Shown here: positions 1 to 64,000 of the stretch, in pieces
Layout of the letters: each line of letters starts with the position of its first letter
Position numbering within the stretch: the first letter of the stretch is position 1
Assembly (NCBI GenBank): GCA_029953675.1
Contig: JAMWBK010000001.1
Coordinates: 992,001 to 1,056,000, forward strand
Origin: Rhodosorus marinus CCMP1338
Lineage: Eukaryota > Plantae > Rhodophyta
Direction: 5' to 3'
Length of the DNA stretch: 64,000 bases
Made by a program: the position numbers and the translations under genes
Notes under the pieces: model-generated
The model's input: only the letters and a program-made list of their open reading frames with translations
Told to the model about the DNA's origin: nothing
Database searches by the model: none

Positions 1-2704
1 ACCTCGGAGCTGCCTTCGAGTGTTCGATCTCGAGTGGTTGTGTGGTCGTCGGCACTTGTTGCGATGACTCTGTTCGTTAATGGAATGACGATCAAGAGTG
101 TTCTGCACTTGCTCAAGCTTGATCGTGCAGATCCCGTCAAGGAGGTAGGTAAACCCACACTCGTTTGTTGAGTCCCGTTCCCGTTGGATTCCCGTACTCA
201 GTACGCCCACTGTTCTCGATGATTCTGGGTGCCACATGCTAGGAGTTCTTATGGAGGGCGCGGGCGACAATGTTGGAAAAGACGTTTGAAATTCTGGACG
301 TCGTTGCCATCGATGGAAACTCAAAGACGTGCTCTTGGTCTACAGTTGCGTCCGCGGTAAGTCTCCAAATCAAGATCTGCGGCGACCCCTTGTGGTCCAT
401 CAAGGAACTTTGAAGGGTTGCACCGGATTGTGTGTACCGATAGAAATGGGAACTCAGCGCATGATCGGTGCAGTGGGCGAGCACCTGCTGGCATGGGTCT
501 TGCCAAAGAATATTTGGACCAAAAACGAGCTTACTTTCATTTGGCCTTGAACGAATCAGGTTGCACCCAAATCGTGGATCACGGATATCGGAAGAGTCCA
601 GCGGGCGTTGGAAAGCTCTATGGACGTGGGTCGAGCCTCGACCCTGTCGTCCTACAGACCATCACCTGAAAACCACATGGGAGGTGCTCGTCGGTCTATT
701 TCGAGGTCAGTTACCGGTCGCAGCAGTATAGCCCTTTCTCGTCCATCCGCGGAGGCAGCGCGTCTCTCCAGGACGAGCTTCGTCGCTTCCAACTCTGACG
801 CCTCGTCAGTGGGGCGTATTTCCGGAGCATATGTAAGAGGGCCCAGCGATATGGAAGTTCTCGCAGCCAGGCGTGGTTCTGCCGTGGGTCTGGTGGGCTT
901 CACGGCGGAATCAAAGGCTCGATTGGTCCATGAACTCGAAGAGGAGGTCGGACATCTACAAATTAACCAAGAGATAGGAGAGGCGATTGACGTTGAAGTT
1001 CGGAGAAGGGTGCTCACCTCTCTCTTGTCTGTACTTCGCGAGACCTACGCGACATCAGTCTCCAATTACGTGTTCGTATCCGCGCTGACGGAGGACATAA
1101 AGGATGCCCTGGACGCAAACGACGAAGGAGAGGTGTACGAACTGTTCCAGTTTCTCCTCGACAACCCCACGAAACTGCCCATACCCGACTGGATGGACAA
1201 GAGCTTAAAATGGTTCCACGACAGGTTCGACAAGCTCATGGTAAGATTATTTTCGAAGTCGCGGTATCAGTCGCGAATTGTTCTTGCGACTATGATTTCG
1301 AGTGCTCTTCGGCATGTACTGTGTGAAACGTATCTCCAGCAGTCGGATATCGTCCTTGAGGAGATGAAATCGCTGTACGAAATAACTAGCAGCTATCTCG
1401 CTCAACTTGAGGCAGCCATACCGGACGAATTCGCTCGAGTACAGACCAAGTCGGTAATCGAGCTCGTTTTTCAGAGACAGGCTGCATGCCTGGAAGCGTT
1501 CCGTAGAGAGGGCTCGATTGACATGGAGGAATTCGAGGAAATACATGAAGAGCTCCTGGAATTGCAGCGGAAATACTTCCTGCATACCTCCAAAATCGTC
1601 CGGAATGTGCAAGAGAAGGAGGAAAAGGACAAGTACCTGCTCAAGAGGCTGCCAATTTTCAATGCTTTGGATACGGAGATATTTAACACCTCCGTGTTGG
1701 AGAAAGGGAGATTCGCACATTTGGGGAAAGGTGAACAGGTTCCTGTAAGTGGGGATGCTGTCGTGTTTGTCTTACGCGGAGCTGTGCGAATTGAGAAATC
1801 AGCGACCTGTGCTATTGGTGATATGGGTCACTCTGTTAGTCTGCCATCAGTGATTGATGTCAAGACGAATGTGGACAGCCTCCCGCTCCATATGTGCTTT
1901 CAGAAATATAGTGTTGTCTTGCCCGTGGACTTCTTTGCGGAGTCTTCTCACAAGCTACCCGCGCTTTCGACTTGCCACATTATTGGGGGAGCGTCTGTGT
2001 TCATACTCCCAGGTCAACAAGCGCGTGAGCTCTCATTGGCCTATGAGTGGTTCAGATCCGAACTTGCGAAACACATTGTCCGGCTGATAATGTTCGGATA
2101 TTTAGCCCTGAAAAGCAACTGGATCCACAACTTTGCGGACAGCAGCAATAGTGGAGAGACTCCAGTTGAAGTCGCCACGCACATCTTGCAGACCCTCCCT
2201 TACTGTTCTCTTGTCGGTCTCACGAGGAAGCACGGCGCAGCACGAGTGCAGGGACCTGGTGTACTGCTTCAGGGCAAGCTTACCGTTTCGCGGAAGGATC
2301 TCCAATCGTACCTGCTTGATAGCGAGGACACCGAGATAGTCGAGGAGTTGGAGGCACCGGCGATACTCCCGCCAGGACTTTTGAGTGTCGAACTAGTTGA
2401 GTCCGAGGACTCGGACGAACTGGAGACGGCAGAGATGATGGTCCAGGACCTTGCATCTCCTCAGGTCATTGCGGAGGATAGAATACTCCGGTGGACAGGT
2501 CCCCCTTATGTTGTTGATGAGAATGGGCGGTTTGGGTTCCACAAGCACTTTGAGCAAGCGTGCGGAGAGATTTCACGCAAGCATACAGCTCTCTCGAACT
2601 CTGGAAAAATCAACCTGGAGGGTCTGAGCCGGGCTACGTCAGAGGATTCAGAGGATTCAGAGGATTCGGGACCAAAGAAAAACGATCATGGCGTTGCCTT
2701 TTGA
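1..2704 (+). CDS. SOS1: SOS1-like plasma-membrane Na+/H+ antiporter, 5'-partial (last TM helix, cytosolic helical domain, cNMP-binding-like domain)
   Basis: Frame 1 from base 1 reads ...VAMTLFVNGMTIKSVLHLLKLD, the last TM of CPA1/SOS1. Intron 145-242 (GTAGGT..CTAG), exon 243-356 EFLWRARATMLEK..., donor GTAAGT at 357, probable acceptor at 559 (uncertain), then the long ORF to the stop at 2704. IPDEFARVQTKSVIELVF...EGSIDMEEFEEIHEEL and LLKRLPIFNALD resemble the SOS1 cytosolic and CNB-like regions. Confidence 0.82.
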
Positions 2705-2992
2705 GTAGAATTTTGACGGCCTGTCTGACACAGAACGATTTGTTTACACTGCAGCTCGTAGTGGGTCGACTGGGCGCTCAGCTGAGTGTACGCCGGGCTC
2801 TGCGTTCTAATTTCAGCTGCTCGTAGGTGCTGCTGCGCGTTCCATGCTACGAAGGACACGTCCCGCAGCACGATAGCACGTCGGGTTCATTTAGCTGAGG
2901 CGGAAGGATGTTCGGATAGTTTACTTCTCACATATTTAAAAAGTTGAAAACCTTTCTGACAGAGAAATGACCAAAGGACCAGCAGCGTAGTA

Positions 2993-5808
2993 TCATTTTC
3001 GGCCCTTTTTCCTGCCTTGGCGTCCAGCTTTCTGAATACCGCGCCTGTCCGCTTTCATTCTGCGGTCTACGTACTTGGTTCTTGCACCCTTGCTGGAACT
3101 GCCACCCACTACTTTTTTCTGGCCTCTGCCGGTTGCCACCACATACTGCTTGCCTTCGTCTTTCTTTGCTTTCCCTCCTTTTCTTATCAGCGATTCAATG
3201 GCTTTGATCTTCGATGCGTTGCTCGAGTCACCTTCTTCAGCTACAGCGCTCATCTTCTGCTTCAGTTTTTCCAGTCTGCGTTCCTCTCTCATTCGCTTGC
3301 GCCCTTTCGCTTCTCGTTCCTTCTTGGACGGACGTCCTTCGAGCATCCTGAGCCTGCCGACGGAGGAGTGTTTCGTATATTTCAAATCAGTGGACTTGGT
3401 GAGATGTTCACTACGGCCGTTGACATTTACATACCTGGCCTTCATTTCCTCGACCTCCTCCTTCGTGGCAGGAATGATGCGCTGCCTGCTTCGCTCGTCT
3501 TCATCCACGAACCAGTTGGGCAGACTGCTGGGGTCATCAAAAGCATATCGATTGTATGCATCATCCACAAGCGCATGCCTGTCTCTTCTCTTCATGAGCT
3601 TCATCTTGGCAGCCGAAGCCACAATTTCGGCTCGGGCTTTTTCGTCGTACGCGCTGAGATCAAACCCATCTTCTCCATCATCCACGTTAGACCCTGCTTC
3701 CTGTTGAAATCCTGATGAGACTGTCTTATCGACTGTTCAGAAACGACAGAAAGCCAAGGGAAACAAATCAGGAGAGCACGGTCAGACTCGAGTCGGCCAA
3801 ATTCCGACGGGGTCCAATCCGAACGTGGTGATGGGGCATTACCTCCTCTCTTCCGCTTCTTCTCGGAAGAGTTTGTCGTTCTTACTTCACTCTCTTCTAT
3901 CTCGCTAACTGGCTCCAAAATGCTCTTGAGGAGCGGCTGAGTGAACCAGATATTGGCCTGCCTTTCACTTTTTCCCTGAGAAGGCATGGTTTCTGCTCCA
4001 TGATAAACTAGCGATTCCGAATCGGAATCGGAAGCTGAGGAGCTTTCAGAGTCCTCATCATTCAACCTCGAGCGCTTGATCTCTTCAAAAGTGCTGGATT
4101 CGGTATTCTCTGGGTCAGCTTGAGTCTTCTCCTTTTTCTGCTTCACCTTCCTGCGGGACTGGTACTCGCTATAGAGGTAGTCAAGCTGCTTCTCAAGCTC
4201 GTCCTCATAGTTGCTTGTAGATTGATTCCTATCCGCTGCTTCCGATCTTAAGAGGGACCCTGATATGTGATCCTCTGTCAACGCCAAAGCTTCAGCGCCG
4301 GGAGCATCGACATCCACAAGAGTCTCTTTCGCTAATTTGTTCGCTTTTGAGAAGCTAAAACCGTCCATTTCGTCCTCGGGTCCTATGCTATCCCCAGGCA
4401 TGTCCATCTTCAAATCAATCCGCATTTGCGCTTTGGTTCGGAGTTTAGCTTTTCTTTTCTTGGATCGTTTCTCTTTCGCCATCAGGATTTTCCTCTTCTC
4501 CTCAATTTCTTGACGCAACCTCTCGTCCTCGTCTTCGTCATCGACGTTATCTTCGCTTCTCGCGGCCTGTTTCTCTCCTGCTGTCTCATGACCGTCTCCC
4601 TGGTGGGACTTCTGACCATCTCGGTTCAGCAGTTGATTTCTGGCCCTACCTCTCCACTTCAGCAGTGCCTTGAAGTCCTTTTTCGATAGAACCTTGAGAT
4701 CAGCGCAGGCAGCTCTAACCTGCGAGCCCAATTTCAACGGGACAAGGAATAACAACTACGTCAAAAAACAAGCATCCGAAATCATGTTGTGACCATCCAC
4801 AAACCTCATCGTCGGTCTCGTGCAAAGCAGAGATGAAGGCAACGTCTTCGTTTTGCTCATCGAATTCGAACTCTGTGTACTTGTTCAGAAACTCCAGAGC
4901 CTCATCGGTACGCACAAAATCCGCAACGGAACATTTACGGAATAAGGTTGACACTCCATCCTCGTATCCCTCCCGATTTCGGTTCTTTTTGGTATTGTCA
5001 GGTAGCCTTGGGCGTTCAGTAGACTCCTTTATCTCCATTGTTTTGAAGACTGTCTTCGGGTCAAGCAGCTGAGGGTCGATTCGCTTAGGGGCCTTGTATC
5101 CAGTGCACACGACATAAATTTCGGCCGATTCCGCGCGAGAAGCAGTCGGCTTTGTTGCACGGACATTTGCAAAGAACTGATTCATCACGTACAACAACGT
5201 GTTGTAGTCATTTGAGCGGAATACCTATTTGTTGGTGTGGCGGAAGACGACCTCGCTTTAGCAATCGCTTCTCAGTCCCGACAATCCCCAGACCATTTTA
5301 TGATAGCTCAAACCTTGGTCACGAAACCCCCGCCCTTGACAAGAAACTCAGTTGCGAGCCTAAGAGCTGAAAGCGTCAGATCAGCCTGCGTATACGCATC
5401 CTGGAGCCACGATGTTCCCATGTTAGGAGACCCATCGTTCAAGACGACATCCACCTTCCCATCGCCATAAGAACCCGGATGTTCTTTCAGCTCTCTCCTC
5501 AGAGCGGTTCTACATGCATCCTTTGTAATGTCCTCAGTAACACTGATAACATTCGGAATCGGTCTGATAGGAACCAGGTCTACCCCGATACACGGAGCAG
5601 AAAGGGGAATGTACTTTCTCGCAACCTGAAGCCATCCGCCTGGCGCTGCGCACAAATCCAATACTCCCCTAGCCGCTCCAGACAGGAAATCGTACCTCTT
5701 ATTCAGCTGAACGAGCTTGAACGATGCTCGCGAGCGAAACCCCTGCTCTTTCGCGAGCTGGTAGAACTTATCCTTCCGATTCTTACCAACCTTTCCCTTC
5801 TTCCCCAT
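2993..5808 (-). CDS. SPB1: AdoMet-dependent 27S pre-rRNA 2'-O-methyltransferase SPB1/FTSJ3; exons 5808-5314, 5224-4805, 4719-3843, 3732-3435, 3353-2993
   Basis: FtsJ motifs [50 protein letters not shown]; Spb1 C-terminal [13 protein letters not shown] and [13 protein letters not shown]. Four GT-AG introns (5225-5313, 4720-4804, 3733-3842, 3354-3434) join the ORF-track pieces in frame. Confidence 0.96.
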
Positions 5809-6718
5809 TGTCCCTCAAAATTCGAGTCTTTCCCAGGACAGGTTTCTAACTGTGCAACTTGTTTTCGTACGCTCTCTCTCTCCTCCTTTCTCTCCCCCAC
5901 CCCCCCGGATCGACCGTCTCTGCCGCGAAAGGCCGAACCAACATTTTCCATGCTTGAACCGGATTTGACGAAACCGAGCAAAATTAGGACACGCGATAAT
6001 TTTTTATTGGATAAAATTTTCTTACATCAAATTACATACTACCACGTGTCTCATTTTTGCTGGGCGTAAGTCCTGGTCGCACGCCGCGGAGGAGAGCAGA
6101 CCAGCGTAGCCGTAAACTTTACTGCGCAGCTGCCTACTGCAGCGTATCACTAGTTCTACTACTATCTAGGGAAACGCTTACGCTAACCCCGCTACCGGGG
6201 TCTCATGCTACGACAAAACGAAAAACAGGGACCAGTGGCTTCGCCAACTGGTCCACTCGCAGAGCGCCCAACGCTATCTCCGCGTTCCCCTGCCATAATT
6301 TGCGGTTGATCTGAGCCCGAACATCGCTCAGTTCTAAGCTCCGGTGCAACAAATGCTTGCAGCTATCTCGTAGAAATTCTTGGGCCATTTGTCCTGTACG
6401 CCCAAAGCTCTCGATCGCAATGGGAATGAGCTTGTCGTCTGGCTTATTTTAGATATATGACACAGATGCGCGGTCAGCGGTTTACGTTGCCGCTAAAATG
6501 CCATCTGGATGGGGCTACAACTCGGATGGAAGTCATGCGTTTTTGGAAAAGAACTCCTTCGGAAAAAGAAGATCACTGAGGGACGTGCTGCTGACGGACA
6601 CGAAGGCACGAAGAAACCACCCTCTATTCGCACCCTCTATTCGCATACGTTGGATACGGTCTTTTGCGTGGGTTTTGACAAGGCGAATGTTCTCAGAGTT
6701 GAGGGAGTACGATCTACT

Positions 6719-7009
6719 AAATACGTGAATCGGAGTGGGTCGGAGAATGGATATGCAGCGAAACGAGCGGAGAGGTGGAAAATGGCACATTACAAAGAGG
6801 CGATGTCAGTGGAGAAACCACACGACAAGCTCATTCCCACTGCGATCGAGAGCTTTGGGCGTACAAAGCTTTGGGCGTACACGACAAATGGGAATGAGCT
6901 TGTCGTCTGGCTTCTCCACTGACATCGCCTCTTTGTAATGTGCCATTTTCCACCTCTCCGCTCGTTTCGCTGCATATCCATTCTCTGACCCACTCCGATT
7001 CACGTATTT
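6719..7009. repeat. Long inverted repeat: 121-bp arms (6719-6839 / 6889-7009), 49-nt loop
   Basis: Arms are reverse complements with 3 mismatches by eye. The loop contains AGCTTTGGGCGTAC twice. A 27-bp direct repeat (6419-6445 / 6887-6913) brackets the inserted block. Confidence 0.95.
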
Positions 7010-7253
7010 CTCCTGCAGTGGCGATGTAACCGTCACATCCAGCGCATACCTTTGGAACGTCCTGGGATGAGTGGCAATGATGTTGGGCTACAACGAAAGG
7101 CAAAGGATCGCCCCAGAGGATATCCCAGCCCAGACGCTGCAACGGGCCATACAACAGATCATCAGGATTCGCTCGAGGCTCGGAAAGAGATATCTGTCGT
7201 TCTCTACTCTCGCAGCCATCCATGAAACGCTGGAAGAGCGTAACCGTGAACGC

Positions 7254-7447
7254 CTTAGGACCAGCTGGAGAATCCACCGGAATCTGGTTTTTGTCCTTTG
7301 AACGAATCATGAAATCCAGATAGCGGGGCTACCGTAGAAGGTTCACTTAGACAGTGACCGTACGGGCGCTGCAGTAGGGAGCCGCCCAGCAAAGGCTACG
7401 ATTTGAGTTGGGTTTGCGTTTCGTTAGTCTCTAACGTTAGAGACTAA
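7254..7447 (+). mobile_element. 5'-truncated family C-like 3' end nested antisense in the older copy, 15-bp TSD
   Basis: CGTAACCGTGAACGC at 7239-7253 and 7448-7462. The insert is homologous to the minus-strand 6118-6260 3' end (23/27 identity at 7367-7393 vs 6118-6144) and ends in a perfect 28-bp palindrome at 7422-7449. Confidence 0.72.
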
Positions 7448-8104
7448 CGTAACCGTGAACGCTTTGCTAACAGAACCCCTAGTGAAGCCCCTAGTGGGTT
7501 AAGGAGGTTATCGATGTGTTGTTAGGGAACCCTATGTCGCTACGTTCGACCATGGGTAGCTTCGTCGAAGGCTTGTTTGTCGGTGCGACGAGCCTTTGCG
7601 GCCAGGAGCGACATTGCCTTTGCATACAGTCCGCTTAAGCGTAGCCCGTGCTTGGGCGCTGAGTTGCACTGCAAGGTGCTGTAGATGGACAGTCACCTCA
7701 AGCAGGAACTCATCCGCTTCCGCTTCCCTTGCCTAGTCGCCGGAAGGTCTCCATGCAGAAGGGCACGAAGACGTCATGGGTATTGTCGTCGATCGCGTCG
7801 CGATATTTCGACAGTTTGAATTTCTCAGCTTCGTACGCCGCATGTCAACCCCAGAGGCTCTGCGTCTGCTTATGCATTCTGTTCTTTTATGCTTGCGTCA
7901 ATGTTATGGACTTAGCATTGAGGATGTTGTGCGAGTCTTGCATCCAACGATGGCTGCTCGTCGGACCTACGTGCTTTGGAAGATGGCCAAACGCAAGGAC
8001 CCTGCCGAGAGCGGGTTTGGAGACCCATTCTGAATTCGCCGGCAGAGTACAGTTTTGCTATTCTCGATTTGCTCTTTACCTCAAAATATCTGCAATAATC
8101 AAAA

Positions 8105-9145
8105 CTAACAGACAACAGCTGGAACAAGCGCTTGCTCGCTATAACTTGCGAGTATGTCCGACCAGCTAGGAGCGGACATTCTACGAATGTCAACTCGGAA
8201 GGTGTACGTCTCCCCAGGGACGATTTCTCCAGTCTTCAACCTCATTCCCACGCTAGCTTCCCCAAAACCTGCGACGAGGTTTTTCGTTGATCGGCTCTTG
8301 ACCAGACTTCCACTTGAGTCGTAGACCTTCAGCTTGACCAGCACTGGACCGTCCGGAGCTTCATAGGAAACCTGGCGAGATACTCTCTCACACGTGTCAA
8401 TGCTCTCGGGGCTCGCGTCACTGAATTGCACCGAAAACTGATCTGGAGTTTCCACATCAGCAACACCGACGACGTTCATTTGCGCTCTATCGAACCGGGT
8501 CCTCGCGTTACCTCCCCTCGGCCTGATATCTACACGCGCGATTGCCTTCTTTCCGGCGGGTAAATTTAAGCCCTGGTTAGTGATCTTCGCCTGGATGACT
8601 GTCTCCACGTTCACTCCCTCAGGTATATTGACTCTTGCACTACCCAAATACACAGAGTCGGTCTCATCCTTTATGGCCACTACTATGTAGGAACTGACGG
8701 TGGTCGTGTAGACAATCTTCAGATCAACAAACTGCTGCTCTGCAGGAAGAGTGTTAAAGGGATCCTGATAGCGGATGCTTTCCACGACCGCAGTGTGTTC
8801 TCCTGACCTCGAAGCTGTAATGTTACCATCCTCATCCTCCAGCGTGTTGACCACATCGTAGACATCGTCCACCACTAGCTCCGGAAAATTGATGAAGACG
8901 GACTTGTCACCGGTGAAGGGGCCAGTAATTTCAATTTCTCCAATTCCGAGCACATCCCCATTCTCGTTCAGCAGCGTTGATTTCAGAGTTCTAGGACCAT
9001 CAGCGGTAACCTGTACATGCGAGATATAAGGGGCCCTCCAGCTGATCATGGTAGGTCTACCCGACACCCACTTCAAAAAATCTTCAGCCGAGACCGTGAC
9101 CGAGGCAACAGCCCAGAAGGTCAAAAGGGCCAACCCAATCCGCAT
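8105..9145 (-). CDS. Secreted protein, 346 aa, three tandem ~110-aa Ig/CBM-like beta-sandwich modules
   Basis: Signal peptide MRIGLALLTFWAVASVTVSA; intronless; internal repeats (..VDIRPRGG.., ..VDIRRMS..W); clear paralog at 13181-14212. Confidence 0.88.
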   Translation of the reverse strand: MRIGLALLTFWAVASVTVSAEDFLKWVSGRPTMISWRAPYISHVQVTADGPRTLKSTLLNENGDVLGIGEIEITGPFTGDKSVFINFPELVVDDVYDVVNTLEDEDGNITASRSGEHTAVVESIRYQDPFNTLPAEQQFVDLKIVYTTTVSSYIVVAIKDETDSVYLGSARVNIPEGVNVETVIQAKITNQGLNLPAGKKAIARVDIRPRGGNARTRFDRAQMNVVGVADVETPDQFSVQFSDASPESIDTCERVSRQVSYEAPDGPVLVKLKVYDSSGSLVKSRSTKNLVAGFGEASVGMRLKTGEIVPGETYTFRVDIRRMSAPSWSDILASYSEQALVPAVVC

Positions 9146-10138
9146 GATGCTTACTCACAGAGTATGAAAGACGTCGTCTTTCACTTCCTACTCAGCTTAA
9201 CCCTTGTTGCCCCGACACCCCCCCCGACAGCTGATCTTAAGACACTCTCTACAAGAGTAATCCTTTTGCCTCCTATGCACCTCCCGCAACGGTCTCACCT
9301 TCTCCAGTATATCATCATCCGTTCATTCACAGCGTAGCTAGCACGAATCGTAAGGTGGTAGAACAGGTGAAGAGATAGTCTATGCCCACTTGTGTTATAC
9401 GTGAGATCCCTTTCAACCCCTGATCGTCACTCTAACCAACCATGGTTGTTGGGACAGCTTAGTACATTAACCGAGTAAGTTGAATTTGATGCAGTTTTTG
9501 ATTTACTAGCTTCAACTCCTTGCAAAAGCTTCGGATAAATTGGAGCTCAGGTACTTCTTAACATTACACCTTATCAGGAACTTACATCGCCCTCTTTTCC
9601 CCGTCCAAAAACTCCATCAGAAGAACGAATGAGCGCGGGAGGGGATGGGATTCCATGATATTTTCAGTTTTTGGAGGCACTTTGTTTCCAACAAAAAAAT
9701 ACAAAGAGAAAATTTTCAGGCATTTTCTGTGTTGTGTGTGTAGATGCGTTGAGCCCCCCCCTTTTTTTCACGTTTTGTCAACACTTTTCTCCCCCGCCCG
9801 CGCGCCTCCTCGACTTTCTCTAGCAACTCCCGATTTCTTCGGTTAGAAATTAAGGTTTTCATATATCAGACGTTTGCGGGATCCGATAACACACCCAACT
9901 TGCTTCGTTTCTCAGCAAAAACAGATCATTCCATAAAAGCTTGTCCAGTACGGCCGACAATTTTCACATGTAAATCGACGATTTACTTGTTCAGTGATTG
10001 TTCATTTGCTGTGGCTCCGTCAGCTGTACGTATTCGGCTCTCGCGGTTCTTGGTAGGTTTGTCATGACGTTAACGTTTATCGGACGGTTCGGATAAACTT
10101 CGACGTGGATAGACTATTAAAAACCAGTATAAAAAGGG

Positions 10139-11239
10139 AGGGATGTCCAATAAACTTATTCGAAAAAACAGGTCCGATTGCCCGTCCGATAAACAGGTCC
10201 AATAAATCGTATAATATTCAATCAACGTTAGTCAATAATCAATCATCTCATCATCATCAGTTTACGAGAGCCCAACTACGCTGAGAAGCGAGAAACAAGA
10301 CGCTGATGACGCGCGTCGAACAATAAAGCCGCGTTGGAACGCCATAAGGTCAAGGACAGCTCCGTGAGGAGGCTATCAAGACGACTTGGGCTGTGACGAA
10401 AGAGCCCACGAAACCAGCGAGAGCCGACACAATCAACTAAACCAAGGCACTCGATGATGAGTGGAACAAACCGATAGGACAAGGCCGAATCGCGGAGCGT
10501 AGAGTCCAACATAGCTGCAGCGTACTGGGACTCCTTCAGTTGCCGCATTGACCGAGCCGCAGCGCCACGGCAGCGTGCAGATGCGGGTAGGTATCTGGTC
10601 GCCTGAGGGCAAGGAATAGAAAGGTCAACGTACTCACTCCGACGGGCGCTGAGATCAGTCACCACTAGATCCTCCACCCGCTGCACCCCTGGTGCGTCAG
10701 CCGTATCAGTAATTGCCGTGACCACGGGCAGAGGGACTTCATACTCCACCTCCCGGTCCGGGCCCAGCATCTGGGATCTCCTGTCCAGGTATTGAATCAT
10801 GATTACTTCTTGGTAGGACAAACTCTCAGTCGACAGGCTGTCATGCCTTTGTGATTTGTTGAGCATGCAAAAACCGCCTTTGGGATCCCCCGACGGAAAA
10901 GGTAGTCACAACCAGGCGCGGGTCGATGAACAAAAAATAAATTTAAAAAATAAAATAAAATAAAAAAAATCAAACCTTAGTCTGGTCGGCAAGCGACCAT
11001 GCACCGAAAAAGATGAAAAAATCATTGAAAAAATATCGGACGCAATCGGTCGTTATCGGACCATTTAACGAAAAATATTTTTTGTTTTATATTCAGGTCT
11101 GATAAACTCATATCGGACGGGGTCCACAGAAAATACCTTCCATTATTACTATATAGAGCTCCGAAAACAGTTTATCGGACAGTCCGATATTTATTGCTCG
11201 CGATCGGACGGTTTTTTATCGGACAGAGATGACAACCCT
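10139..11239. mobile_element. Non-autonomous DNA element (MITE/hAT-like), copy 1, interrupted by a retroelement
   Basis: Terminal AGGGATGTC (10139-10147) and GACAACCCT (11231-11239) are inverted at 8/9. Clustered GTCCGAT / ATCGGAC motifs point inward from each end. Homologous to 25150-25638. No TSD was found. Confidence 0.6.
10250..10775 (-). mobile_element. 5'-truncated RLE-type non-LTR retrotransposon fragment (family A-related) with a (TGA)n tail
   Basis: Encodes EDLVVTD..YVDLSIPCP..KESQY..FVPLIIECLG..LWRSNA. ATCTC is duplicated at 10245-10249 and 10776-10780, and the equivalent site is empty in the 25.2-kb MITE copy. Confidence 0.85.
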
Positions 11240-11269
11240 TTGCTTGGGTATGCGCCAATTTCTGACTTA

Positions 11270-11578
11270 GTTGAAGAAAATATGCTAGGGGTTTGTCTTC
11301 CACAGGCATTCGTGCTTCGGCTCTAGAGCATCGCCCGGTGCCCGGTACCTCTGGTCATTCAAGTGCTGTGGGTTCATGGATTCCGTTCGTTGGTTTCGGG
11401 AATATAGTTCCGCGAACGTCCTGACCGTTTGTCCTCGTTGTTGACCCATTTTAAGCTTCTTGCTGTGGCGGATGCACGCAGCTTTGATGTTGGAGGCGCA
11501 CGATCTTCGCCGCGCCTAGTCTTTTTATTCCTTTCGGGTTTTTTTGGTTCAGTCTCCGATTAAAGAAATTCATTCAAT
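11270..11578 (+). mobile_element. Family A retroelement 3' end (degenerate)
   Basis: RLE C-terminal remnant (GIRASALEHR, FRERPDRLSS) plus the family A 3' UTR ending CAGTCTCCGATTAAA..ATTCATTCAAT, as at 60410-60480. Confidence 0.85.
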
Positions 11579-11705
11579 TGAAGAATGCATAGATTTCAAT
11601 GTTTTGGATGCCCTATTGGCCTCATCTGCTAAGCCATAGCCCCTGCCGTTCCAACCGGCGCATCCAGATTCTGATGCCCCAAGTGGTTGCCCCAATGCTT
11701 GATGT

Positions 11706-12490
11706 TGTTGGAACTGGTAGTTCTGACAGAGCTATACCCGTGGATGCGCATACACCGTTTATCGTAGCTAGGTACCCCGGGATGAGGGGGTTACACCGAT
11801 CTTTTCATCTAAATAGTGTTCGAAGTAGTGTTGCGCTGCAGTAGGCACCTGCTCAATAAAGGATACAGTTACCTCTTGCTCGAGCAACCCCTCTGGTCGC
11901 AGAGTGGCTAGCATATTATGTACCATACGTTGGTGCTAGATATAGGAGCAGCTGATTCTAATCTAAGTCAATAGCCCTAGACTAGTATGAGGTGCCTAGA
12001 TCACATATGGAGTTCCAACACTCCCCCTCGCCGAATACTTGTCTCGGCTTACCGGCATATCTGCAACTCCCAATCCTCACTTCCTATGCGTAACCTTGTT
12101 TGTCGAGTAATACGGTTGCTCCTCCTTCAGTCGATTGAGGAAAACGTTCCCATCTAGGATGTGCGTACAAAAACCCCATGTTTTTCATATTATGATCTGG
12201 TGATCTCGTCTTCGTGCCACTCATCATCCCGTCGGCTGTGTTGCGATTTCCTCCATGGTTCCGTCTCCTTTCGCGGCTCTCAGCCAGCTTCGAAACTCCC
12301 CTTGCAACTGTCCTTGGATATGATCCAGAATAGAATTCGCAGTGAAGCGGTTGCTACCGTGAGCAAGCCCTCTTGTTTCTCGCTTCTCAGGGTAGTTCGG
12401 CTCTGAATAAACGGATGATGATGTGAGGGGTTTGGTTGGTCGCAGAAGGAGGTGAGAAGCTCGTCTGTACTCAAGAAGCTGGTCCAATTG
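11706..12490 (-). mobile_element. LTR-retrotransposon 3' remnant: 315-bp LTR (11706-12020) preceded by a polypurine tract
   Basis: Perfect 10-bp terminal inverted repeat TGTTGGAACT...AGTTCCAACA. AGGGGGAG lies immediately 5' of the TG on the minus strand (12021-12028). The internal sequence is too decayed to classify and the partner LTR is not in the window. Confidence 0.62.
11755..11874 (+). mobile_element. Family C 3' tip inside the LTR
   Basis: CGCTGCAGTAGGCACCTGCTCAATAAAG matches the family C end (reverse complement near 6117-6144) at 25/28, with weaker similarity extending about 80 bp upstream. Confidence 0.55.
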
Positions 12491-12499
12491 TCATAGAAT

Positions 12500-12726
12500 C
12501 TCAGTTCAATAATGCATTTTAAATGGGGCATTTAATTTATTTTCATCATACGAATGAGCTTCGCTATATTGTATTCTAGTTGTATCCAATCATAAAGCAA
12601 TGGGGCAATTTTTCATGAATATGTGAAATAAATTTATGTAGGGGCATGCTTTTGCGCTAATGGCCACAATAAATTCATTCAATGCCACAGAATGTACTCA
12701 AATCTAGCTATTATTATTGAACTGAG
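12500..12726. mobile_element. Candidate 227-bp MITE
   Basis: Perfect 14-bp TIR CTCAGTTCAATAAT / ATTATTGAACTGAG around an AT-rich interior; no TSD recognised. Confidence 0.45.
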
Positions 12727-13180
12727 GCATGCCTCATCGCCTCATTGCCTCATTCCCCAGTGGTCCACTATAGTACCATTATTATTAGTACAAGTTCATT
12801 CCTCGATTTATTTTTGTTAGTTCATGCAAAAAGTGGGGTTGCCTAACCAAGCTGCTAGGGGTGGTTTGTAAGGCAGGATTGGTGCCCTGCGGGTCGTCGG
12901 TTGCAGACTACTCGCTTCGAGCGTTGGGGTGAGGGGGAGGGAGAGGTCTAAACTTCTAAAAGTGCGAATGCAGAGTGGGACTATGCTAAATGAGAGGCAA
13001 TTTAGAGAAGACTGTTAGAGTAAGTCTCGATATCGTTTACACGTCCTCGATGCTGCGGCTGAGGTGGTGGATATGGGTTGTGAAGAAAGATGGAAGGATG
13101 TGCTTCCAATTCATAACCTTGATGTGGAATCATTCTTTTATTTGTTTTGTGGATGAAGCGGGAAGTTTGCTGAGAGTCTC

Positions 13181-14212
13181 TTAGCATGCCACTCCAGGTA
13201 TCAATGCTGGCTCATTGCTTTCTGCAAGTATGTCCCTCCAGTCCGTTGCAGACATTCTTCTAATGTCAGTACGGAATTCGTATCTTTCACCTGGTACAAT
13301 ATCGGACGGGATGAGCCTTAGCCGGATCCTTACGTTTCTAGCACCTGCTGCTAGATTCCTGGCTCTTTGGCCCTTAACCCATCTTCCGTCAGAGTCAAAA
13401 AGCTTGAGGGTGATCATCACGGGGCCGTCCGGGGCTTCGTAGGATATTTCTCTCGCGATCGTCGTACACGGATTCAGCCTACCCGGGCTCCGGTCACTGA
13501 ACCGCACTGAAAAGCCCCTCGGGTTATTGCTGGATGCTGTAACAACCTTCTCTATTCTGTCGAAGCGTTCCCTTGCGGGAGTATTGGGTGCCCTGATATC
13601 AATTCTTATTATCATCTTTGTACCTTCGACTATGCGTCTGCCCTGCTCAGTGAATCTAGCCCGGATTGTCGTGCTCACATCCCTTCCAGCCGGCACGTAG
13701 TGTCTGGAGCTTCCCAAATAAACTAGATCAAGCTCATCCTTTATAGCTACGACAAGATAAGCATCCCTCGCAGCTGTATACGTAATCTCGAGGTCTGTAA
13801 ACGGTTGCTGCGGCGGTACTGTGTCAAAATCATCCTGAAAGTCGATCCGGTCGTATACCGCAACATGCACTTGAGAGTCCGATGCCGTAATACTTCCTCC
13901 GCCGTCCGTCAACTGATTTACAACCCGATAACTGTTCCCAACAGGTAGTGCAGTGGGGAAATCAATGAAAACGGATTTCGCGCCATGGAAAGCCCCGGAG
14001 ATCTCGAGTACCCCAAAAGCGAGTTGTTGGCCCCTTGAGTCCAGTAGCCTTGAGTAGAGCGTTCTCCTCCCATCCGTCTCAACTTCCAAATGTGACACGT
14101 ACGGGGCGGACGTGCTTATCCACCTAGGGGTTCCTTTCATCCACTTTAGCGAATCTGCAGCAATCCCTAGCACCAGCACTGCGGCGACTAAGGTCTTGTA
14201 CGCCAGCCTCAT
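13181..14212 (-). CDS. Secreted protein, 343 aa, paralog of 8105-9145 (three Ig/CBM-like modules)
   Basis: Signal peptide MRLAYKTLVAAVLVLGIAA; colinear with the paralog (APYVSHLEV, VVAIKDE...YLGS, ISYEAPDGPV, EFRTDIRRMSA..W). Confidence 0.88.
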   Translation of the reverse strand: MRLAYKTLVAAVLVLGIAADSLKWMKGTPRWISTSAPYVSHLEVETDGRRTLYSRLLDSRGQQLAFGVLEISGAFHGAKSVFIDFPTALPVGNSYRVVNQLTDGGGSITASDSQVHVAVYDRIDFQDDFDTVPPQQPFTDLEITYTAARDAYLVVAIKDELDLVYLGSSRHYVPAGRDVSTTIRARFTEQGRRIVEGTKMIIRIDIRAPNTPARERFDRIEKVVTASSNNPRGFSVRFSDRSPGRLNPCTTIAREISYEAPDGPVMITLKLFDSDGRWVKGQRARNLAAGARNVRIRLRLIPSDIVPGERYEFRTDIRRMSATDWRDILAESNEPALIPGVAC

Positions 14213-15732
14213 GGTTGATTAACGGCATGTGCTCCTTCGACAATAGACATCGCTCAGCTGCTGAGCAATGGCTCCGAGAGAAATGACTCCGAGAGTAGAC
14301 CGGTAGATATATAAAGCTTGCAGGGTTCGTCTCAACTGTGACAACGGGAGACATGTCTTTCTAGCCATTATGAGCTGTACAGTTCATTTCCTGATAAGTC
14401 GCTTTCTGGTTTAACCGTGGCGGCGGTTGGACCTAGCACAATCGGGAACTGAAAAATATGACTTCGCATGTCCGCCTCCCTACTTACTTTCTCAGATTGC
14501 ATCGATTTGACGCGTAAGCGCAATGCGAATTCCCACCGATAGCCTCAGACGCAAAAGGCCGTCGAACGACTTGCAGCTCAGAATGGTCAAATCGAAACAA
14601 TTCACATTCGCAACTTTTCGGAGAGGACGTCACACCACCTAAACGGAACGTGACCTGTGCATAGGTTCTGCCAATTCCGTTGAATCCCCACAGCGGTCTT
14701 TCGGCTGCCCTCCATGCTGTGGGAGGCTAAATCGAAACAATCCTTACTTGCTATTTTCCACGGAGAAGCCGTCAGACAACCTAAAAAGCGAAGCGGGGGG
14801 AACCGCGAATAGAACCCCTTGTATTAGCGCTGTCCATGTGACAATTCAAAGCAGCAGCTGTTTATACGAAGAACTTGGTCAAACGGGGCTTCAACCCACA
14901 TTTTATCATGACCAATTGAAACCTCCTTCCCGTGCGACACCCTCACTTTGTCGGGCCACCTCATGTGGCCACCTCTTGTGTTCCGATTGCGCAATGGCGA
15001 ACGCGCTAAAGTGTCATAAAAGATCTATTTCCTGTTTTCTTCTTATTATTTTTTGTTTTAGTTTATTTTCAATTCTAATCTGCCATAAATTGCTGGCAAA
15101 ATTTTTGGTTTGCCACCAAACGCCCTTTATTTAAGTCACTCATTGAATGACTCATCTGATGATTGGACTTTGTAGTCGAATCATTAAAGACGGCTTGATC
15201 CGCGAAAGCAGGCACAGTGGTTTTAACCTAATTGCAGGTTCCAGCAGGTATCCAACAGAAAGCTGCCCACTACGCTTAGTTGAAAAGGGCGGTACGTTGC
15301 CGTTTCATGAATCGTTCAGTCAATCATGCCTGCGTCTTTTTAGTGAAACACCGGGAATATGCCATACTGAGGAAAAGAACCCCCGCAAGGAAAGTTCAAT
15401 GCCTTTGTTTTGGATCTTTGTGAGCGCTGTTACGTTTCTGACTCAGCTAATGCTATTCTCAATGGCACTAAGATCCTGTTGACGAAGCCCTTGCTCTATG
15501 ATGAAGCAGCCGTATGTTGAGCTGAATTTCCTGTGTAGACATTGGATTCTCGCAGCTTTCCGTTCATGCCTGATCTGGCTGGTTTGTGTTCTAGCAATCC
15601 TTCCAATGGATTTGTGATATCATTATACGAAGGTGTACGTTTGGAGGAAAATTTTCAATGATGCCCCTTCGCTCAGCTTCACTAGAAAGTCAGATTTTTG
15701 TTTATACTACAAAAGTAAGATAACAGCGGACA

Positions 15733-17364
15733 CTAGGAAGCGACTAGTTTCGGGAATGCGAAAAGCCCCGGAATCACTCTCTCGGACCACCCAGAGCCCT
15801 CGGGAAACATTGCAATTCGCAGTTGGAGCTCCTCACCGCTTTCGAAGACACCTTCAGGAACCTGCACAGGAACTACCAAACCTGTTCTTCCCTGCTCAAC
15901 AGAGTAGGTCTTTGTGCTAAGAATCTTCTTGGATTCCAGGACCTGAAGTCTCGCCTGTACTACGCGGCCAGACTCCACGGATATAACATTCACCCCGATC
16001 TCGTTGAGTCCATCTTTCACGTCCAGCACTTCATCCACAAAACCCAAGAAGTCTTCAAACATAGGCGTGGGTGTGGGCACATACGTAGTTTCGCACCCGT
16101 CTGCTTCTTCGATCGAATAGACGTGCACTACCCCACTGTCGACCGCAGATACTTGATTCTCCTTCGGCGCTCCAATGACAAGGTAGTCCTCCGTGACGTC
16201 GAGCATTTTCCCAAAGTTGTCGTTTTCCTGTCCCATCGGGTTCACTACAGTGTTGGAGAGTTTGAATATACCGTCCACGTCCTTAGCATAGATGTAAACT
16301 GCGCCTGCGCCGGATGCAGTCTCTGGAGACGTCCAGGCACCAATGAAAATGAAGTTGCCCTTCGCCACCAGTCGTTGCCCAAAACGGAGATTTCCTCTCC
16401 GAGGAGGGTCCAAATGTTGCTTAAACTCCCATTGGTTTCCACTTCTCTGATACAATTGAGCTCCTCCAGTGTTTTCACCTGCCTCAGAGTCCCTGCGCTC
16501 TCCAGCGACAACGATATAGGATCCATCCGAGGATATCGCGAGACCTTCTCCAAAGTGAGCATTCACATCCGCAGGAACTCCATTGCTAGCATCGACACGG
16601 AATTCCTGTACTTCTACCCATTCTCCCTCGATCCTGTGGAAAACGTACGCTGCTCCCTCTCCGTCGTAAGCCCGCGGAGCCCCAGCGAGCAGCACATCGC
16701 CATTCAGTCGAAGTTCATCGGCCCAATGGATTCTCGGTACTACCCCGCGCAGCTGTTGGACGAGCTCAAATGGAGAGCTCTGATCAGCCCTCTCGTACAC
16801 GTATATTTTCCCGGCCCGAGCGATGTTGTCGACCTCGTTCTTCGTGAACCTGGCACCCACAACTAGCCGATTCCCCTCGATGGCGACAGAATATCCGTAG
16901 AAGCCGGACCTTTGTGAATCCCATGGAACAAGCCTCTGCGTTAGTTGAAACAATCCGTTCAGCCCTTTCTGCCACACGTACACAGCTCCGGACCTATATT
17001 CTCCTAGCGGCTCCTCGTATGGGGCTCCACCCACAATCGTGTCGTCCCATATATCAATGTTCAGTCCCAAGTACGCGAGGGACATTGGGTGGCTTGCCAC
17101 AAGTTCCTGTAGGGGTTCGAAGAGTCCACTCTGTGAGCTCTTCTCGAAGACGTAGATTTTGCCCCTCCAATTGTTGTTCCCATAGGCTCCCGCGATGATG
17201 ACATCACCATAGATCCGCGTGTAGTGACCCATGTTGTCATGCGCAGGGTCTTCCGAGAACGGAAGCAGTTCCTGGAGCTTTGAGACATTCAGGGTCTGTA
17301 GAAACTCTCCATGCACCGAGTAGAGTGATACCACTAAAAGCGCAACGCAGACTGTTTTGTACAT
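15733..17364 (-). CDS. Secreted FG-GAP 7-bladed beta-propeller protein with a PT linker and C-terminal Ig/CBM-like module (543 aa)
   Basis: Signal peptide; seven repeats of the type FG.xvai.gd.lvvGAp....G.vYv[FY]; linker TYVPTPTP; C-terminal ..LRIAMFPEGSGWSER resembles the modules of 8105-9145. Confidence 0.92.
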   Translation of the reverse strand: MYKTVCVALLVVSLYSVHGEFLQTLNVSKLQELLPFSEDPAHDNMGHYTRIYGDVIIAGAYGNNNWRGKIYVFEKSSQSGLFEPLQELVASHPMSLAYLGLNIDIWDDTIVGGAPYEEPLGEYRSGAVYVWQKGLNGLFQLTQRLVPWDSQRSGFYGYSVAIEGNRLVVGARFTKNEVDNIARAGKIYVYERADQSSPFELVQQLRGVVPRIHWADELRLNGDVLLAGAPRAYDGEGAAYVFHRIEGEWVEVQEFRVDASNGVPADVNAHFGEGLAISSDGSYIVVAGERRDSEAGENTGGAQLYQRSGNQWEFKQHLDPPRRGNLRFGQRLVAKGNFIFIGAWTSPETASGAGAVYIYAKDVDGIFKLSNTVVNPMGQENDNFGKMLDVTEDYLVIGAPKENQVSAVDSGVVHVYSIEEADGCETTYVPTPTPMFEDFLGFVDEVLDVKDGLNEIGVNVISVESGRVVQARLQVLESKKILSTKTYSVEQGRTGLVVPVQVPEGVFESGEELQLRIAMFPEGSGWSERVIPGLFAFPKLVAS

Positions 17365-18562
17365 GTTGGTAGCACCTAACGTGTTATACCAGTCTCCGCT
17401 TCTTTCGAGTCGCGAACTGTCCTTCTCTTTACCTCTCTCTTTCCAAGAGGAGCTTCAGATCTCTGGATCCAGAATTTATGGTCTGCGAAAATCCAAAGCT
17501 GGCGTTGATCCCATGGTTCTCCCGATATTAGGCCGAGGTGTCTTCATGCATTCTTGTGGATTGGGGCGATGCCAATCGCTAATGCATTGGCCTATCCTGC
17601 TGACAGGTTTGGCACGGCGGCAAAGCTAACGCGTACAATTCTGATAACCCGGTTGAGGCTACTAGGAATTTTCGAATTGAAGCGCGCTTAAGCCAGCGGA
17701 TATACTAGGTTGGTAAGAAACGTCATAAAATCCCGTTCTGTTCTGATAAAAGAACGGGGCGGGGCTGAGCACCGATGGGTGGTTGTTGCACATTGGCACT
17801 GAATGCGGGAATTGAATTCTAACTATAGCGCATAAAACAAAACAAAAGCAAGAAGAAGGTCCAACGGAAACGAGTGAAACGATGCTTAGCATCGTTTAGA
17901 GGACTGTTTTATACCACGGAGGCGAAGACGCCACAATCGTCAGCGGTGCTTAGAATCCTTGATTTCAGCACGTTCCAAAAATAGTTGTAAATTAATCCCT
18001 GCGCACGGAAGAGCTGACACTTACCATTTGTTTTCAGCAACGGAATAGTTATCAGCAAAAAAAAATAAAAAAATTCGAGTGAATTAGACTAGCACGGGAC
18101 TTCCATCGTTTATACACAGAGAAAAAAAGAATAGATTAATGTATTGATCGAAAAAACGGTCGTTGGATCGACTCTATGTGTTTGCTTGGCCGCCCTGATC
18201 GACCGAAAAATGATTGGGTACAAGGAAGATGGATTGGGGCGGATGCGAAGACGTGGTCTTCCTATCACCAGACTATACACACTCAACATGCGAAGAGAGA
18301 GCTCGTTCTGCTCAAGCGCTTGGCCTTGCACTTGCTGCTCCTCTTTTCTCCCTATGTGTGTGGGGCTGCCGTGGGGTCTGATACACAAGAAAGGCTCTTT
18401 TTTCAGCTTCTATTTCCAGCAGCAGTGGTAAAACGACATAGCCGGAATTTCTCCACCTTCGCTCCTCGCTGGGAACTTCTTGGCAAGTTTTTGAAATTGA
18501 AATGGTTCAAAAATAATTTGTAATAAGCATAATTAGGCTGATCTTTTTCCTGTGTAAACTGG

Positions 18563-19867
18563 TTAGCTCTGTCTAAGGTATTCTCGTAACCCATAACTCG
18601 CGCGTTCCGCTATCGCATAGACGTGCACCGCACCACTTTCCGCTGCTTGTACTTGATTTTCCTTCGGAGCTCCAATCACCAAATATTCCGCGTTGACGTC
18701 CACCATTTTCCCGAAGTTATCGTTTTCTTGTCCCGTCGGATTCAATATGGTATCATAGAGTTGGAAGATACCGTCCGTATCCTTGATGTACGCGTAAACC
18801 GCGCCTGCTCCTGGAGCAATCTCCGGAGAAGTCCAAGCGCTAATGAAAATAAAGTTGCCCATCGCAACGAGGCGTTGTCCAAACCGAAGATCTCCTCCTC
18901 GCGGAGGACTTAAATGCTGCTTGAACTCCCAACTACTTCCGTTCCTTTCATACAACTGGGCTGCCCCGGTGTTTTCACCCATCTCAGAGCTCCTGCGCTC
19001 CCCCCCAACCACCATGTACGATCCGTCCGACGATATTGCGTTGCCTTCCCCGAGGTGAGCATCCCCATTAACAGGAATCCCATTGCTCGTGTCGACACGT
19101 AGCTCCTGTACCTCGACCCATTCTCCGTCGATTCTGTGGAAAATATAACCTGCACCTTCTCCGCCATACGCCCGAGGAGCACCGCAAAGCAGCACATCAC
19201 CATGTAGGCGGAGTTCATCTGCCCAATGAGCTCGACTCATTGTTCCACGAAGCTGCTGCACTAGCAAAAAAGGAGAGTTTCGATCCATCCGCTCGTAAAC
19301 GTATATTTTCCCGGCCTCGCCAATTCTGTCCACCTCATTTCTCGTGAACCGCGCTCCGATTACAAGCCGGTCGCCTTCGATGGCTACTGAATATCCGTAA
19401 TAGCCTCTCCTCTGTGAATCCCATGGGATTAGCCTCTGTGTTTGATGAAAACGTCCGTCCAGCCCCTTTTGCCAAACGTAAACCACGCCAGACCTGTACT
19501 CTCCCTGTGGCTCCTCGTATGGAGCTCCGCCAACTATTGTGTCCTCCCATATGTCAATGTTTAGACCCAGATATGCGAGAGTCATTGGGTGGCTCGCCAC
19601 CAGTTCCTGCAGGGGTTCAAAGAGCCCAGTTCCTGAGTTCTTTTCGAAGACGTAAATTTTTCCTCTCCAATTCCTGTTTCCGTAGGCGCCTGCGATTATG
19701 ACATCTCCAAAAACCTTGGTATAGTGACCCATGTTGTCACGCGCCGAATCTTGAGAGAATGGAAGCAGGGTCTGCAGTTTTACAAATTCTGGATTCTCCA
19801 GGAATCCACCGAATACTGGGCGAAGTTGTACCAGCAGTATCGCGAGGCAAATCGTAGCCGTATGCAT
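18563..19867 (-). CDS. Secreted FG-GAP beta-propeller, close paralog of 15733-17364 lacking the C-terminal module (434 aa)
   Basis: Signal peptide MHTATICLAILLVQL; long identical stretches with the paralog (PLQELVASHPM, YLGLNIDIW, HWADELRL); ends shortly after blade 7. Confidence 0.92.
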   Translation of the reverse strand: MHTATICLAILLVQLRPVFGGFLENPEFVKLQTLLPFSQDSARDNMGHYTKVFGDVIIAGAYGNRNWRGKIYVFEKNSGTGLFEPLQELVASHPMTLAYLGLNIDIWEDTIVGGAPYEEPQGEYRSGVVYVWQKGLDGRFHQTQRLIPWDSQRRGYYGYSVAIEGDRLVIGARFTRNEVDRIGEAGKIYVYERMDRNSPFLLVQQLRGTMSRAHWADELRLHGDVLLCGAPRAYGGEGAGYIFHRIDGEWVEVQELRVDTSNGIPVNGDAHLGEGNAISSDGSYMVVGGERRSSEMGENTGAAQLYERNGSSWEFKQHLSPPRGGDLRFGQRLVAMGNFIFISAWTSPEIAPGAGAVYAYIKDTDGIFQLYDTILNPTGQENDNFGKMVDVNAEYLVIGAPKENQVQAAESGAVHVYAIAERASYGLREYLRQS

Positions 19868-20361
19868 CTTCCTGGTTGCTTAGTTTAGATCTATTCACGC
19901 TCCGTAAAAATCGTTAAGACCTTCCTTCCAGTAGTTGCATAGAGTTTGTGCGCCCCTTCTTGCCCCTCCACAAGCAGTAGCTCTCGCATGAGGTTTGAAG
20001 AGCAAGATTTCGTCTTCCTCACCTGGCTTACGTTCTTATGTTGCATCAGATTATTCAAACAGGGAAGCTCCTGAAGTCGCAATGCTTTCTTCGAAACTGT
20101 TTTGAACGTGTACAGACATCTTTCCCGAACATGAAACCACAAGCAGCAGAGATTAGAGTAGCAAGCGAGAAATTGAGCCAACGCAACGTGTTAGAGGAAG
20201 TATCTCGTCCTGATACGAAAAGCTATTAGGAAATTTCTGAGTGACAGTATTCAAGAATTGCGTCTGATCGTAAGGCATCAGAATCCATTCCAGCCCGGCA
20301 GCCGATCAGATTGCCATTCGACGCGCAAAGTCCGAACACACTCCTAAACTGAGAATCAAAA

Positions 20362-20453
20362 CAACCGATAATGACTGACCCGTTTCCAGCGGCGCAGCTG
20401 AGAACCAGACCCAACCGATAATGACTGACCCGTTCCCAGCGGTGTTGCTGAGA
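20362..20453. repeat. Two-copy tandem repeat, 50-bp period
   Basis: CAACCGATAATGACTGACCCGTT(T/C)CCAGCGG at 20362 and 20412. Confidence 0.9.
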
Positions 20454-21085
20454 GGCATTCGAAGGATTTTCATGATGGTAGAACGCCTGAAACTTCTAGT
20501 TGAAACAGGATGCGGATTTGTCGAGACACGGTCATTTAACCAAACGTTGCGGTAGTACGCTGGTCAATCGAGGCAGCCAGGATTGCCGTTTGTTTGAGGG
20601 AGGCTTGTGTGTTCATTTCGCATCAGCAGGCAGGGAATAATACCGCTCTCAGAGACAAGAGGTGTTCACTTGAGAACGGCGTTGAAAATGGCCAGTAGGC
20701 TTGGACTGCGTGATGCTGAGGTGGTGGTTCGCGGGGCTTGCTGAGGCCACGAATTTGAGGGTAAAAGTCAAACGATTATGATAGTCAATTCGCTCGACTT
20801 TCTTTCGGATGAAAAGAAGATGGTTGTGAGAGCGTACGCAGACGCCTCTTGTTTTTCTGGCGGGCTGCCTAAAAGCAAGAAGAGGCCCACGCTAGTTCTG
20901 ACGTAGGTGGGGGTCGTCGTGTGCTCGAGCACGTTCTACTGCACTCTAGCCGATCGGACAAAGGCTGAAAATCTTTCCAATACCCAGGTTGCACGAAGAT
21001 AAGATCAAGAACAATGTTGCCCGAGGCGTTTTCTACCTTAAGTGGTATTTGAAATTTTATCAAAGCCGGCTACACTGCGCTACAG

Positions 21086-22417
21086 CTATCTCAAGTTTGG
21101 GCATCCATTGGGACCGGGGCAAACTATCTCATAGTCGTAGGAAATCAACATTCCTTGGTTACCTTCAGGGTCTGAATCAGGGTTTGCGTCACAGTGTGGG
21201 CATCCAACGTTGATATGCGTGCTGGTCAGGTCCACCATCTTTCCGTACTGGTCATCAAAGTGGGGCCTCCCAAGACCCTGAGCCCTTCGCTGCTTGAACC
21301 TGCCATCGGGGCATTTGTGGAAGAAGTAGTACCTTCCGGCTTCCTTCACTTTACCATTGGTATCTTTCCACGCACCCGTAACGATAGCATTATCAATCAT
21401 CTTAATTCTCTGGCCGAATTTAGCATTGAAAGCACCTGTCGCGGGGTAAAGTGGCTGGTAGAACTTGTAAGTGCCGCCTGGTTGTCTCTTCCACATATAT
21501 GCGGCGCCAGTCCTTCCGTTTCGGGACCATGCAGTTTCACCACCCATGACGATCCAAAGCAGATCTTCACGAATGGCAAGACCCTCTCCAAGATGTGCTT
21601 GAACCTTGTTCTCAACACCAGGAGGGATCTGTGGGAAAAGCACCTGGATCTCCCTGTACTTCCCATCCCTGCCCTTCCTGAAGACAAACGCTTTGCCACG
21701 TCCTTCATAGCGCGGAGCTCCGACAAGTAAAATACCTGACTGCTCCCTTATTTCATCAGAGAATTGACCCCCGTCACCGTAGTAAATATCAGTTACTCTG
21801 AACTTGCCGTTGAGCTTATTCCAAAAGTACAAAGCTCCCGCAAGCTGTTTGTTCGTCATAGGATTGGTCATACGCCTGGATCCAATAATCAGCTCATTCG
21901 GGCTAACAACAGCCATAGAGTAGCCGAAGTATGCACTTCTCACGAGAAAGTCCGGAACCAGCTTGCCCCTCTGCTCGTACATGCGGGTCTCGGGGTTCCT
22001 TCGGAATAGATATGCCGCACCTGATCGAGGCCCAAATGTAGGCCAGAACGGACACCCGACAAGAAGAAACTGGCCACGAGAGTCGAAGCTGAGCCCGAAG
22101 TAGGACAGAGTTCTGGGATCTTTCGGAAGCAAGGTTTGTCTGTGTGCGACTGCGCCGCTCTGGAACCTCTGGTAGACTTCCACAGCTCCTGTCCAGTTTC
22201 TTCGTCCAAATTCGCCACCAAAAAGAAAGTTTCCATCTTCGAGGACTCTTTGGCCGAGAAATGATCTCCTCAGCCTCGGACTCGGAGCGATAATGTTCCT
22301 CTGCTTCGATATTACGGGATACGGGCAGTTCTTGAACTTGTCGCCTGGCGGAGGCTGTGCAGAGACGACGATCGCCAGGAACAGAAGCACGACCACAGAC
22401 AAAGTCTTTCCTTCCAT
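21086..22417 (-). CDS. Secreted FG-GAP beta-propeller, divergent basic paralog (start MEGKTLSVVVLL at 22417)
   Basis: Signal peptide; repeats YFGLSFD..LLVGCP..SGAAYLF, YFGYSMA, LGEGLAI, FGQRIKM, YGKMVDL; intronless. Confidence 0.9.
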   Translation of the reverse strand: MEGKTLSVVVLLFLAIVVSAQPPPGDKFKNCPYPVISKQRNIIAPSPRLRRSFLGQRVLEDGNFLFGGEFGRRNWTGAVEVYQRFQSGAVAHRQTLLPKDPRTLSYFGLSFDSRGQFLLVGCPFWPTFGPRSGAAYLFRRNPETRMYEQRGKLVPDFLVRSAYFGYSMAVVSPNELIIGSRRMTNPMTNKQLAGALYFWNKLNGKFRVTDIYYGDGGQFSDEIREQSGILLVGAPRYEGRGKAFVFRKGRDGKYREIQVLFPQIPPGVENKVQAHLGEGLAIREDLLWIVMGGETAWSRNGRTGAAYMWKRQPGGTYKFYQPLYPATGAFNAKFGQRIKMIDNAIVTGAWKDTNGKVKEAGRYYFFHKCPDGRFKQRRAQGLGRPHFDDQYGKMVDLTSTHINVGCPHCDANPDSDPEGNQGMLISYDYEIVCPGPNGCPNLR

Positions 22418-23779
22418 TATTACAATAATACTCTTCACACCCCTCCGACCTTCCCAAGCCTGTAACCCCAGCAAAAGAAACTGCTAGGACCTTCTCGCAA
22501 ATCCGACATGCAGATGCCCTCGTCGCCTACCACACGCCTGCTAGCTGCTGATCCCCATTAAGAAGGATTCTTCTCAAACACGAAAGATGGCAAAAAAAGA
22601 ATCTTACCGCGATCGACACGACAGATCGTAAGCTCCCCCCTACCCCACAGGTGGAGACGAAAGAAAAAGTATTGGAAACAGAACTAACGAAATTACTTAC
22701 AAGTTTCTGAGGCGGGAGGAGTACGTTGGAAACGTATGTAGAATACGGACAATATGCACAACTACTGCCATAGCCCCCTGCGGAAATTCGCCTTCAGATG
22801 GAACCGAAACGTCTATATTTTCTCGTGAGGGTGCGGTGACCTTAGACCCGCCCTGAGCTTAGTAACGTCTATTCAACTACCTGCTTAAAAAACATGGATT
22901 ATTATTATTTTCGTACACGTCACATCGCAATTCTGTAGCCATAGGGGGTCAACCGGAGGCGCTCACCCTCGAGTTTTTCAAAATACATACTTTTTATTCT
23001 TGTCGGAGGGGGGGTAGGAGAGTGCGTTGTTACGCAATCATGTGTTCCTATTGGCTACTGAGGCACCAGCCAAAATTTTTGTAAGGACGACCCCAGCGCT
23101 CCAGCAACGCACAATTTCACAGGTTTTTTTTTTTTTCCATTCTACCTCTTCGTGATTGAGGTCAGTCACAATGGATGAAAAAGATATTGCTTCACGCGCC
23201 GCCCCTAAGCAAACAGAAATCCTAAAAATATTATGGCTTTCGTGGGTTTGCGAGTACTACATGTGACTTTTTACCACAGATTTCCAGTCGGTTAAAGGTT
23301 CCATGGAAAAAGATCCACGCCCAAATCCTGTGTGCCAGTGGGTACCTTTGTCCTTTCAAACCTGCGTAAGGGCTTTCCTTCTTGCGACTCGATCACCGCC
23401 ACCCAGATAAACACAACGTTTTCAGGGGCCAGATTGGAACCGAAGCTATTCTGAAGATCGTAAATGATGATTGATTGAGTTCGGTTATCTAATGACGCGT
23501 GCTATCCATTGCACCTGAAACGGAAATACTAAAGAGGGTCAGAATGTTCCGGGAATATATGCATGGAAGCAAGGGAACAATATATCCGTTGTTGTTTGTG
23601 GACAGTGCTCGAGTCCTCTGGTTGCGTGAGTGCATTGGGGGTTCAACATGATTGTTGTTCGCGCTTCCAATAGCTTCTTTGTTTAGACCCCTTGGCGGAG
23701 TTCAGCCGTCCTTGTTTTGAAGGCTCTCTTTCCTTGCGTTGTGTGTACTTCTTCCGTCTAGGGTTTGTTAGCCCCCGAT

Positions 23780-23895
23780 TGAAAGTCTTGAACATCCGGT
23801 TCTCCGCAATGAAAGTCTTGAACATCCGGTTCTCCGCAATGAAAGTCTTGAACATCCGGTTCTCCGCAATGAAGGTCTTGAACATCCGGTTCTCC
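23780..23895. repeat. 30-bp tandem repeat, about 3.9 copies
   Basis: TGAAAGTCTTGAACATCCGGTTCTCCGCAA repeated directly with no spacers. Confidence 0.95.
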
Positions 23896-24189
23896 TCCTT
23901 GCACCTCTTTGCGCCAGTAGAATTGACTGCTCAAGATATTCAGCCGATCAGAACTAGCTCTGAAGGATGCGTATAAACGGAGGAGGGCAAAAGCCAAGTG
24001 CGTTGTCAAGACCAACTGGTTTACACTTGTACTCCCATGCGAGCAGAACCAGCGGGACACTCGCTTCTGTCAAAGGTTGTACTGTGTACTGCCAGCGTGA
24101 AATTATCCGCGGCAAGGAAGATCATCACATAATTTTCGATTCCAAACCGGGGCGCTTTTGCGTTGTCGACTACTCTGTGCCCTAGCATA

Positions 24190-24900
24190 CTCGCCTTGTT
24201 ACGAGTACTCCACCAAGCTGCAGTCCTCAAGAGCTTGTTCCAACAGTGTTCCACTTGAAAAGCCAGCTTTCCCAGTCTTGGAACACGCCATATAGTTGTT
24301 TTCTTGTCTTCCACTTTTTTAGGATTTTCTTCTCCACCAAATCCGGCCACCAAAATCAAATGGTTGATCCTCCATACTCCTGTAAGGAAGCAGTTGTTTA
24401 ATCGGCAAGGGCATGTGAACTGCGAAACTGAACGCGCCACAATCAAGCAACGAATAAGCTAACAAACAAACACATTCATTCGGTAAGCATTTAGAGCTTC
24501 GTATTCGATCCACTTGGAGGAATACGACTAGCAGAGGGCGCATTAGCACACTCGATTTGTTACGACTACTCCACCAAGCTTCAGTCCTCAAGAGCTTGTT
24601 CCAGCAGTGCTCCACTTCAAAAGTCAGCTTTCCCAGTCTTGGAACACGCCAGATAGTTGCCTTTCTTGTCTTTCGTTTTTTTAGGGACTTTCTTCTTCCT
24701 CAAAATCGGGCCATCAAAATCAAATGGTTGACCCTCCATATTTCTATAAAGCGGGGCATGTGAACTGCAAAACTGGATGAGCCACAGTCCCGCAATGAAG
24801 AAGCTAACAAACCTTCATTCGGGCAGCATGTAATAGAGCTCCCGTATTCGATCCACCGGACAATATCAGGTCTGTAGCTCTCCCTATTAGTGAGAAACGA
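24190..24900 (-). repeat. ~360-bp diverged tandem duplication, possibly a PIF/Harbinger ORF1 (Myb/NAM-associated) remnant
   Basis: 24208-24520 is homologous to 24568-24860. Both encode L(A/T)F(Q/E)VEHCWNKLLRT(A/E)AWW, resembling the F..EHCW..L....W motif. The duplication is certain; the identity is weak. Confidence 0.5.
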
Positions 24901-25149
24901 GTAAACCGTCCTCGCTTCAAAAAGGGTCCTGCTTACTAAAAGTTTCCGCCCCTTTGCGTTTTTGGCGGCCAGCAGCAAATGCGTCTCAGGAACCATATGA
25001 AATTTGTCAAAAAGGGAAAACTGTAACACTTTTTCCGGAAAAAGCTCGATGCCCGTTCTACCTGCTTTTCATCAACCGTCGAACAATTTTTTGTGCGGAT
25101 AGAATATCGAAAACAATTATAAAATTCAGATATATTTGACTAAAATTCA

Positions 25150-25638
25150 TAAAACAAACGAGTCCGATTCCTTGTCCGATAAACGATCCAATAAAACGTC
25201 CGATATTCAATCAACGTGAGTTTAATAGTCAATCATTTCCCGTCCAGATATTGAATCATGATTAATTCTCAGACTAACAAGCTGTCACTGTCATATATTG
25301 AATTGAGATTATTTATGAGTTCCACAGATTGTCATACTCGATCTAATTGGTTTTCCCGAGGAAGGGAAAATGATAATAGAGTGTAACTTGGGAACCACGC
25401 AGGCCTTTAACAATATGGAGAAAAAGTAAAAATGGTTCGATCTCTTTTTGAGATTCGTCTTTGATTGAAGAATATCGGACGCAAATCGGTCGTTGCTGAC
25501 CAAGGGGCTGTTTTTCTCCCTTATTCAGGTTTGATAGTTCTAGATATTCCGCGATTGCAGGTTCGAGAAACTCTAAAGGACGGTCTGAAATTTATCGGAC
25601 ATTATCGGACAGTGTTTTCGGACGTAAACGACAACCCC
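25150..25638. mobile_element. MITE/hAT-like element, copy 2 (empty retro insertion site)
   Basis: Colinear with 10160-10249 plus 10781-11239. Shares GTCCGAT/ATCGGAC motifs and the right end GACAACCCC; the left TIR was not recognised. Confidence 0.6.
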
Positions 25639-26463
25639 GTTTATTGTATTGCCAAAAACGTTTAAATCGAAACCCAAAAACAAAACAAAAACAGTATATG
25701 GGCAAGCTCAATTCTCGCATCCATAGCGTTAGCTCAGGGGATCCGGTTTTTGGACATCCCAGCCGGATGTACAGGCAATGTGGAAAACATGGCGGATTTT
25801 TGGGGGTTTAGTGGAAGTATTTTGATAAGTCCTATCGGTAGGAACTAGAACGTAAATACTACCTAGGTAGGTTCGTCCCGAGGACAAATTACCGTACAGG
25901 AAAATACCATTTACCAGGTAATAAACCAGAAAAATAAACGCTGAGCAACTAAACTCCGATTCGGAAAAAATGATTGAATTCTGCTCCAATTCCCAGAATC
26001 AGTCGAATTGGTATGGATTGCGAACAATAACAGTCAATATCGTATGATCATCCATAATCAATCAATATTCCGGGGTTCTTGTTAAGTGGTCAGTCTCTTT
26101 GTGTTTAAGGATTTCTGGTCTGCGTCAATTTCCCAGCTTTTGGTGTCGCGTTGTGTCGAAAGCCGTTAACACACTGAAAAGTCACGCTTGGAGTTGGCCT
26201 GCACATGTAAGGCGTTTAACGGTTAAAAAGGTGATTTTGAAACAATTTGAAAACGATTACCGCCAATTACCGATATTTTTACTCCTCGAAATTGGGGTCG
26301 TTTTCGCTTTGCCGGTAATAACGGTAACAAGTCCAATTACCTACAATGGGACAAAGACACAAGAACCCTCTAGATACCTGCCGAATTGGTATTAGAGGCT
26401 TTTCGCGATCAAGTTAACAGACATCAACCTTCCGTTATCTCTACGATTGAACCCCGACGTCAC

Positions 26464-26746
26464 AAAGAAGTGAAATACGCAAGGGCTTTGTCTTCCCCTG
26501 GAATTCGAGCTTTTGCTTTAGCTACCCTTGCTACTTGAGCGCGTTTTGGTTTTATGGATCCCGTGTTTCCTGTTGGCCCCAAAACTTGATCCGTGAGAGC
26601 CCCGACCGGCTCTCCTCGTTTACCGATTTGATTTTCCTGCTGTGGCGGTGCTTTGACGTTGGAGACGCGCGATCTTCGCCTCTAGTAGTCTTTGGCTCCT
26701 CTCGAGTTTGTTTTTCTCAGCCTCCGAATAAGCACATTCATTCAAT
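26464..26746 (+). mobile_element. Family A retroelement 3' end
   Basis: KEVKYARALSSPGIR... remnant and 3' UTR ending CAGCCTCCGAATAA..CATTCATTCAAT. Confidence 0.85.
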
Positions 26747-27479
26747 CTGGTCACATGGGTTTAAACACCGAATAGTGTCGCTCAAGGACGCTGTTGCGGA
26801 AGTGTGGTTGTAGCAGCTATCTACTCGCTTTATTCCGTTATACACTGTTATCCTTGAGGGGTAAATTCTAAGATTGACCAACTAGCCCCCGCCTTTTGTC
26901 TTTGTCCTCCACCCAGGCCCCTTTCTAATTCAGACCATTCTGCGTCATCCCTTCCCACGATCTGTAAGAAAGAATCCTCGAAAGCAAGGAAAGCATGTGG
27001 CATGTTCAGCGGTCCGAAACCAGATCCGTTAGTCTGGGGTTCCAGCAGGGAGCTCCCTAGTAAAACGTTCACGGGTACTGTTGGGAAACGGTGGGAGAGG
27101 AAAAACAAATACTCCTGCGCTGTACACGATGTGTGTTAAAAAAGTCGGACATATGACTTTGACTCTGTGTCCTCTACTTCTTGTTGTTTTTCAGCGAGGC
27201 GCTTGCTAGGCGCTTGACATATTCCTCAATGTTTGCTTTGATAAGAGTAGTTATGCAGCATCTTCGATGCAAGTATCCAATGAGGTATTGCCGTTCGACT
27301 ATCAAATCCTTCTTGATTCCCATCACGGTATTCTGATTTAGCACTGCATCACAGTCTTCCAATATGCACAACGCACGCACACATGGTCATGGGGTCATGC
27401 CTCCAAATATCTTCATGGTCGCATGATTGCCTTAGGTCTCCTGGAACACATTCAGTGCTTCGGAGTGTCGCTTCCCTTG

Positions 27480-27920
27480 GACACGCTTGCTAACAATTTG
27501 CCTCAAAATCAAGGGTGCCCTTCAAACTTTCATCAACTTTGGGGTTACATTCGCTTTTGGGCGAGCCAACGTGTTGTCTTTACCGCTTTCCGGGCTCTTG
27601 TGGACTATTGAGAGGTCATCGTACGAAACATCACACCCATCTGAAGTACATGCTTAGCGATCATTTGACCAGAATTGGCCACAATGTTGAGGTTGAATCA
27701 GGACTGCCCTTATCAACCTCTGCCGCCAACCCCCCCGGGTTGCATCGCAGATCTACTGGTATCGGACGCCGCCGCCAGATTCTCAGCTCAGATTATGCGG
27801 ACCTCGCTGTCACTTGGCCTGTTTCAAGCACCTATCTCCCCTCTGCCGCTCTCCCCCGCGGGGCAGCAGCTTGTGTACTTCGCCGACTGAAGTAAGGACG
27901 ACATGCCGAGAGCATGGCCA
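27480..27920 (+). mobile_element. Family B retroelement fragment (zinc knuckle to RLE), degenerate
   Basis: GSCGLLRGHRTKHHTHLKYMLSDHLTRIGHNVEVES..YADLAVTWPVSSTYL matches ORF2 of 45752-48823. Confidence 0.85.
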
Positions 27921-28262
27921 CTAAAAACCCCGGAGGGGAATAAAAGGATTAAGCGCGGCGAAGATCGCGCGCCTCCAACATCAAAGCAGCGTTCATACGC
28001 CACAGAAAGAAACTTAAATGGGTAAACAACGAGGACAGACGGTCAGGGCGTTCGCGGAACAATTCCCGAAGTCAACGAGAACCAACTGAATGCGTATCCC
28101 CAAAACACTCAGTGACCAGAGGTACCAGGCGATGAGCTAGAGCCGAAGCGCGAATGCCTGGGGAAGACAAGGCCCCCGCCGATTTCAACTCTTTGCGACG
28201 TCTCATATTGGCAGCGGCAAATCGTGAGGATGATGGGCCCGGACATTGGCAAGCACAGTCGT
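27921..28262 (-). mobile_element. Family A retroelement 3' fragment, tail-to-tail with the family B fragment
   Basis: MRRRKELKSAGALSSPGIRASALAHRLVPLVTECFG. Confidence 0.85.
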
Positions 28263-28989
28263 GTTTGGCGATGTGGACCTGGAGGAAGTGTAGGGGTTGA
28301 GTGGGTGTGTATCTTTTGGAAGGAGAATTCCTTAGTGCTCCGATTTTAGTTGTGGAGCACATTTTGGCAGTATGGGGGGGTGTATGGACTTTTCTGGTTT
28401 TCGGGAGCATGGCCTGGAGTGGTTTTCATCGGGAACTTGGCGATGGCGTTCGTGACCGAGTAGAGCAATGCGGATTTGGGCCGCCCACTGTAGAGAAACA
28501 CAACCACTCAGCAGGAAGGGGTGGGGGGGGGAGGGGGAATGTAGTGTCGATGAAGGATGAAGAGATGCTCCCTCATGCCTCCTTCCCTCGCCCTCCGCCG
28601 ATCGCTCTTTATTAGCTAAGCGGGATCGTTTGTCATTATCAAATCACTAATCTTGTTGTGAGGGCGATGAGCTCTGCGCAGTTAGATGCTTTTTTTCCCA
28701 TATTTTTTCTTGGTTTTCGTCATCTTGAAAAGTGCCATGTTGGAGCGACTTGGAATCTCATTCTTCACCACCCTCGCAGTGGTGGCTTTTTGGCACCCTC
28801 GCAGTTGCATAGAAAAAGCACAGTTTTACTGGCGATAGATTTGTGAACGGACAGTGGGGGGCGACGTGTAGTATTAAAAACTGTTTCTAGTGGAACGGAA
28901 GAAACTGGCCCAGAGGCCCTGATTCCACGTGAGTAAGCATTTCCGCAAACGAGAAGAGAATTGGCTAACATCTTCAACTTTGGTCAGTT

Positions 28990-29260
28990 TTCTTCTCATC
29001 TACACAACATCCAGTCTCCCGGAAAAACATACTTGGCAGAGGGAAGGGCGATTAGAGTGCCACGGGGCTCCGACAAACCCAGGTAGATCCGAGCCGCAGT
29101 CCGGAACTGGGAGGCCTCCAGACGTTGGCGGGGAGACCAGGGTAGATTGGTTAACCCCAGGTGGGATAGATGACATCCCATCCCGCGTAGACGAGCCGCG
29201 GTCGTGGGCGGTGTGGGCGGAGAGTTGAGCAAGATTGCGTGAAGAGAAGTAGGAGTGGAT
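28990..29260 (-). mobile_element. Family B internal fragment
   Basis: LNSPPTPPTTAARLRGMGCHLSHL..FRTAARIYLGL. Confidence 0.8.
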
Positions 29261-29924
29261 GGAACGAATCAGGGCTGGTGATGCAGGGAATAAATCTACG
29301 ATCACCCTTAAGTCGTTAAACGAATGTAGTATGGTACCCCGCTCTGAGGTGTCATTAGTCAAGCTCAATTTGTTCTTGCGCATCGCTGGTGCTACATTTG
29401 CAAAAAAGTAAATCGTCCCTAGTTCGCATTGCGCCCTGCGTGGCGCTTAAAGATGTGTTGGTTGGTAACAAAACCAGATTTAAGAGTGTCGCAGATCCTC
29501 TTCTTCTCCTTTTATTCCAACCACAGTTGATGGCTTTTTTAAGATCACTATTTGTACAATTCCAGTCTCTGAGGATCCTTGGACTTAGGGAAAACGTGCA
29601 TGCAAATGCAAGCGTGCAAAAATCTTAATCCTACCCCAGGCTTGATACCAAATAATCTGGCAGCTGACAAATTACGAATCGCTAAAAGCGACCACAATGG
29701 CTCTTTGTTAGTTCCGCCGTCGGTCACCAATTCCGCCTGTACAGAAACCCTGTCTAAGTTCAGTCAATATATGAAATCTTGATTGCTTACGGGTTTTTCG
29801 ATTGACCTATGGGTGTCCCATATCTGGTTTTGTACTAGACCCCTCTGAACGCAGAGGCATTTAAGTGGGTTTCCAAGGAGCATTCGATACGTGCAGACCA
29901 GTTGCAATCTGCCAACGCTAACAT

Positions 29925-30550
29925 TGGATGAAATTGTTTAATCGGAGGCTGAAAGAAAAAAAAAAAAACCCCGAGGGGAATAAAAGGATTAAGTGCGGCG
30001 AAGACCGCGCGCCTCCAACATCAAAGGAGCGTTCATACGCCACAGAGAAAGAAACTTAAATGGGTAAACAACGAGTACAGACGGTCAGGGCGTTCGCGGA
30101 ACAATTCCCGAAGTCAACGAGAATCAACGGAACGCATAACCCCAAAGCATTCAATGACCAGAGGTACAGCGATGAGCTAGAGCCGAAGCACGAATGCCTG
30201 GGGAAGACCAGGCCCCCGCATATTTCAACTCTTTGACGTCTCATATTGGCAGTGGAAAAAGCACGGCGCTCTCCCGCAGCCGGCAAATAGCGACTAGTCT
30301 GAGGATTAGGAACAGCAAGATCAACGCTGCTTTGTTAAAGCTCCCTGTTGTACTGTTAATACGACAGGAAACTGAGACCAGCAAACGCCGAGTGCTTCGG
30401 TTACCACAATCGCCCTTAATGCATGAATGTGTTTAATCGGAGACTGAAAGAAAAAAAACCCGAGGGGAAAACAAAAAACTAAGCGCGGTGAAGCTCGCGC
30501 GCCTCCAGCATCAAAGCGGCGTTCATACGCCACAGCAAGAAACCTAAACG
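29925..30550 (-). mobile_element. Two head-to-tail family A 3' ends (29925-30335 and 30420-30550)
   Basis: Two copies of the RLE C-terminus/3' UTR, each ending ..CTCCGATTAAAC..; the second starts about 10 bp after the stop of the 30559-31440 gene. Confidence 0.85.
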
Positions 30551-30558
30551 GGTCGCCA

Positions 30559-31440
30559 TTAATAGTGCGGGGGGTAGTGGTAGCACTTGAGCGGCGTTGG
30601 GCAGCCCTGGTAGTGGCTGTACTTGGGGCATGCAAAATGGTCAGGATATCCCCAGTAGATCCTGTGGTCGTAGTAGCAACGATGTCGATTATTGTGATCA
30701 GGGTAGCGATTGTGGCGGTCATGGTCGTTGTGGCGGTTATGGTCGTTGTGGCGGTTATGGTCGTTGTGGCGGTCATGGTCGTTGTGGCGGTCATGGTCGT
30801 TGTGGCGGTCATGGTCGTTGTGGCGGTCATGGTCGTTGTGGCGGTCATGATCGTTGTGGCGGTCATGGTGGTTGTGGCGGTCGTTGTCGTTGTTACCGTC
30901 ATTCGAGTGCTGCCTGATTGAGTAGTGATACCTGCATGTATATTTCTTCGCGCTGACCTTGAAGTACAGGCAGATATCGGGGCCGTTGCAGCATCCGGTT
31001 TCGCCATAGGCGTAGAAAGTATCCAGGCAGACGTAGAGCGTTTTCCCATAGTAGTATCCGTGGCTTTGCACGTAGTAGGGGTCCCCACCCGAGCTATGGC
31101 AATTGGAGCTCGCACCGGCGTACAGTTTTTCGAATTTCCAGTCCTTTTCGGCGTAGAACTTGAATGCGATGCAGGTCCTGTGGCTGTAAGTCACGATGGA
31201 GACGCAGACGTAACCGATTTTGGTGTAGCCATTACTGTAGAGCGTGTAACATTTCTTGTTCTTATAGTTGAACAGGTAGACGTATTTGTACTTGTTCGCG
31301 TACCACGAGCAGTAGTACTTTTGGGTATAGTGCTGGCCGTGGCTCGCCCGAACTGACGTGGTATCCTCCAGGCTCTCATTCTGGGCAAGCGCCGCACCCA
31401 GAACTGCCAGTATCGCAAGCAACGCAATCTTGTTCATCAT
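30559..31440 (-). CDS. Secreted Tyr/His-rich protein (293 aa): Cys-containing globular domain, (HNDHDR)n repeat, Tyr/Cys/His tail
   Basis: Signal peptide MMNKIALLAILAVLGAALA; one open frame; domain CYTL..IGYVCV..CIAFKF..VCLD..GCC shared with 56146-57495. Confidence 0.85.
   Translation of the reverse strand: MMNKIALLAILAVLGAALAQNESLEDTTSVRASHGQHYTQKYYCSWYANKYKYVYLFNYKNKKCYTLYSNGYTKIGYVCVSIVTYSHRTCIAFKFYAEKDWKFEKLYAGASSNCHSSGGDPYYVQSHGYYYGKTLYVCLDTFYAYGETGCCNGPDICLYFKVSAKKYTCRYHYSIRQHSNDGNNDNDRHNHHDRHNDHDRHNDHDRHNDHDRHNDHDRHNDHDRHNDHNRHNDHNRHNDHDRHNRYPDHNNRHRCYYDHRIYWGYPDHFACPKYSHYQGCPTPLKCYHYPPHY
30711..30890. repeat. 18-bp coding minisatellite, about 10 units
   Basis: TGTGGCGGT(C/T)ATGGTCGT repeated; encodes HNDH(D/N)R on the minus strand. 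Confidence 0.97.
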
Positions 31441-31867
31441 GAATCCCTGTGTATTCAAGCTGCATCAAGTAACCCTCCCAATAGATGCTCTGACTTGGAT
31501 TTCTCCCTCCAAAGCCTCTGACAATCTCTCCGGTGATGTGGCTTTATATAGTCTTTGAGCTGAAGAGGATGCAAAACCTCTAAGAATGATGTAGACCTCT
31601 CAGGAGCCCGTTGATTCTGAAGAATTTAGACCCATTGCATCGAGAACCAGCGTCGTAGTCTCTGGCAAAGATTTCTGCTCGAGACTCTCTGCAGAGTGTT
31701 CGGGAATTTCACAGAAAAGGGGACAAGGAACTAAGGAAGCAATTAAGGCAACGTATTCGAAAAGCTTGAGGTAAAAAGATCTTCGAACAGCAGAGTCCGT
31801 TGCTCCTTAATTAATTTTTAAGTAGCGAAGAAGAGAACAAACGTAAGTTTGCCGCCAGCTGATGAGA

Positions 31868-32125
31868 TACTGACGTTTGCCTTTCGTTGGAAACGGCCGG
31901 GTGCTATGTAGCGCCATCTACCTCTGCGTGAGCGTGTGTAGCTGTTGGTTTAAACAGCCCCCCATTCGCCACGGGACTTGTAAACAGGTGTTTCCCGCAA
32001 GCTGGAGAGAGACTGACGTTGCCTTTCGTTCGAAACGGCCGGGTTTGGTGTAGAGCCATTCGCCATCTGTGTGAGCGTGTGTATCTGTGGGACTGAATAC
32101 CCCCGTTTGCCACGGAACAGGTAAA
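31868..32125. repeat. ~145-bp diverged tandem duplication upstream of the His/Tyr-rich gene
   Basis: ACTGACGTT(T)GCCTTTCGTT(G/C)GAAACGGCCGGGT..GTGAGCGTGTGTA..GCCACGG occurs twice. Confidence 0.8.
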
Positions 32126-33692
32126 AGTGGTTTGTTGTTTCCTTAGCAAGACGACGAGGCACCGGGTGATGAGTGGGTTTGGACTTTGGTCGCGGATTCG
32201 AAGATTTCCATGAACTCTTAATGAACTCGCTAAAATTTTCTTGTCAAGTAGACGGTTTGACTACGTGAGCACGAGATAATCCCGCCCCCTTCACGTCCTC
32301 CTCATTGGGTTGATCAACAAGTGCTAAAGGGACCGGAGAAATGTTTCGTGGACGTCAACCGGAACTTGAGCTGTGTACAAGATGGAACGTTTTACGCTGA
32401 AAGCGATGTCCTCCCCGATACGATCCACTTGGTACTTTTATTGATTGAGGTAGACAATTAGCAAGCATCCCTGTCCCTAAACGTGATCGCGACCAATTTG
32501 TATTCGTCTTCGTCTCAGCACTTCCGTAGTCTGATCTACAAGGTAAACCGATCCGATTAAGTTAAACAACACGAAACAGACGTGGATGGCGATGGAGGCA
32601 TCGAAATAAACACTGGAAGATCTTTTCTATTCAATCTACACTTGCGCTCATCCCAACCGGCAAAGGGCCTGTCCCCAGTCGATCTAATTGCCTCCTGTCG
32701 TGGACGCGTCCCGGGGACCGGATGACTGTATTTTAAGAATCTCTCTACATATTAAACGAATCGACTACATTCCTAAATGAGATCTTCACATTTACATCAA
32801 CCACTTAGCCTCTCTAGGTCTCCCCATGCTTTGGGAGGGAAGGCTGGTCTGGAAAACAAGCCGCGCAACCTGAAAACCAGATCTGCAGGCTCAACCCTCC
32901 AGATCAAAAGTGGTGGTGGTGGTAAGCAAATGAATTCCCAATTGTCGCTGTGTGCTGAGGAGTGCTCTTGGAAGCGTTATAGTCAAGCTACGCAAGCCAA
33001 TGGCATGCTTCAAAAGAGCCACTTAGACAAGAAATTACTCAAATCAGTTACAAGCTTCGCGCTCCTCGTGCACACCTGATCCCACATCTTTACTCGAATA
33101 CTAAAACAAATCCTCCAAGGCAGGCGGGGAGGGGGGGGGGAAGGTGGGAAGGTGGAGGGAAGGGAAGACTACCCATAGCTCGAATCACGTGCTTCCAATG
33201 GTGTTTGGCGACAACATAGAATTCAGGCGAATGCACCCCGAAGACTGCTGACATGAATGAAACAAACCACTCACAAACCCTCGCCACGCTTATACGAGTG
33301 CTCATAGCAAAGAGTCAAGAAATCTAGAGCCTACACGATCCATAAATGAATCTATGCTCTAATTGGGAGATGTTTAGAGACTCTCACAGTTTTACTTTGG
33401 AGTGGGTAGTGAAGATACGGGTCTTCGTGTACTTGGCTAGAAGCTTTTGAAAGAGGGAATATCTAACCTTCGCCAGTTCCTTCATTTACACAAAGTGGTG
33501 GTTTCACTGGAGAAAGCCCCAAACGGAACTGCGTTGCTGAGTTCCCAGAAGATTTTAGTGTAAACAGAAGGCTGGGTGACCTGGCTGGTGAGGGGAGAAC
33601 TTAAGGTTGACATGCTCTCGGGGTAACCATTCGTTCGTTCGGGGTACCGTCGTTTCTTATGGCGGTAAAGAATTGCAGCTGCCGCCCTTCAG

Positions 33693-33766
33693 TGGTGGTT
33701 TTGCTAGCACTAGTAAAACCACCACTAGCATAGCCTGATGCGCTACGCAAGACGTAATTGAAACTA
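33693..33766 (-). mobile_element. Ultra-short family B 3' tip with snap-back tail, 11-bp TSD
   Basis: CCGCCCTTCAG at 33682-33692 and 33767-33777; contains CTTGCGTAGCGCATCAGGCTATGCTAG; 17-bp hairpin arms at 33691-33707 / 33710-33726. Confidence 0.75.
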
Positions 33767-34669
33767 CCGCCCTTCAGCAGTCTTTTGGTTACCGTGAGGA
33801 GTTCTGATTTCAGTTTCCGTATAAACGGATGTTTTGTAGTTCCCTCAAAATAAGAGCTAGATACTCAATTCACAACAATTTAAGTTCATTCCATACAAAA
33901 CGATTGTTCGGGGTGACGTTGGTTTTACAAACAAAGCCTTCAGCGGGACGCAGCGCAACTAGGTACCTGGAACGTGCGAGCCAGGGGAGGTAGCAAGCCC
34001 TGTTAACCAGTTGTTGGAATATCGCAATAAAGCGGCAATGAATCGGAGTTAAGAGGACTAGATACTACCACCAGGCTACTCAGGGGTTGTCCTATATCAA
34101 CAATCAGTCAGTCCCTGACGGTCCTTAACGGAAGTCTCAGATTTACTTTCCATGACCTCAAGATAGTCCTTAAACGGCTTTTGTAAAACATCGAAATTTG
34201 GGACGCAACCTGTTAAGGTGACCGTGAAATCTTTACTAAAGGACTCCCTACTGGAAATAGTTTCCTTTTACGTCTTGCGTAGCCCATAAGAAGTTAGTAA
34301 AACCACCCTATTGGAGCTCTTCACGAGGGGATAGTGAATCTATCTACGCGTTAAGTACCCCTAATGAGCAGTGTGGCTACGTTCTACTAGAGGCAAACAA
34401 ATTCATTCAACTGTTACTTAATAATTAAGGAACGCTCCGCGCTATCCCATCAACTTGCCGAGAGCGCACTGCGACGAAAAAGGCATCTCCCCCCTCGGAG
34501 CAAGGAGAGGGCAAAATTTTTGGTTGCACTGAGAACGTACCAGTGGCATGAAACTTGGTCAAAATAAAAAGCGAAAATCCTGAAGATGACCCCTAGTTGA
34601 CAGTCTTACGCCGTTTAAGTGTCTCTGTGGCGATATTCTAACAGAAGGCTTGCCGAGGCGCGCCATCGG

Positions 34670-35040
34670 CGCCTGGGTTTGCACGCTTCCCTACCGAGTT
34701 CTTAGTTCCTCTTCACGCCTTGCGTAGCGCTTTAGTCAATGCCAGTAAAAACCAGTTGACAGTCTCGCGTTCTTCTCATATCGTGGTGTCGTCCAGGATG
34801 TCGTGGAGGAATTGGTTCGACTGAAGAAGGCCCGAATGGAACTGCGGTGCTGAGGTTACGGAATATTTTTGAGTGTAAACCAGGAAGCTGGATGACCTGA
34901 CTGGTGAGGGGCGAACATTTCCCTGTACCGCGGCGTGGATGTACTTGGGAGGCAGCATTCAGGGCCGCGCATAGTCTTTCTTTTCCCCTTGAGCTTTGTT
35001 TCCTTTCAGCCTCCGACTAAAACCAATCCATTCATTCAGG
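34670..35040 (+). mobile_element. Plus-strand 3' tips of family B (34670-34755) and family A (34940-35040)
   Basis: CTTCACGCCTTGCGTAGCGCT..CCAGTAAAAACC and CAGCCTCCGACTAAAACC..CATTCATTCA. Confidence 0.75.
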
Positions 35041-35394
35041 GCGTGACCAAGACATTTTTCAGTCCCAAAGCAAAGCAACTTCCGTTCATCCAGTCACTGG
35101 ATTCCATGCATCCAATCGACTACCGACGAAAAACACGAGAAAACTCGTCTGTTTTGGGAGAAGCAGTCAAAATACAACTCCCAAACATTTGCTGGAACAT
35201 ATTTTTGTTTTCCTAGTGTGTTGATTTGTCAATCAATTAATCAATCAAAAAGAAAACGGGATCCGTTGAACGTTGGTTTTCCCATTGAGTGTCGCAGCCA
35301 ACCGGATGAATTTGTTGAATAGGAGGCCGAAGGTTTGCTGATTTCTTGCTGGTGTGTTAGCCCATCTACTTCAGCTACTTAATTCATCGCCAAG

Positions 35395-35640
35395 GTGGTT
35401 TTACTAGCATAGCCTGAAGTGTTTCGCAGCGCATGAAAGGGAGCTAGGAACTAGGAGAAAACCGTGCATACCCAGCGGCGATGGCGCGCCTCAGCAAGCA
35501 CGCTGCTAGAAGATCGCCGAAAAGCGATACTTAAACGGCGTAGGAGTCCCAGATATTCAACCGGATGGTCAGTAAAGCCTTTTTCCAGCACTCCAAGCTC
35601 GACTTTTCCGGATGCCCAAAGCTTTCCACAATAGCTAATG
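35395..35640 (-). mobile_element. Family B 3' end (diverged)
   Basis: FTDHPVEYLGLLRRLSIAFRRSSSSVLAEARHRR and tail GGCTATGCTAGTAAAACCACC. Confidence 0.85.
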
Positions 35641-35754
35641 TCTTTAGGATACCCATGCATAAATAAATGCCTCCCATAAACCCATTCTTACGGAAAAACG
35701 CAATTAAGCTAGGCTAGAGAGACCCCAAATCTGGGTAAGACACTCACAGGGGCT

Positions 35755-37110
35755 TCTAACGTTCAATTTCAAGACCGGTTTGCCGTACGAGAGTTCGAAG
35801 TTCGCGGTGCAAAAGGTTCAAGATCCGCGTATTTCGTCGGGTTCGGGCGCCTTTCACAGCGGGGCAGCTGGCGAGCAGGTGGGTGCCAAAATCCGCGGTA
35901 TCTTCGTTCTGAGAGCATAGAGAACCTAGCTCGGAAGGCCAGGGCGGCTGATGCAAACCGAGGCATCATACCTATAAACGTAGAGAATTGCGCACTTCGA
36001 AATCTGTGAGTGTGACTGGCGGAAAAGCGGGGACGCTCATGAGCCACTGTGAGCTGATACACCCTCCAAGAATACGCAGGCGGGCGCGATCTCGGGAAGA
36101 TGAGACCATCTGCGCAAGAAGTCGGCCGTAGACATCACAGTGCAAGTCCCAAGAAGGGGTGTTTTGCAACACATCCGTGTGTGCGGAGAAGGGATTCCCA
36201 GAACCCGGTCCATCATCAGGAGGATCACGAGGGACCGCTGTTTCGTCAGCAACCGGAGGATCAAGCGCGGCGGGTACAGGACCGGCAGCTGTTCGGGTCG
36301 CGGGGCCGCGAGCCCGCGAAAAAAAAGCTCGCCAGCCAGCCGGGCGTGGGTGCAGGTCGGCAGGGAGACTGGTACAGGATAATATCGCCGATTGGAGCTC
36401 GGGAAACAAACCAAGGGCACTTTCAGGGACACTAGAGCGTAGATCGTCACTGGAAAGACCGAACCCCAAATTTCGGAAACTAGACACACCCAATGCGCTC
36501 AACGTCGGGGGGGCGGTGCCCAAGACCCAACTACGGCCGCTGGTTGGATAGCAGTTTGGTTACAGAGGCCTAGACCGCCCAGACGTAGGGGTAGCGCCAC
36601 TTGGGCACGAACTATATCACGGGTGGGGCGCGGAAGGTGAACCAACTCCTCGTCTACGAAATATCCCAGCTCACCAAAGCTCTCGTCATCAGCACAGGTT
36701 GCCAGCCACCGGCCCCAGTGAGTCGGGAGCGAGCGGAACCAATAGGTGAGCCGCTGACTGCAACAATATCGATAAAGCAACAACGAGCATTGCACGGAGC
36801 TCCGAGACCAGCCCCGGTGCATACTCAGAATCTGCGACAACTCACCCTCCACGAGCGACGCGGACCCATATGGGATGCCCAGGTGGACAAAACCTGCCCG
36901 ACGCCAAATGTCCTGGAAACGCGCGGGGACCTGCTGCTCTTGAATATCCGCTCCTCCCCAGTAGAACGACTTCGCATGATTGACTTCGAGATCGACGAGG
37001 GATGCCAGTGTGCGGAGACGGTCGTACGCCGCCGCGAGGGTATCTGGAAGCCCAATGGCAGACATCGTGGTAACCCACTGTGCGGATCTGCCCTACTACC
37101 GCAGTAGTAG
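35755..37110 (-). mobile_element. Family A internal fragment (RT C-terminal half to zinc knuckle), frameshifted
   Basis: LASLVDLEVNHAKSFYWGG, GFVHLGIPYGS, QVALPLRLGGLG, GAHLLASC..ARTRRNTRILNLL; colinear with 60473-63616. Confidence 0.9.
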
Positions 37111-37251
37111 AGCAGCATCGTATAATCCAGTAATGTAATAAACGACCTTCAGTACAAACTCCTCAGCTCTACGGGAAAATCATGTCGCCCTTGCCTTAGG
37201 TATGTGATCCCAAATGGTCTCCCCGGCCAACAGAAAGTGAGCTAGGTACTA

Positions 37252-38220
37252 AGGACAATCGGAGACTGAAAGAAAAAAACCTCGAGGGAACAAAAAAGAC
37301 TACGAGCGGCGAAGATCGCGCGCCTCCAACATCATAGCAGCGTTCGTACGCCACAGCAAGAAACTTAAACGGTTAAACAACGAGGACAGACGGTCACAGC
37401 GTTCGCGGAACAATTCCCGAACCAACCGGAACCAACAGAATCCAGAAACAGAAAGCACTCTATGACTAGAGGTAGCAGGCGATGAGCTTGAGCTGAAGCA
37501 CAAATTCCTAGAGAAGACAAAACCCCCGCATATTTCAACTCTTTGTCTCATAGTGGCAACGGCAAATACACGGCGCTCTCCCGCAGCCGGTAAATTAACA
37601 ACTAGCCTGGGGATTAGGAACAGCAAGATCAACGCACGTCGTACGGCGGCTATCGTCACAGGTGACCACGAGGTCAGCCACGCGGCGTTCATCATTTTGC
37701 TAGCCTGCCACGGGCAGGGACTTCTCACGTTCAATTTCAAGACCGGATTGCCGTACGATATGCCGAAGTTCGCCCTATAACAGGTTCAAGATCCGCGTAT
37801 GTCGGCTGGTTCAGCGGGGCAGCTGGCGAGCAGGTGGGCGCCAAAATCCACAGTGTCTTAGTTCTGAGAGCATAGAGGGCACGGCGAACCCATCTGAGAA
37901 GGCTAGGGCGGGTGGGGCAGCCGAGGTATAAGCGCAGAGAAGTGCGCACTTCGACATCTGTGTGTGTGACTGGCGGAAAGGCGGGGACGGTGATGAGCCA
38001 CTGAGAGCTAACACACCCCCAAGACGGGTGCGATCTTTGGAAGATAAGACCATCTGCGCGAGAAGTCGACCGTAGGCAGTACGGTGCAAGTCCCAAGAGA
38101 GGTTGTTTTGCAACGCATCCGTGCAATAAAAACTGATGCTCTAACCTAATGAGCGAGCTACACGGGTTTCGAAGGCTTGCATTAGGGCAGAATTGGACTT
38201 GAGTTGCTGTTCTGTCCATG
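37252..38220 (-). mobile_element. Family A 3' fragment (post-RT to 3' UTR), internally deleted
   Basis: QWLITVPAFPPVT..VRTSLRLYLG; RELFRERCDRLSSLFNRLSFLLWRTNAAMMLEARDLRRS. Confidence 0.9.
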
Positions 38221-38873
38221 AGGGAGAGGTGTAGATGCAGTCCCCTGGATGATGTGGATAAAGTGTTAAACCGCTACGAATAAACAGAACATTCAACATT
38301 AACTTAACCAAAAGCCCACTCTTCTCTTAGCAGCTTGGATGGGTCATTGAATGCGTCAGAAATACTTGACCTCTGTTGTATTTCTCCAAGTTCGATGCCT
38401 TCTTTAATGTTTCCCTGTCCCGGAAGCCCACCACTCAAGGAAAGCCTCCCAATCCATGGCGGCCTAATGTGAGGCTCTAAATGATCCTACTTCGAGTCTA
38501 CAGTATACTATCTATACACCGGATATACTAGTCTAGCCCCGCTATCCTGCTGGTCCTTCCAACTATGCCAAGGGCGCAATGTTAATACCATCCACAACAT
38601 AATGAACGCATTTGTTGTGAGACGCATTTGTTGTGAGACTCAAAAAAAAATCCTGCGGGAACGCGGTATTTATTCAGGTCGTGTCGGGGCTCAGCGTGTG
38701 TGCGACCAGATAGTACACCCACGATTCTGGACAAAATAGCTCTTTTTGTTCAGGTACAGTCCTCGATTCCGACCAACATAGACGTATTTATGAAGATCGG
38801 TATGAAAACAAAATAAACACCATGATTCCGCCTCGTTTTCTACAAAATTTATTTTCGAGATAAATCTCGCCTA

Positions 38874-41652
38874 GTCCAATCCGTTTTGCACAATCCACGT
38901 TGCCAGAACAAGCAAACCCTGAGGATTGTACGCACTCCTCAGGTTAAGATTCACTTATTGAAAACTCACTTGCCTTAGTCTGGTCTGACTTCTACTTGCT
39001 CCTTTCCTAATTCATGTCCATTGCGCATACACCCTATACAGTATATGTATATCCTTGCTACTCGAGGTCTAAGATATACCGTAGACGTTAGACTCCCGAT
39101 TAAACAATGCATGCTGCAAATTCTATGATTAATTAGATTGATCTGTGACCGTTCGATCCTTGATGTATGTCGCCGCGTGTTCTGTCTTGACGTTGTACTC
39201 AGGGGGTTCAAAGTACCTGAATTTCGACATTCGCTTTTTTCTTTTTTTTTTAAACGGCCTAGATTGCTCCTCTCATTGACCTTACTTCACCGCTCAACGG
39301 AACTTGACGTCCTTGGTCAAGGCGTCTGCAAGATTCTGCTCGCTTGAAACGAGCCAATTTCTTGAATGGTTCCGTTTCCGTAGCTCTCCCTAATGCTAGC
39401 CAAATCAACGACTAGCCCTTTCTCTTGTGGAACGCTGGCTTTCATTACCGCATAGAAGATTGACCTGGAGTCCGTGTAAATTTCGATCGGTACCGTCAGT
39501 CCAATAAGATCGCTGACTAAGTGGCGCAATATAAACGCCTCATCTACAGCTTCGACAAAAGCCAAAACTTCAGCACCCAGAACAGAACATCTTACTCCGC
39601 TTGTGCTTTGTGCGAGCGCCAAGATATCAAGCTGGCCTTATTCGAGTGATCCATTACAAATATCAAATACCCAATGTGCGATATTGGCTCAGCTCCGCTG
39701 GTGAACGAAGCGTCCGAGAAAACCACCAATCTCAGGTTTTTCATTTTCAGTTTGCTGAACCTGAAGGAAGTTGCAGATTGGGTCGTTTTTCGCGTCACTG
39801 ACTGCAGCTTCTGCATATGCTCCTTGGTTACCTTCCTGGCATCAAATTCATTTGCAAGCGTCACCACACTGAAGATGATGTCCGGTCGTGTCATCAAAGC
39901 TAACCACATCAGCCGTCCTCGAATATGAGCATAGGTTTCGCTTGTGAGTTCGAGTTAGAACGCGGGGTTGAGAAACGCTTCGACTCCAACCCCGTACAGC
40001 ATTTGCCATTTACCTTTGCTGGGGTTAATTATCATCGAGTACCAGATGGGGTTGTCGTTTGTGAGCAACTAAATTACCAAGACAGCTTGGTACCTGAACT
40101 CACAAGCGAAACCCATGCTCATCTTCGAGGACAGCTGATGTGGTTAGCGTTGATAACACGACCGGAAATCATCTTCAGTGTGGTGACGCTTCCTCACGAA
40201 TTGATGCCACGCAGGCAACCAAGGAGCATATGCAGATTGGGTCGTTTTCCGCAACACTGACTGTAGAACAAACGACCACCCCATCTGGTTCTCGATGATA
40301 ATTCACCCCCGCAAAGGTAAACGGCAAATGCTGTACGGGGTTGGAGTCGAAACGTTTCTCAACCTCGCGTTCTAATTCGCCAACACATAGCGTGTCATCC
40401 ACTTGGAGCGCTATAAAACCGTGAAGATGATTGTCTCGCAAGAAAAACAAAAAACATGGGTCTATCGAAGTCCTCTTCAGTCGCAAGACCTTCGATAGAT
40501 GGGTAGAACAGGTATTGTACCAGAGGCTAGCGGCCGTCGCAGTGGTAAGCAGTGCTGGTTCCAGGTGGTCGTTGCTCGCCTTCACACCGATGTAACGGAA
40601 AACTATGAAACAGGCTCCCTACTTCGCGCCAGGAAAATATGGACCTTCCCACGCTGCTCAATATAGGTGATATCCATTGCCACCTTATGATTGAAAACAA
40701 CCTGTCCTCGATATGACTGCTTATAGGATCTAGGTTGCTGACCATACTTTATACACATGGCGTATTTCTTCCCCAGATCAAAAAAGCTTTCTTCTTAATT
40801 CCGGCGTAGCGTCCTCAGGAGACACACGTTGTATCAGACTGAACAGCTTCTCCGGAGATGCATGAGCATACGCTCTATTGCAAACGTCTGGTTTCATCAG
40901 TTGAGTACAAGACAATGTACGCGTCTTCCACGTCCACTTTCACAGGCTTTTCAACTGCGAGCGGAAAATAAACGAGGTGTCCTGCCCGTTTCTCCAGTTC
41001 CAATGTTATCCCCAATTTCTTAAGGACCATCGCAGCCCCGTCTGTATCGATCACAGCCCCCAGTCTTGCTTGATCTTTAAGGCCGAGGATCATTGGAATA
41101 TCATTCTCCAACAGGAAGAATGACATCTCAATTCCGCTCTTTGTACCCAGTTGCAGACTAATTTCCACTTTCTGAGTACTCTGGAAAACCTGGTTTCCCA
41201 GCGGGAAACTCGCATCTCCTGCTTATCACCATCCAGTTCCGCCACTGCTCCTTTTCCATATCTTTTCCACGTAAGCCCCCAGTGTTCCCAGTCCAATCCG
41301 TTTTGCACAATCCACATTGCCAGAACAAGCAAACCCTGAGGATTGTACGCACTGTCCACTCAGGGGTTAAGATTCACTTCTTGAATGCTCACTGGCTTTA
41401 GTCTGGTCTGACTTCTACTTGCTCCTTTCCTAATTCATATCCATTGCACAAGCACCCTATACAGTATGTGTATATCCTTGCTACTCGAGGTCTAAGATAT
41501 ACCGTAGACGTTAGACTCCCGATTAAACAATGCATGCTGCAAATTCTATGATTAATTAGATTGATCTGTGACCGTTCGATCCTTGATGTATGTCGCCGCG
41601 TGTTCTGTCTCGACGTTGTACTCAGGGGGTTCAAAATACTTGAATTTCGATA
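38874..41652 (-). mobile_element. Deleted Ty1/copia-like LTR retrotransposon with ~355-bp direct repeats (38874-39229, 41290-41652)
   Basis: Direct repeats with about 15 substitutions by eye. A purine tract precedes TGTCGAAA at 39229 on the minus strand. Remnants in copia order: protease (IPMILGLKDQARLGAVID), RT (DPCFLF..FIALQVDD, TRPDII), RNase H (VFSDASF, EVLAFVEAVD, IYTDSRS). Confidence 0.85.
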
Positions 41653-42446
41653 ATAAATACCCGGGAGTTGAAAATACGCGTCTGTGTATATTTTTCCTAT
41701 GACACAATTAACAAATTCATACAAACCCCCAAAATTTGTAAACACTAGAAAATCAACGATTCTATTGCACACGGTTTCGGTTGGGCTGTGTTCCTGCTGA
41801 CAACAGCAAGCGTCTCACCAGGTCGGGCTCGGCACGTAAATGGTCTACATAACATTCTAAAACTTCATCCGGGATTTTGTAGGACGTCGTGGTTTTTGTC
41901 ATAAAATATCAACTAAAAACTTAACAAGAAATAGTACTGCATACAACTTGACTAGATGTAGGAGGTATAGTTCTCGTTCGGCTTATATATAAGAGCTTTC
42001 CCACCTTAAAATGAAACCCGCACATGTTGCTTCTATGATATGTAATTCAGGGACAAAGATCTGCGCTATTGCAACCAATTGCACGACAAAGCGCAAATTG
42101 TTTAAAAAAATCGTTTAATATACCTGTTACTACTAAATGTGTATGCAGCGACTTAATATTCGAATATTTAGCAGCCGGTTTGTCCCGTTTGCAGGGGAGG
42201 AAGGGGGGGGAGTGTGAGGAAAAGTGGTAGTGGGAAGTGTGGGGGGGAGGGTAGGGACGGGATTCTGGAGGAGGGTCTCCGAGCAGGAGAAAAAACAAGA
42301 AGCAAAACCAGTTACAGATATATGGTGTTTGACTCCATTGAAGCTGGTGAGGGAGCTGCCTCTCCGCAGGGTGGAGTGGGTGTACGTTCGTTGGAAACGA
42401 TGTGAGCGGAGAGTAGGTGTGCATCTGTTTCGAATTTGATCGGATC

Positions 42447-44120
42447 ATGAGATTTGTTGGGGTTTGGCTGGGGTTGTGCCTGGCCTTGGTGGGGTTTGGA
42501 GTGTGCCAGGAGGAAAAACCGAACGTGATTGTAATTCTTGTTGACGACCTGGGGTACAAGGACCTTGGCGTCCAGGGCAGCGACGATGTCAAGTCACCTC
42601 ATATCGACAAGCTGGCTAGGGATGGGGTCATCCTCACCAACGGATACGCGCCGCACCACTTTTGTGGGCCGTCGAGGGCGGGTCTCTTCTCCGGGATTTG
42701 GCCCTTCAGGATTGGCGCCGCGTTCAATGCCCCAAAGGATTACTGGGACAATCGCGTAGGACTTCCATTAGGATATAAGACAATACCGGAGACGATGCAA
42801 GAGGCCGGGTACAACACCTACTGCGTTGGAAAGTGGCATTTGGGACACACTCCCAGTCATCACCCGAAGAACCGTGGCTTCAACGGCTTCTTTGGATTCC
42901 TCAAGGGCTCGTGGAACTACCTGGTCTCCGAAATGTACGACTCGGCCCTCGACGACTATGACTACATCTATAAGGGATTCAAACGTGTCAATGACATCGA
43001 GTACGTCACAGATAGCTTTACAGACGCCGCTATTGGCTACATTGCCCAAGCGAAACGGGTTGAGAAGCCTTTCTTTCTCTACCTTTCGTACAACGCGCCG
43101 CATGGGCCACTGCTCTCTCTGTCGAGCGACCGGGACCCGACGGTCTCTCCGGACCGTCGCTCCTACGCGGCAATGATCACATCGCTGGATCGAGGCGTCC
43201 GAAGGATTCGCGGCTACCTCGAGAGTGCTGGCCTCACCGAGAACACCGTCATCATCTTCAGCAGCGACAACGGCGGACACAAGCATGGCGCAATTAACGA
43301 ACCGCTGAGGGATATGAAAGGTTCCTACTATGAAGGCGGCCTGAGGGTCCCGTGGTACATTACCTGGCCTGGTACACTTCAGGGCGGACAGGTGTTCAAC
43401 AAAATGGCCACCCACCTGGACATCTACCCTACTCTGGAGAACCTCGCTGGTGTTGCTGACATCAACAAGAACCCGGATCTCGTCGGCGTTGATCTCATTC
43501 CGTTCTTCAGAAAGGTCGGGCAGAGTACGCCTGAGGCGAGCGGACCGCCTCACTCTTTTATTACTTTTGGAGGGCCCGATAATTTGGGCGTAAGCAGGGG
43601 AATGATCCGCCAAGGCCGTTGGAAGGTTCTCATTCCCAACGACAAGGGCATCCTGAAGCCCAAGCTCTACGACCTGACGGCGGATGTCAGCGAAACCACA
43701 GACATAGCCGACGAGAAACCGCTGAAAACCCAGAGATTGTTCAACGAATGGGTAGAATGGAACGCTAAGAACATTCTGCCTGTGTACGGAAAAAGTCGCG
43801 CTCCCAACCCGCTCCGCCTGGAACTTTTCGTCGCGGGCGACCAGCTCGTGACGACGCCGGGTATGCCCATCTCGTTCGAGGCAACAGGGTCGAGCATTCA
43901 AGGTGATACCGTGGCCTACTTTTGGGAGACTTTCATCCCAGTCCGCGTGGATGAGGCGATCTTCCGGGACATATGGACCGACGGGGTCACCAGCACTTCA
44001 CGATCGGCGAGCTCCATAAGCATCACCTACCCGAGCCCTGGAGACTACATTGTCCGCGTCAATATTCAGACAGAGCGATGGCTACTGTGGAAGGATGTTC
44101 AGATACAAGTCGTACCATAA
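42447..44120 (+). CDS. Secreted formylglycine-dependent (S1) sulfatase with a C-terminal PKD-like domain
   Basis: Signal peptide MRFVGVWLGLCLALVGFGVC; KPNVIVILVDDLG, catalytic CGPSRAGLFSG, GKWHLG, APHGP, FSSDNGG, KGSYYEGGLRVP; tail ..FEATGS..YFWE..TYPSPGDYIVRV; intronless. Confidence 0.95.
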   Translation: MRFVGVWLGLCLALVGFGVCQEEKPNVIVILVDDLGYKDLGVQGSDDVKSPHIDKLARDGVILTNGYAPHHFCGPSRAGLFSGIWPFRIGAAFNAPKDYWDNRVGLPLGYKTIPETMQEAGYNTYCVGKWHLGHTPSHHPKNRGFNGFFGFLKGSWNYLVSEMYDSALDDYDYIYKGFKRVNDIEYVTDSFTDAAIGYIAQAKRVEKPFFLYLSYNAPHGPLLSLSSDRDPTVSPDRRSYAAMITSLDRGVRRIRGYLESAGLTENTVIIFSSDNGGHKHGAINEPLRDMKGSYYEGGLRVPWYITWPGTLQGGQVFNKMATHLDIYPTLENLAGVADINKNPDLVGVDLIPFFRKVGQSTPEASGPPHSFITFGGPDNLGVSRGMIRQGRWKVLIPNDKGILKPKLYDLTADVSETTDIADEKPLKTQRLFNEWVEWNAKNILPVYGKSRAPNPLRLELFVAGDQLVTTPGMPISFEATGSSIQGDTVAYFWETFIPVRVDEAIFRDIWTDGVTSTSRSASSISITYPSPGDYIVRVNIQTERWLLWKDVQIQVVP

Positions 44121-44209
44121 TAAAACGCTCCAACTATCGCGAGTCATGCGCTGTTTCTCTTGTACACCCTGCCTGAGAGTGCTGGATAAGGCTATATTGT
44201 TGGGCGCTC

Positions 44210-45470
44210 CAAGTGGTGGTTTTAATAGCATAGCCAGAAGCGCTACACAGGGCGTAAAAGGGAACTGTGACCGTTTAGTCCAACTACCGAAAGTATCGCT
44301 AGGGATGCAATAAAGCAAGATAGGCTGGGCTATGGAAACTCTAGAGCAAGGTAAAAGACTAATTTCCAAGGGGAACAGTGTCCTAACATTGTCATCTTTA
44401 AGCGTCCCATGGATCGCCAAGGGAGCCGTACCACGTTAGAGTTCTCGATTCAGACTAACGTAACACCAACTACCGAATGCTGGGCAAGAAAAGCATTATG
44501 GGCTTGGCTGAGGAGACCGCATAGCGGGGTACTAGGAGCTAGGGAGAAGAATGTGCAAGCCCAGGGGGCGGAGGCGCGCCTCGGCGAGCTTGCTGCGAGA
44601 ACATCGCCGGAGAGTGATACATAAATGGCGTAGGAGTATCAGATATTCAACAGGATGGTCAGTAAATCATTCCTATAGCCACTCCAAGCTGGACTCTTCA
44701 GACTAACGGATCTGGTTTGGGACCGTGAATATGCCACATTTTTTCCTTGCTTTCGAGGATTCTTTCTTACAGAATCGTGGGAAGGGATGACTCTGAATGG
44801 TCTGAATTTGAGGATGGATGGATTTAATAGCATTGCTGAAGTTCTACGCAGGGCGTGAAAGGGAACTAAGAACTAGGGAGAAAATCGTTGTCAGGGACGG
44901 CGCGCCTCGGCAAGCATGCTGCTAGAATATCGCCAGAGAGCGACATTTAACCGGCGCAGGCGTCCCACAAACTCAACAGGATGGTAAGTAAAACATTTCC
45001 GCAGCCACTTTTCCAGATGCCCAAAACTTTCCACAACGAAAGGCTGGAACCCGTGAGAACGGCTCTCTACTCGGGGGAGACTGGCCATGCTCTCAGCATA
45101 CCATCATTCATTCAGCCGGCGAACTACACAAGCTGCTGCCCCCTGGTGAAGAGGGTCAAGGGGAAGATAGGTACTTGACACAGGGCATGTGACAGCGAGG
45201 TCCACATATGCTGAGCGTCTGGCGCCGCGGTCCGACATCAGTCCATCTGATGCAGCGGGGCGCGTGTGGCCGAGGCTGATCGGGGCAGTTGTGATTTAAC
45301 CTCAACCTTGTGGCCGACCCTGGTCAAATATTCGCTCAGGATTTAGTTCAGACGGGTGCGACGTTTCGTACGATGACCTCGCAATAGCCCACAAGAGCCT
45401 AGAAGGTGGTATCCACAACCTTCAACACGACGCTCACAACCTTGGCAGAAGGAAGGGCGATTAGAGAACA
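44210..45470 (-). mobile_element. Cluster of older family B-like 3' fragments (ends near 44215, 44461, 44825)
   Basis: Repeated LRRL...EARHRR C-termini and GCTAT(G)CTA tails. 44461-44696 is flanked by the 12-bp direct repeat TTCAGACTAACG (44449-44460, 44697-44708). Confidence 0.8.
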
Positions 45471-45681
45471 AAAAGAGTTGTGAACGATCGACGAAGTCAA
45501 TCGAAGAGCCTCGAACGGCAATTTCTCTTCATCGACTTACCTGGTGTATAATGGTGGTTTATGCTTGTTGCTCCAAACGCGAAAACCCCTCCATTTTTAG
45601 GAAAACCACCAACGGCTGAACAGGTCAAGAAGAGGCCAAAACAGTAGTAAATGGTCGTATTTGTAAAGCACGCAACATATT

Positions 45682-48600
45682 GATGGTTTTACTGGACTTT
45701 ACTGGACTTTACTAGCATAGCCTGAAGCGCTACGCAAGGCGTGAAGATGAACTAATAACTAGGGAGGGAAGTATGCAACCCCAGGCGCCGATGGCGCGCC
45801 TCGGAAAGCATGTCGCTGGAATATCGCCAAAGGGAGACACTTAAACGCCTCAAGAGCGCCAAATATTCAGTAGGATGCTCAGCAAAACATTTCCGCAACC
45901 ACTCTAAACCCGACTTATCGACGTGACCAAAGCTTTCCACAATGAATGGCTGGAACCGGTGAGAGCGACCCTCAGCGCAAGGCAGACTGGCCATGCTCTC
46001 AGCATACCGTCGTTCCTTAACTCTTCGAAGGGCTGAAGCCGCGGCCCCCCGGCGGCGGGCGGCTGCGGTGAGGTAGGCGCTGGCCACGGGGCAGGTAATC
46101 GCAAGGTCCACATATGTTGAGCGTCTGGCAGCAGCGTCAGAGACGAGGAGATCGGCTATACAACGGGGCGGTGCAGAGTCCGAGATGGATCTGGGCAGTT
46201 CCGACTCAACCTCAACCGTATGCCCTATCCGAGTCAAAAATTCGCTGAGGATGTACTTGAGGCGAGTGTGACGCCTCGTACGGAGACCTCGCAACAGTCC
46301 GCAGGAACCCAGGAAGTGGTAGCCACAAGCGTCAATCCGGCTCTCACATCCCTGACAGAAAGACGGCCGATTAGAGTGCCACGGAGCCTGTGGCAAACCG
46401 AGATAGATCCATGCGGCAGAACGGAACTGGAAAGCATCTAGACGATGACTCAATGACGACGGTAGAGTGGTTAACCACAAGTGCGAGAGGTGGCCTCCCA
46501 TGCCGCGGAGACGAGCGGCAGTGGTAGGCGGCGTGAGAGGAGAATTGAGCATGACTGTGTGAGCGGCACTGTGTTGGCCCCAGGTGAGGCTATGTTGAAT
46601 CACATCAGTGCGGGAGCTCCACAATCGGCTCAAACCCGGGTAGTCTGCAACAGGGGACCCGGGGCTAGCCTCTCCGTCATCGGCAAGAACTCGGTCGAGG
46701 GGACAATCCTCAATCGCTTCAGCTCGTCCCCATAACAGCTCCCTCCAGGAACGAAAGCGGGACCGATTTGCGTCCGGCACGGCGTTGCACCTCCTGAACG
46801 CGTGTTGAAGACCATCATAAATTGTCAAAAGCGGGGGCGGCAGGGTCACTGGATCCTCGTTGGTCAAAGCTCGAGCCAAGAGGCAGGCACTTCGCATCTG
46901 GAAGGTCACCAACGTTCGCAGCGCGGTAGCCCAGGAGGCAACCGCCGCTGGCGAGCATACCAGCCCACGGTCTGCGACGCCGAATCCCCCTAATCGCAAC
47001 GGTAGAGCGATCTGTGCACGAATAAAGTCCCTGTCGGGAGCAGCTTCAATATCGAGGGGCTCATCCAAGAGCGTTCCCCAGTGGTGCAGGGTCATTTCGT
47101 CGGCTTTAGCCGCGATCCACGAGCCCCAAGCTGGAGGCAGGCTGCGCAACCAGTAGTTGAGTCTGGGACCGGCACAAAAGCGGGAAAGCAAGCAGGCCGA
47201 TTGCAGCATGCTGTCGGGTAGGTGCTCAATGGCGTCGGTGAGTTGCTTGTGCCGTGCCAAAACTCGCTCGCAGGATGCTTGGACAAAGTTGTCAGTCCCC
47301 AATCCGACGCCGTGGTGTTCGAACCCTTCACGTTCGCTGATTAGTCGCAGAGTGGGTGGCAGAGAGTTCAGCGACACGTCCCTCGGGGGGAGAAAGCGAC
47401 ATTTTTCTGTTTCCACAGTCAAACCGACGCGACGTGCAATCGCTTCGATCGCGGTCAGTCCCCTAGCCAGGGTGTCAGGGGTGCCCAGCAATGTTACGTC
47501 ATCGTGGTACGCGCAGATTCGAAGATCCGAGACCTCAGTCGAAAGACGTAAAAGTACGAGCTGTAGGGCACAGGCATGAAGAAGAGGTCCGCAAGGGTCG
47601 CCTTGTTGGACGCCAGTATGTGCTTGAAAAACAGTGCCCTCCGTTGTCAAGTAGGGGAGGCTCTCCCCTCCGTAAATACCCGATAGAAACGGCCACGCCT
47701 CCGGAAACACACGTCGGAGCACCTCTAGCGCATGCGTCCGCGACACGCTGTTGAATGCGTTCCGGAAATCAACCACCAAGACTCCCCACTCCGGCCTACT
47801 GGCGCGTTCTAGCTCGATCCCATGGGTGATCAGTTCACAACCCCCAGAGAATCCCACCCCTACTTGCAAGGGCGCCATAAAAGCTGTGACGCGCTGGCGA
47901 AGGCGCTGGCATAGCCACCTCCCGGCTAACTTCCGTAGGCTCTCCACCATCCCGATCGGCCGGAGACGCGGGTGGGCCGGCTGGTGGTCAGGTTTCGTGA
48001 GCAAGCAAAGCTGTGCCTGCCGGAGATGTTCCCATGGCGCAGACGCACCCGATACGCCCTGGAACAACTTGTTAAGGATCCTCAGAAGAGAGATCTTGCC
48101 AGGCTGGCTCAGGGCCTGCAATAGCTCTGTTCTTAGTCTGGAGGGTCCGGGACAGCGTCCCCGACGCGAGGTACAGAAGCAAATCCTCCAGGTCAGACTC
48201 ACTGAGCGTCAGATCGATGCGAAACCTGGCCAACTCCGGACGGTCCAAGAATACCTCGAATTCAGGGGACAAATCCACGTCGGACTCAGGGAACAAAGAC
48301 GACACCGTCTGGGCGAGACTATCATCGTAGGGGAGGACAGGCGCCTGGCCCTCCAAAACCCGCGCCGCTCGACTTAAATCGCCCACTGCTACCAATTTCT
48401 GTACTCGAGCCGGCACGGGCGACACTGTGCCATGCCGAGTCCGACGGGCGGATGGTGCTGACGACGCCAAATAGCTGCGCTGTAGTACTTCGAAGTCTCC
48501 CTTCAAGAACAGGGCCAGTCGGTCTCGTACTCGCCATCTGCGCTCCGATGTGTGAATGGGGGCCAGAATCAGGCGCGGCATGACCCCCAGAAAAACCCAA

Positions 48601-50644
48601 ATGACTGTGTCCCGAATGTTGCGAGCCAGGCTCGTGAAGATGAAATCGAGAATGGTTCCAGCTACTAGAAGGTCTCCACGAGGAAGGACGACTGGGGAAT
48701 GCCCCCACGGAGGGGAAGCGAGCCTCCTTCCAAAGAAATCCACCGCCGGAGCCAACTCCGAAAACGCGTACGCCAAATGCCCCAGTCTCCGCCCTCCTTC
48801 AGGACATAAGACTGTAGATCCATAGGATGCGACCTCGCAGCCGTGCCTGGAGCGCTAATCGTGCTTCTCCCCCTTAGACCCGGGGGAGTCGGTCCTCGCT
48901 CTCTTACCTCCTATCCGCACCAAAGTCGTGAGCCGCCCACTCCGCGAGGCTCGCGGAACGGATCCCGCGGGCTTCACCAAAGTAACCTGGGCGTCCTCCA
49001 CCGCCATGCCCTCAGTCTGCTCCCCTTCCTCACCACTCTCGCTGGAAGTAGTGCTGGAAGCAGAGCCCTCCAAAATCCCCACCCGCTGCAGCTCTGTCTT
49101 GTAGCGCGAAGTCAGCACAAGTCGCCTCTCCAGATCGAAGAAACTGGACTTTACTGGACTTTACTAGCATAGCCTGAAGCGCTACGCAAGGCGTGAAGAT
49201 GAACTAATAACTAGGGAGGGAAGCATGCAACCCCAGGCGCCGATGGCGCGCCTCGGAAAGCATGTCGCTGGAATATCGCCAAAGGGAGACACTTAAACGC
49301 CTCAAGAGCGCCAAATATTCAGTAGGATGCTCAGCAAAACATTTCCGCAACCACTCTAAACCCGACTTATCGACGTGACCAAAGCTTTCCACAATGAATG
49401 GCTGGAACCGGTGAGAGCGACCCTCAGCGCAAGGCAGACTGGCCATGCTCTCAGCATACCGTCGTTCCTTAACTCTTCGAAGGGCTGAAGCCACGGCCCC
49501 CCGGCGGCGGGCGGCTGCGGTGAGGTGGGCGCTGGCCACGGGGCAGGTAATCGCAAGGTCCACATATGTTGAGCGTCTGGCAGCAGCGTCAGAGACGAGG
49601 AGATCGGCTATACAACGGGGCGGTGCAGAGTCCGAGATTGATCTGGGCAGTTCCGACTCAACCTCAACCGTATGCCCTATCCGAGTCAAAAATTCGCTGA
49701 GGATGTACTTGAGGCGAGTGTGACGCCTCGTACGGAGACCTCGCAACAGTCCGCAGGAACCCAGGAAGTGGTAGCCACAAGCGTCAATCCGGCTCTCACA
49801 TCCCTGACAGAAAGACGGCCGATTAGAGTGCCACGGAGCCTGTGGCAAACCGAGATAGATCCGTGCGGCAGAACGGAACTGGAAAGCATCTAGACGATGA
49901 CTCAATGACGACGGTAGAGTGGTTAACCACAAGTGCGAGAGGTGGCCTCCCATGCCGCGGAGACGAGCGGCAGTGGTAGGCGGCGTGAGAGGAGAATTGA
50001 GCATGACTGTGTGAGCGGCACTGTGTTGGCCCCAGGTGAGGCTATGTTGAATCACATCAGTGCGGGAGCTCCACAATCGGCTCAAACCCGGGTAGTCTGC
50101 AACAGGGGACCCGGGGCTAGCCTCTCCGTCATCGGCAAGAACTCGGTCGAGGGGACAATCCTCAATCGCTTCAGCTCGTCCCCATAACAGCTCCCTCCAG
50201 GAACGAAAGCGGGACCGATTTGCGTCCGGCACGGCGTTGCACCTCCTGAACGCGTGTTGAAGACCATCATAAATTGTCAAAAGCGGGGGCGGCAGGGTCA
50301 CTGGATCCTCGTTGGTCAAAGCTCGAGCCAAGAGGCAGGCACTTCGCATCTGGAAGGTCACCAACGTTCGCAGCGCGGTAGCCCAGGAGGCAACCGCCGC
50401 TGGCGAGCATACCAGCCCACGGTCTGCGACGCCGAATCCCCCTAATCGCAACGGTAGAGCGATCTGTGCACGAATAAAGTCCCTGTCGGGAGCAGCTTCA
50501 AGATCGAGGACTTTACTGGACTTTACTAGCATAGCCTGAAGCGCTACGCAAGGCGTGAAGATGAACTAATAACTAGGGAGGGAAGCATGCAACCCCAGGC
50601 GCCGATGGCGCGCCTCGGAAAGCATGTGGCGCGATGGTTTTACT
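45682..50644 (-). mobile_element. Family B head-to-tail triple array (45694-49140, 49141-50510, 50511-50627) within one 12-bp TSD
   Basis: Three copies of the tail GGCTATGCTAGTAAAGTCCAGTAAAGT. Unit 2 differs from unit 1 at only about 6 positions over 1.37 kb. GATGGTTTTACT at 45682-45693 and 50633-50644. Confidence 0.92.
45752..48823 (-). CDS. Family B ORF2: reverse transcriptase, CCHC zinc knuckle and restriction-like endonuclease (about 1023 aa after two homopolymer frameshifts)
   Basis: PGPS, LRPIGMVE, QVGVGFSGG, VDFRNAFNS, GVQQGDP, AYHDD, LPLRLGGFG, CQGC..YH..SC, RHT, ADLLV..YVDLAITCP..KERRY..FIVESFG. Start MDLQSY at 48823; the span is 3072 nt. Confidence 0.9.
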
Positions 50645-50944
50645 AACAAAACAGTCCCTGCGCTTGGCGTCGCGCCACAGGCTTGGCAAGCACCGCCTGC
50701 AAGTATGTTGCCTCGACGGCGATAACATACCTGCGGGCGGTACCCTAGCACAATCGCGCCATTACTGACGAGGGGCAGAGCGCAATCCTGCAAGGCTGCT
50801 CAATGACCTCACCGCTTCAACGGCATCTGTTGAGGTATACCAGTTGACTGAACACATTTATTCACTGGGCACTGGTTATTCTTCACGAGAAACCAGAAAA
50901 GCCAAAAGTTTTCCTTTATTGGAATGGGCTTAGTAAATCACCGT

Positions 50945-51055
50945 TGAGTGAATTTATTTAATCGGAGGCTGGAAGAAAAAGAGAAGAAAGCTCATGGGAA
51001 ACAAAAAGACTAAGCGCAGCGAAGATCGCGTGCCTCCAACAGCGGAACGCCAAGA
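50945..51055 (-). mobile_element. Family A 3' tip
   Basis: LWRHAIFAA remnant and CCAGCCTCCGATTAAATAAATTCACTCAA. Confidence 0.75.
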
Positions 51056-52527
51056 TGTGATTTTGTTCTTGTTTATTTCTGAGGCGATATTCTAGCCGCA
51101 TGTGTTCAGCCGAGGCGAGCATCGTCGTGTGGGCTTGCACCCTTTTCCCCCAGTTTCTATTTCCCTTTCACAAAGTGCATAGGTAGTGCTTCAGGTATTT
51201 CTGAGGCCCTCCGCGTTGGATTTTATTCTTAGTATCAGAAACATTGGATTCTATTATTAGGAATGGAGAAACGAAATATTTTAGGTATAATAAGAAATCG
51301 CGTCATTCCTGAATTTTCTATTATTAGAAACCCTTGATTCCGTATTTGAGTTGTGATCTCGGTTCTTTACTGATGAAAACGAAACAATCTTGTTGCGTGC
51401 TGAAAATGGGGAGAAGGTTGGAATCCATCAAGATTCTGGTTGAAGAAAATGATCATGATGAACGTTGACATCTGATGATTCAAATTTTCTCTTGGGCACG
51501 GTAATAGCCATCGCGGTGAACCCAGAATCGCAGACCAGCGGAAGTAGTGTCGAGACTGGACTCCATCCATCCATCCAGAGTGTAGTGCTGGTTTTCTAAC
51601 GAAATCTTAGGCGGTACGATAGGCCGCAAAATTTGGTTGGAAATAGGAACACTGCCAGATTGGGGGTCGAGGAAGGCAGGGTTTGTTCTGGTAGAAATCC
51701 GTTTCTGCTTTTATTACAAAGAGCCAACGGGAAATCAAGCTGTCAGGTCGGGAAGTTTGTTGACTCGGCAGATTGCTCTCGCCAACGTGTACAACCCTGA
51801 TTCCTCGGCAGCGACGCCTCGGCGCGCTGCCATAACCATGCGTTGCCGTGAACTGAACGGGGGTTTAATCTGATGCTGTTCACCGACGCTACTGCTCGTT
51901 TTTAGGGGTTGTAAGCCCTGGACGGATTCGTCGACGAACAGTTGTAATTCCTACGTTTGTTCAGTGTCGCTTTACGGCGATACTCCAACAGCATACTAGT
52001 CAAGGTTGATTTTTTTTCTCCTTACCTAGTTCGAATTACCCAACTCGAATGTCAGCAGAAACGCCACCGTGTGTGTCAGTAGCACAGAAGAAAAGATAGT
52101 GAGAGCTCCGCAGGATTGCGCGACCTGAAATCTAGGAGCGATCTTCAGAAACAGCACGGAGCCGTGCGGACGATCTGTTCTTCGATATGAAAGTGACGAA
52201 GTTGCTTGGAGGGGTTTTCGCGTTTGGAGCAACAAGTATAAACCACCACTATATACCAGGTAAGTCGATGAAGAGGAAGTCTAGATGTGTATGCTCGCGT
52301 AGAAACAGTTCACTGTATTCACAATACTCAACAATACTCTAAACATTATCACCCACGTTCAGCAGCAAGATCGCTAGCTATATATGGATCGATTCTGAGC
52401 TTGACTTTCTCAACTGGATTGCCTGCTGGAGTTCACGGCAAGGACTGCAAAACTCAACGGCGACGAGAGAACGCAGCATCGAAAGGTTTAAGAATTCGCG
52501 GGGGATATTTACTGTGAGTAGGAAAAA

Positions 52528-53919
52528 ATGGGTCAGGATTTAATGGATCCGGAGCACCTGGAGCCGCAAATCGATGCGGACTATGATGTGGAGGAAACTG
52601 CTGTCAAAGATACTAATGCAGAATACGCCGAAGGAGTGAATACGTTTTTGCATGAGCAGGAGGAAAAATTGAGGCGATCAACTCCTCTCAAGACATACAT
52701 CATGATTACCGCGATGACGCTCAACTACTTCATGGTTCCCGGCTTTTTTGGCGGCATGGGATGGGCGCTGGCTGTAGTAGTCCTCATTTGGGGGTGGTCC
52801 CACAGTCTAATTACCGGTCTGATGCTGGACAAGGTTTCTGAAGCTAAACCACAGATTCTGAGTTATCCTGACTTGGGCGCGTATATCGGCGCGAAGCTCT
52901 TCAAGGGGAGCAAACACGGGCGACGAGCTGGTTACTGGATAATATGGACGGCCCAAGCCCTTGGCAACTTTCTCATCTCTGTGGCGAATTTGGGTTTCTG
53001 CGCCCAGTTTTTCCAGGCGATCTTCCCTCAGCCGTGCTACATCTGGTGGATTGTCATCTCCTACGGATTCGTCCTTTTTTTGTCCCAGGTACCTACATTC
53101 CACGAGAGTTTTGGAGTTAACTTCGTCAGTCTAAGTGCTTCTTTGGTGTTGTTCGTCCTGATAATCGTGAACATGGCCATCACTGGAACTCTTGAGGAGG
53201 TCAGCTACAATATCGGGAACATCACCACGGTCTTCAACGGAATCGCGGGAATCTGCTTCGCCTTTGGAGGTCATGCTATATTCCCAGAGGCCCGAAGGGA
53301 GATGAAACAACCAGAAAAGTTTAAGCAGTCGATCTACTGGATGTACGCCACACTCGGACTTGCTATGGCTGTAGTAGGGTTCATGGGTTACGGCATATTC
53401 GGAACTGAGGCAAAAATCAACATTTTTGACAATTTTACCTGGAACGCATCGGTCGCAGCCGGGAACATATTTATGCTGCTCGCCTTCTTCGGAGCTCTCG
53501 TGATCGGAAACATTATTTCGATGATGGCTATCCAGACAGTCCTGAAGATCCCACTTCTTGGCTGGGGAAAGCCGAAGTCATACGGTATGCCAGCCGGCGT
53601 TACTCGTACACTCCTCAGAGTGGCACTGGTGACGCTGGAATTGTTCCTAGCGCTTCTCATCCCGTTCATTGGTGACTTGGTGGGTCTGACGGGGGCTTTC
53701 AGCAGCACGATCTTGACGTTCATGTTTCCGTGCATCGCGTACTGGGTTGTTTTCAACAAGCGAATGAGCATCTACACGAAGCTGGTTTGTGCGTTCTTGA
53801 TCGTCCTATCAGTTTTTATCTGTATTATTGGCGCTTATGGAGCCTTGGTAGGGCTAGTTGATGCTGCTCATGCATTTGAACCATTCAATTTACCCTGCAG
53901 CTACCTGGACCTGCCCTGA
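52528..53919 (+). CDS. Amino acid/auxin permease (AAAP, Aa_trans) family transporter, ProT/GAT/LHT-like (463 aa)
   Basis: About 11 hydrophobic segments; MGWALAVVVL, SYPDLG, LSQVPTFH, FAFGGHAIFPEARREMKQP, VGFMGYGIFG, LIPFIGDLVGLTGA..LTFMFP; intronless. Confidence 0.93.
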   Translation: MGQDLMDPEHLEPQIDADYDVEETAVKDTNAEYAEGVNTFLHEQEEKLRRSTPLKTYIMITAMTLNYFMVPGFFGGMGWALAVVVLIWGWSHSLITGLMLDKVSEAKPQILSYPDLGAYIGAKLFKGSKHGRRAGYWIIWTAQALGNFLISVANLGFCAQFFQAIFPQPCYIWWIVISYGFVLFLSQVPTFHESFGVNFVSLSASLVLFVLIIVNMAITGTLEEVSYNIGNITTVFNGIAGICFAFGGHAIFPEARREMKQPEKFKQSIYWMYATLGLAMAVVGFMGYGIFGTEAKINIFDNFTWNASVAAGNIFMLLAFFGALVIGNIISMMAIQTVLKIPLLGWGKPKSYGMPAGVTRTLLRVALVTLELFLALLIPFIGDLVGLTGAFSSTILTFMFPCIAYWVVFNKRMSIYTKLVCAFLIVLSVFICIIGAYGALVGLVDAAHAFEPFNLPCSYLDLP

Positions 53920-54196
53920 GGCATACCCGGCACTTGACGCAAATCTATGGCGACCAACTGCATTATGTTATTTTCAGACCGGGTCTCCGGTAAATTTTTT
54001 TTTTAAGACGTATCATCGAATTATCTGGCCTTTTCTTTGGCTGATCAGATGATAAAGCATATCCTAAATCTAATCAGTTTCTCTTCTAGAATGTTCTTCA
54101 TTTAAAGACAGGCTGTCACTTGGTTCCTTCACCAAGTGTCTCAAAGCAGAGGCACGTGTGAGAACCTGCCCCGAAGAGTTCTAACAGAACTTTTGG

Positions 54197-54408
54197 CGAC
54201 TACTGGAGCCGACTGTGCGTACCGCCATGGGTACAGAAAACTAAAAAAATATATCTTTAAGAAGAAAAACAATATAAGTTCCGCGCACTGGCGATAGAGA
54301 GAAATTCACATATTTCTCCATGCTGAGGAACCGTTGACGACTACTGGAGCTGACTGTGACGCGATGGGTACAGATAACTAAAAATATACATTTTAAAAAG
54401 AACAACAA
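54197..54408. repeat. ~140-bp-period direct repeat
   Basis: CGACTACTGGAGC(C/T)GACTGTG..ATGGGTACAGA.AACTAAAAA at 54198 and 54339. Confidence 0.8.
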
Positions 54409-54627
54409 GGGTTAGTGGCGCCTCAACCGGTACCTGCACCTGCACCTGTTCTTGAACCTGAGGCACTTGTTCCACTCGCCATCGACATGAACTGCGGCGC
54501 CCTTAAACTACACCTGGATGCACCCCGGGCCAAGGCCAGCACCTACCATGCATTGATGCTCCGCTACATGGACCTTCTCGCACAGACCCACGCCAAAGGT
54601 ACTGAAGCACTATTCCTACAGCAGCTG

Positions 54628-54680
54628 GTTACGCTAGTCTGGGGCTGCTCAGTAAAGGATACAGTTACGTTAGTCTGGGG
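54628..54680 (+). mobile_element. 19-nt family C-like 3' tip between 17-bp direct repeats
   Basis: GTTACG(C/T)TAGTCTGGGG at 54628-54644 and 54664-54680. CTGCTCAGTAAAGGATACAGTTAC matches 11850-11873 at 23/24. Confidence 0.6.
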
Positions 54681-55379
54681 TTTAGAAAATAGAACCTACT
54701 AATCTACCGCGCTTTAGGTCTCGCCCTAGACCCCGAAGCCAACCCGCTTCTACGTACTTTCATCATGGTCCCACTTCCGGGTCTCGCACTGGGGGAACGT
54801 ACGTGAGCTCCAGATCGGCGAACAAATTGGACACCTCTTGAGTGCCAACTTCTCGGTAGTATGGACCGCGCTCAACGCGAAGGCATTTTGGAGTAACCTA
54901 TTATGTTTCCGATATTAATCGAGCTTGCAGGGTGGGAATTGAGGTGGTAGGACTGTTGGACAGAGTCCGCTACTACACAGAGGACTTACAAGTACTAGAT
55001 GCGATTCGTAGTTTGTCAGCTACTAGAGTAAATAAGGATCAAGCCTGGTTAAGATCGGGGTTTTTGTACGCTTGCACCTACATGAAGGTTTTCCCTAAGT
55101 CCCGGGATGTCATAGGCTGAGGAGCGTATACGGTGCTTGAAAAAGTCGGCAAGTGCGTTTAGTACCATTAGAGGCATGAGCAAGAGATTGCTAGTAAAGT
55201 CCAGAGATAAGGACGAGACTCATATTTCCAACAGTTTCTTCAAGTTCAATCAGCTCCATCCAGAGCCGAATCAATTGAACTCGATCACGTCCTCTGTTTT
55301 TAAAAACAAGTCAATCTCCAACGGCTTTTTCCACTTGTTCTGCTTTGAACTTAACCAGGTCATTGCTAACATGTTCAGG

Positions 55380-55800
55380 GACTAGTTGAAAACGATAGAA
55401 AACAAAAAAAAGCCGTTGGGAAGAGGGCCGAGAGTTGGGGATCCTTATTCTGGTAGGGGAGCTTGTTGATCCAACGGGCAGCAGCGTCGAAGCCCTGGAA
55501 AAACGCCAGTTGCCCCGGCTGCGAAAGGTGCTCAAACCCGCGAAGGGCGCCAGACGATGAGCTAGAGCTGAAGCTCGAAAAGTCCCGGGACAGTCAAAAC
55601 CTCGGCACATTTCGCTTCCTGGCGACTAAAATGATCGAATACTGGTAGACCTAGTTTCGGTATTTGGAAGAACGGAATAAGTTGGAATAAATGGAACTAT
55701 TAGAAAACGATAGAAAGCAAAAAAAAAACCGTTGGGACAGAGCCGATATTGGTAGATATCCTGGACTGGGAGCCGCTTGTTGATCCAACGCGCAATGTCG
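55380..55800 (-). mobile_element. Two tandem diverged family A-like 3' ends
   Basis: GTFRASALAHRL remnant; duplicated GAAAACGATAGAAA.CAAAAAAAA.CCGTTGGGA at about 55388 and 55703. Confidence 0.65.
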
Positions 55801-56145
55801 AAGTTTTGAAAAAACAGGGTAGATGATGATCTTTATCCTCGTGTGGGTGGGGGGGATGCTGCCCACAAAAGACACGGGAATCGTGCTTCTTGTTGCGTCA
55901 TTGGTTGTTGCATCAGAGAATTCCCCAATCTTGCCTTGGACACTACTCAGATTGTAATACCATTCGATAACACACACTTTTGCGTCAAAGCAGATGATCT
56001 GAGGGACGCCACCCCCTCAGTGGTAAAGAGAGAGGTATAAATATCGTATGGGATCTTGTTTGGCAGCTCGCCGGGAAGGCACAGTGGCAGGTCTCGAGGA
56101 CGGGAATTTTTCAAGATCTGTTGTGGTGCAGCTGGAGGAGTACTC

Positions 56146-57495
56146 ATGAAGCACGGTTTGGTAGCGATCCTGTTGGCCGGAATTTGCGGCTTGGCAGCTG
56201 GAGAAGCTGCTACATGCGCCTCCCTTTTTAACCCTATGGTTAGCTCCTTCAGGAGCCTTCCCTCGTGTTATCAGCTGGTAGTTGAAAGTGAACCTGTGGG
56301 AATCGTAACGAACAGTGATGTCGTGAAGACGCAAGGACCGAACAAGGGAGAAACGTGTGTCAGATTCACTTTTGTCGTTCGCAACGGACTTGGGATTAGA
56401 CGAGTCAAAGTCGGACTGTGGAATCGCGAGATTCCCCAAACGAATCTTCGGTTCACCCGTAAGAGGAAGTTTCTAGATAGTGAGCCCACGACGGTGAGAG
56501 TAGACGCATGCCTAGACGACATCCAGACTGAAACCGACTGCTGCACCGGAGAAGAGACCAAATTTCTCGTGGCTGAAGCGAAGGTACGAATGGAGAACGG
56601 CAAAGTGGTTACTGCTACCTTGTCTAGAAGCAACGTCACTGGCGTCCCGGAGACCGTGACCTGTGGCAACGTTCCACCAGTGCAAGCTTGCGATCACATC
56701 CCCGTTTTCGAAAATGGGGATGGGTTCCTCCAATGCGAGTTCAAATTTGAGTGCGAGAACATCGGCGGTGAACCGGAATTCATCGGCGTCAACCGTATCG
56801 ACCTGTCAGGTGGATCTATTGAAGTCGTGATATCACCCAGCCGGATAATATCGCCAGGATCGCTGCAAATAAGTGTCTACGAAGACCCAGGCACTGCGCC
56901 GGGAGCGATAGCTATATCTGCCCGGGCGCTAACGGTGTTCGATCGTCCTGCAGTAGCTGTGGAGACATTTAATGACAATTCATTTGCCATTGCCACATTT
57001 TTGGTGTCAGAGCTACCTTTATTGAATGCAGTTGGGGTCGCTCTCACGACCTCAGTTGGGACGACTCCACGAGACGCGAGGTTTTCAGTGAGGGCCGAAG
57101 AGCGAATTTCGTTACAATTTATTCGTTTCGCTTCTCTCCGAGTTATAGCGGCCACAGGCCCGCTATTTCTAGAAGCAGAGGCAGAAGATTCCAAATTTGG
57201 GCCACTTCCGGATAGTGGAATCGTAGGACGGATCGGCAGCGTTATTTGCGGGTTTTGCCGTCCAGCCACCTTTTTCCCGATAGGAGAATGGAAGACCTTG
57301 CCAGTCCCCCAAACGCAGCCTCTAAACAGCGGCCAGTTCCAGGCTGAACTGTTCCGCCGCCCCGGCGTTTGTATCTTTGATGGCGAACCGGGAGAAATCG
57401 GTTCGGTGTGTGGGCCACAAGGAGAACAAGGGGTAAGGAGAAAGATTCGCTGGTTTCTTCGTCAGGCAAAATTTTCCTTTTCATCGATGATCTGA
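56146..57495 (+). CDS. Secreted protein: N-terminal Cys-rich domain (shared with 30559-31440) plus a lamin-tail/endonuclease-associated-like domain
   Basis: Signal peptide MKHGLVAILLAGICGLAAG; CYQL..VG..CVRFTF..ACLDD..DCC; FIGVNRID..SIEV..ISVY, GVALT..LQFIRF..ATGP. The 3' end may be spliced (GTAAGG at about 57433). Confidence 0.8.
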   Translation: MKHGLVAILLAGICGLAAGEAATCASLFNPMVSSFRSLPSCYQLVVESEPVGIVTNSDVVKTQGPNKGETCVRFTFVVRNGLGIRRVKVGLWNREIPQTNLRFTRKRKFLDSEPTTVRVDACLDDIQTETDCCTGEETKFLVAEAKVRMENGKVVTATLSRSNVTGVPETVTCGNVPPVQACDHIPVFENGDGFLQCEFKFECENIGGEPEFIGVNRIDLSGGSIEVVISPSRIISPGSLQISVYEDPGTAPGAIAISARALTVFDRPAVAVETFNDNSFAIATFLVSELPLLNAVGVALTTSVGTTPRDARFSVRAEERISLQFIRFASLRVIAATGPLFLEAEAEDSKFGPLPDSGIVGRIGSVICGFCRPATFFPIGEWKTLPVPQTQPLNSGQFQAELFRRPGVCIFDGEPGEIGSVCGPQGEQGVRRKIRWFLRQAKFSFSSMI

Positions 57496-57793
57496 CCAAC
57501 ACGCGGGGTTTTCCTTACCTAGGTGCGCGAATTTTTGGAGGTCGTCCAAGGACAGGTTTATTGTACTTGCTCCGAACCGACCCCCCCCCCACTCCCCCCC
57601 CAGGAATAGTGGGCAGCAAAAGCGAGGAGAGTTGGTTCCATCTTATCGCAAAAACTCAGTAAAACGGCCCAACTTCTTGCCTAATTTACTCGTAGAACAC
57701 GTGGCCAAAGCTTTCCACAATGAAAGGCTGGAACGGGTGGGAGCGACCCTCAGTGCAAGACAGACTCGCCATACTCTCAGCAGACCGTCGTTC

Positions 57794-60400
57794 TGTCACT
57801 GGGCTTTGCTAGCATAGCCTGAAGCGCCGGAAGGCGTGTAAAGGAACTAAGAACTAGGGTGGGAAGCGCACAAATCCAGGCGCCGATGGCGCGCCTCGGC
57901 AAGCATGCTCCTAGAATATCGCCACAGGGCGGCACTCAAACGCCGTAAAAGCGCCAAGTACTCAGTAGGATGCTTAGCAAAAATTTCCTCAACCACTGTA
58001 AACCCGACTTATCCACATTACCAAAGCTTTCCAGAATGAAAGGCTGGAACCGGTGGGAGTGACCCTCGGCGTAGGGCAGACTGGCCATGTTCTCAGCATA
58101 CCGTCGTTCCTTCACTCGTCGAAGAGCCGAAGCGACTGCCCCCCGGCGGCTGGCTGCAGCCGTGGGTAGCAAGTCCACGTCGGACGAGGGGAACAAAGAT
58201 GACACCGTCTGGGCGAGACTTTCTTCGTAGGGGACGACAGGCGCCTGGCCCTCCAGAACTCGCGCCGCTCGACTCAAGTCGCCCACCGCTACCAATTTTT
58301 GCACTCGAGCCGTCAGGGGCGAGACGGTTCCAGCTCCGGTCTGACGAACGGATGATTCCAGCAACGCCAAGTAGCTTTCCCGCGACACCTCGAGTTCTCC
58401 TTTCAGGAACATGGCAAGCCGATCTCGGACACGCCATTTGCGCTCCGGCGTGTGAGTTGGGGCCAGAATCAGGCGCGGTATGACCTACAGAAATTCCTAC
58501 ATGACGATGTCCCGAAGGTTACTCGCCAGGCTCGTGAAGATGAAGTCCAGGAAGGTCCCAGCACTAAGAGCTCGCCGCGAGGTAGGACGACAGGCGGAAT
58601 TCTGCCACGGAGGGGAAGCAAGTCTCCTTCCAAAGAGATCCAACGCCGGAGCCAACTTCGTAAACGCGTACGCCAAATGCCCCAGTCTCCGCCCTCCTTC
58701 ACGACATAAGACTGCAAATCCATCGGCTGCGACCTCGCAGCCGTACCCGGGGAGCTAATCGTGCTTCTCCCCCTTAGACCCGGGGGAGTCGGTCCTCGCA
58801 CTTTTCCGTCTAACCTCACCAGAGTGGTCAGCCGCCCACTCCGCGAGGCTCGCGGGATAGCTCCCTCGGGTTTGTCGGTGGAGAACGCCCCAAAGTAATA
58901 GGAGCGTTCTAGACCGACATGCCCTCATTCTGCTCCCCTTCCTCACCGCTCTCACTGGAAGTGGTGTTGGTAGCAGAGCCCTCTATTACCCCCAACCTCT
59001 GTAAATAACGCCGTGTGACTCGAGCTCAGCACAAAGCGCCTCTCCCGGTCGAAAAGGTTAGAGACGGCTGCACGCAGGTGGCGTGGCCCCGACGCGAAAC
59101 GCTCCAAAAATATAAGCTCAATGCGGTGAATGCGTAGCCAATGGATGGCTGCGGCTTTCACGTTGGTCTCGTGCTGAGGGAGTCCTGCGGTTTCTCCGGG
59201 AGACAGGCAGGTGCCCGAGAAACGGTCAAAGTCCAAGTGCAGGACGACCTGGGGATGAGACCGCAACCAGTGGGCACTCTCAGGCCATTTTTCGTTAGGC
59301 TTGGCCAGTAGGGCCTGCAGGTACGTGGCCGTTGTTCCAGTGGCGACGAAGAGAACACCCCGGCCCTCGTAGTTCGCAAAAAGGAAGTCGTCTCGGCAAC
59401 AGCCCAAGGACTCCGCAAAAGTATTGCGGAAATCACGCATGGATGGGACCTTGCCCCGTGTAGTCTGGGGCCGAACGTTGTGTACCCAAAGGAATTGCAA
59501 AGTAATCGCATCAGGTCCGCCCTGCTGCTCGCGAGGTGGCAAACATTTTTGCATAGCCGCCGTACGGGCGACTGTGGTACCCTTCCGTAAAACCGAGGCG
59601 TACGACGGGACCCCCTAAGGGCCACCACGTGTCCCCGCGTTGGGCTGGAGCAGTCCCCCACCTGTGGACTGGCCCAGCACAGGAAAGTCCGCTCCCGTTG
59701 AGGGGACGTGCAAAGCAGTAGAGATAGCTGCACCCCTCCCCGAGGAGGCACCAGTCGAGGGACCACCAACAGCGGGCTCAGCAGCCCGCGCCTGTTCGGC
59801 GACAGTCGCAGAATGACTGACCCCTTGATTTTGACTGCCTGGGGGCCGCGTGGCCACCGTGGCCACCGTGTCAGATTTTAGAGCAGGCGCCAGGAGGCTG
59901 GATTCCAGCAAACCAAGGCGTTGGGTCAGCTGGGGTAGGACGCCCTTGTCCCCCGCGGCGGTGGTTAGGCTGGTGACGGCTTACATGAGGGCTAGCACCT
60001 CCATACCAGTGGCGCCCTGCAGCTCCACCTGCGTAGAGAAGGGGCCCGAACTTAGACACACCCAGTGCCCAACCCCCAAGGACACCTCGTTGCCAGGGAG
60101 CTCCGCTCCCGAGGGAGCAGAGCGCGAGGAAACCCCTACCATCACGAGAGAATTTAGTGACGATACTTTAACCACCAATTCCTCCGCCGAAAACACACAC
60201 CACCCAACTCCACAGGAGAAAAATCCCCGTCACGACCCAACAACCACAAGGTGCAGGACCCGACTACCAACCACAAAACCCGAAAAAACGGGAGGAAAGG
60301 CAGGAGAGAGAAGCGCCTCCCACCGAAGAACCCACTTGCCACGCAAAACCACCGAAAACTAGCACCGGACACCCTGACGAGTGGTGCATCGAAGAGAGGG
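57794..60400 (-). mobile_element. Family B derivative retaining the 5' UTR, ORF1 and both ends of ORF2 but lacking RT
   Basis: The ORF-track protein runs SLFPSSDVDL directly into LPTAAASRRGAVASALRRVKERRY (junction ~58190). ORF1 ends SKGEKHD* as in the 48855 copy; the tail is at 57800-57830. Confidence 0.85.
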
Positions 60401-60472
60401 CCCAAATGTATTGAATGAATGAATGGTTTAATCGGAGGCTGAAAAAAAAAAAACCCCGAGGGGAAAAAAAGA

Positions 60473-63400
60473 CTAAGCGCGGCGAAGTACTCGCGCCTCC
60501 AACATCAAAGCGGCATTCATGCGCCACAGCAGGAAACTTAAGCGGGTAAACAACGATTGAAGACGGTCAGGGCGTTCGCGAAACAACTCCCGAAGCCAGC
60601 GAGAACCAACAGAGTCCATGAACCCAAAGCACTCAATGATCAGGGGTACCAAGCGATGTGCTAGTGCCGAAGCACGAACACCAGGGGAAGACAAAGCCCC
60701 CGCGTATTTGATCTCTTTGCGGCGTCTCATGCTGGCGGCGGCAGATCCACGGCGCTCCCCCGCAGCCGGGAGATAACGACTAGCTTGAGGGTTAGGAACA
60801 GCAAGATCAACGTATGTGGTACGGCGGCTGTCGTCACAGGTGATCACCAGGTCGGCTACACGGCGTTCATCATTTTGAAAGTCCGCGACGGGTAAAGGTT
60901 TCTCACGTTCGATTTCCAGACCGGCTTGCCGGACTATAGGCCGAAGTTCCCGGTATAACAGGTTCAAGATCCGTGTATGGCGGCGGATTCGAGCACCTTT
61001 CACCGCCTGGCAACTAGCGAGCAGGTGGGCGCCCAAATCTGCGTTGTCTTCAGTCTGAGAGCAGAGAGGGCACGACGAACCCATCTCGTACGGCCAAGGG
61101 GGCTGATGTAAGCCGAGGTATAAGCGCAGTGAAGTACGCACTTCGAAATCCGACAGTGTGAGTGGCGGAAAGGCTGGTACGGTCATGAGCCACTGAGAGC
61201 TAAGAACCCCTCCAAGACTACGTAGGCGGGCGCGAGCGCGAGAAGATGAGACCATCTGCGCGAGGAGTCGGCCATATGCAGCACGGTGCAAGTCCCAAGA
61301 AAGGATATTTTGCAGCGCATCCGTGCGTGCTTGAGCTCGGCTCCCAGCGCGCTGGGAATCATCAGGAGGATCAACTGGAACTTCTTCTTCTGCGGCAACC
61401 ACTGGGTCAATCTCCCCTAGAACAGGTTCAGGCGCAGGACGAATCCCCGGGGCGGAGCCTCGAGAGCGGTCAAATACAGCTCGCCAGTCAGGAAGACGGG
61501 GTTGAACGGTTTCGGGGAGACTAGTACAGGAGTTCAGGGCGGTTTGGAGCTCCAGAAACAAGTCTTGGGCGCTTTCCGGTACGCTGGGAAGCAAGACACC
61601 CCGCGAGAGGCTCGCCATCAAATTGCGGAACTTCGAGATACCCAAGCTGCTCAAAGTGGGAAGTGCGGTTCCCCAGGCCCCAACTGCGGCTGCAGGTTGG
61701 ACCACAACACGATTGCAGAGGCCCAGTCCCCCAATCGCAATGGGAGGCCTACCTGGGCGCGCACAACATCACAGGTGGGTCGCGGCAGAGCGCTCAGCTC
61801 TTCATCGAGAAAATACCCCAGGTCACGGAAACTTTCAGCATCCGCACGAACGGCCAACCACCGGCCCCAATGAGTTGGAAGTGAGCGAAGCCAATAGGTT
61901 AACCGCTGACTGCAACAATACCGAAACAGCAACAACGAGCACTGGAGAAAGCCCGGAGGTAGCCGTCGAAGCTCTGCAACCAGCTGTCTGTGCTTACCGA
62001 GGAGCTGCAGCAACTCGCCTTCAACGAAGGACGGCGACCCGTAGGGGATGCCTAAGTGGACAAAACCATCCGGTCTCCAAATATCCTGGAACGACGCAGG
62101 TACCTGCTGCTCTTGTGCAGCTACACCTCCCCAGTAGAACGATTTGTGATGATTAACCTCCAGGTCAACCCGCGAAGCCAAGGAGCGGAGACGATCATAA
62201 GCGAGTGCTAGAGTATCAGGGGGCCCCAGGAGGCACACGTCGTCGTGGTATGCAACCGTACGAACCTGCGGGAATTCGGAGCGAAGACAAAGCAAGACGA
62301 GTTGTAGTCCACAGGCATGTAGGAAAGGGGACAAGGGATCACCCTGTTGTACCCCTGTGCGCGCCGCAAACGTGTGTGAGGAAGCGCCAAGGGTGTCATA
62401 GGTAGCCCCACGACCAAGCGGAGAATAAAGTCTACTAACAAAGGGAAAGCCTACAGGGAAGACTTCGCGCACCACGTGCATGAGAGCCGGACGAGAGACG
62501 CGGTTGAACGCATTGGTAAAATCTACAGAGAGGAGCCCAGAATCTGGGGAGTACGCCATTTCCGAACGGAGTAAAACAGACAACAACTCACAGCCACCAC
62601 GATAGCCCACGCCCTAACTGCACGTGCCCAAAGAAACGGCGGGATTCGGGAACCAGGATTTTCACTAACCATCGCGCCGCCAATTTGCGGACCACCTCAA
62701 CCAGGCCAATAGGGCGAATAGCAGGGCTCGAGGCCGTGTGGCCGGGCTTCGAAAGCAGACACAACTGCGAACGCCCGACCAAGAACCACGCACACTCACA
62801 CAGGGGATCACCATTCACAAGCGCTTCGACCACCCACGCCAACGCCTTCAAACCTTCATCACTTAAGAAACGGAGATATTCCACCCGCAGCCCCGAGGGC
62901 CCTGGGGAACGGCCCTTCGGAGCATCATGAACCAACTCACGCACCGCCTCCAGATTGACCACTAACCGCGCACTGGGATGTGGCGCGGCGCGGTACTCTT
63001 CCAACACTGATTCAAACGAGGAGTCCCAAGGGGAGCCTTCCGAGGGAAAGAGCAAACGGAGCGGTGAAGAAAGATCATCGGAGTATGGAACCACAGGTTG
63101 CCGCTGCTGGAGGATCCCGGCTGCCCGCCGCAGATCACCGCCTGCCACCGCGTGACGCGCCCGATTCTGTCGAGAAGACCTAAAAGCTGAGGAAGCACTA
63201 GGAGAAAAGGAAGAGAGAGAAGCGAAATAAAGACGTTCGAGGTCCTCAAAGTCGCCGGAAAGGAACATTTGCAGTTTTCGGCGAGGGTGGACCCGGCGAG
63301 GATGTGGGTTGAGGGGGACGGTAGAGGAGGTGAGCACGAGGCGGGGAAAAAAGAACAAGAGTTCCCAGCGAAGAGAGCAGTGAGGGTTCGCGGCGACCTG

Positions 63401-63616
63401 CTGCCAGAGAAAATCCAACACCAATCCTAGGGGCTTATGAAGTCGACGAGGGAGCCGTACGGCCGTGCTCTGACGACAAAGGGGAAGGGAACCGGCCGGG
63501 TAGGAGGCGATAAGGTGCGAAAACCACGAGAGAACACGCTCATGCCAGGCTGAGCGGTCACTGGTAAACAGGGGTAACCGGGACGACACGCACGCGGAGG
63601 AGGAAGACTCAGACAT
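60473..63616 (-). CDS. Family A ORF2: RT, CCHC knuckle and RLE (about 1047 aa after two G-run frameshifts)
   Basis: SPGPSGLR, IRPIGLVE, VDFTNAFN, GVQQGDPLSP, AYHDD, CPLC..AH..SC, IRRH, ADLVI..YVDLAVPNP..KEIKY..LIIECFG. The span of 3144 nt is a multiple of 3. Confidence 0.9.
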
Positions 63617-64000
63617 CGGGCCTCCCCTCAGTCGGGAAGGCAGATCGAATATCCGGAGGAGGTGCCTCGGAGGGAGGCTCAGGAGCCGCACGACGCTTAC
63701 GTGGAGGGCGCACGAAGGAACTAAAAGACCTGAAGAAAGTAGACACAGGGTTTTCAGCAGCGGAGTCTTGACTGAGGGTGTCCAGAGCCAGCGGATTGGG
63801 AGAGGCCGATGGTGCTTCTGCCATGTCGGTGTCACGAGCCTCGGAGACAGGGCGAGGGGAGGAAGGGTGCTCAAGAGTCGGCGGCAGAAGGTCAAACGCA
63901 GGGTGGGCTTCCAGCAGGGTGGCCTCAGTGGAGAGGAAGGCCTCTAGCGCGGTGCGGAGGACCCCGCGAGGAGGAAAACGCGCGAAGAGGCTCGCCTGTA
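63609..64000 (-). CDS. Family A ORF1, C-terminal part (Pro/Ser/Ala-rich), 5'-partial
   Basis: Open from the window edge (QASLFARFPPRG..) to ..PTEGRPDV*; the stop lies 2 nt downstream of the ORF2 ATG. Confidence 0.6.
   Translation of the reverse strand, partial: QASLFARFPPRGVLRTALEAFLSTEATLLEAHPAFDLLPPTLEHPSSPRPVSEARDTDMAEAPSASPNPLALDTLSQDSAAENPVSTFFRSFSSFVRPPRKRRAAPEPPSEAPPPDIRSAFPTEGRPDV

Follow-up and report, generated by a model that had tools for sequence, protein, structure and literature searches.

Porph_assoc modules (PF27624) have been solved as PDB 8WAE, a beta-sandwich of ~100 residues covering residues 610-719 of the GH86 beta-agarase of Flammeovirga sp. OC4. In agarolytic marine Bacteroidota, these modules are placed within secreted GH86/GH16 agarases and porphyranases and within beta-helix proteins. 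The Flammeovirga protein consists, in order, of GH86 (matching 4AW7, E 2e-174), the 8WAE module, CBM6 and a T9SS (type IX secretion system) tail; a Neolewinella protein joins GH16 to the module; and an Aquimarina protein carries a beta-helix, two modules, RicinB and a T9SS tail. Our literature search found no description of the biochemical role of the PF27624/8WAE module, which may be a spacer instead of a binding module. A second building block, the FG-GAP_2 repeat (PF14312), forms propellers in secreted bacterial proteins, many of which are T9SS cargo among the matches considered here. The related FG-GAP propeller of integrin alpha chains is seven-bladed and is followed by a beta-sandwich, calf domains, a transmembrane segment and a cytoplasmic tail. 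To our knowledge, little is known about the extracellular-matrix proteins of red algae, and we are not aware of any endogenous protein described as recognizing the sulfated galactans of their walls.

Here, we describe five neighboring genes (A-E) of the red alga Rhodosorus marinus CCMP1338 that encode secretory-type proteins built from these two blocks. The genes lie on the chromosome-scale, 3.8-Mb contig JAMWBK010000001.1, in a stretch of 64,000 nucleotides (the window) to which all positions refer. Judged by sequence profiles, the module that makes up A and B is a distant member of PF27624, a relation that is new.

The five-gene array

The array spans 8105-22417, with all genes on the minus strand and each in a single exon, as the initial annotation had it; the NCBI annotation of GCA_029953675.1 calls the identical five products. 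Gene A (8105..9145; 346 aa) encodes a putative signal peptide followed by three Porph_assoc-like modules, and gene B (13181..14212; 343 aa) has the same three-module layout. Gene C (15733..17364; 543 aa) encodes an FG-GAP_2 propeller, a PT linker and a tail module, gene D (18563..19867; 434 aa) a propeller alone, paralogous to that of C, and gene E (21086..22417; 443 aa from the ATG) a divergent FG-GAP_2 propeller. The intronless structure is confirmed by transcript-derived orthologues from other R. marinus strains, which are colinear with the genomic reading frames: P0002 (347 aa, 80% identity to A), P0004 (543 aa, 92% identity to C) and the D-like P0005 (434 aa). Orthologues of A, C and D are thus transcribed in related strains. 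Metagenome scans for orthologues of E and the propellers gave none or distant loci only; they are uninformative on expression, because known MMETSP contigs were missed by them as well.

Each protein starts with a hydrophobic segment followed by a small-residue site (VSA-E, IAA-D, VHG-E, VFG-G and VSA-Q), and a second hydrophobic segment is absent in all five, which agrees with the secretion proposed for them. Mature A is acidic (pI 4.8), mature B is basic (pI 9.1), and E is basic (pI 9.7) with a Cys-rich C-terminal tail. BLASTP identities are 50% between A and B, 76% between C and D and ~31% between E and C/D, in line with the two locally expanded, paralogous families in one tandem array that had been suggested. 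Growth of the array through local duplication is supported. At the DNA level, self-blastn finds C/D similarity restricted to the coding sequence, and the pair is under purifying selection (dN/dS = 0.10). Paralogue dS is at least 1.7, i.e. saturated. A 4-kb spacer with dispersed repeats separates A from B (9146..13180); the NCBI annotation calls no genes in it, and self-blastn shows its repeats recurring at 24-28 kb, upstream of E.

One module in both families

Gene A encodes three beta-sandwich modules on the minus strand: M1 (aa 21-122, nt 8780-9085), M2 (aa 123-232, nt 8450-8779) and M3 (aa 233-346, nt 8108-8449). The AF2 model predicts three 7-strand sandwiches (pLDDT 66), and a cysteine pair in M3 (Cys252/Cys346) is kept across the A family. 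The tail of C (aa 439-543, nt 15736-16050, minus strand) follows the propeller. BLASTP of the five proteins against one another shows no match between A/B and this tail, and shallow three-sequence profiles gave P values of only ~0.004-0.007 for the module links, so that deeper alignments were needed. With these, hhalign joins M1 to M3 (P 2e-10), M2 to M3 (3e-9), M1 to M2 (1e-6) and M3 to the C-tail group (3e-6). The alignments span nearly the full module length, stay in register and score 38-60; scores in 60 column shuffles did not exceed 20, and reversed profiles gave 12-14. The earlier proposal that a shared module ties the two families together is thereby borne out.

Homologues outside the array show the same module in several arrangements. 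P0127 is a hybrid with A-type M1-M2, a PT linker and a C-tail-type module, the latter 33% identical to the C tail (BLASTP E 4e-10) and 35% to M1 of P0007. P0007 itself is a propeller 50% identical to C and has, behind an S/T/P linker of ~150 aa, two tail-type modules. M2 and M3 are divided by PT, PS or PA linkers in P0125, P0126, P0127 and P0130, and Bangiopsis P0132 has three M2-type modules, long PT linkers and a different head (GSDH + Big_5). Among the proteins searched, the A family is confined to Rhodosorus, Bangiopsis (Stylonematophyceae-type transcriptomes) and MMETSP/Logan assemblies.

These arrangements bear on whether the two families belong together at all. A/B and C/D/E might adjoin by chance or through local domain shuffling, with no joint function: D and E have no module, the 4-kb repeat-bearing spacer lies between A and B, tandem duplication alone yields co-orientation, and the upstream regions have no motifs in common. 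On the latter point, no words were shared by the upstream regions of the five genes at k = 7-10, a comparison of low power. A sigma-70 promoter/terminator scan came close to shuffle expectation, the model being bacterial and irrelevant to a eukaryote. The initial annotation spoke of a complex, and physical or regulatory linkage of this kind is unsupported. Against mere adjacency, other species show at least one exchange of modules between the families (P0127, P0007), an argument for a common purpose of the module in both. We consider chance neighborhood rather unlikely.

Relation to the bacterial Porph_assoc family

Single-sequence PDB searches gave nothing useful, and local Pfam and NCBIfam searches gave no match on A or B, using a Pfam copy without the PF27624 model. 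The link to bacteria emerged from profiles. A three-sequence A-family profile run against 1.84 billion proteins found the Aquimarina tandem-module protein (E 3.6e-5), and a 10-sequence profile scored 67 bits over both of its modules. The sole significant PDB match of the A-family profile is 8wae_A (E 4e-4). A word-indexed protein search with the Aquimarina modules gave one match, the 8WAE construct. Aligned to 16 bacterial modules by hhalign, M2 reaches 97.5% probability (P 6e-12, 96 columns), M3 94% and the tail group 85%. In the reverse test, an HMM built from bacterial modules only scores 31 bits on A, 25 bits on B and 20-43 bits on other family members. It misses the C tail directly (0.5 bits), and the assignment of that tail to the bacterial module family is suggested by the profile-profile match and by transitivity only. 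Precomputed PF27624 matches are labelled 'weak' for B and 'faint' for A and P0007, and the tag is also found on P0002.

Algal and bacterial modules are ~25% identical and share the pattern (V/I)xYxA...R.I.V......(W/Y)LG....V.aG.....v.v.l......G..Y....IRP.....W/R...DR. Both occur in secreted proteins as tandem copies with flexible linkers alongside, and both are sandwiches of similar size. The algal modules differ in not keeping the invariant bacterial EFWSSTGW motif (its first Trp is replaced in M2) and in the conserved Cys pair of M3. Unlike their bacterial counterparts, the algal proteins contain no glycoside hydrolase, lyase, CBM6 or T9SS domain.

A less specific reading is that the modules are generic Ig-like spacers or protein-protein domains, serving protein adhesion or a proteinaceous coat with no glycan recognition. 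Foldseek with the whole A model returned only generic tandem Ig/MG/FN3 sandwiches (CD109, TEP1, C5, RbmA, GbpA), with 8WAE absent among the 50 matches listed. M3 resembles FlgD_ig repeats (PF13860), aligning over 64 of 79 columns with 92% probability by hhalign, and most weak bacterial matches are S8 peptidases with 11-15 FlgD_ig domains. In addition, the model of C is similar to the headpiece of integrin, a device for binding proteins. Yet the best-supported family is the agarase/porphyranase module, at 97.5% for M2 versus 1.3% for FlgD_ig, and a head-linker-module layout with two unrelated heads is typical for a substrate-targeting module. Moreover, hmmscan found no FlgD_ig match in A-E at E <= 1, and the bacterial Porph_assoc alignment is not significantly similar to FlgD_ig; any relation of the module to FlgD_ig would be at superfamily level at most. 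We regard generic Ig-like domains as an unlikely explanation, though one that deserves some weight.

The FG-GAP_2 propellers

C, D and E are seven-bladed FG-GAP_2 propellers, matching PF14312 with 124.9 bits (E 1.3e-36), 117.2 bits (3e-34) and 53.4 bits (3e-14), respectively, where the Pfam gathering cut-off is 23. The propeller of C spans aa 24-421 (nt 16102-17295, minus strand), with seven Pfam stretches. The AF2 model has a pLDDT of 87 overall, with >90 over aa 30-420 of the propeller and 62-83 in the tail. All three kinds of propeller protein that had been distinguished were recovered: propeller with linker and module (C), propeller-only paralogue (D) and divergent propeller (E). For C, the order of propeller, PT linker and module holds, whereas the linker (aa 422-438, nt 16051-16101, minus strand) is shorter than implied, with a PT stretch of only ~8 residues (VPTPTP).

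The algal proteins contain one propeller of ~400 aa, in the repeat family that they have in common with secreted bacterial propellers (125 bits for C against the cut-off of 23). Among the matches listed, the best non-algal relatives are bacterial FG-GAP_2 proteins (E 3e-56, 24-31% identity). Rhodosorus is the only eukaryotic source among the at least 120 propeller matches listed, and all other source-named matches are bacterial. A combination of FG-GAP_2 with PF27624 was found in none of the bacterial matches listed.

By structure, the best match to the C model is the integrin alpha headpiece (propeller + thigh; Foldseek E 5e-21, TM ~0.53), with the corresponding sequence similarity being insignificant (E 0.75). 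In contrast to integrin alpha, the sandwich of C is joined through a flexible linker, and the algal propellers have no calf domains, transmembrane segment or cytoplasmic tail. Calcium loops of the D.[DN].[DN]G or DxDxDG type are also absent from the sequences of C, D and E, which speaks against the calcium binding attributed to these propellers earlier. Membership in the integrin alpha family is rejected on these grounds: calcium loops, leg domains and transmembrane helix are missing, and the proteins end after the propeller or one module.

A possible role in the cell-bound matrix

Stylonematophyceae polysaccharides remain cell-bound and are galactose-rich, with 58-87% galactose in three of five strains (PMC9031348). 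Against this background, the array can be read as a locally duplicated set of secreted proteins of a red-algal lineage (Stylonematophyceae), made from propeller and Porph_assoc-like blocks, whose modules bind the alga's galactose-rich matrix. We hold this reading tentatively and would stop just short of calling it probable. The ligand of the modules would be the galactose-rich, anionic polysaccharide that the alga itself keeps bound to its cells. With three modules each, A and B would be multivalent, serving either to cross-link the matrix or as coat proteins. The linker and module of C would hold its propeller to the matrix as a 'head', and the propellers D and E would have no such tether. 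It is plausible, as put forward in the initial annotation, that the modules bind polysaccharide and have a role in the extracellular matrix. Judging from architecture, the most likely function is to anchor to, or to cross-link, the galactose-rich matrix on the cells; the recurrence of the head-linker-module layout with two unrelated heads (FG-GAP_2 and GSDH) argues for anchoring.

Should the module bind galactan, the array would offer a first way into the organization of the cell-bound polysaccharide coat of a red microalga. It would also yield new reagents for probing red-algal glycans, and proteins that build algal walls would be linked to enzymes with which associated bacteria degrade them. 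If galactan is not bound, the secreted Ig-like and propeller proteins would be a lineage-specific family of an ordinary kind.

A role in defense is conceivable as well. Here, A and B would act as decoys, occupying the wall-galactan sites targeted by module-bearing bacterial agarases and porphyranases, or they would sense or aggregate such bacteria. It is in keeping with such a role that A and B consist of modules only, and that the module is also found in the enzymes with which agarolytic Bacteroidota attack the walls of red algae. However, the argument is purely inferential and the identity to the bacterial module is just ~25%, and we consider a defensive role improbable.

Origin of the array

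The bacterial look of the components, noted from the start, is substantiated by the membership of the module in the PF27624 family and by the bacterial FG-GAP_2 proteins that are the closest relatives of the propeller outside red algae. Bacterial-looking components and genes without introns could also point to bacterial contamination or an assembly artefact. The cluster, however, lies inside the 3.8-Mb contig, between the intron-bearing SPB1 and other eukaryotic genes, it has native GC3, and orthologues occur in transcriptomes of other Rhodosorus strains and of Bangiopsis. Gene calls, composition and these orthologues effectively refute contamination, leaving it a negligible probability.

The absence of introns neither sets the array apart nor supports a foreign origin, since three further called genes that are fully seen in the window are also single-exon; the contrast with SPB1, which does have introns, stands. 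The reading frame at 608-2704, previously labelled SOS1, has no Pfam match. Another reading frame, at 49204-50532, corresponds to no called gene. For A-E, GC is 0.51-0.53 and GC3 0.51-0.57, equal to the values of SPB1 and of the 608-2704 frame. Recent transfer is not supported, given this neighbor-like GC3, the paralogue dS and the presence of the family in Bangiopsis. Because the nearest outside relatives of both blocks are bacterial, an old inter-kingdom transfer is likely, and it would predate the Rhodosorus-Bangiopsis split. The findings that might have undone the initial proposal did not appear: the modules are homologous, homologues in other eukaryotes were not seen in our searches, and transcription extends to the A, C and D orthologues.

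A more far-reaching version is that Stylonematophyceae and wall-digesting bacteria have a galactan-recognition module in common that was passed between the kingdoms long ago, with the alga using it to tether propellers and cross-link its coat and the bacteria using it in agarases and porphyranases. We offer this as a speculative, on balance unlikely, account. If it is true, A, B and C would be the first case of a red alga with its own family of proteins that bind wall galactan, and the propeller of FG-GAP_2 type would be an effector anchored in the matrix.

Gene cluster and its setting

The cluster comprises five minus-strand genes: two encode three-module proteins, A (8105-9145) and B (13181-14212), and three encode propeller proteins, C (15733-17364), D (18563-19867) and E (21086-22417). 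The five-gene anatomy proposed in the initial annotation is correct, as the open reading frames lie exactly where it placed them and the same five products are deposited as single-exon gene calls; the 543-aa product of C was matched exactly on contig JAMWBK010000001.1 (3.8 Mb) of GCA_029953675.1. These are the sole deposited calls from SPB1 (FtsJ, DUF3381 and Spb1_C domains) to ~27.4 kb of the window, and tblastn found no additional copies of them in the window. Identity by BLASTP is 50% between A and B, 76% between C and D (aa 4-420) and ~31% between E and C/D.

Each of the five proteins has a single, N-terminal hydrophobic stretch followed by a small-residue cleavage-type site, with no further hydrophobic segment, and homologues from other strains begin likewise. 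Transcript-derived orthologues of A, C and D from other R. marinus strains have matching lengths (347, 543 and 434 aa). This makes the three coding regions colinear with mRNA and shows that the orthologues are expressed in the related strains; none for B was among the matches of the search that recovered those of A. The mature A, C and D proteins are acidic (pI 4.8-5.2), B (pI 9.1) and E (pI 9.7) basic, and the latter two could bind anionic polysaccharide or pair with their acidic paralogues.

Rhodosorus marinus CCMP1338 is a unicellular red alga with a chromosome-level nuclear assembly of 31.2 Mb, 8392 genes and 24,821 introns (PMC10250338). Lack of introns had been taken as a sign that the cluster is foreign. 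The contrast with SPB1 is real, its coding region being spread over several frames as in a split gene, unlike the adjoining cluster. However, the remaining called genes that are complete in the window, three in all, consist of one exon too; they encode a PKD-containing sulfatase (42417-44120, plus strand), an amino-acid transporter (52528-53919) and a protein of 449 aa (~56146-57495). Lack of introns thus does not set the cluster apart and does not support a foreign origin.

A module shared by two families

The beta-sandwich modules of A and B (M1, M2 and M3) and the single module in the tail of C are linked by profile comparison; the link is invisible to BLASTP and borderline with three-sequence profiles. 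When 1.84 billion representatives were searched in full with HMMER, a profile of A, B and their homologue P0002 yielded seven full-length homologues (P0124-P0130); at least two homologue clusters are from Bangiopsis sp. CCMP1999, which like Rhodosorus belongs to the Stylonematophyceae. With these added, hhalign related M1 to M3 (P 2e-10), M2 to M3 (3e-9), M1 to M2 (1e-6), and M3 to a group formed by the tails of C and P0004, two P0007 modules and a P0127 module (P 3e-6). The alignments are in register over 75-86 columns, with scores of 38-60; none of 60 column shuffles exceeded 20, and reversed profiles reached 12-14.

In P0127, M1 and M2 of A type are followed by a PT linker and a tail-type module, which shares 33% identity with the tail of C (BLASTP E 4e-10) and 35% with the first module of P0007. 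This architecture gives independent support for homology of the module across families. P0007 has a propeller 50% identical to that of C; after it come a linker of ~150 aa, rich in S/T/P, and two modules of tail type. In an AF2 model (pLDDT 66), A forms three successive 7-strand sandwiches, whose structural matches are generic tandem MG/FN3/Ig proteins (Foldseek). A cysteine near the start of M3 and another at or near the C-terminus are kept in almost all complete family members, which fits an oxidising extracellular location.

Relation to Porph_assoc

Precomputed PF27624 (Porph_assoc) tags are present on A, B, P0002 and P0007, with weak or faint matches. The A/B/P0002 profile also matched, among the 1.84 billion representatives, an Aquimarina protein (E 3.6e-5; 67 bits with a 10-sequence profile) consisting of DUF1565/beta-helix, an unannotated region, RicinB and a T9SS tail. 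The match covers M2-M3 of A and a tandem at residues 651-849, which as a query returned a single match: a 118-aa, His-tagged 'beta-agarase' fragment from Flammeovirga sp. OC4, which bears PF27624 and whose sequence is that of PDB 8WAE. Against the PDB, 8wae_A was the sole significant match of the A-family profile (E 4e-4), with both M2 and M3 aligning to it. The parent OC4 protein matches the porphyranase BpGH86A (4AW7) at 2e-174 over aa 35-608, followed by the 8WAE module (610-719), CBM6 and a T9SS tail.

Screening 185,579 prokaryotic genomes with EFWSSTGW as the key, and hence for close relatives only, gave 23 module loci, in Aquimarina, Flammeovirga, Reichenbachiella agariperforans, Marinoscillum, Agaribacillus, Neolewinella and an uncultured flavobacterium. 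Their host proteins are of three types: GH86 enzymes, a GH16 enzyme (Neolewinella) and beta-helix/RicinB proteins (Aquimarina). The motif is invariant in the bacterial modules, whereas its first Trp is replaced in algal M2. Against 16 bacterial modules, hhalign gave 97.5% for M2 (P 6e-12, 96 columns), 94% for M3, 85% for the tail group and 58% for M1. An HMM built from bacterial modules only scored A at 31 bits, B at 25, other family members at 20-43 and the Bangiopsis protein P0132 at 85; it did not detect the C tail directly. The module's bacterial look is thus borne out, more specifically as a relative of Porph_assoc.

FlgD_ig repeats resemble M3 at 92% (hhalign), which accounts for weak matches to S8 peptidases carrying arrays of FlgD_ig and suggests a relation at superfamily level; the bacterial module alignment had no significant hhalign match to these repeats. 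In several Aquimarina genomes (L005/L004, L006/L007, L008/L009), two module-bearing beta-helix/RicinB genes lie ~7 kb from each other, which means that tandem duplication of the family has occurred in bacteria as well.

Propellers

FG-GAP_2 (PF14312) matches C, D and E far over threshold. The AlphaFold model of C (32 sequences; pLDDT 87 overall) has a propeller at aa 30-420 (>90), a disordered PT stretch (424-438) and a beta-sandwich tail (62-83). Its best PDB matches are integrin alpha headpieces, propeller plus thigh (Foldseek E 5e-21 to 1e-15, TM ~0.53). The likeness is in fold only; C, D and E lack a transmembrane segment, leg domains and any DxDxDG-type loop, and the absence of the last leaves the calcium binding once proposed for them unsupported.

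In a word-indexed search of 5.8 billion proteins, the top four propeller matches were two R. marinus orthologues, D itself and P0007. The remaining matches listed are 23-36% identical, and all with a source name are bacterial, including Ardenticatenaceae, Phycisphaerae, Poribacteria and marine Bacteroidota with T9SS tails; beyond the Rhodosorus proteins, none listed has a eukaryotic source tag.

Origin and age

GC and GC3 of A-E are the same as in SPB1 and in the upstream ORF (608-2704, plus strand; labelled SOS1 initially, with no Pfam match at 1e-4). DNA likeness between C and D ends at the CDS borders, with dS ~1.7 and dN/dS 0.10; between A and B, dS is saturated. Since composition is native, dS high, C/D dN/dS low and the A family common to Rhodosorus and Bangiopsis, the array is old, maintained by selection and compositionally native. 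A bacterial connection of propeller and module is likely, but an ancient one.

Proposed function

FG-GAP_2 propellers and Porph_assoc modules are known kinds, the latter here in a new, non-enzymatic, eukaryotic context. The module follows flexible PT, PS or PA linkers in one to three copies, behind two unrelated heads: the FG-GAP_2 propeller (C, P0007) and the GSDH-type propeller of P0132 (Bangiopsis sp. CCMP1999, 1437 aa), which also has Big_5 domains and three M2-type Porph_assoc-like modules with long PT linkers between. P0132 is a second 'head plus module' architecture in Stylonematophyceae. In bacteria, the module accompanies enzymes and CBMs acting on red-algal galactans, and we found no description of a biochemical role for 8WAE in the accessible literature. 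Extracellular polysaccharide of Stylonematophyceae remains cell-bound and is 58-87% galactose in several strains (PMC9031348). From this use like a targeting module, the galactan-enzyme context and the bound galactose-rich coat, we infer that the module most likely binds the alga's own galactan-rich coat, a reading based on architecture and context. A and B would then be multivalent cross-linkers or coat proteins, C a propeller tethered to the matrix, and D and E free propellers. Nothing points to the complex of five proteins envisaged in the initial annotation, and their upstream regions share no words.

Other features of the window

Upstream of E, ~5 kb (22418-27364) are without a gene call, and at 24-26 kb the GC content drops to 0.43. 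This stretch contains 3.9 tandem copies of a 30-bp unit (23780-23895) and, at 24183-24513 and 24544-24856, a direct repeat of 338 bp. It also has dispersed repeats in common with the 4-kb A-B gap, where they lie at 10.1-11.6 kb. The sulfatase at 42417-44120 (PF00884 at 1e-53, SGSH_C, C-terminal PKD) lies some 20 kb away from the cluster and may modify sulfated polysaccharide. GC-rich long ORFs (GC 0.58-0.59) lie at 45752-50532 and 60473-63895, both on the minus strand, and include RVT_1 reverse-transcriptase domains (45752-48202 and 61651-62610). These ORFs are outside the called-gene list for this stretch and are probably retrotransposon copies.
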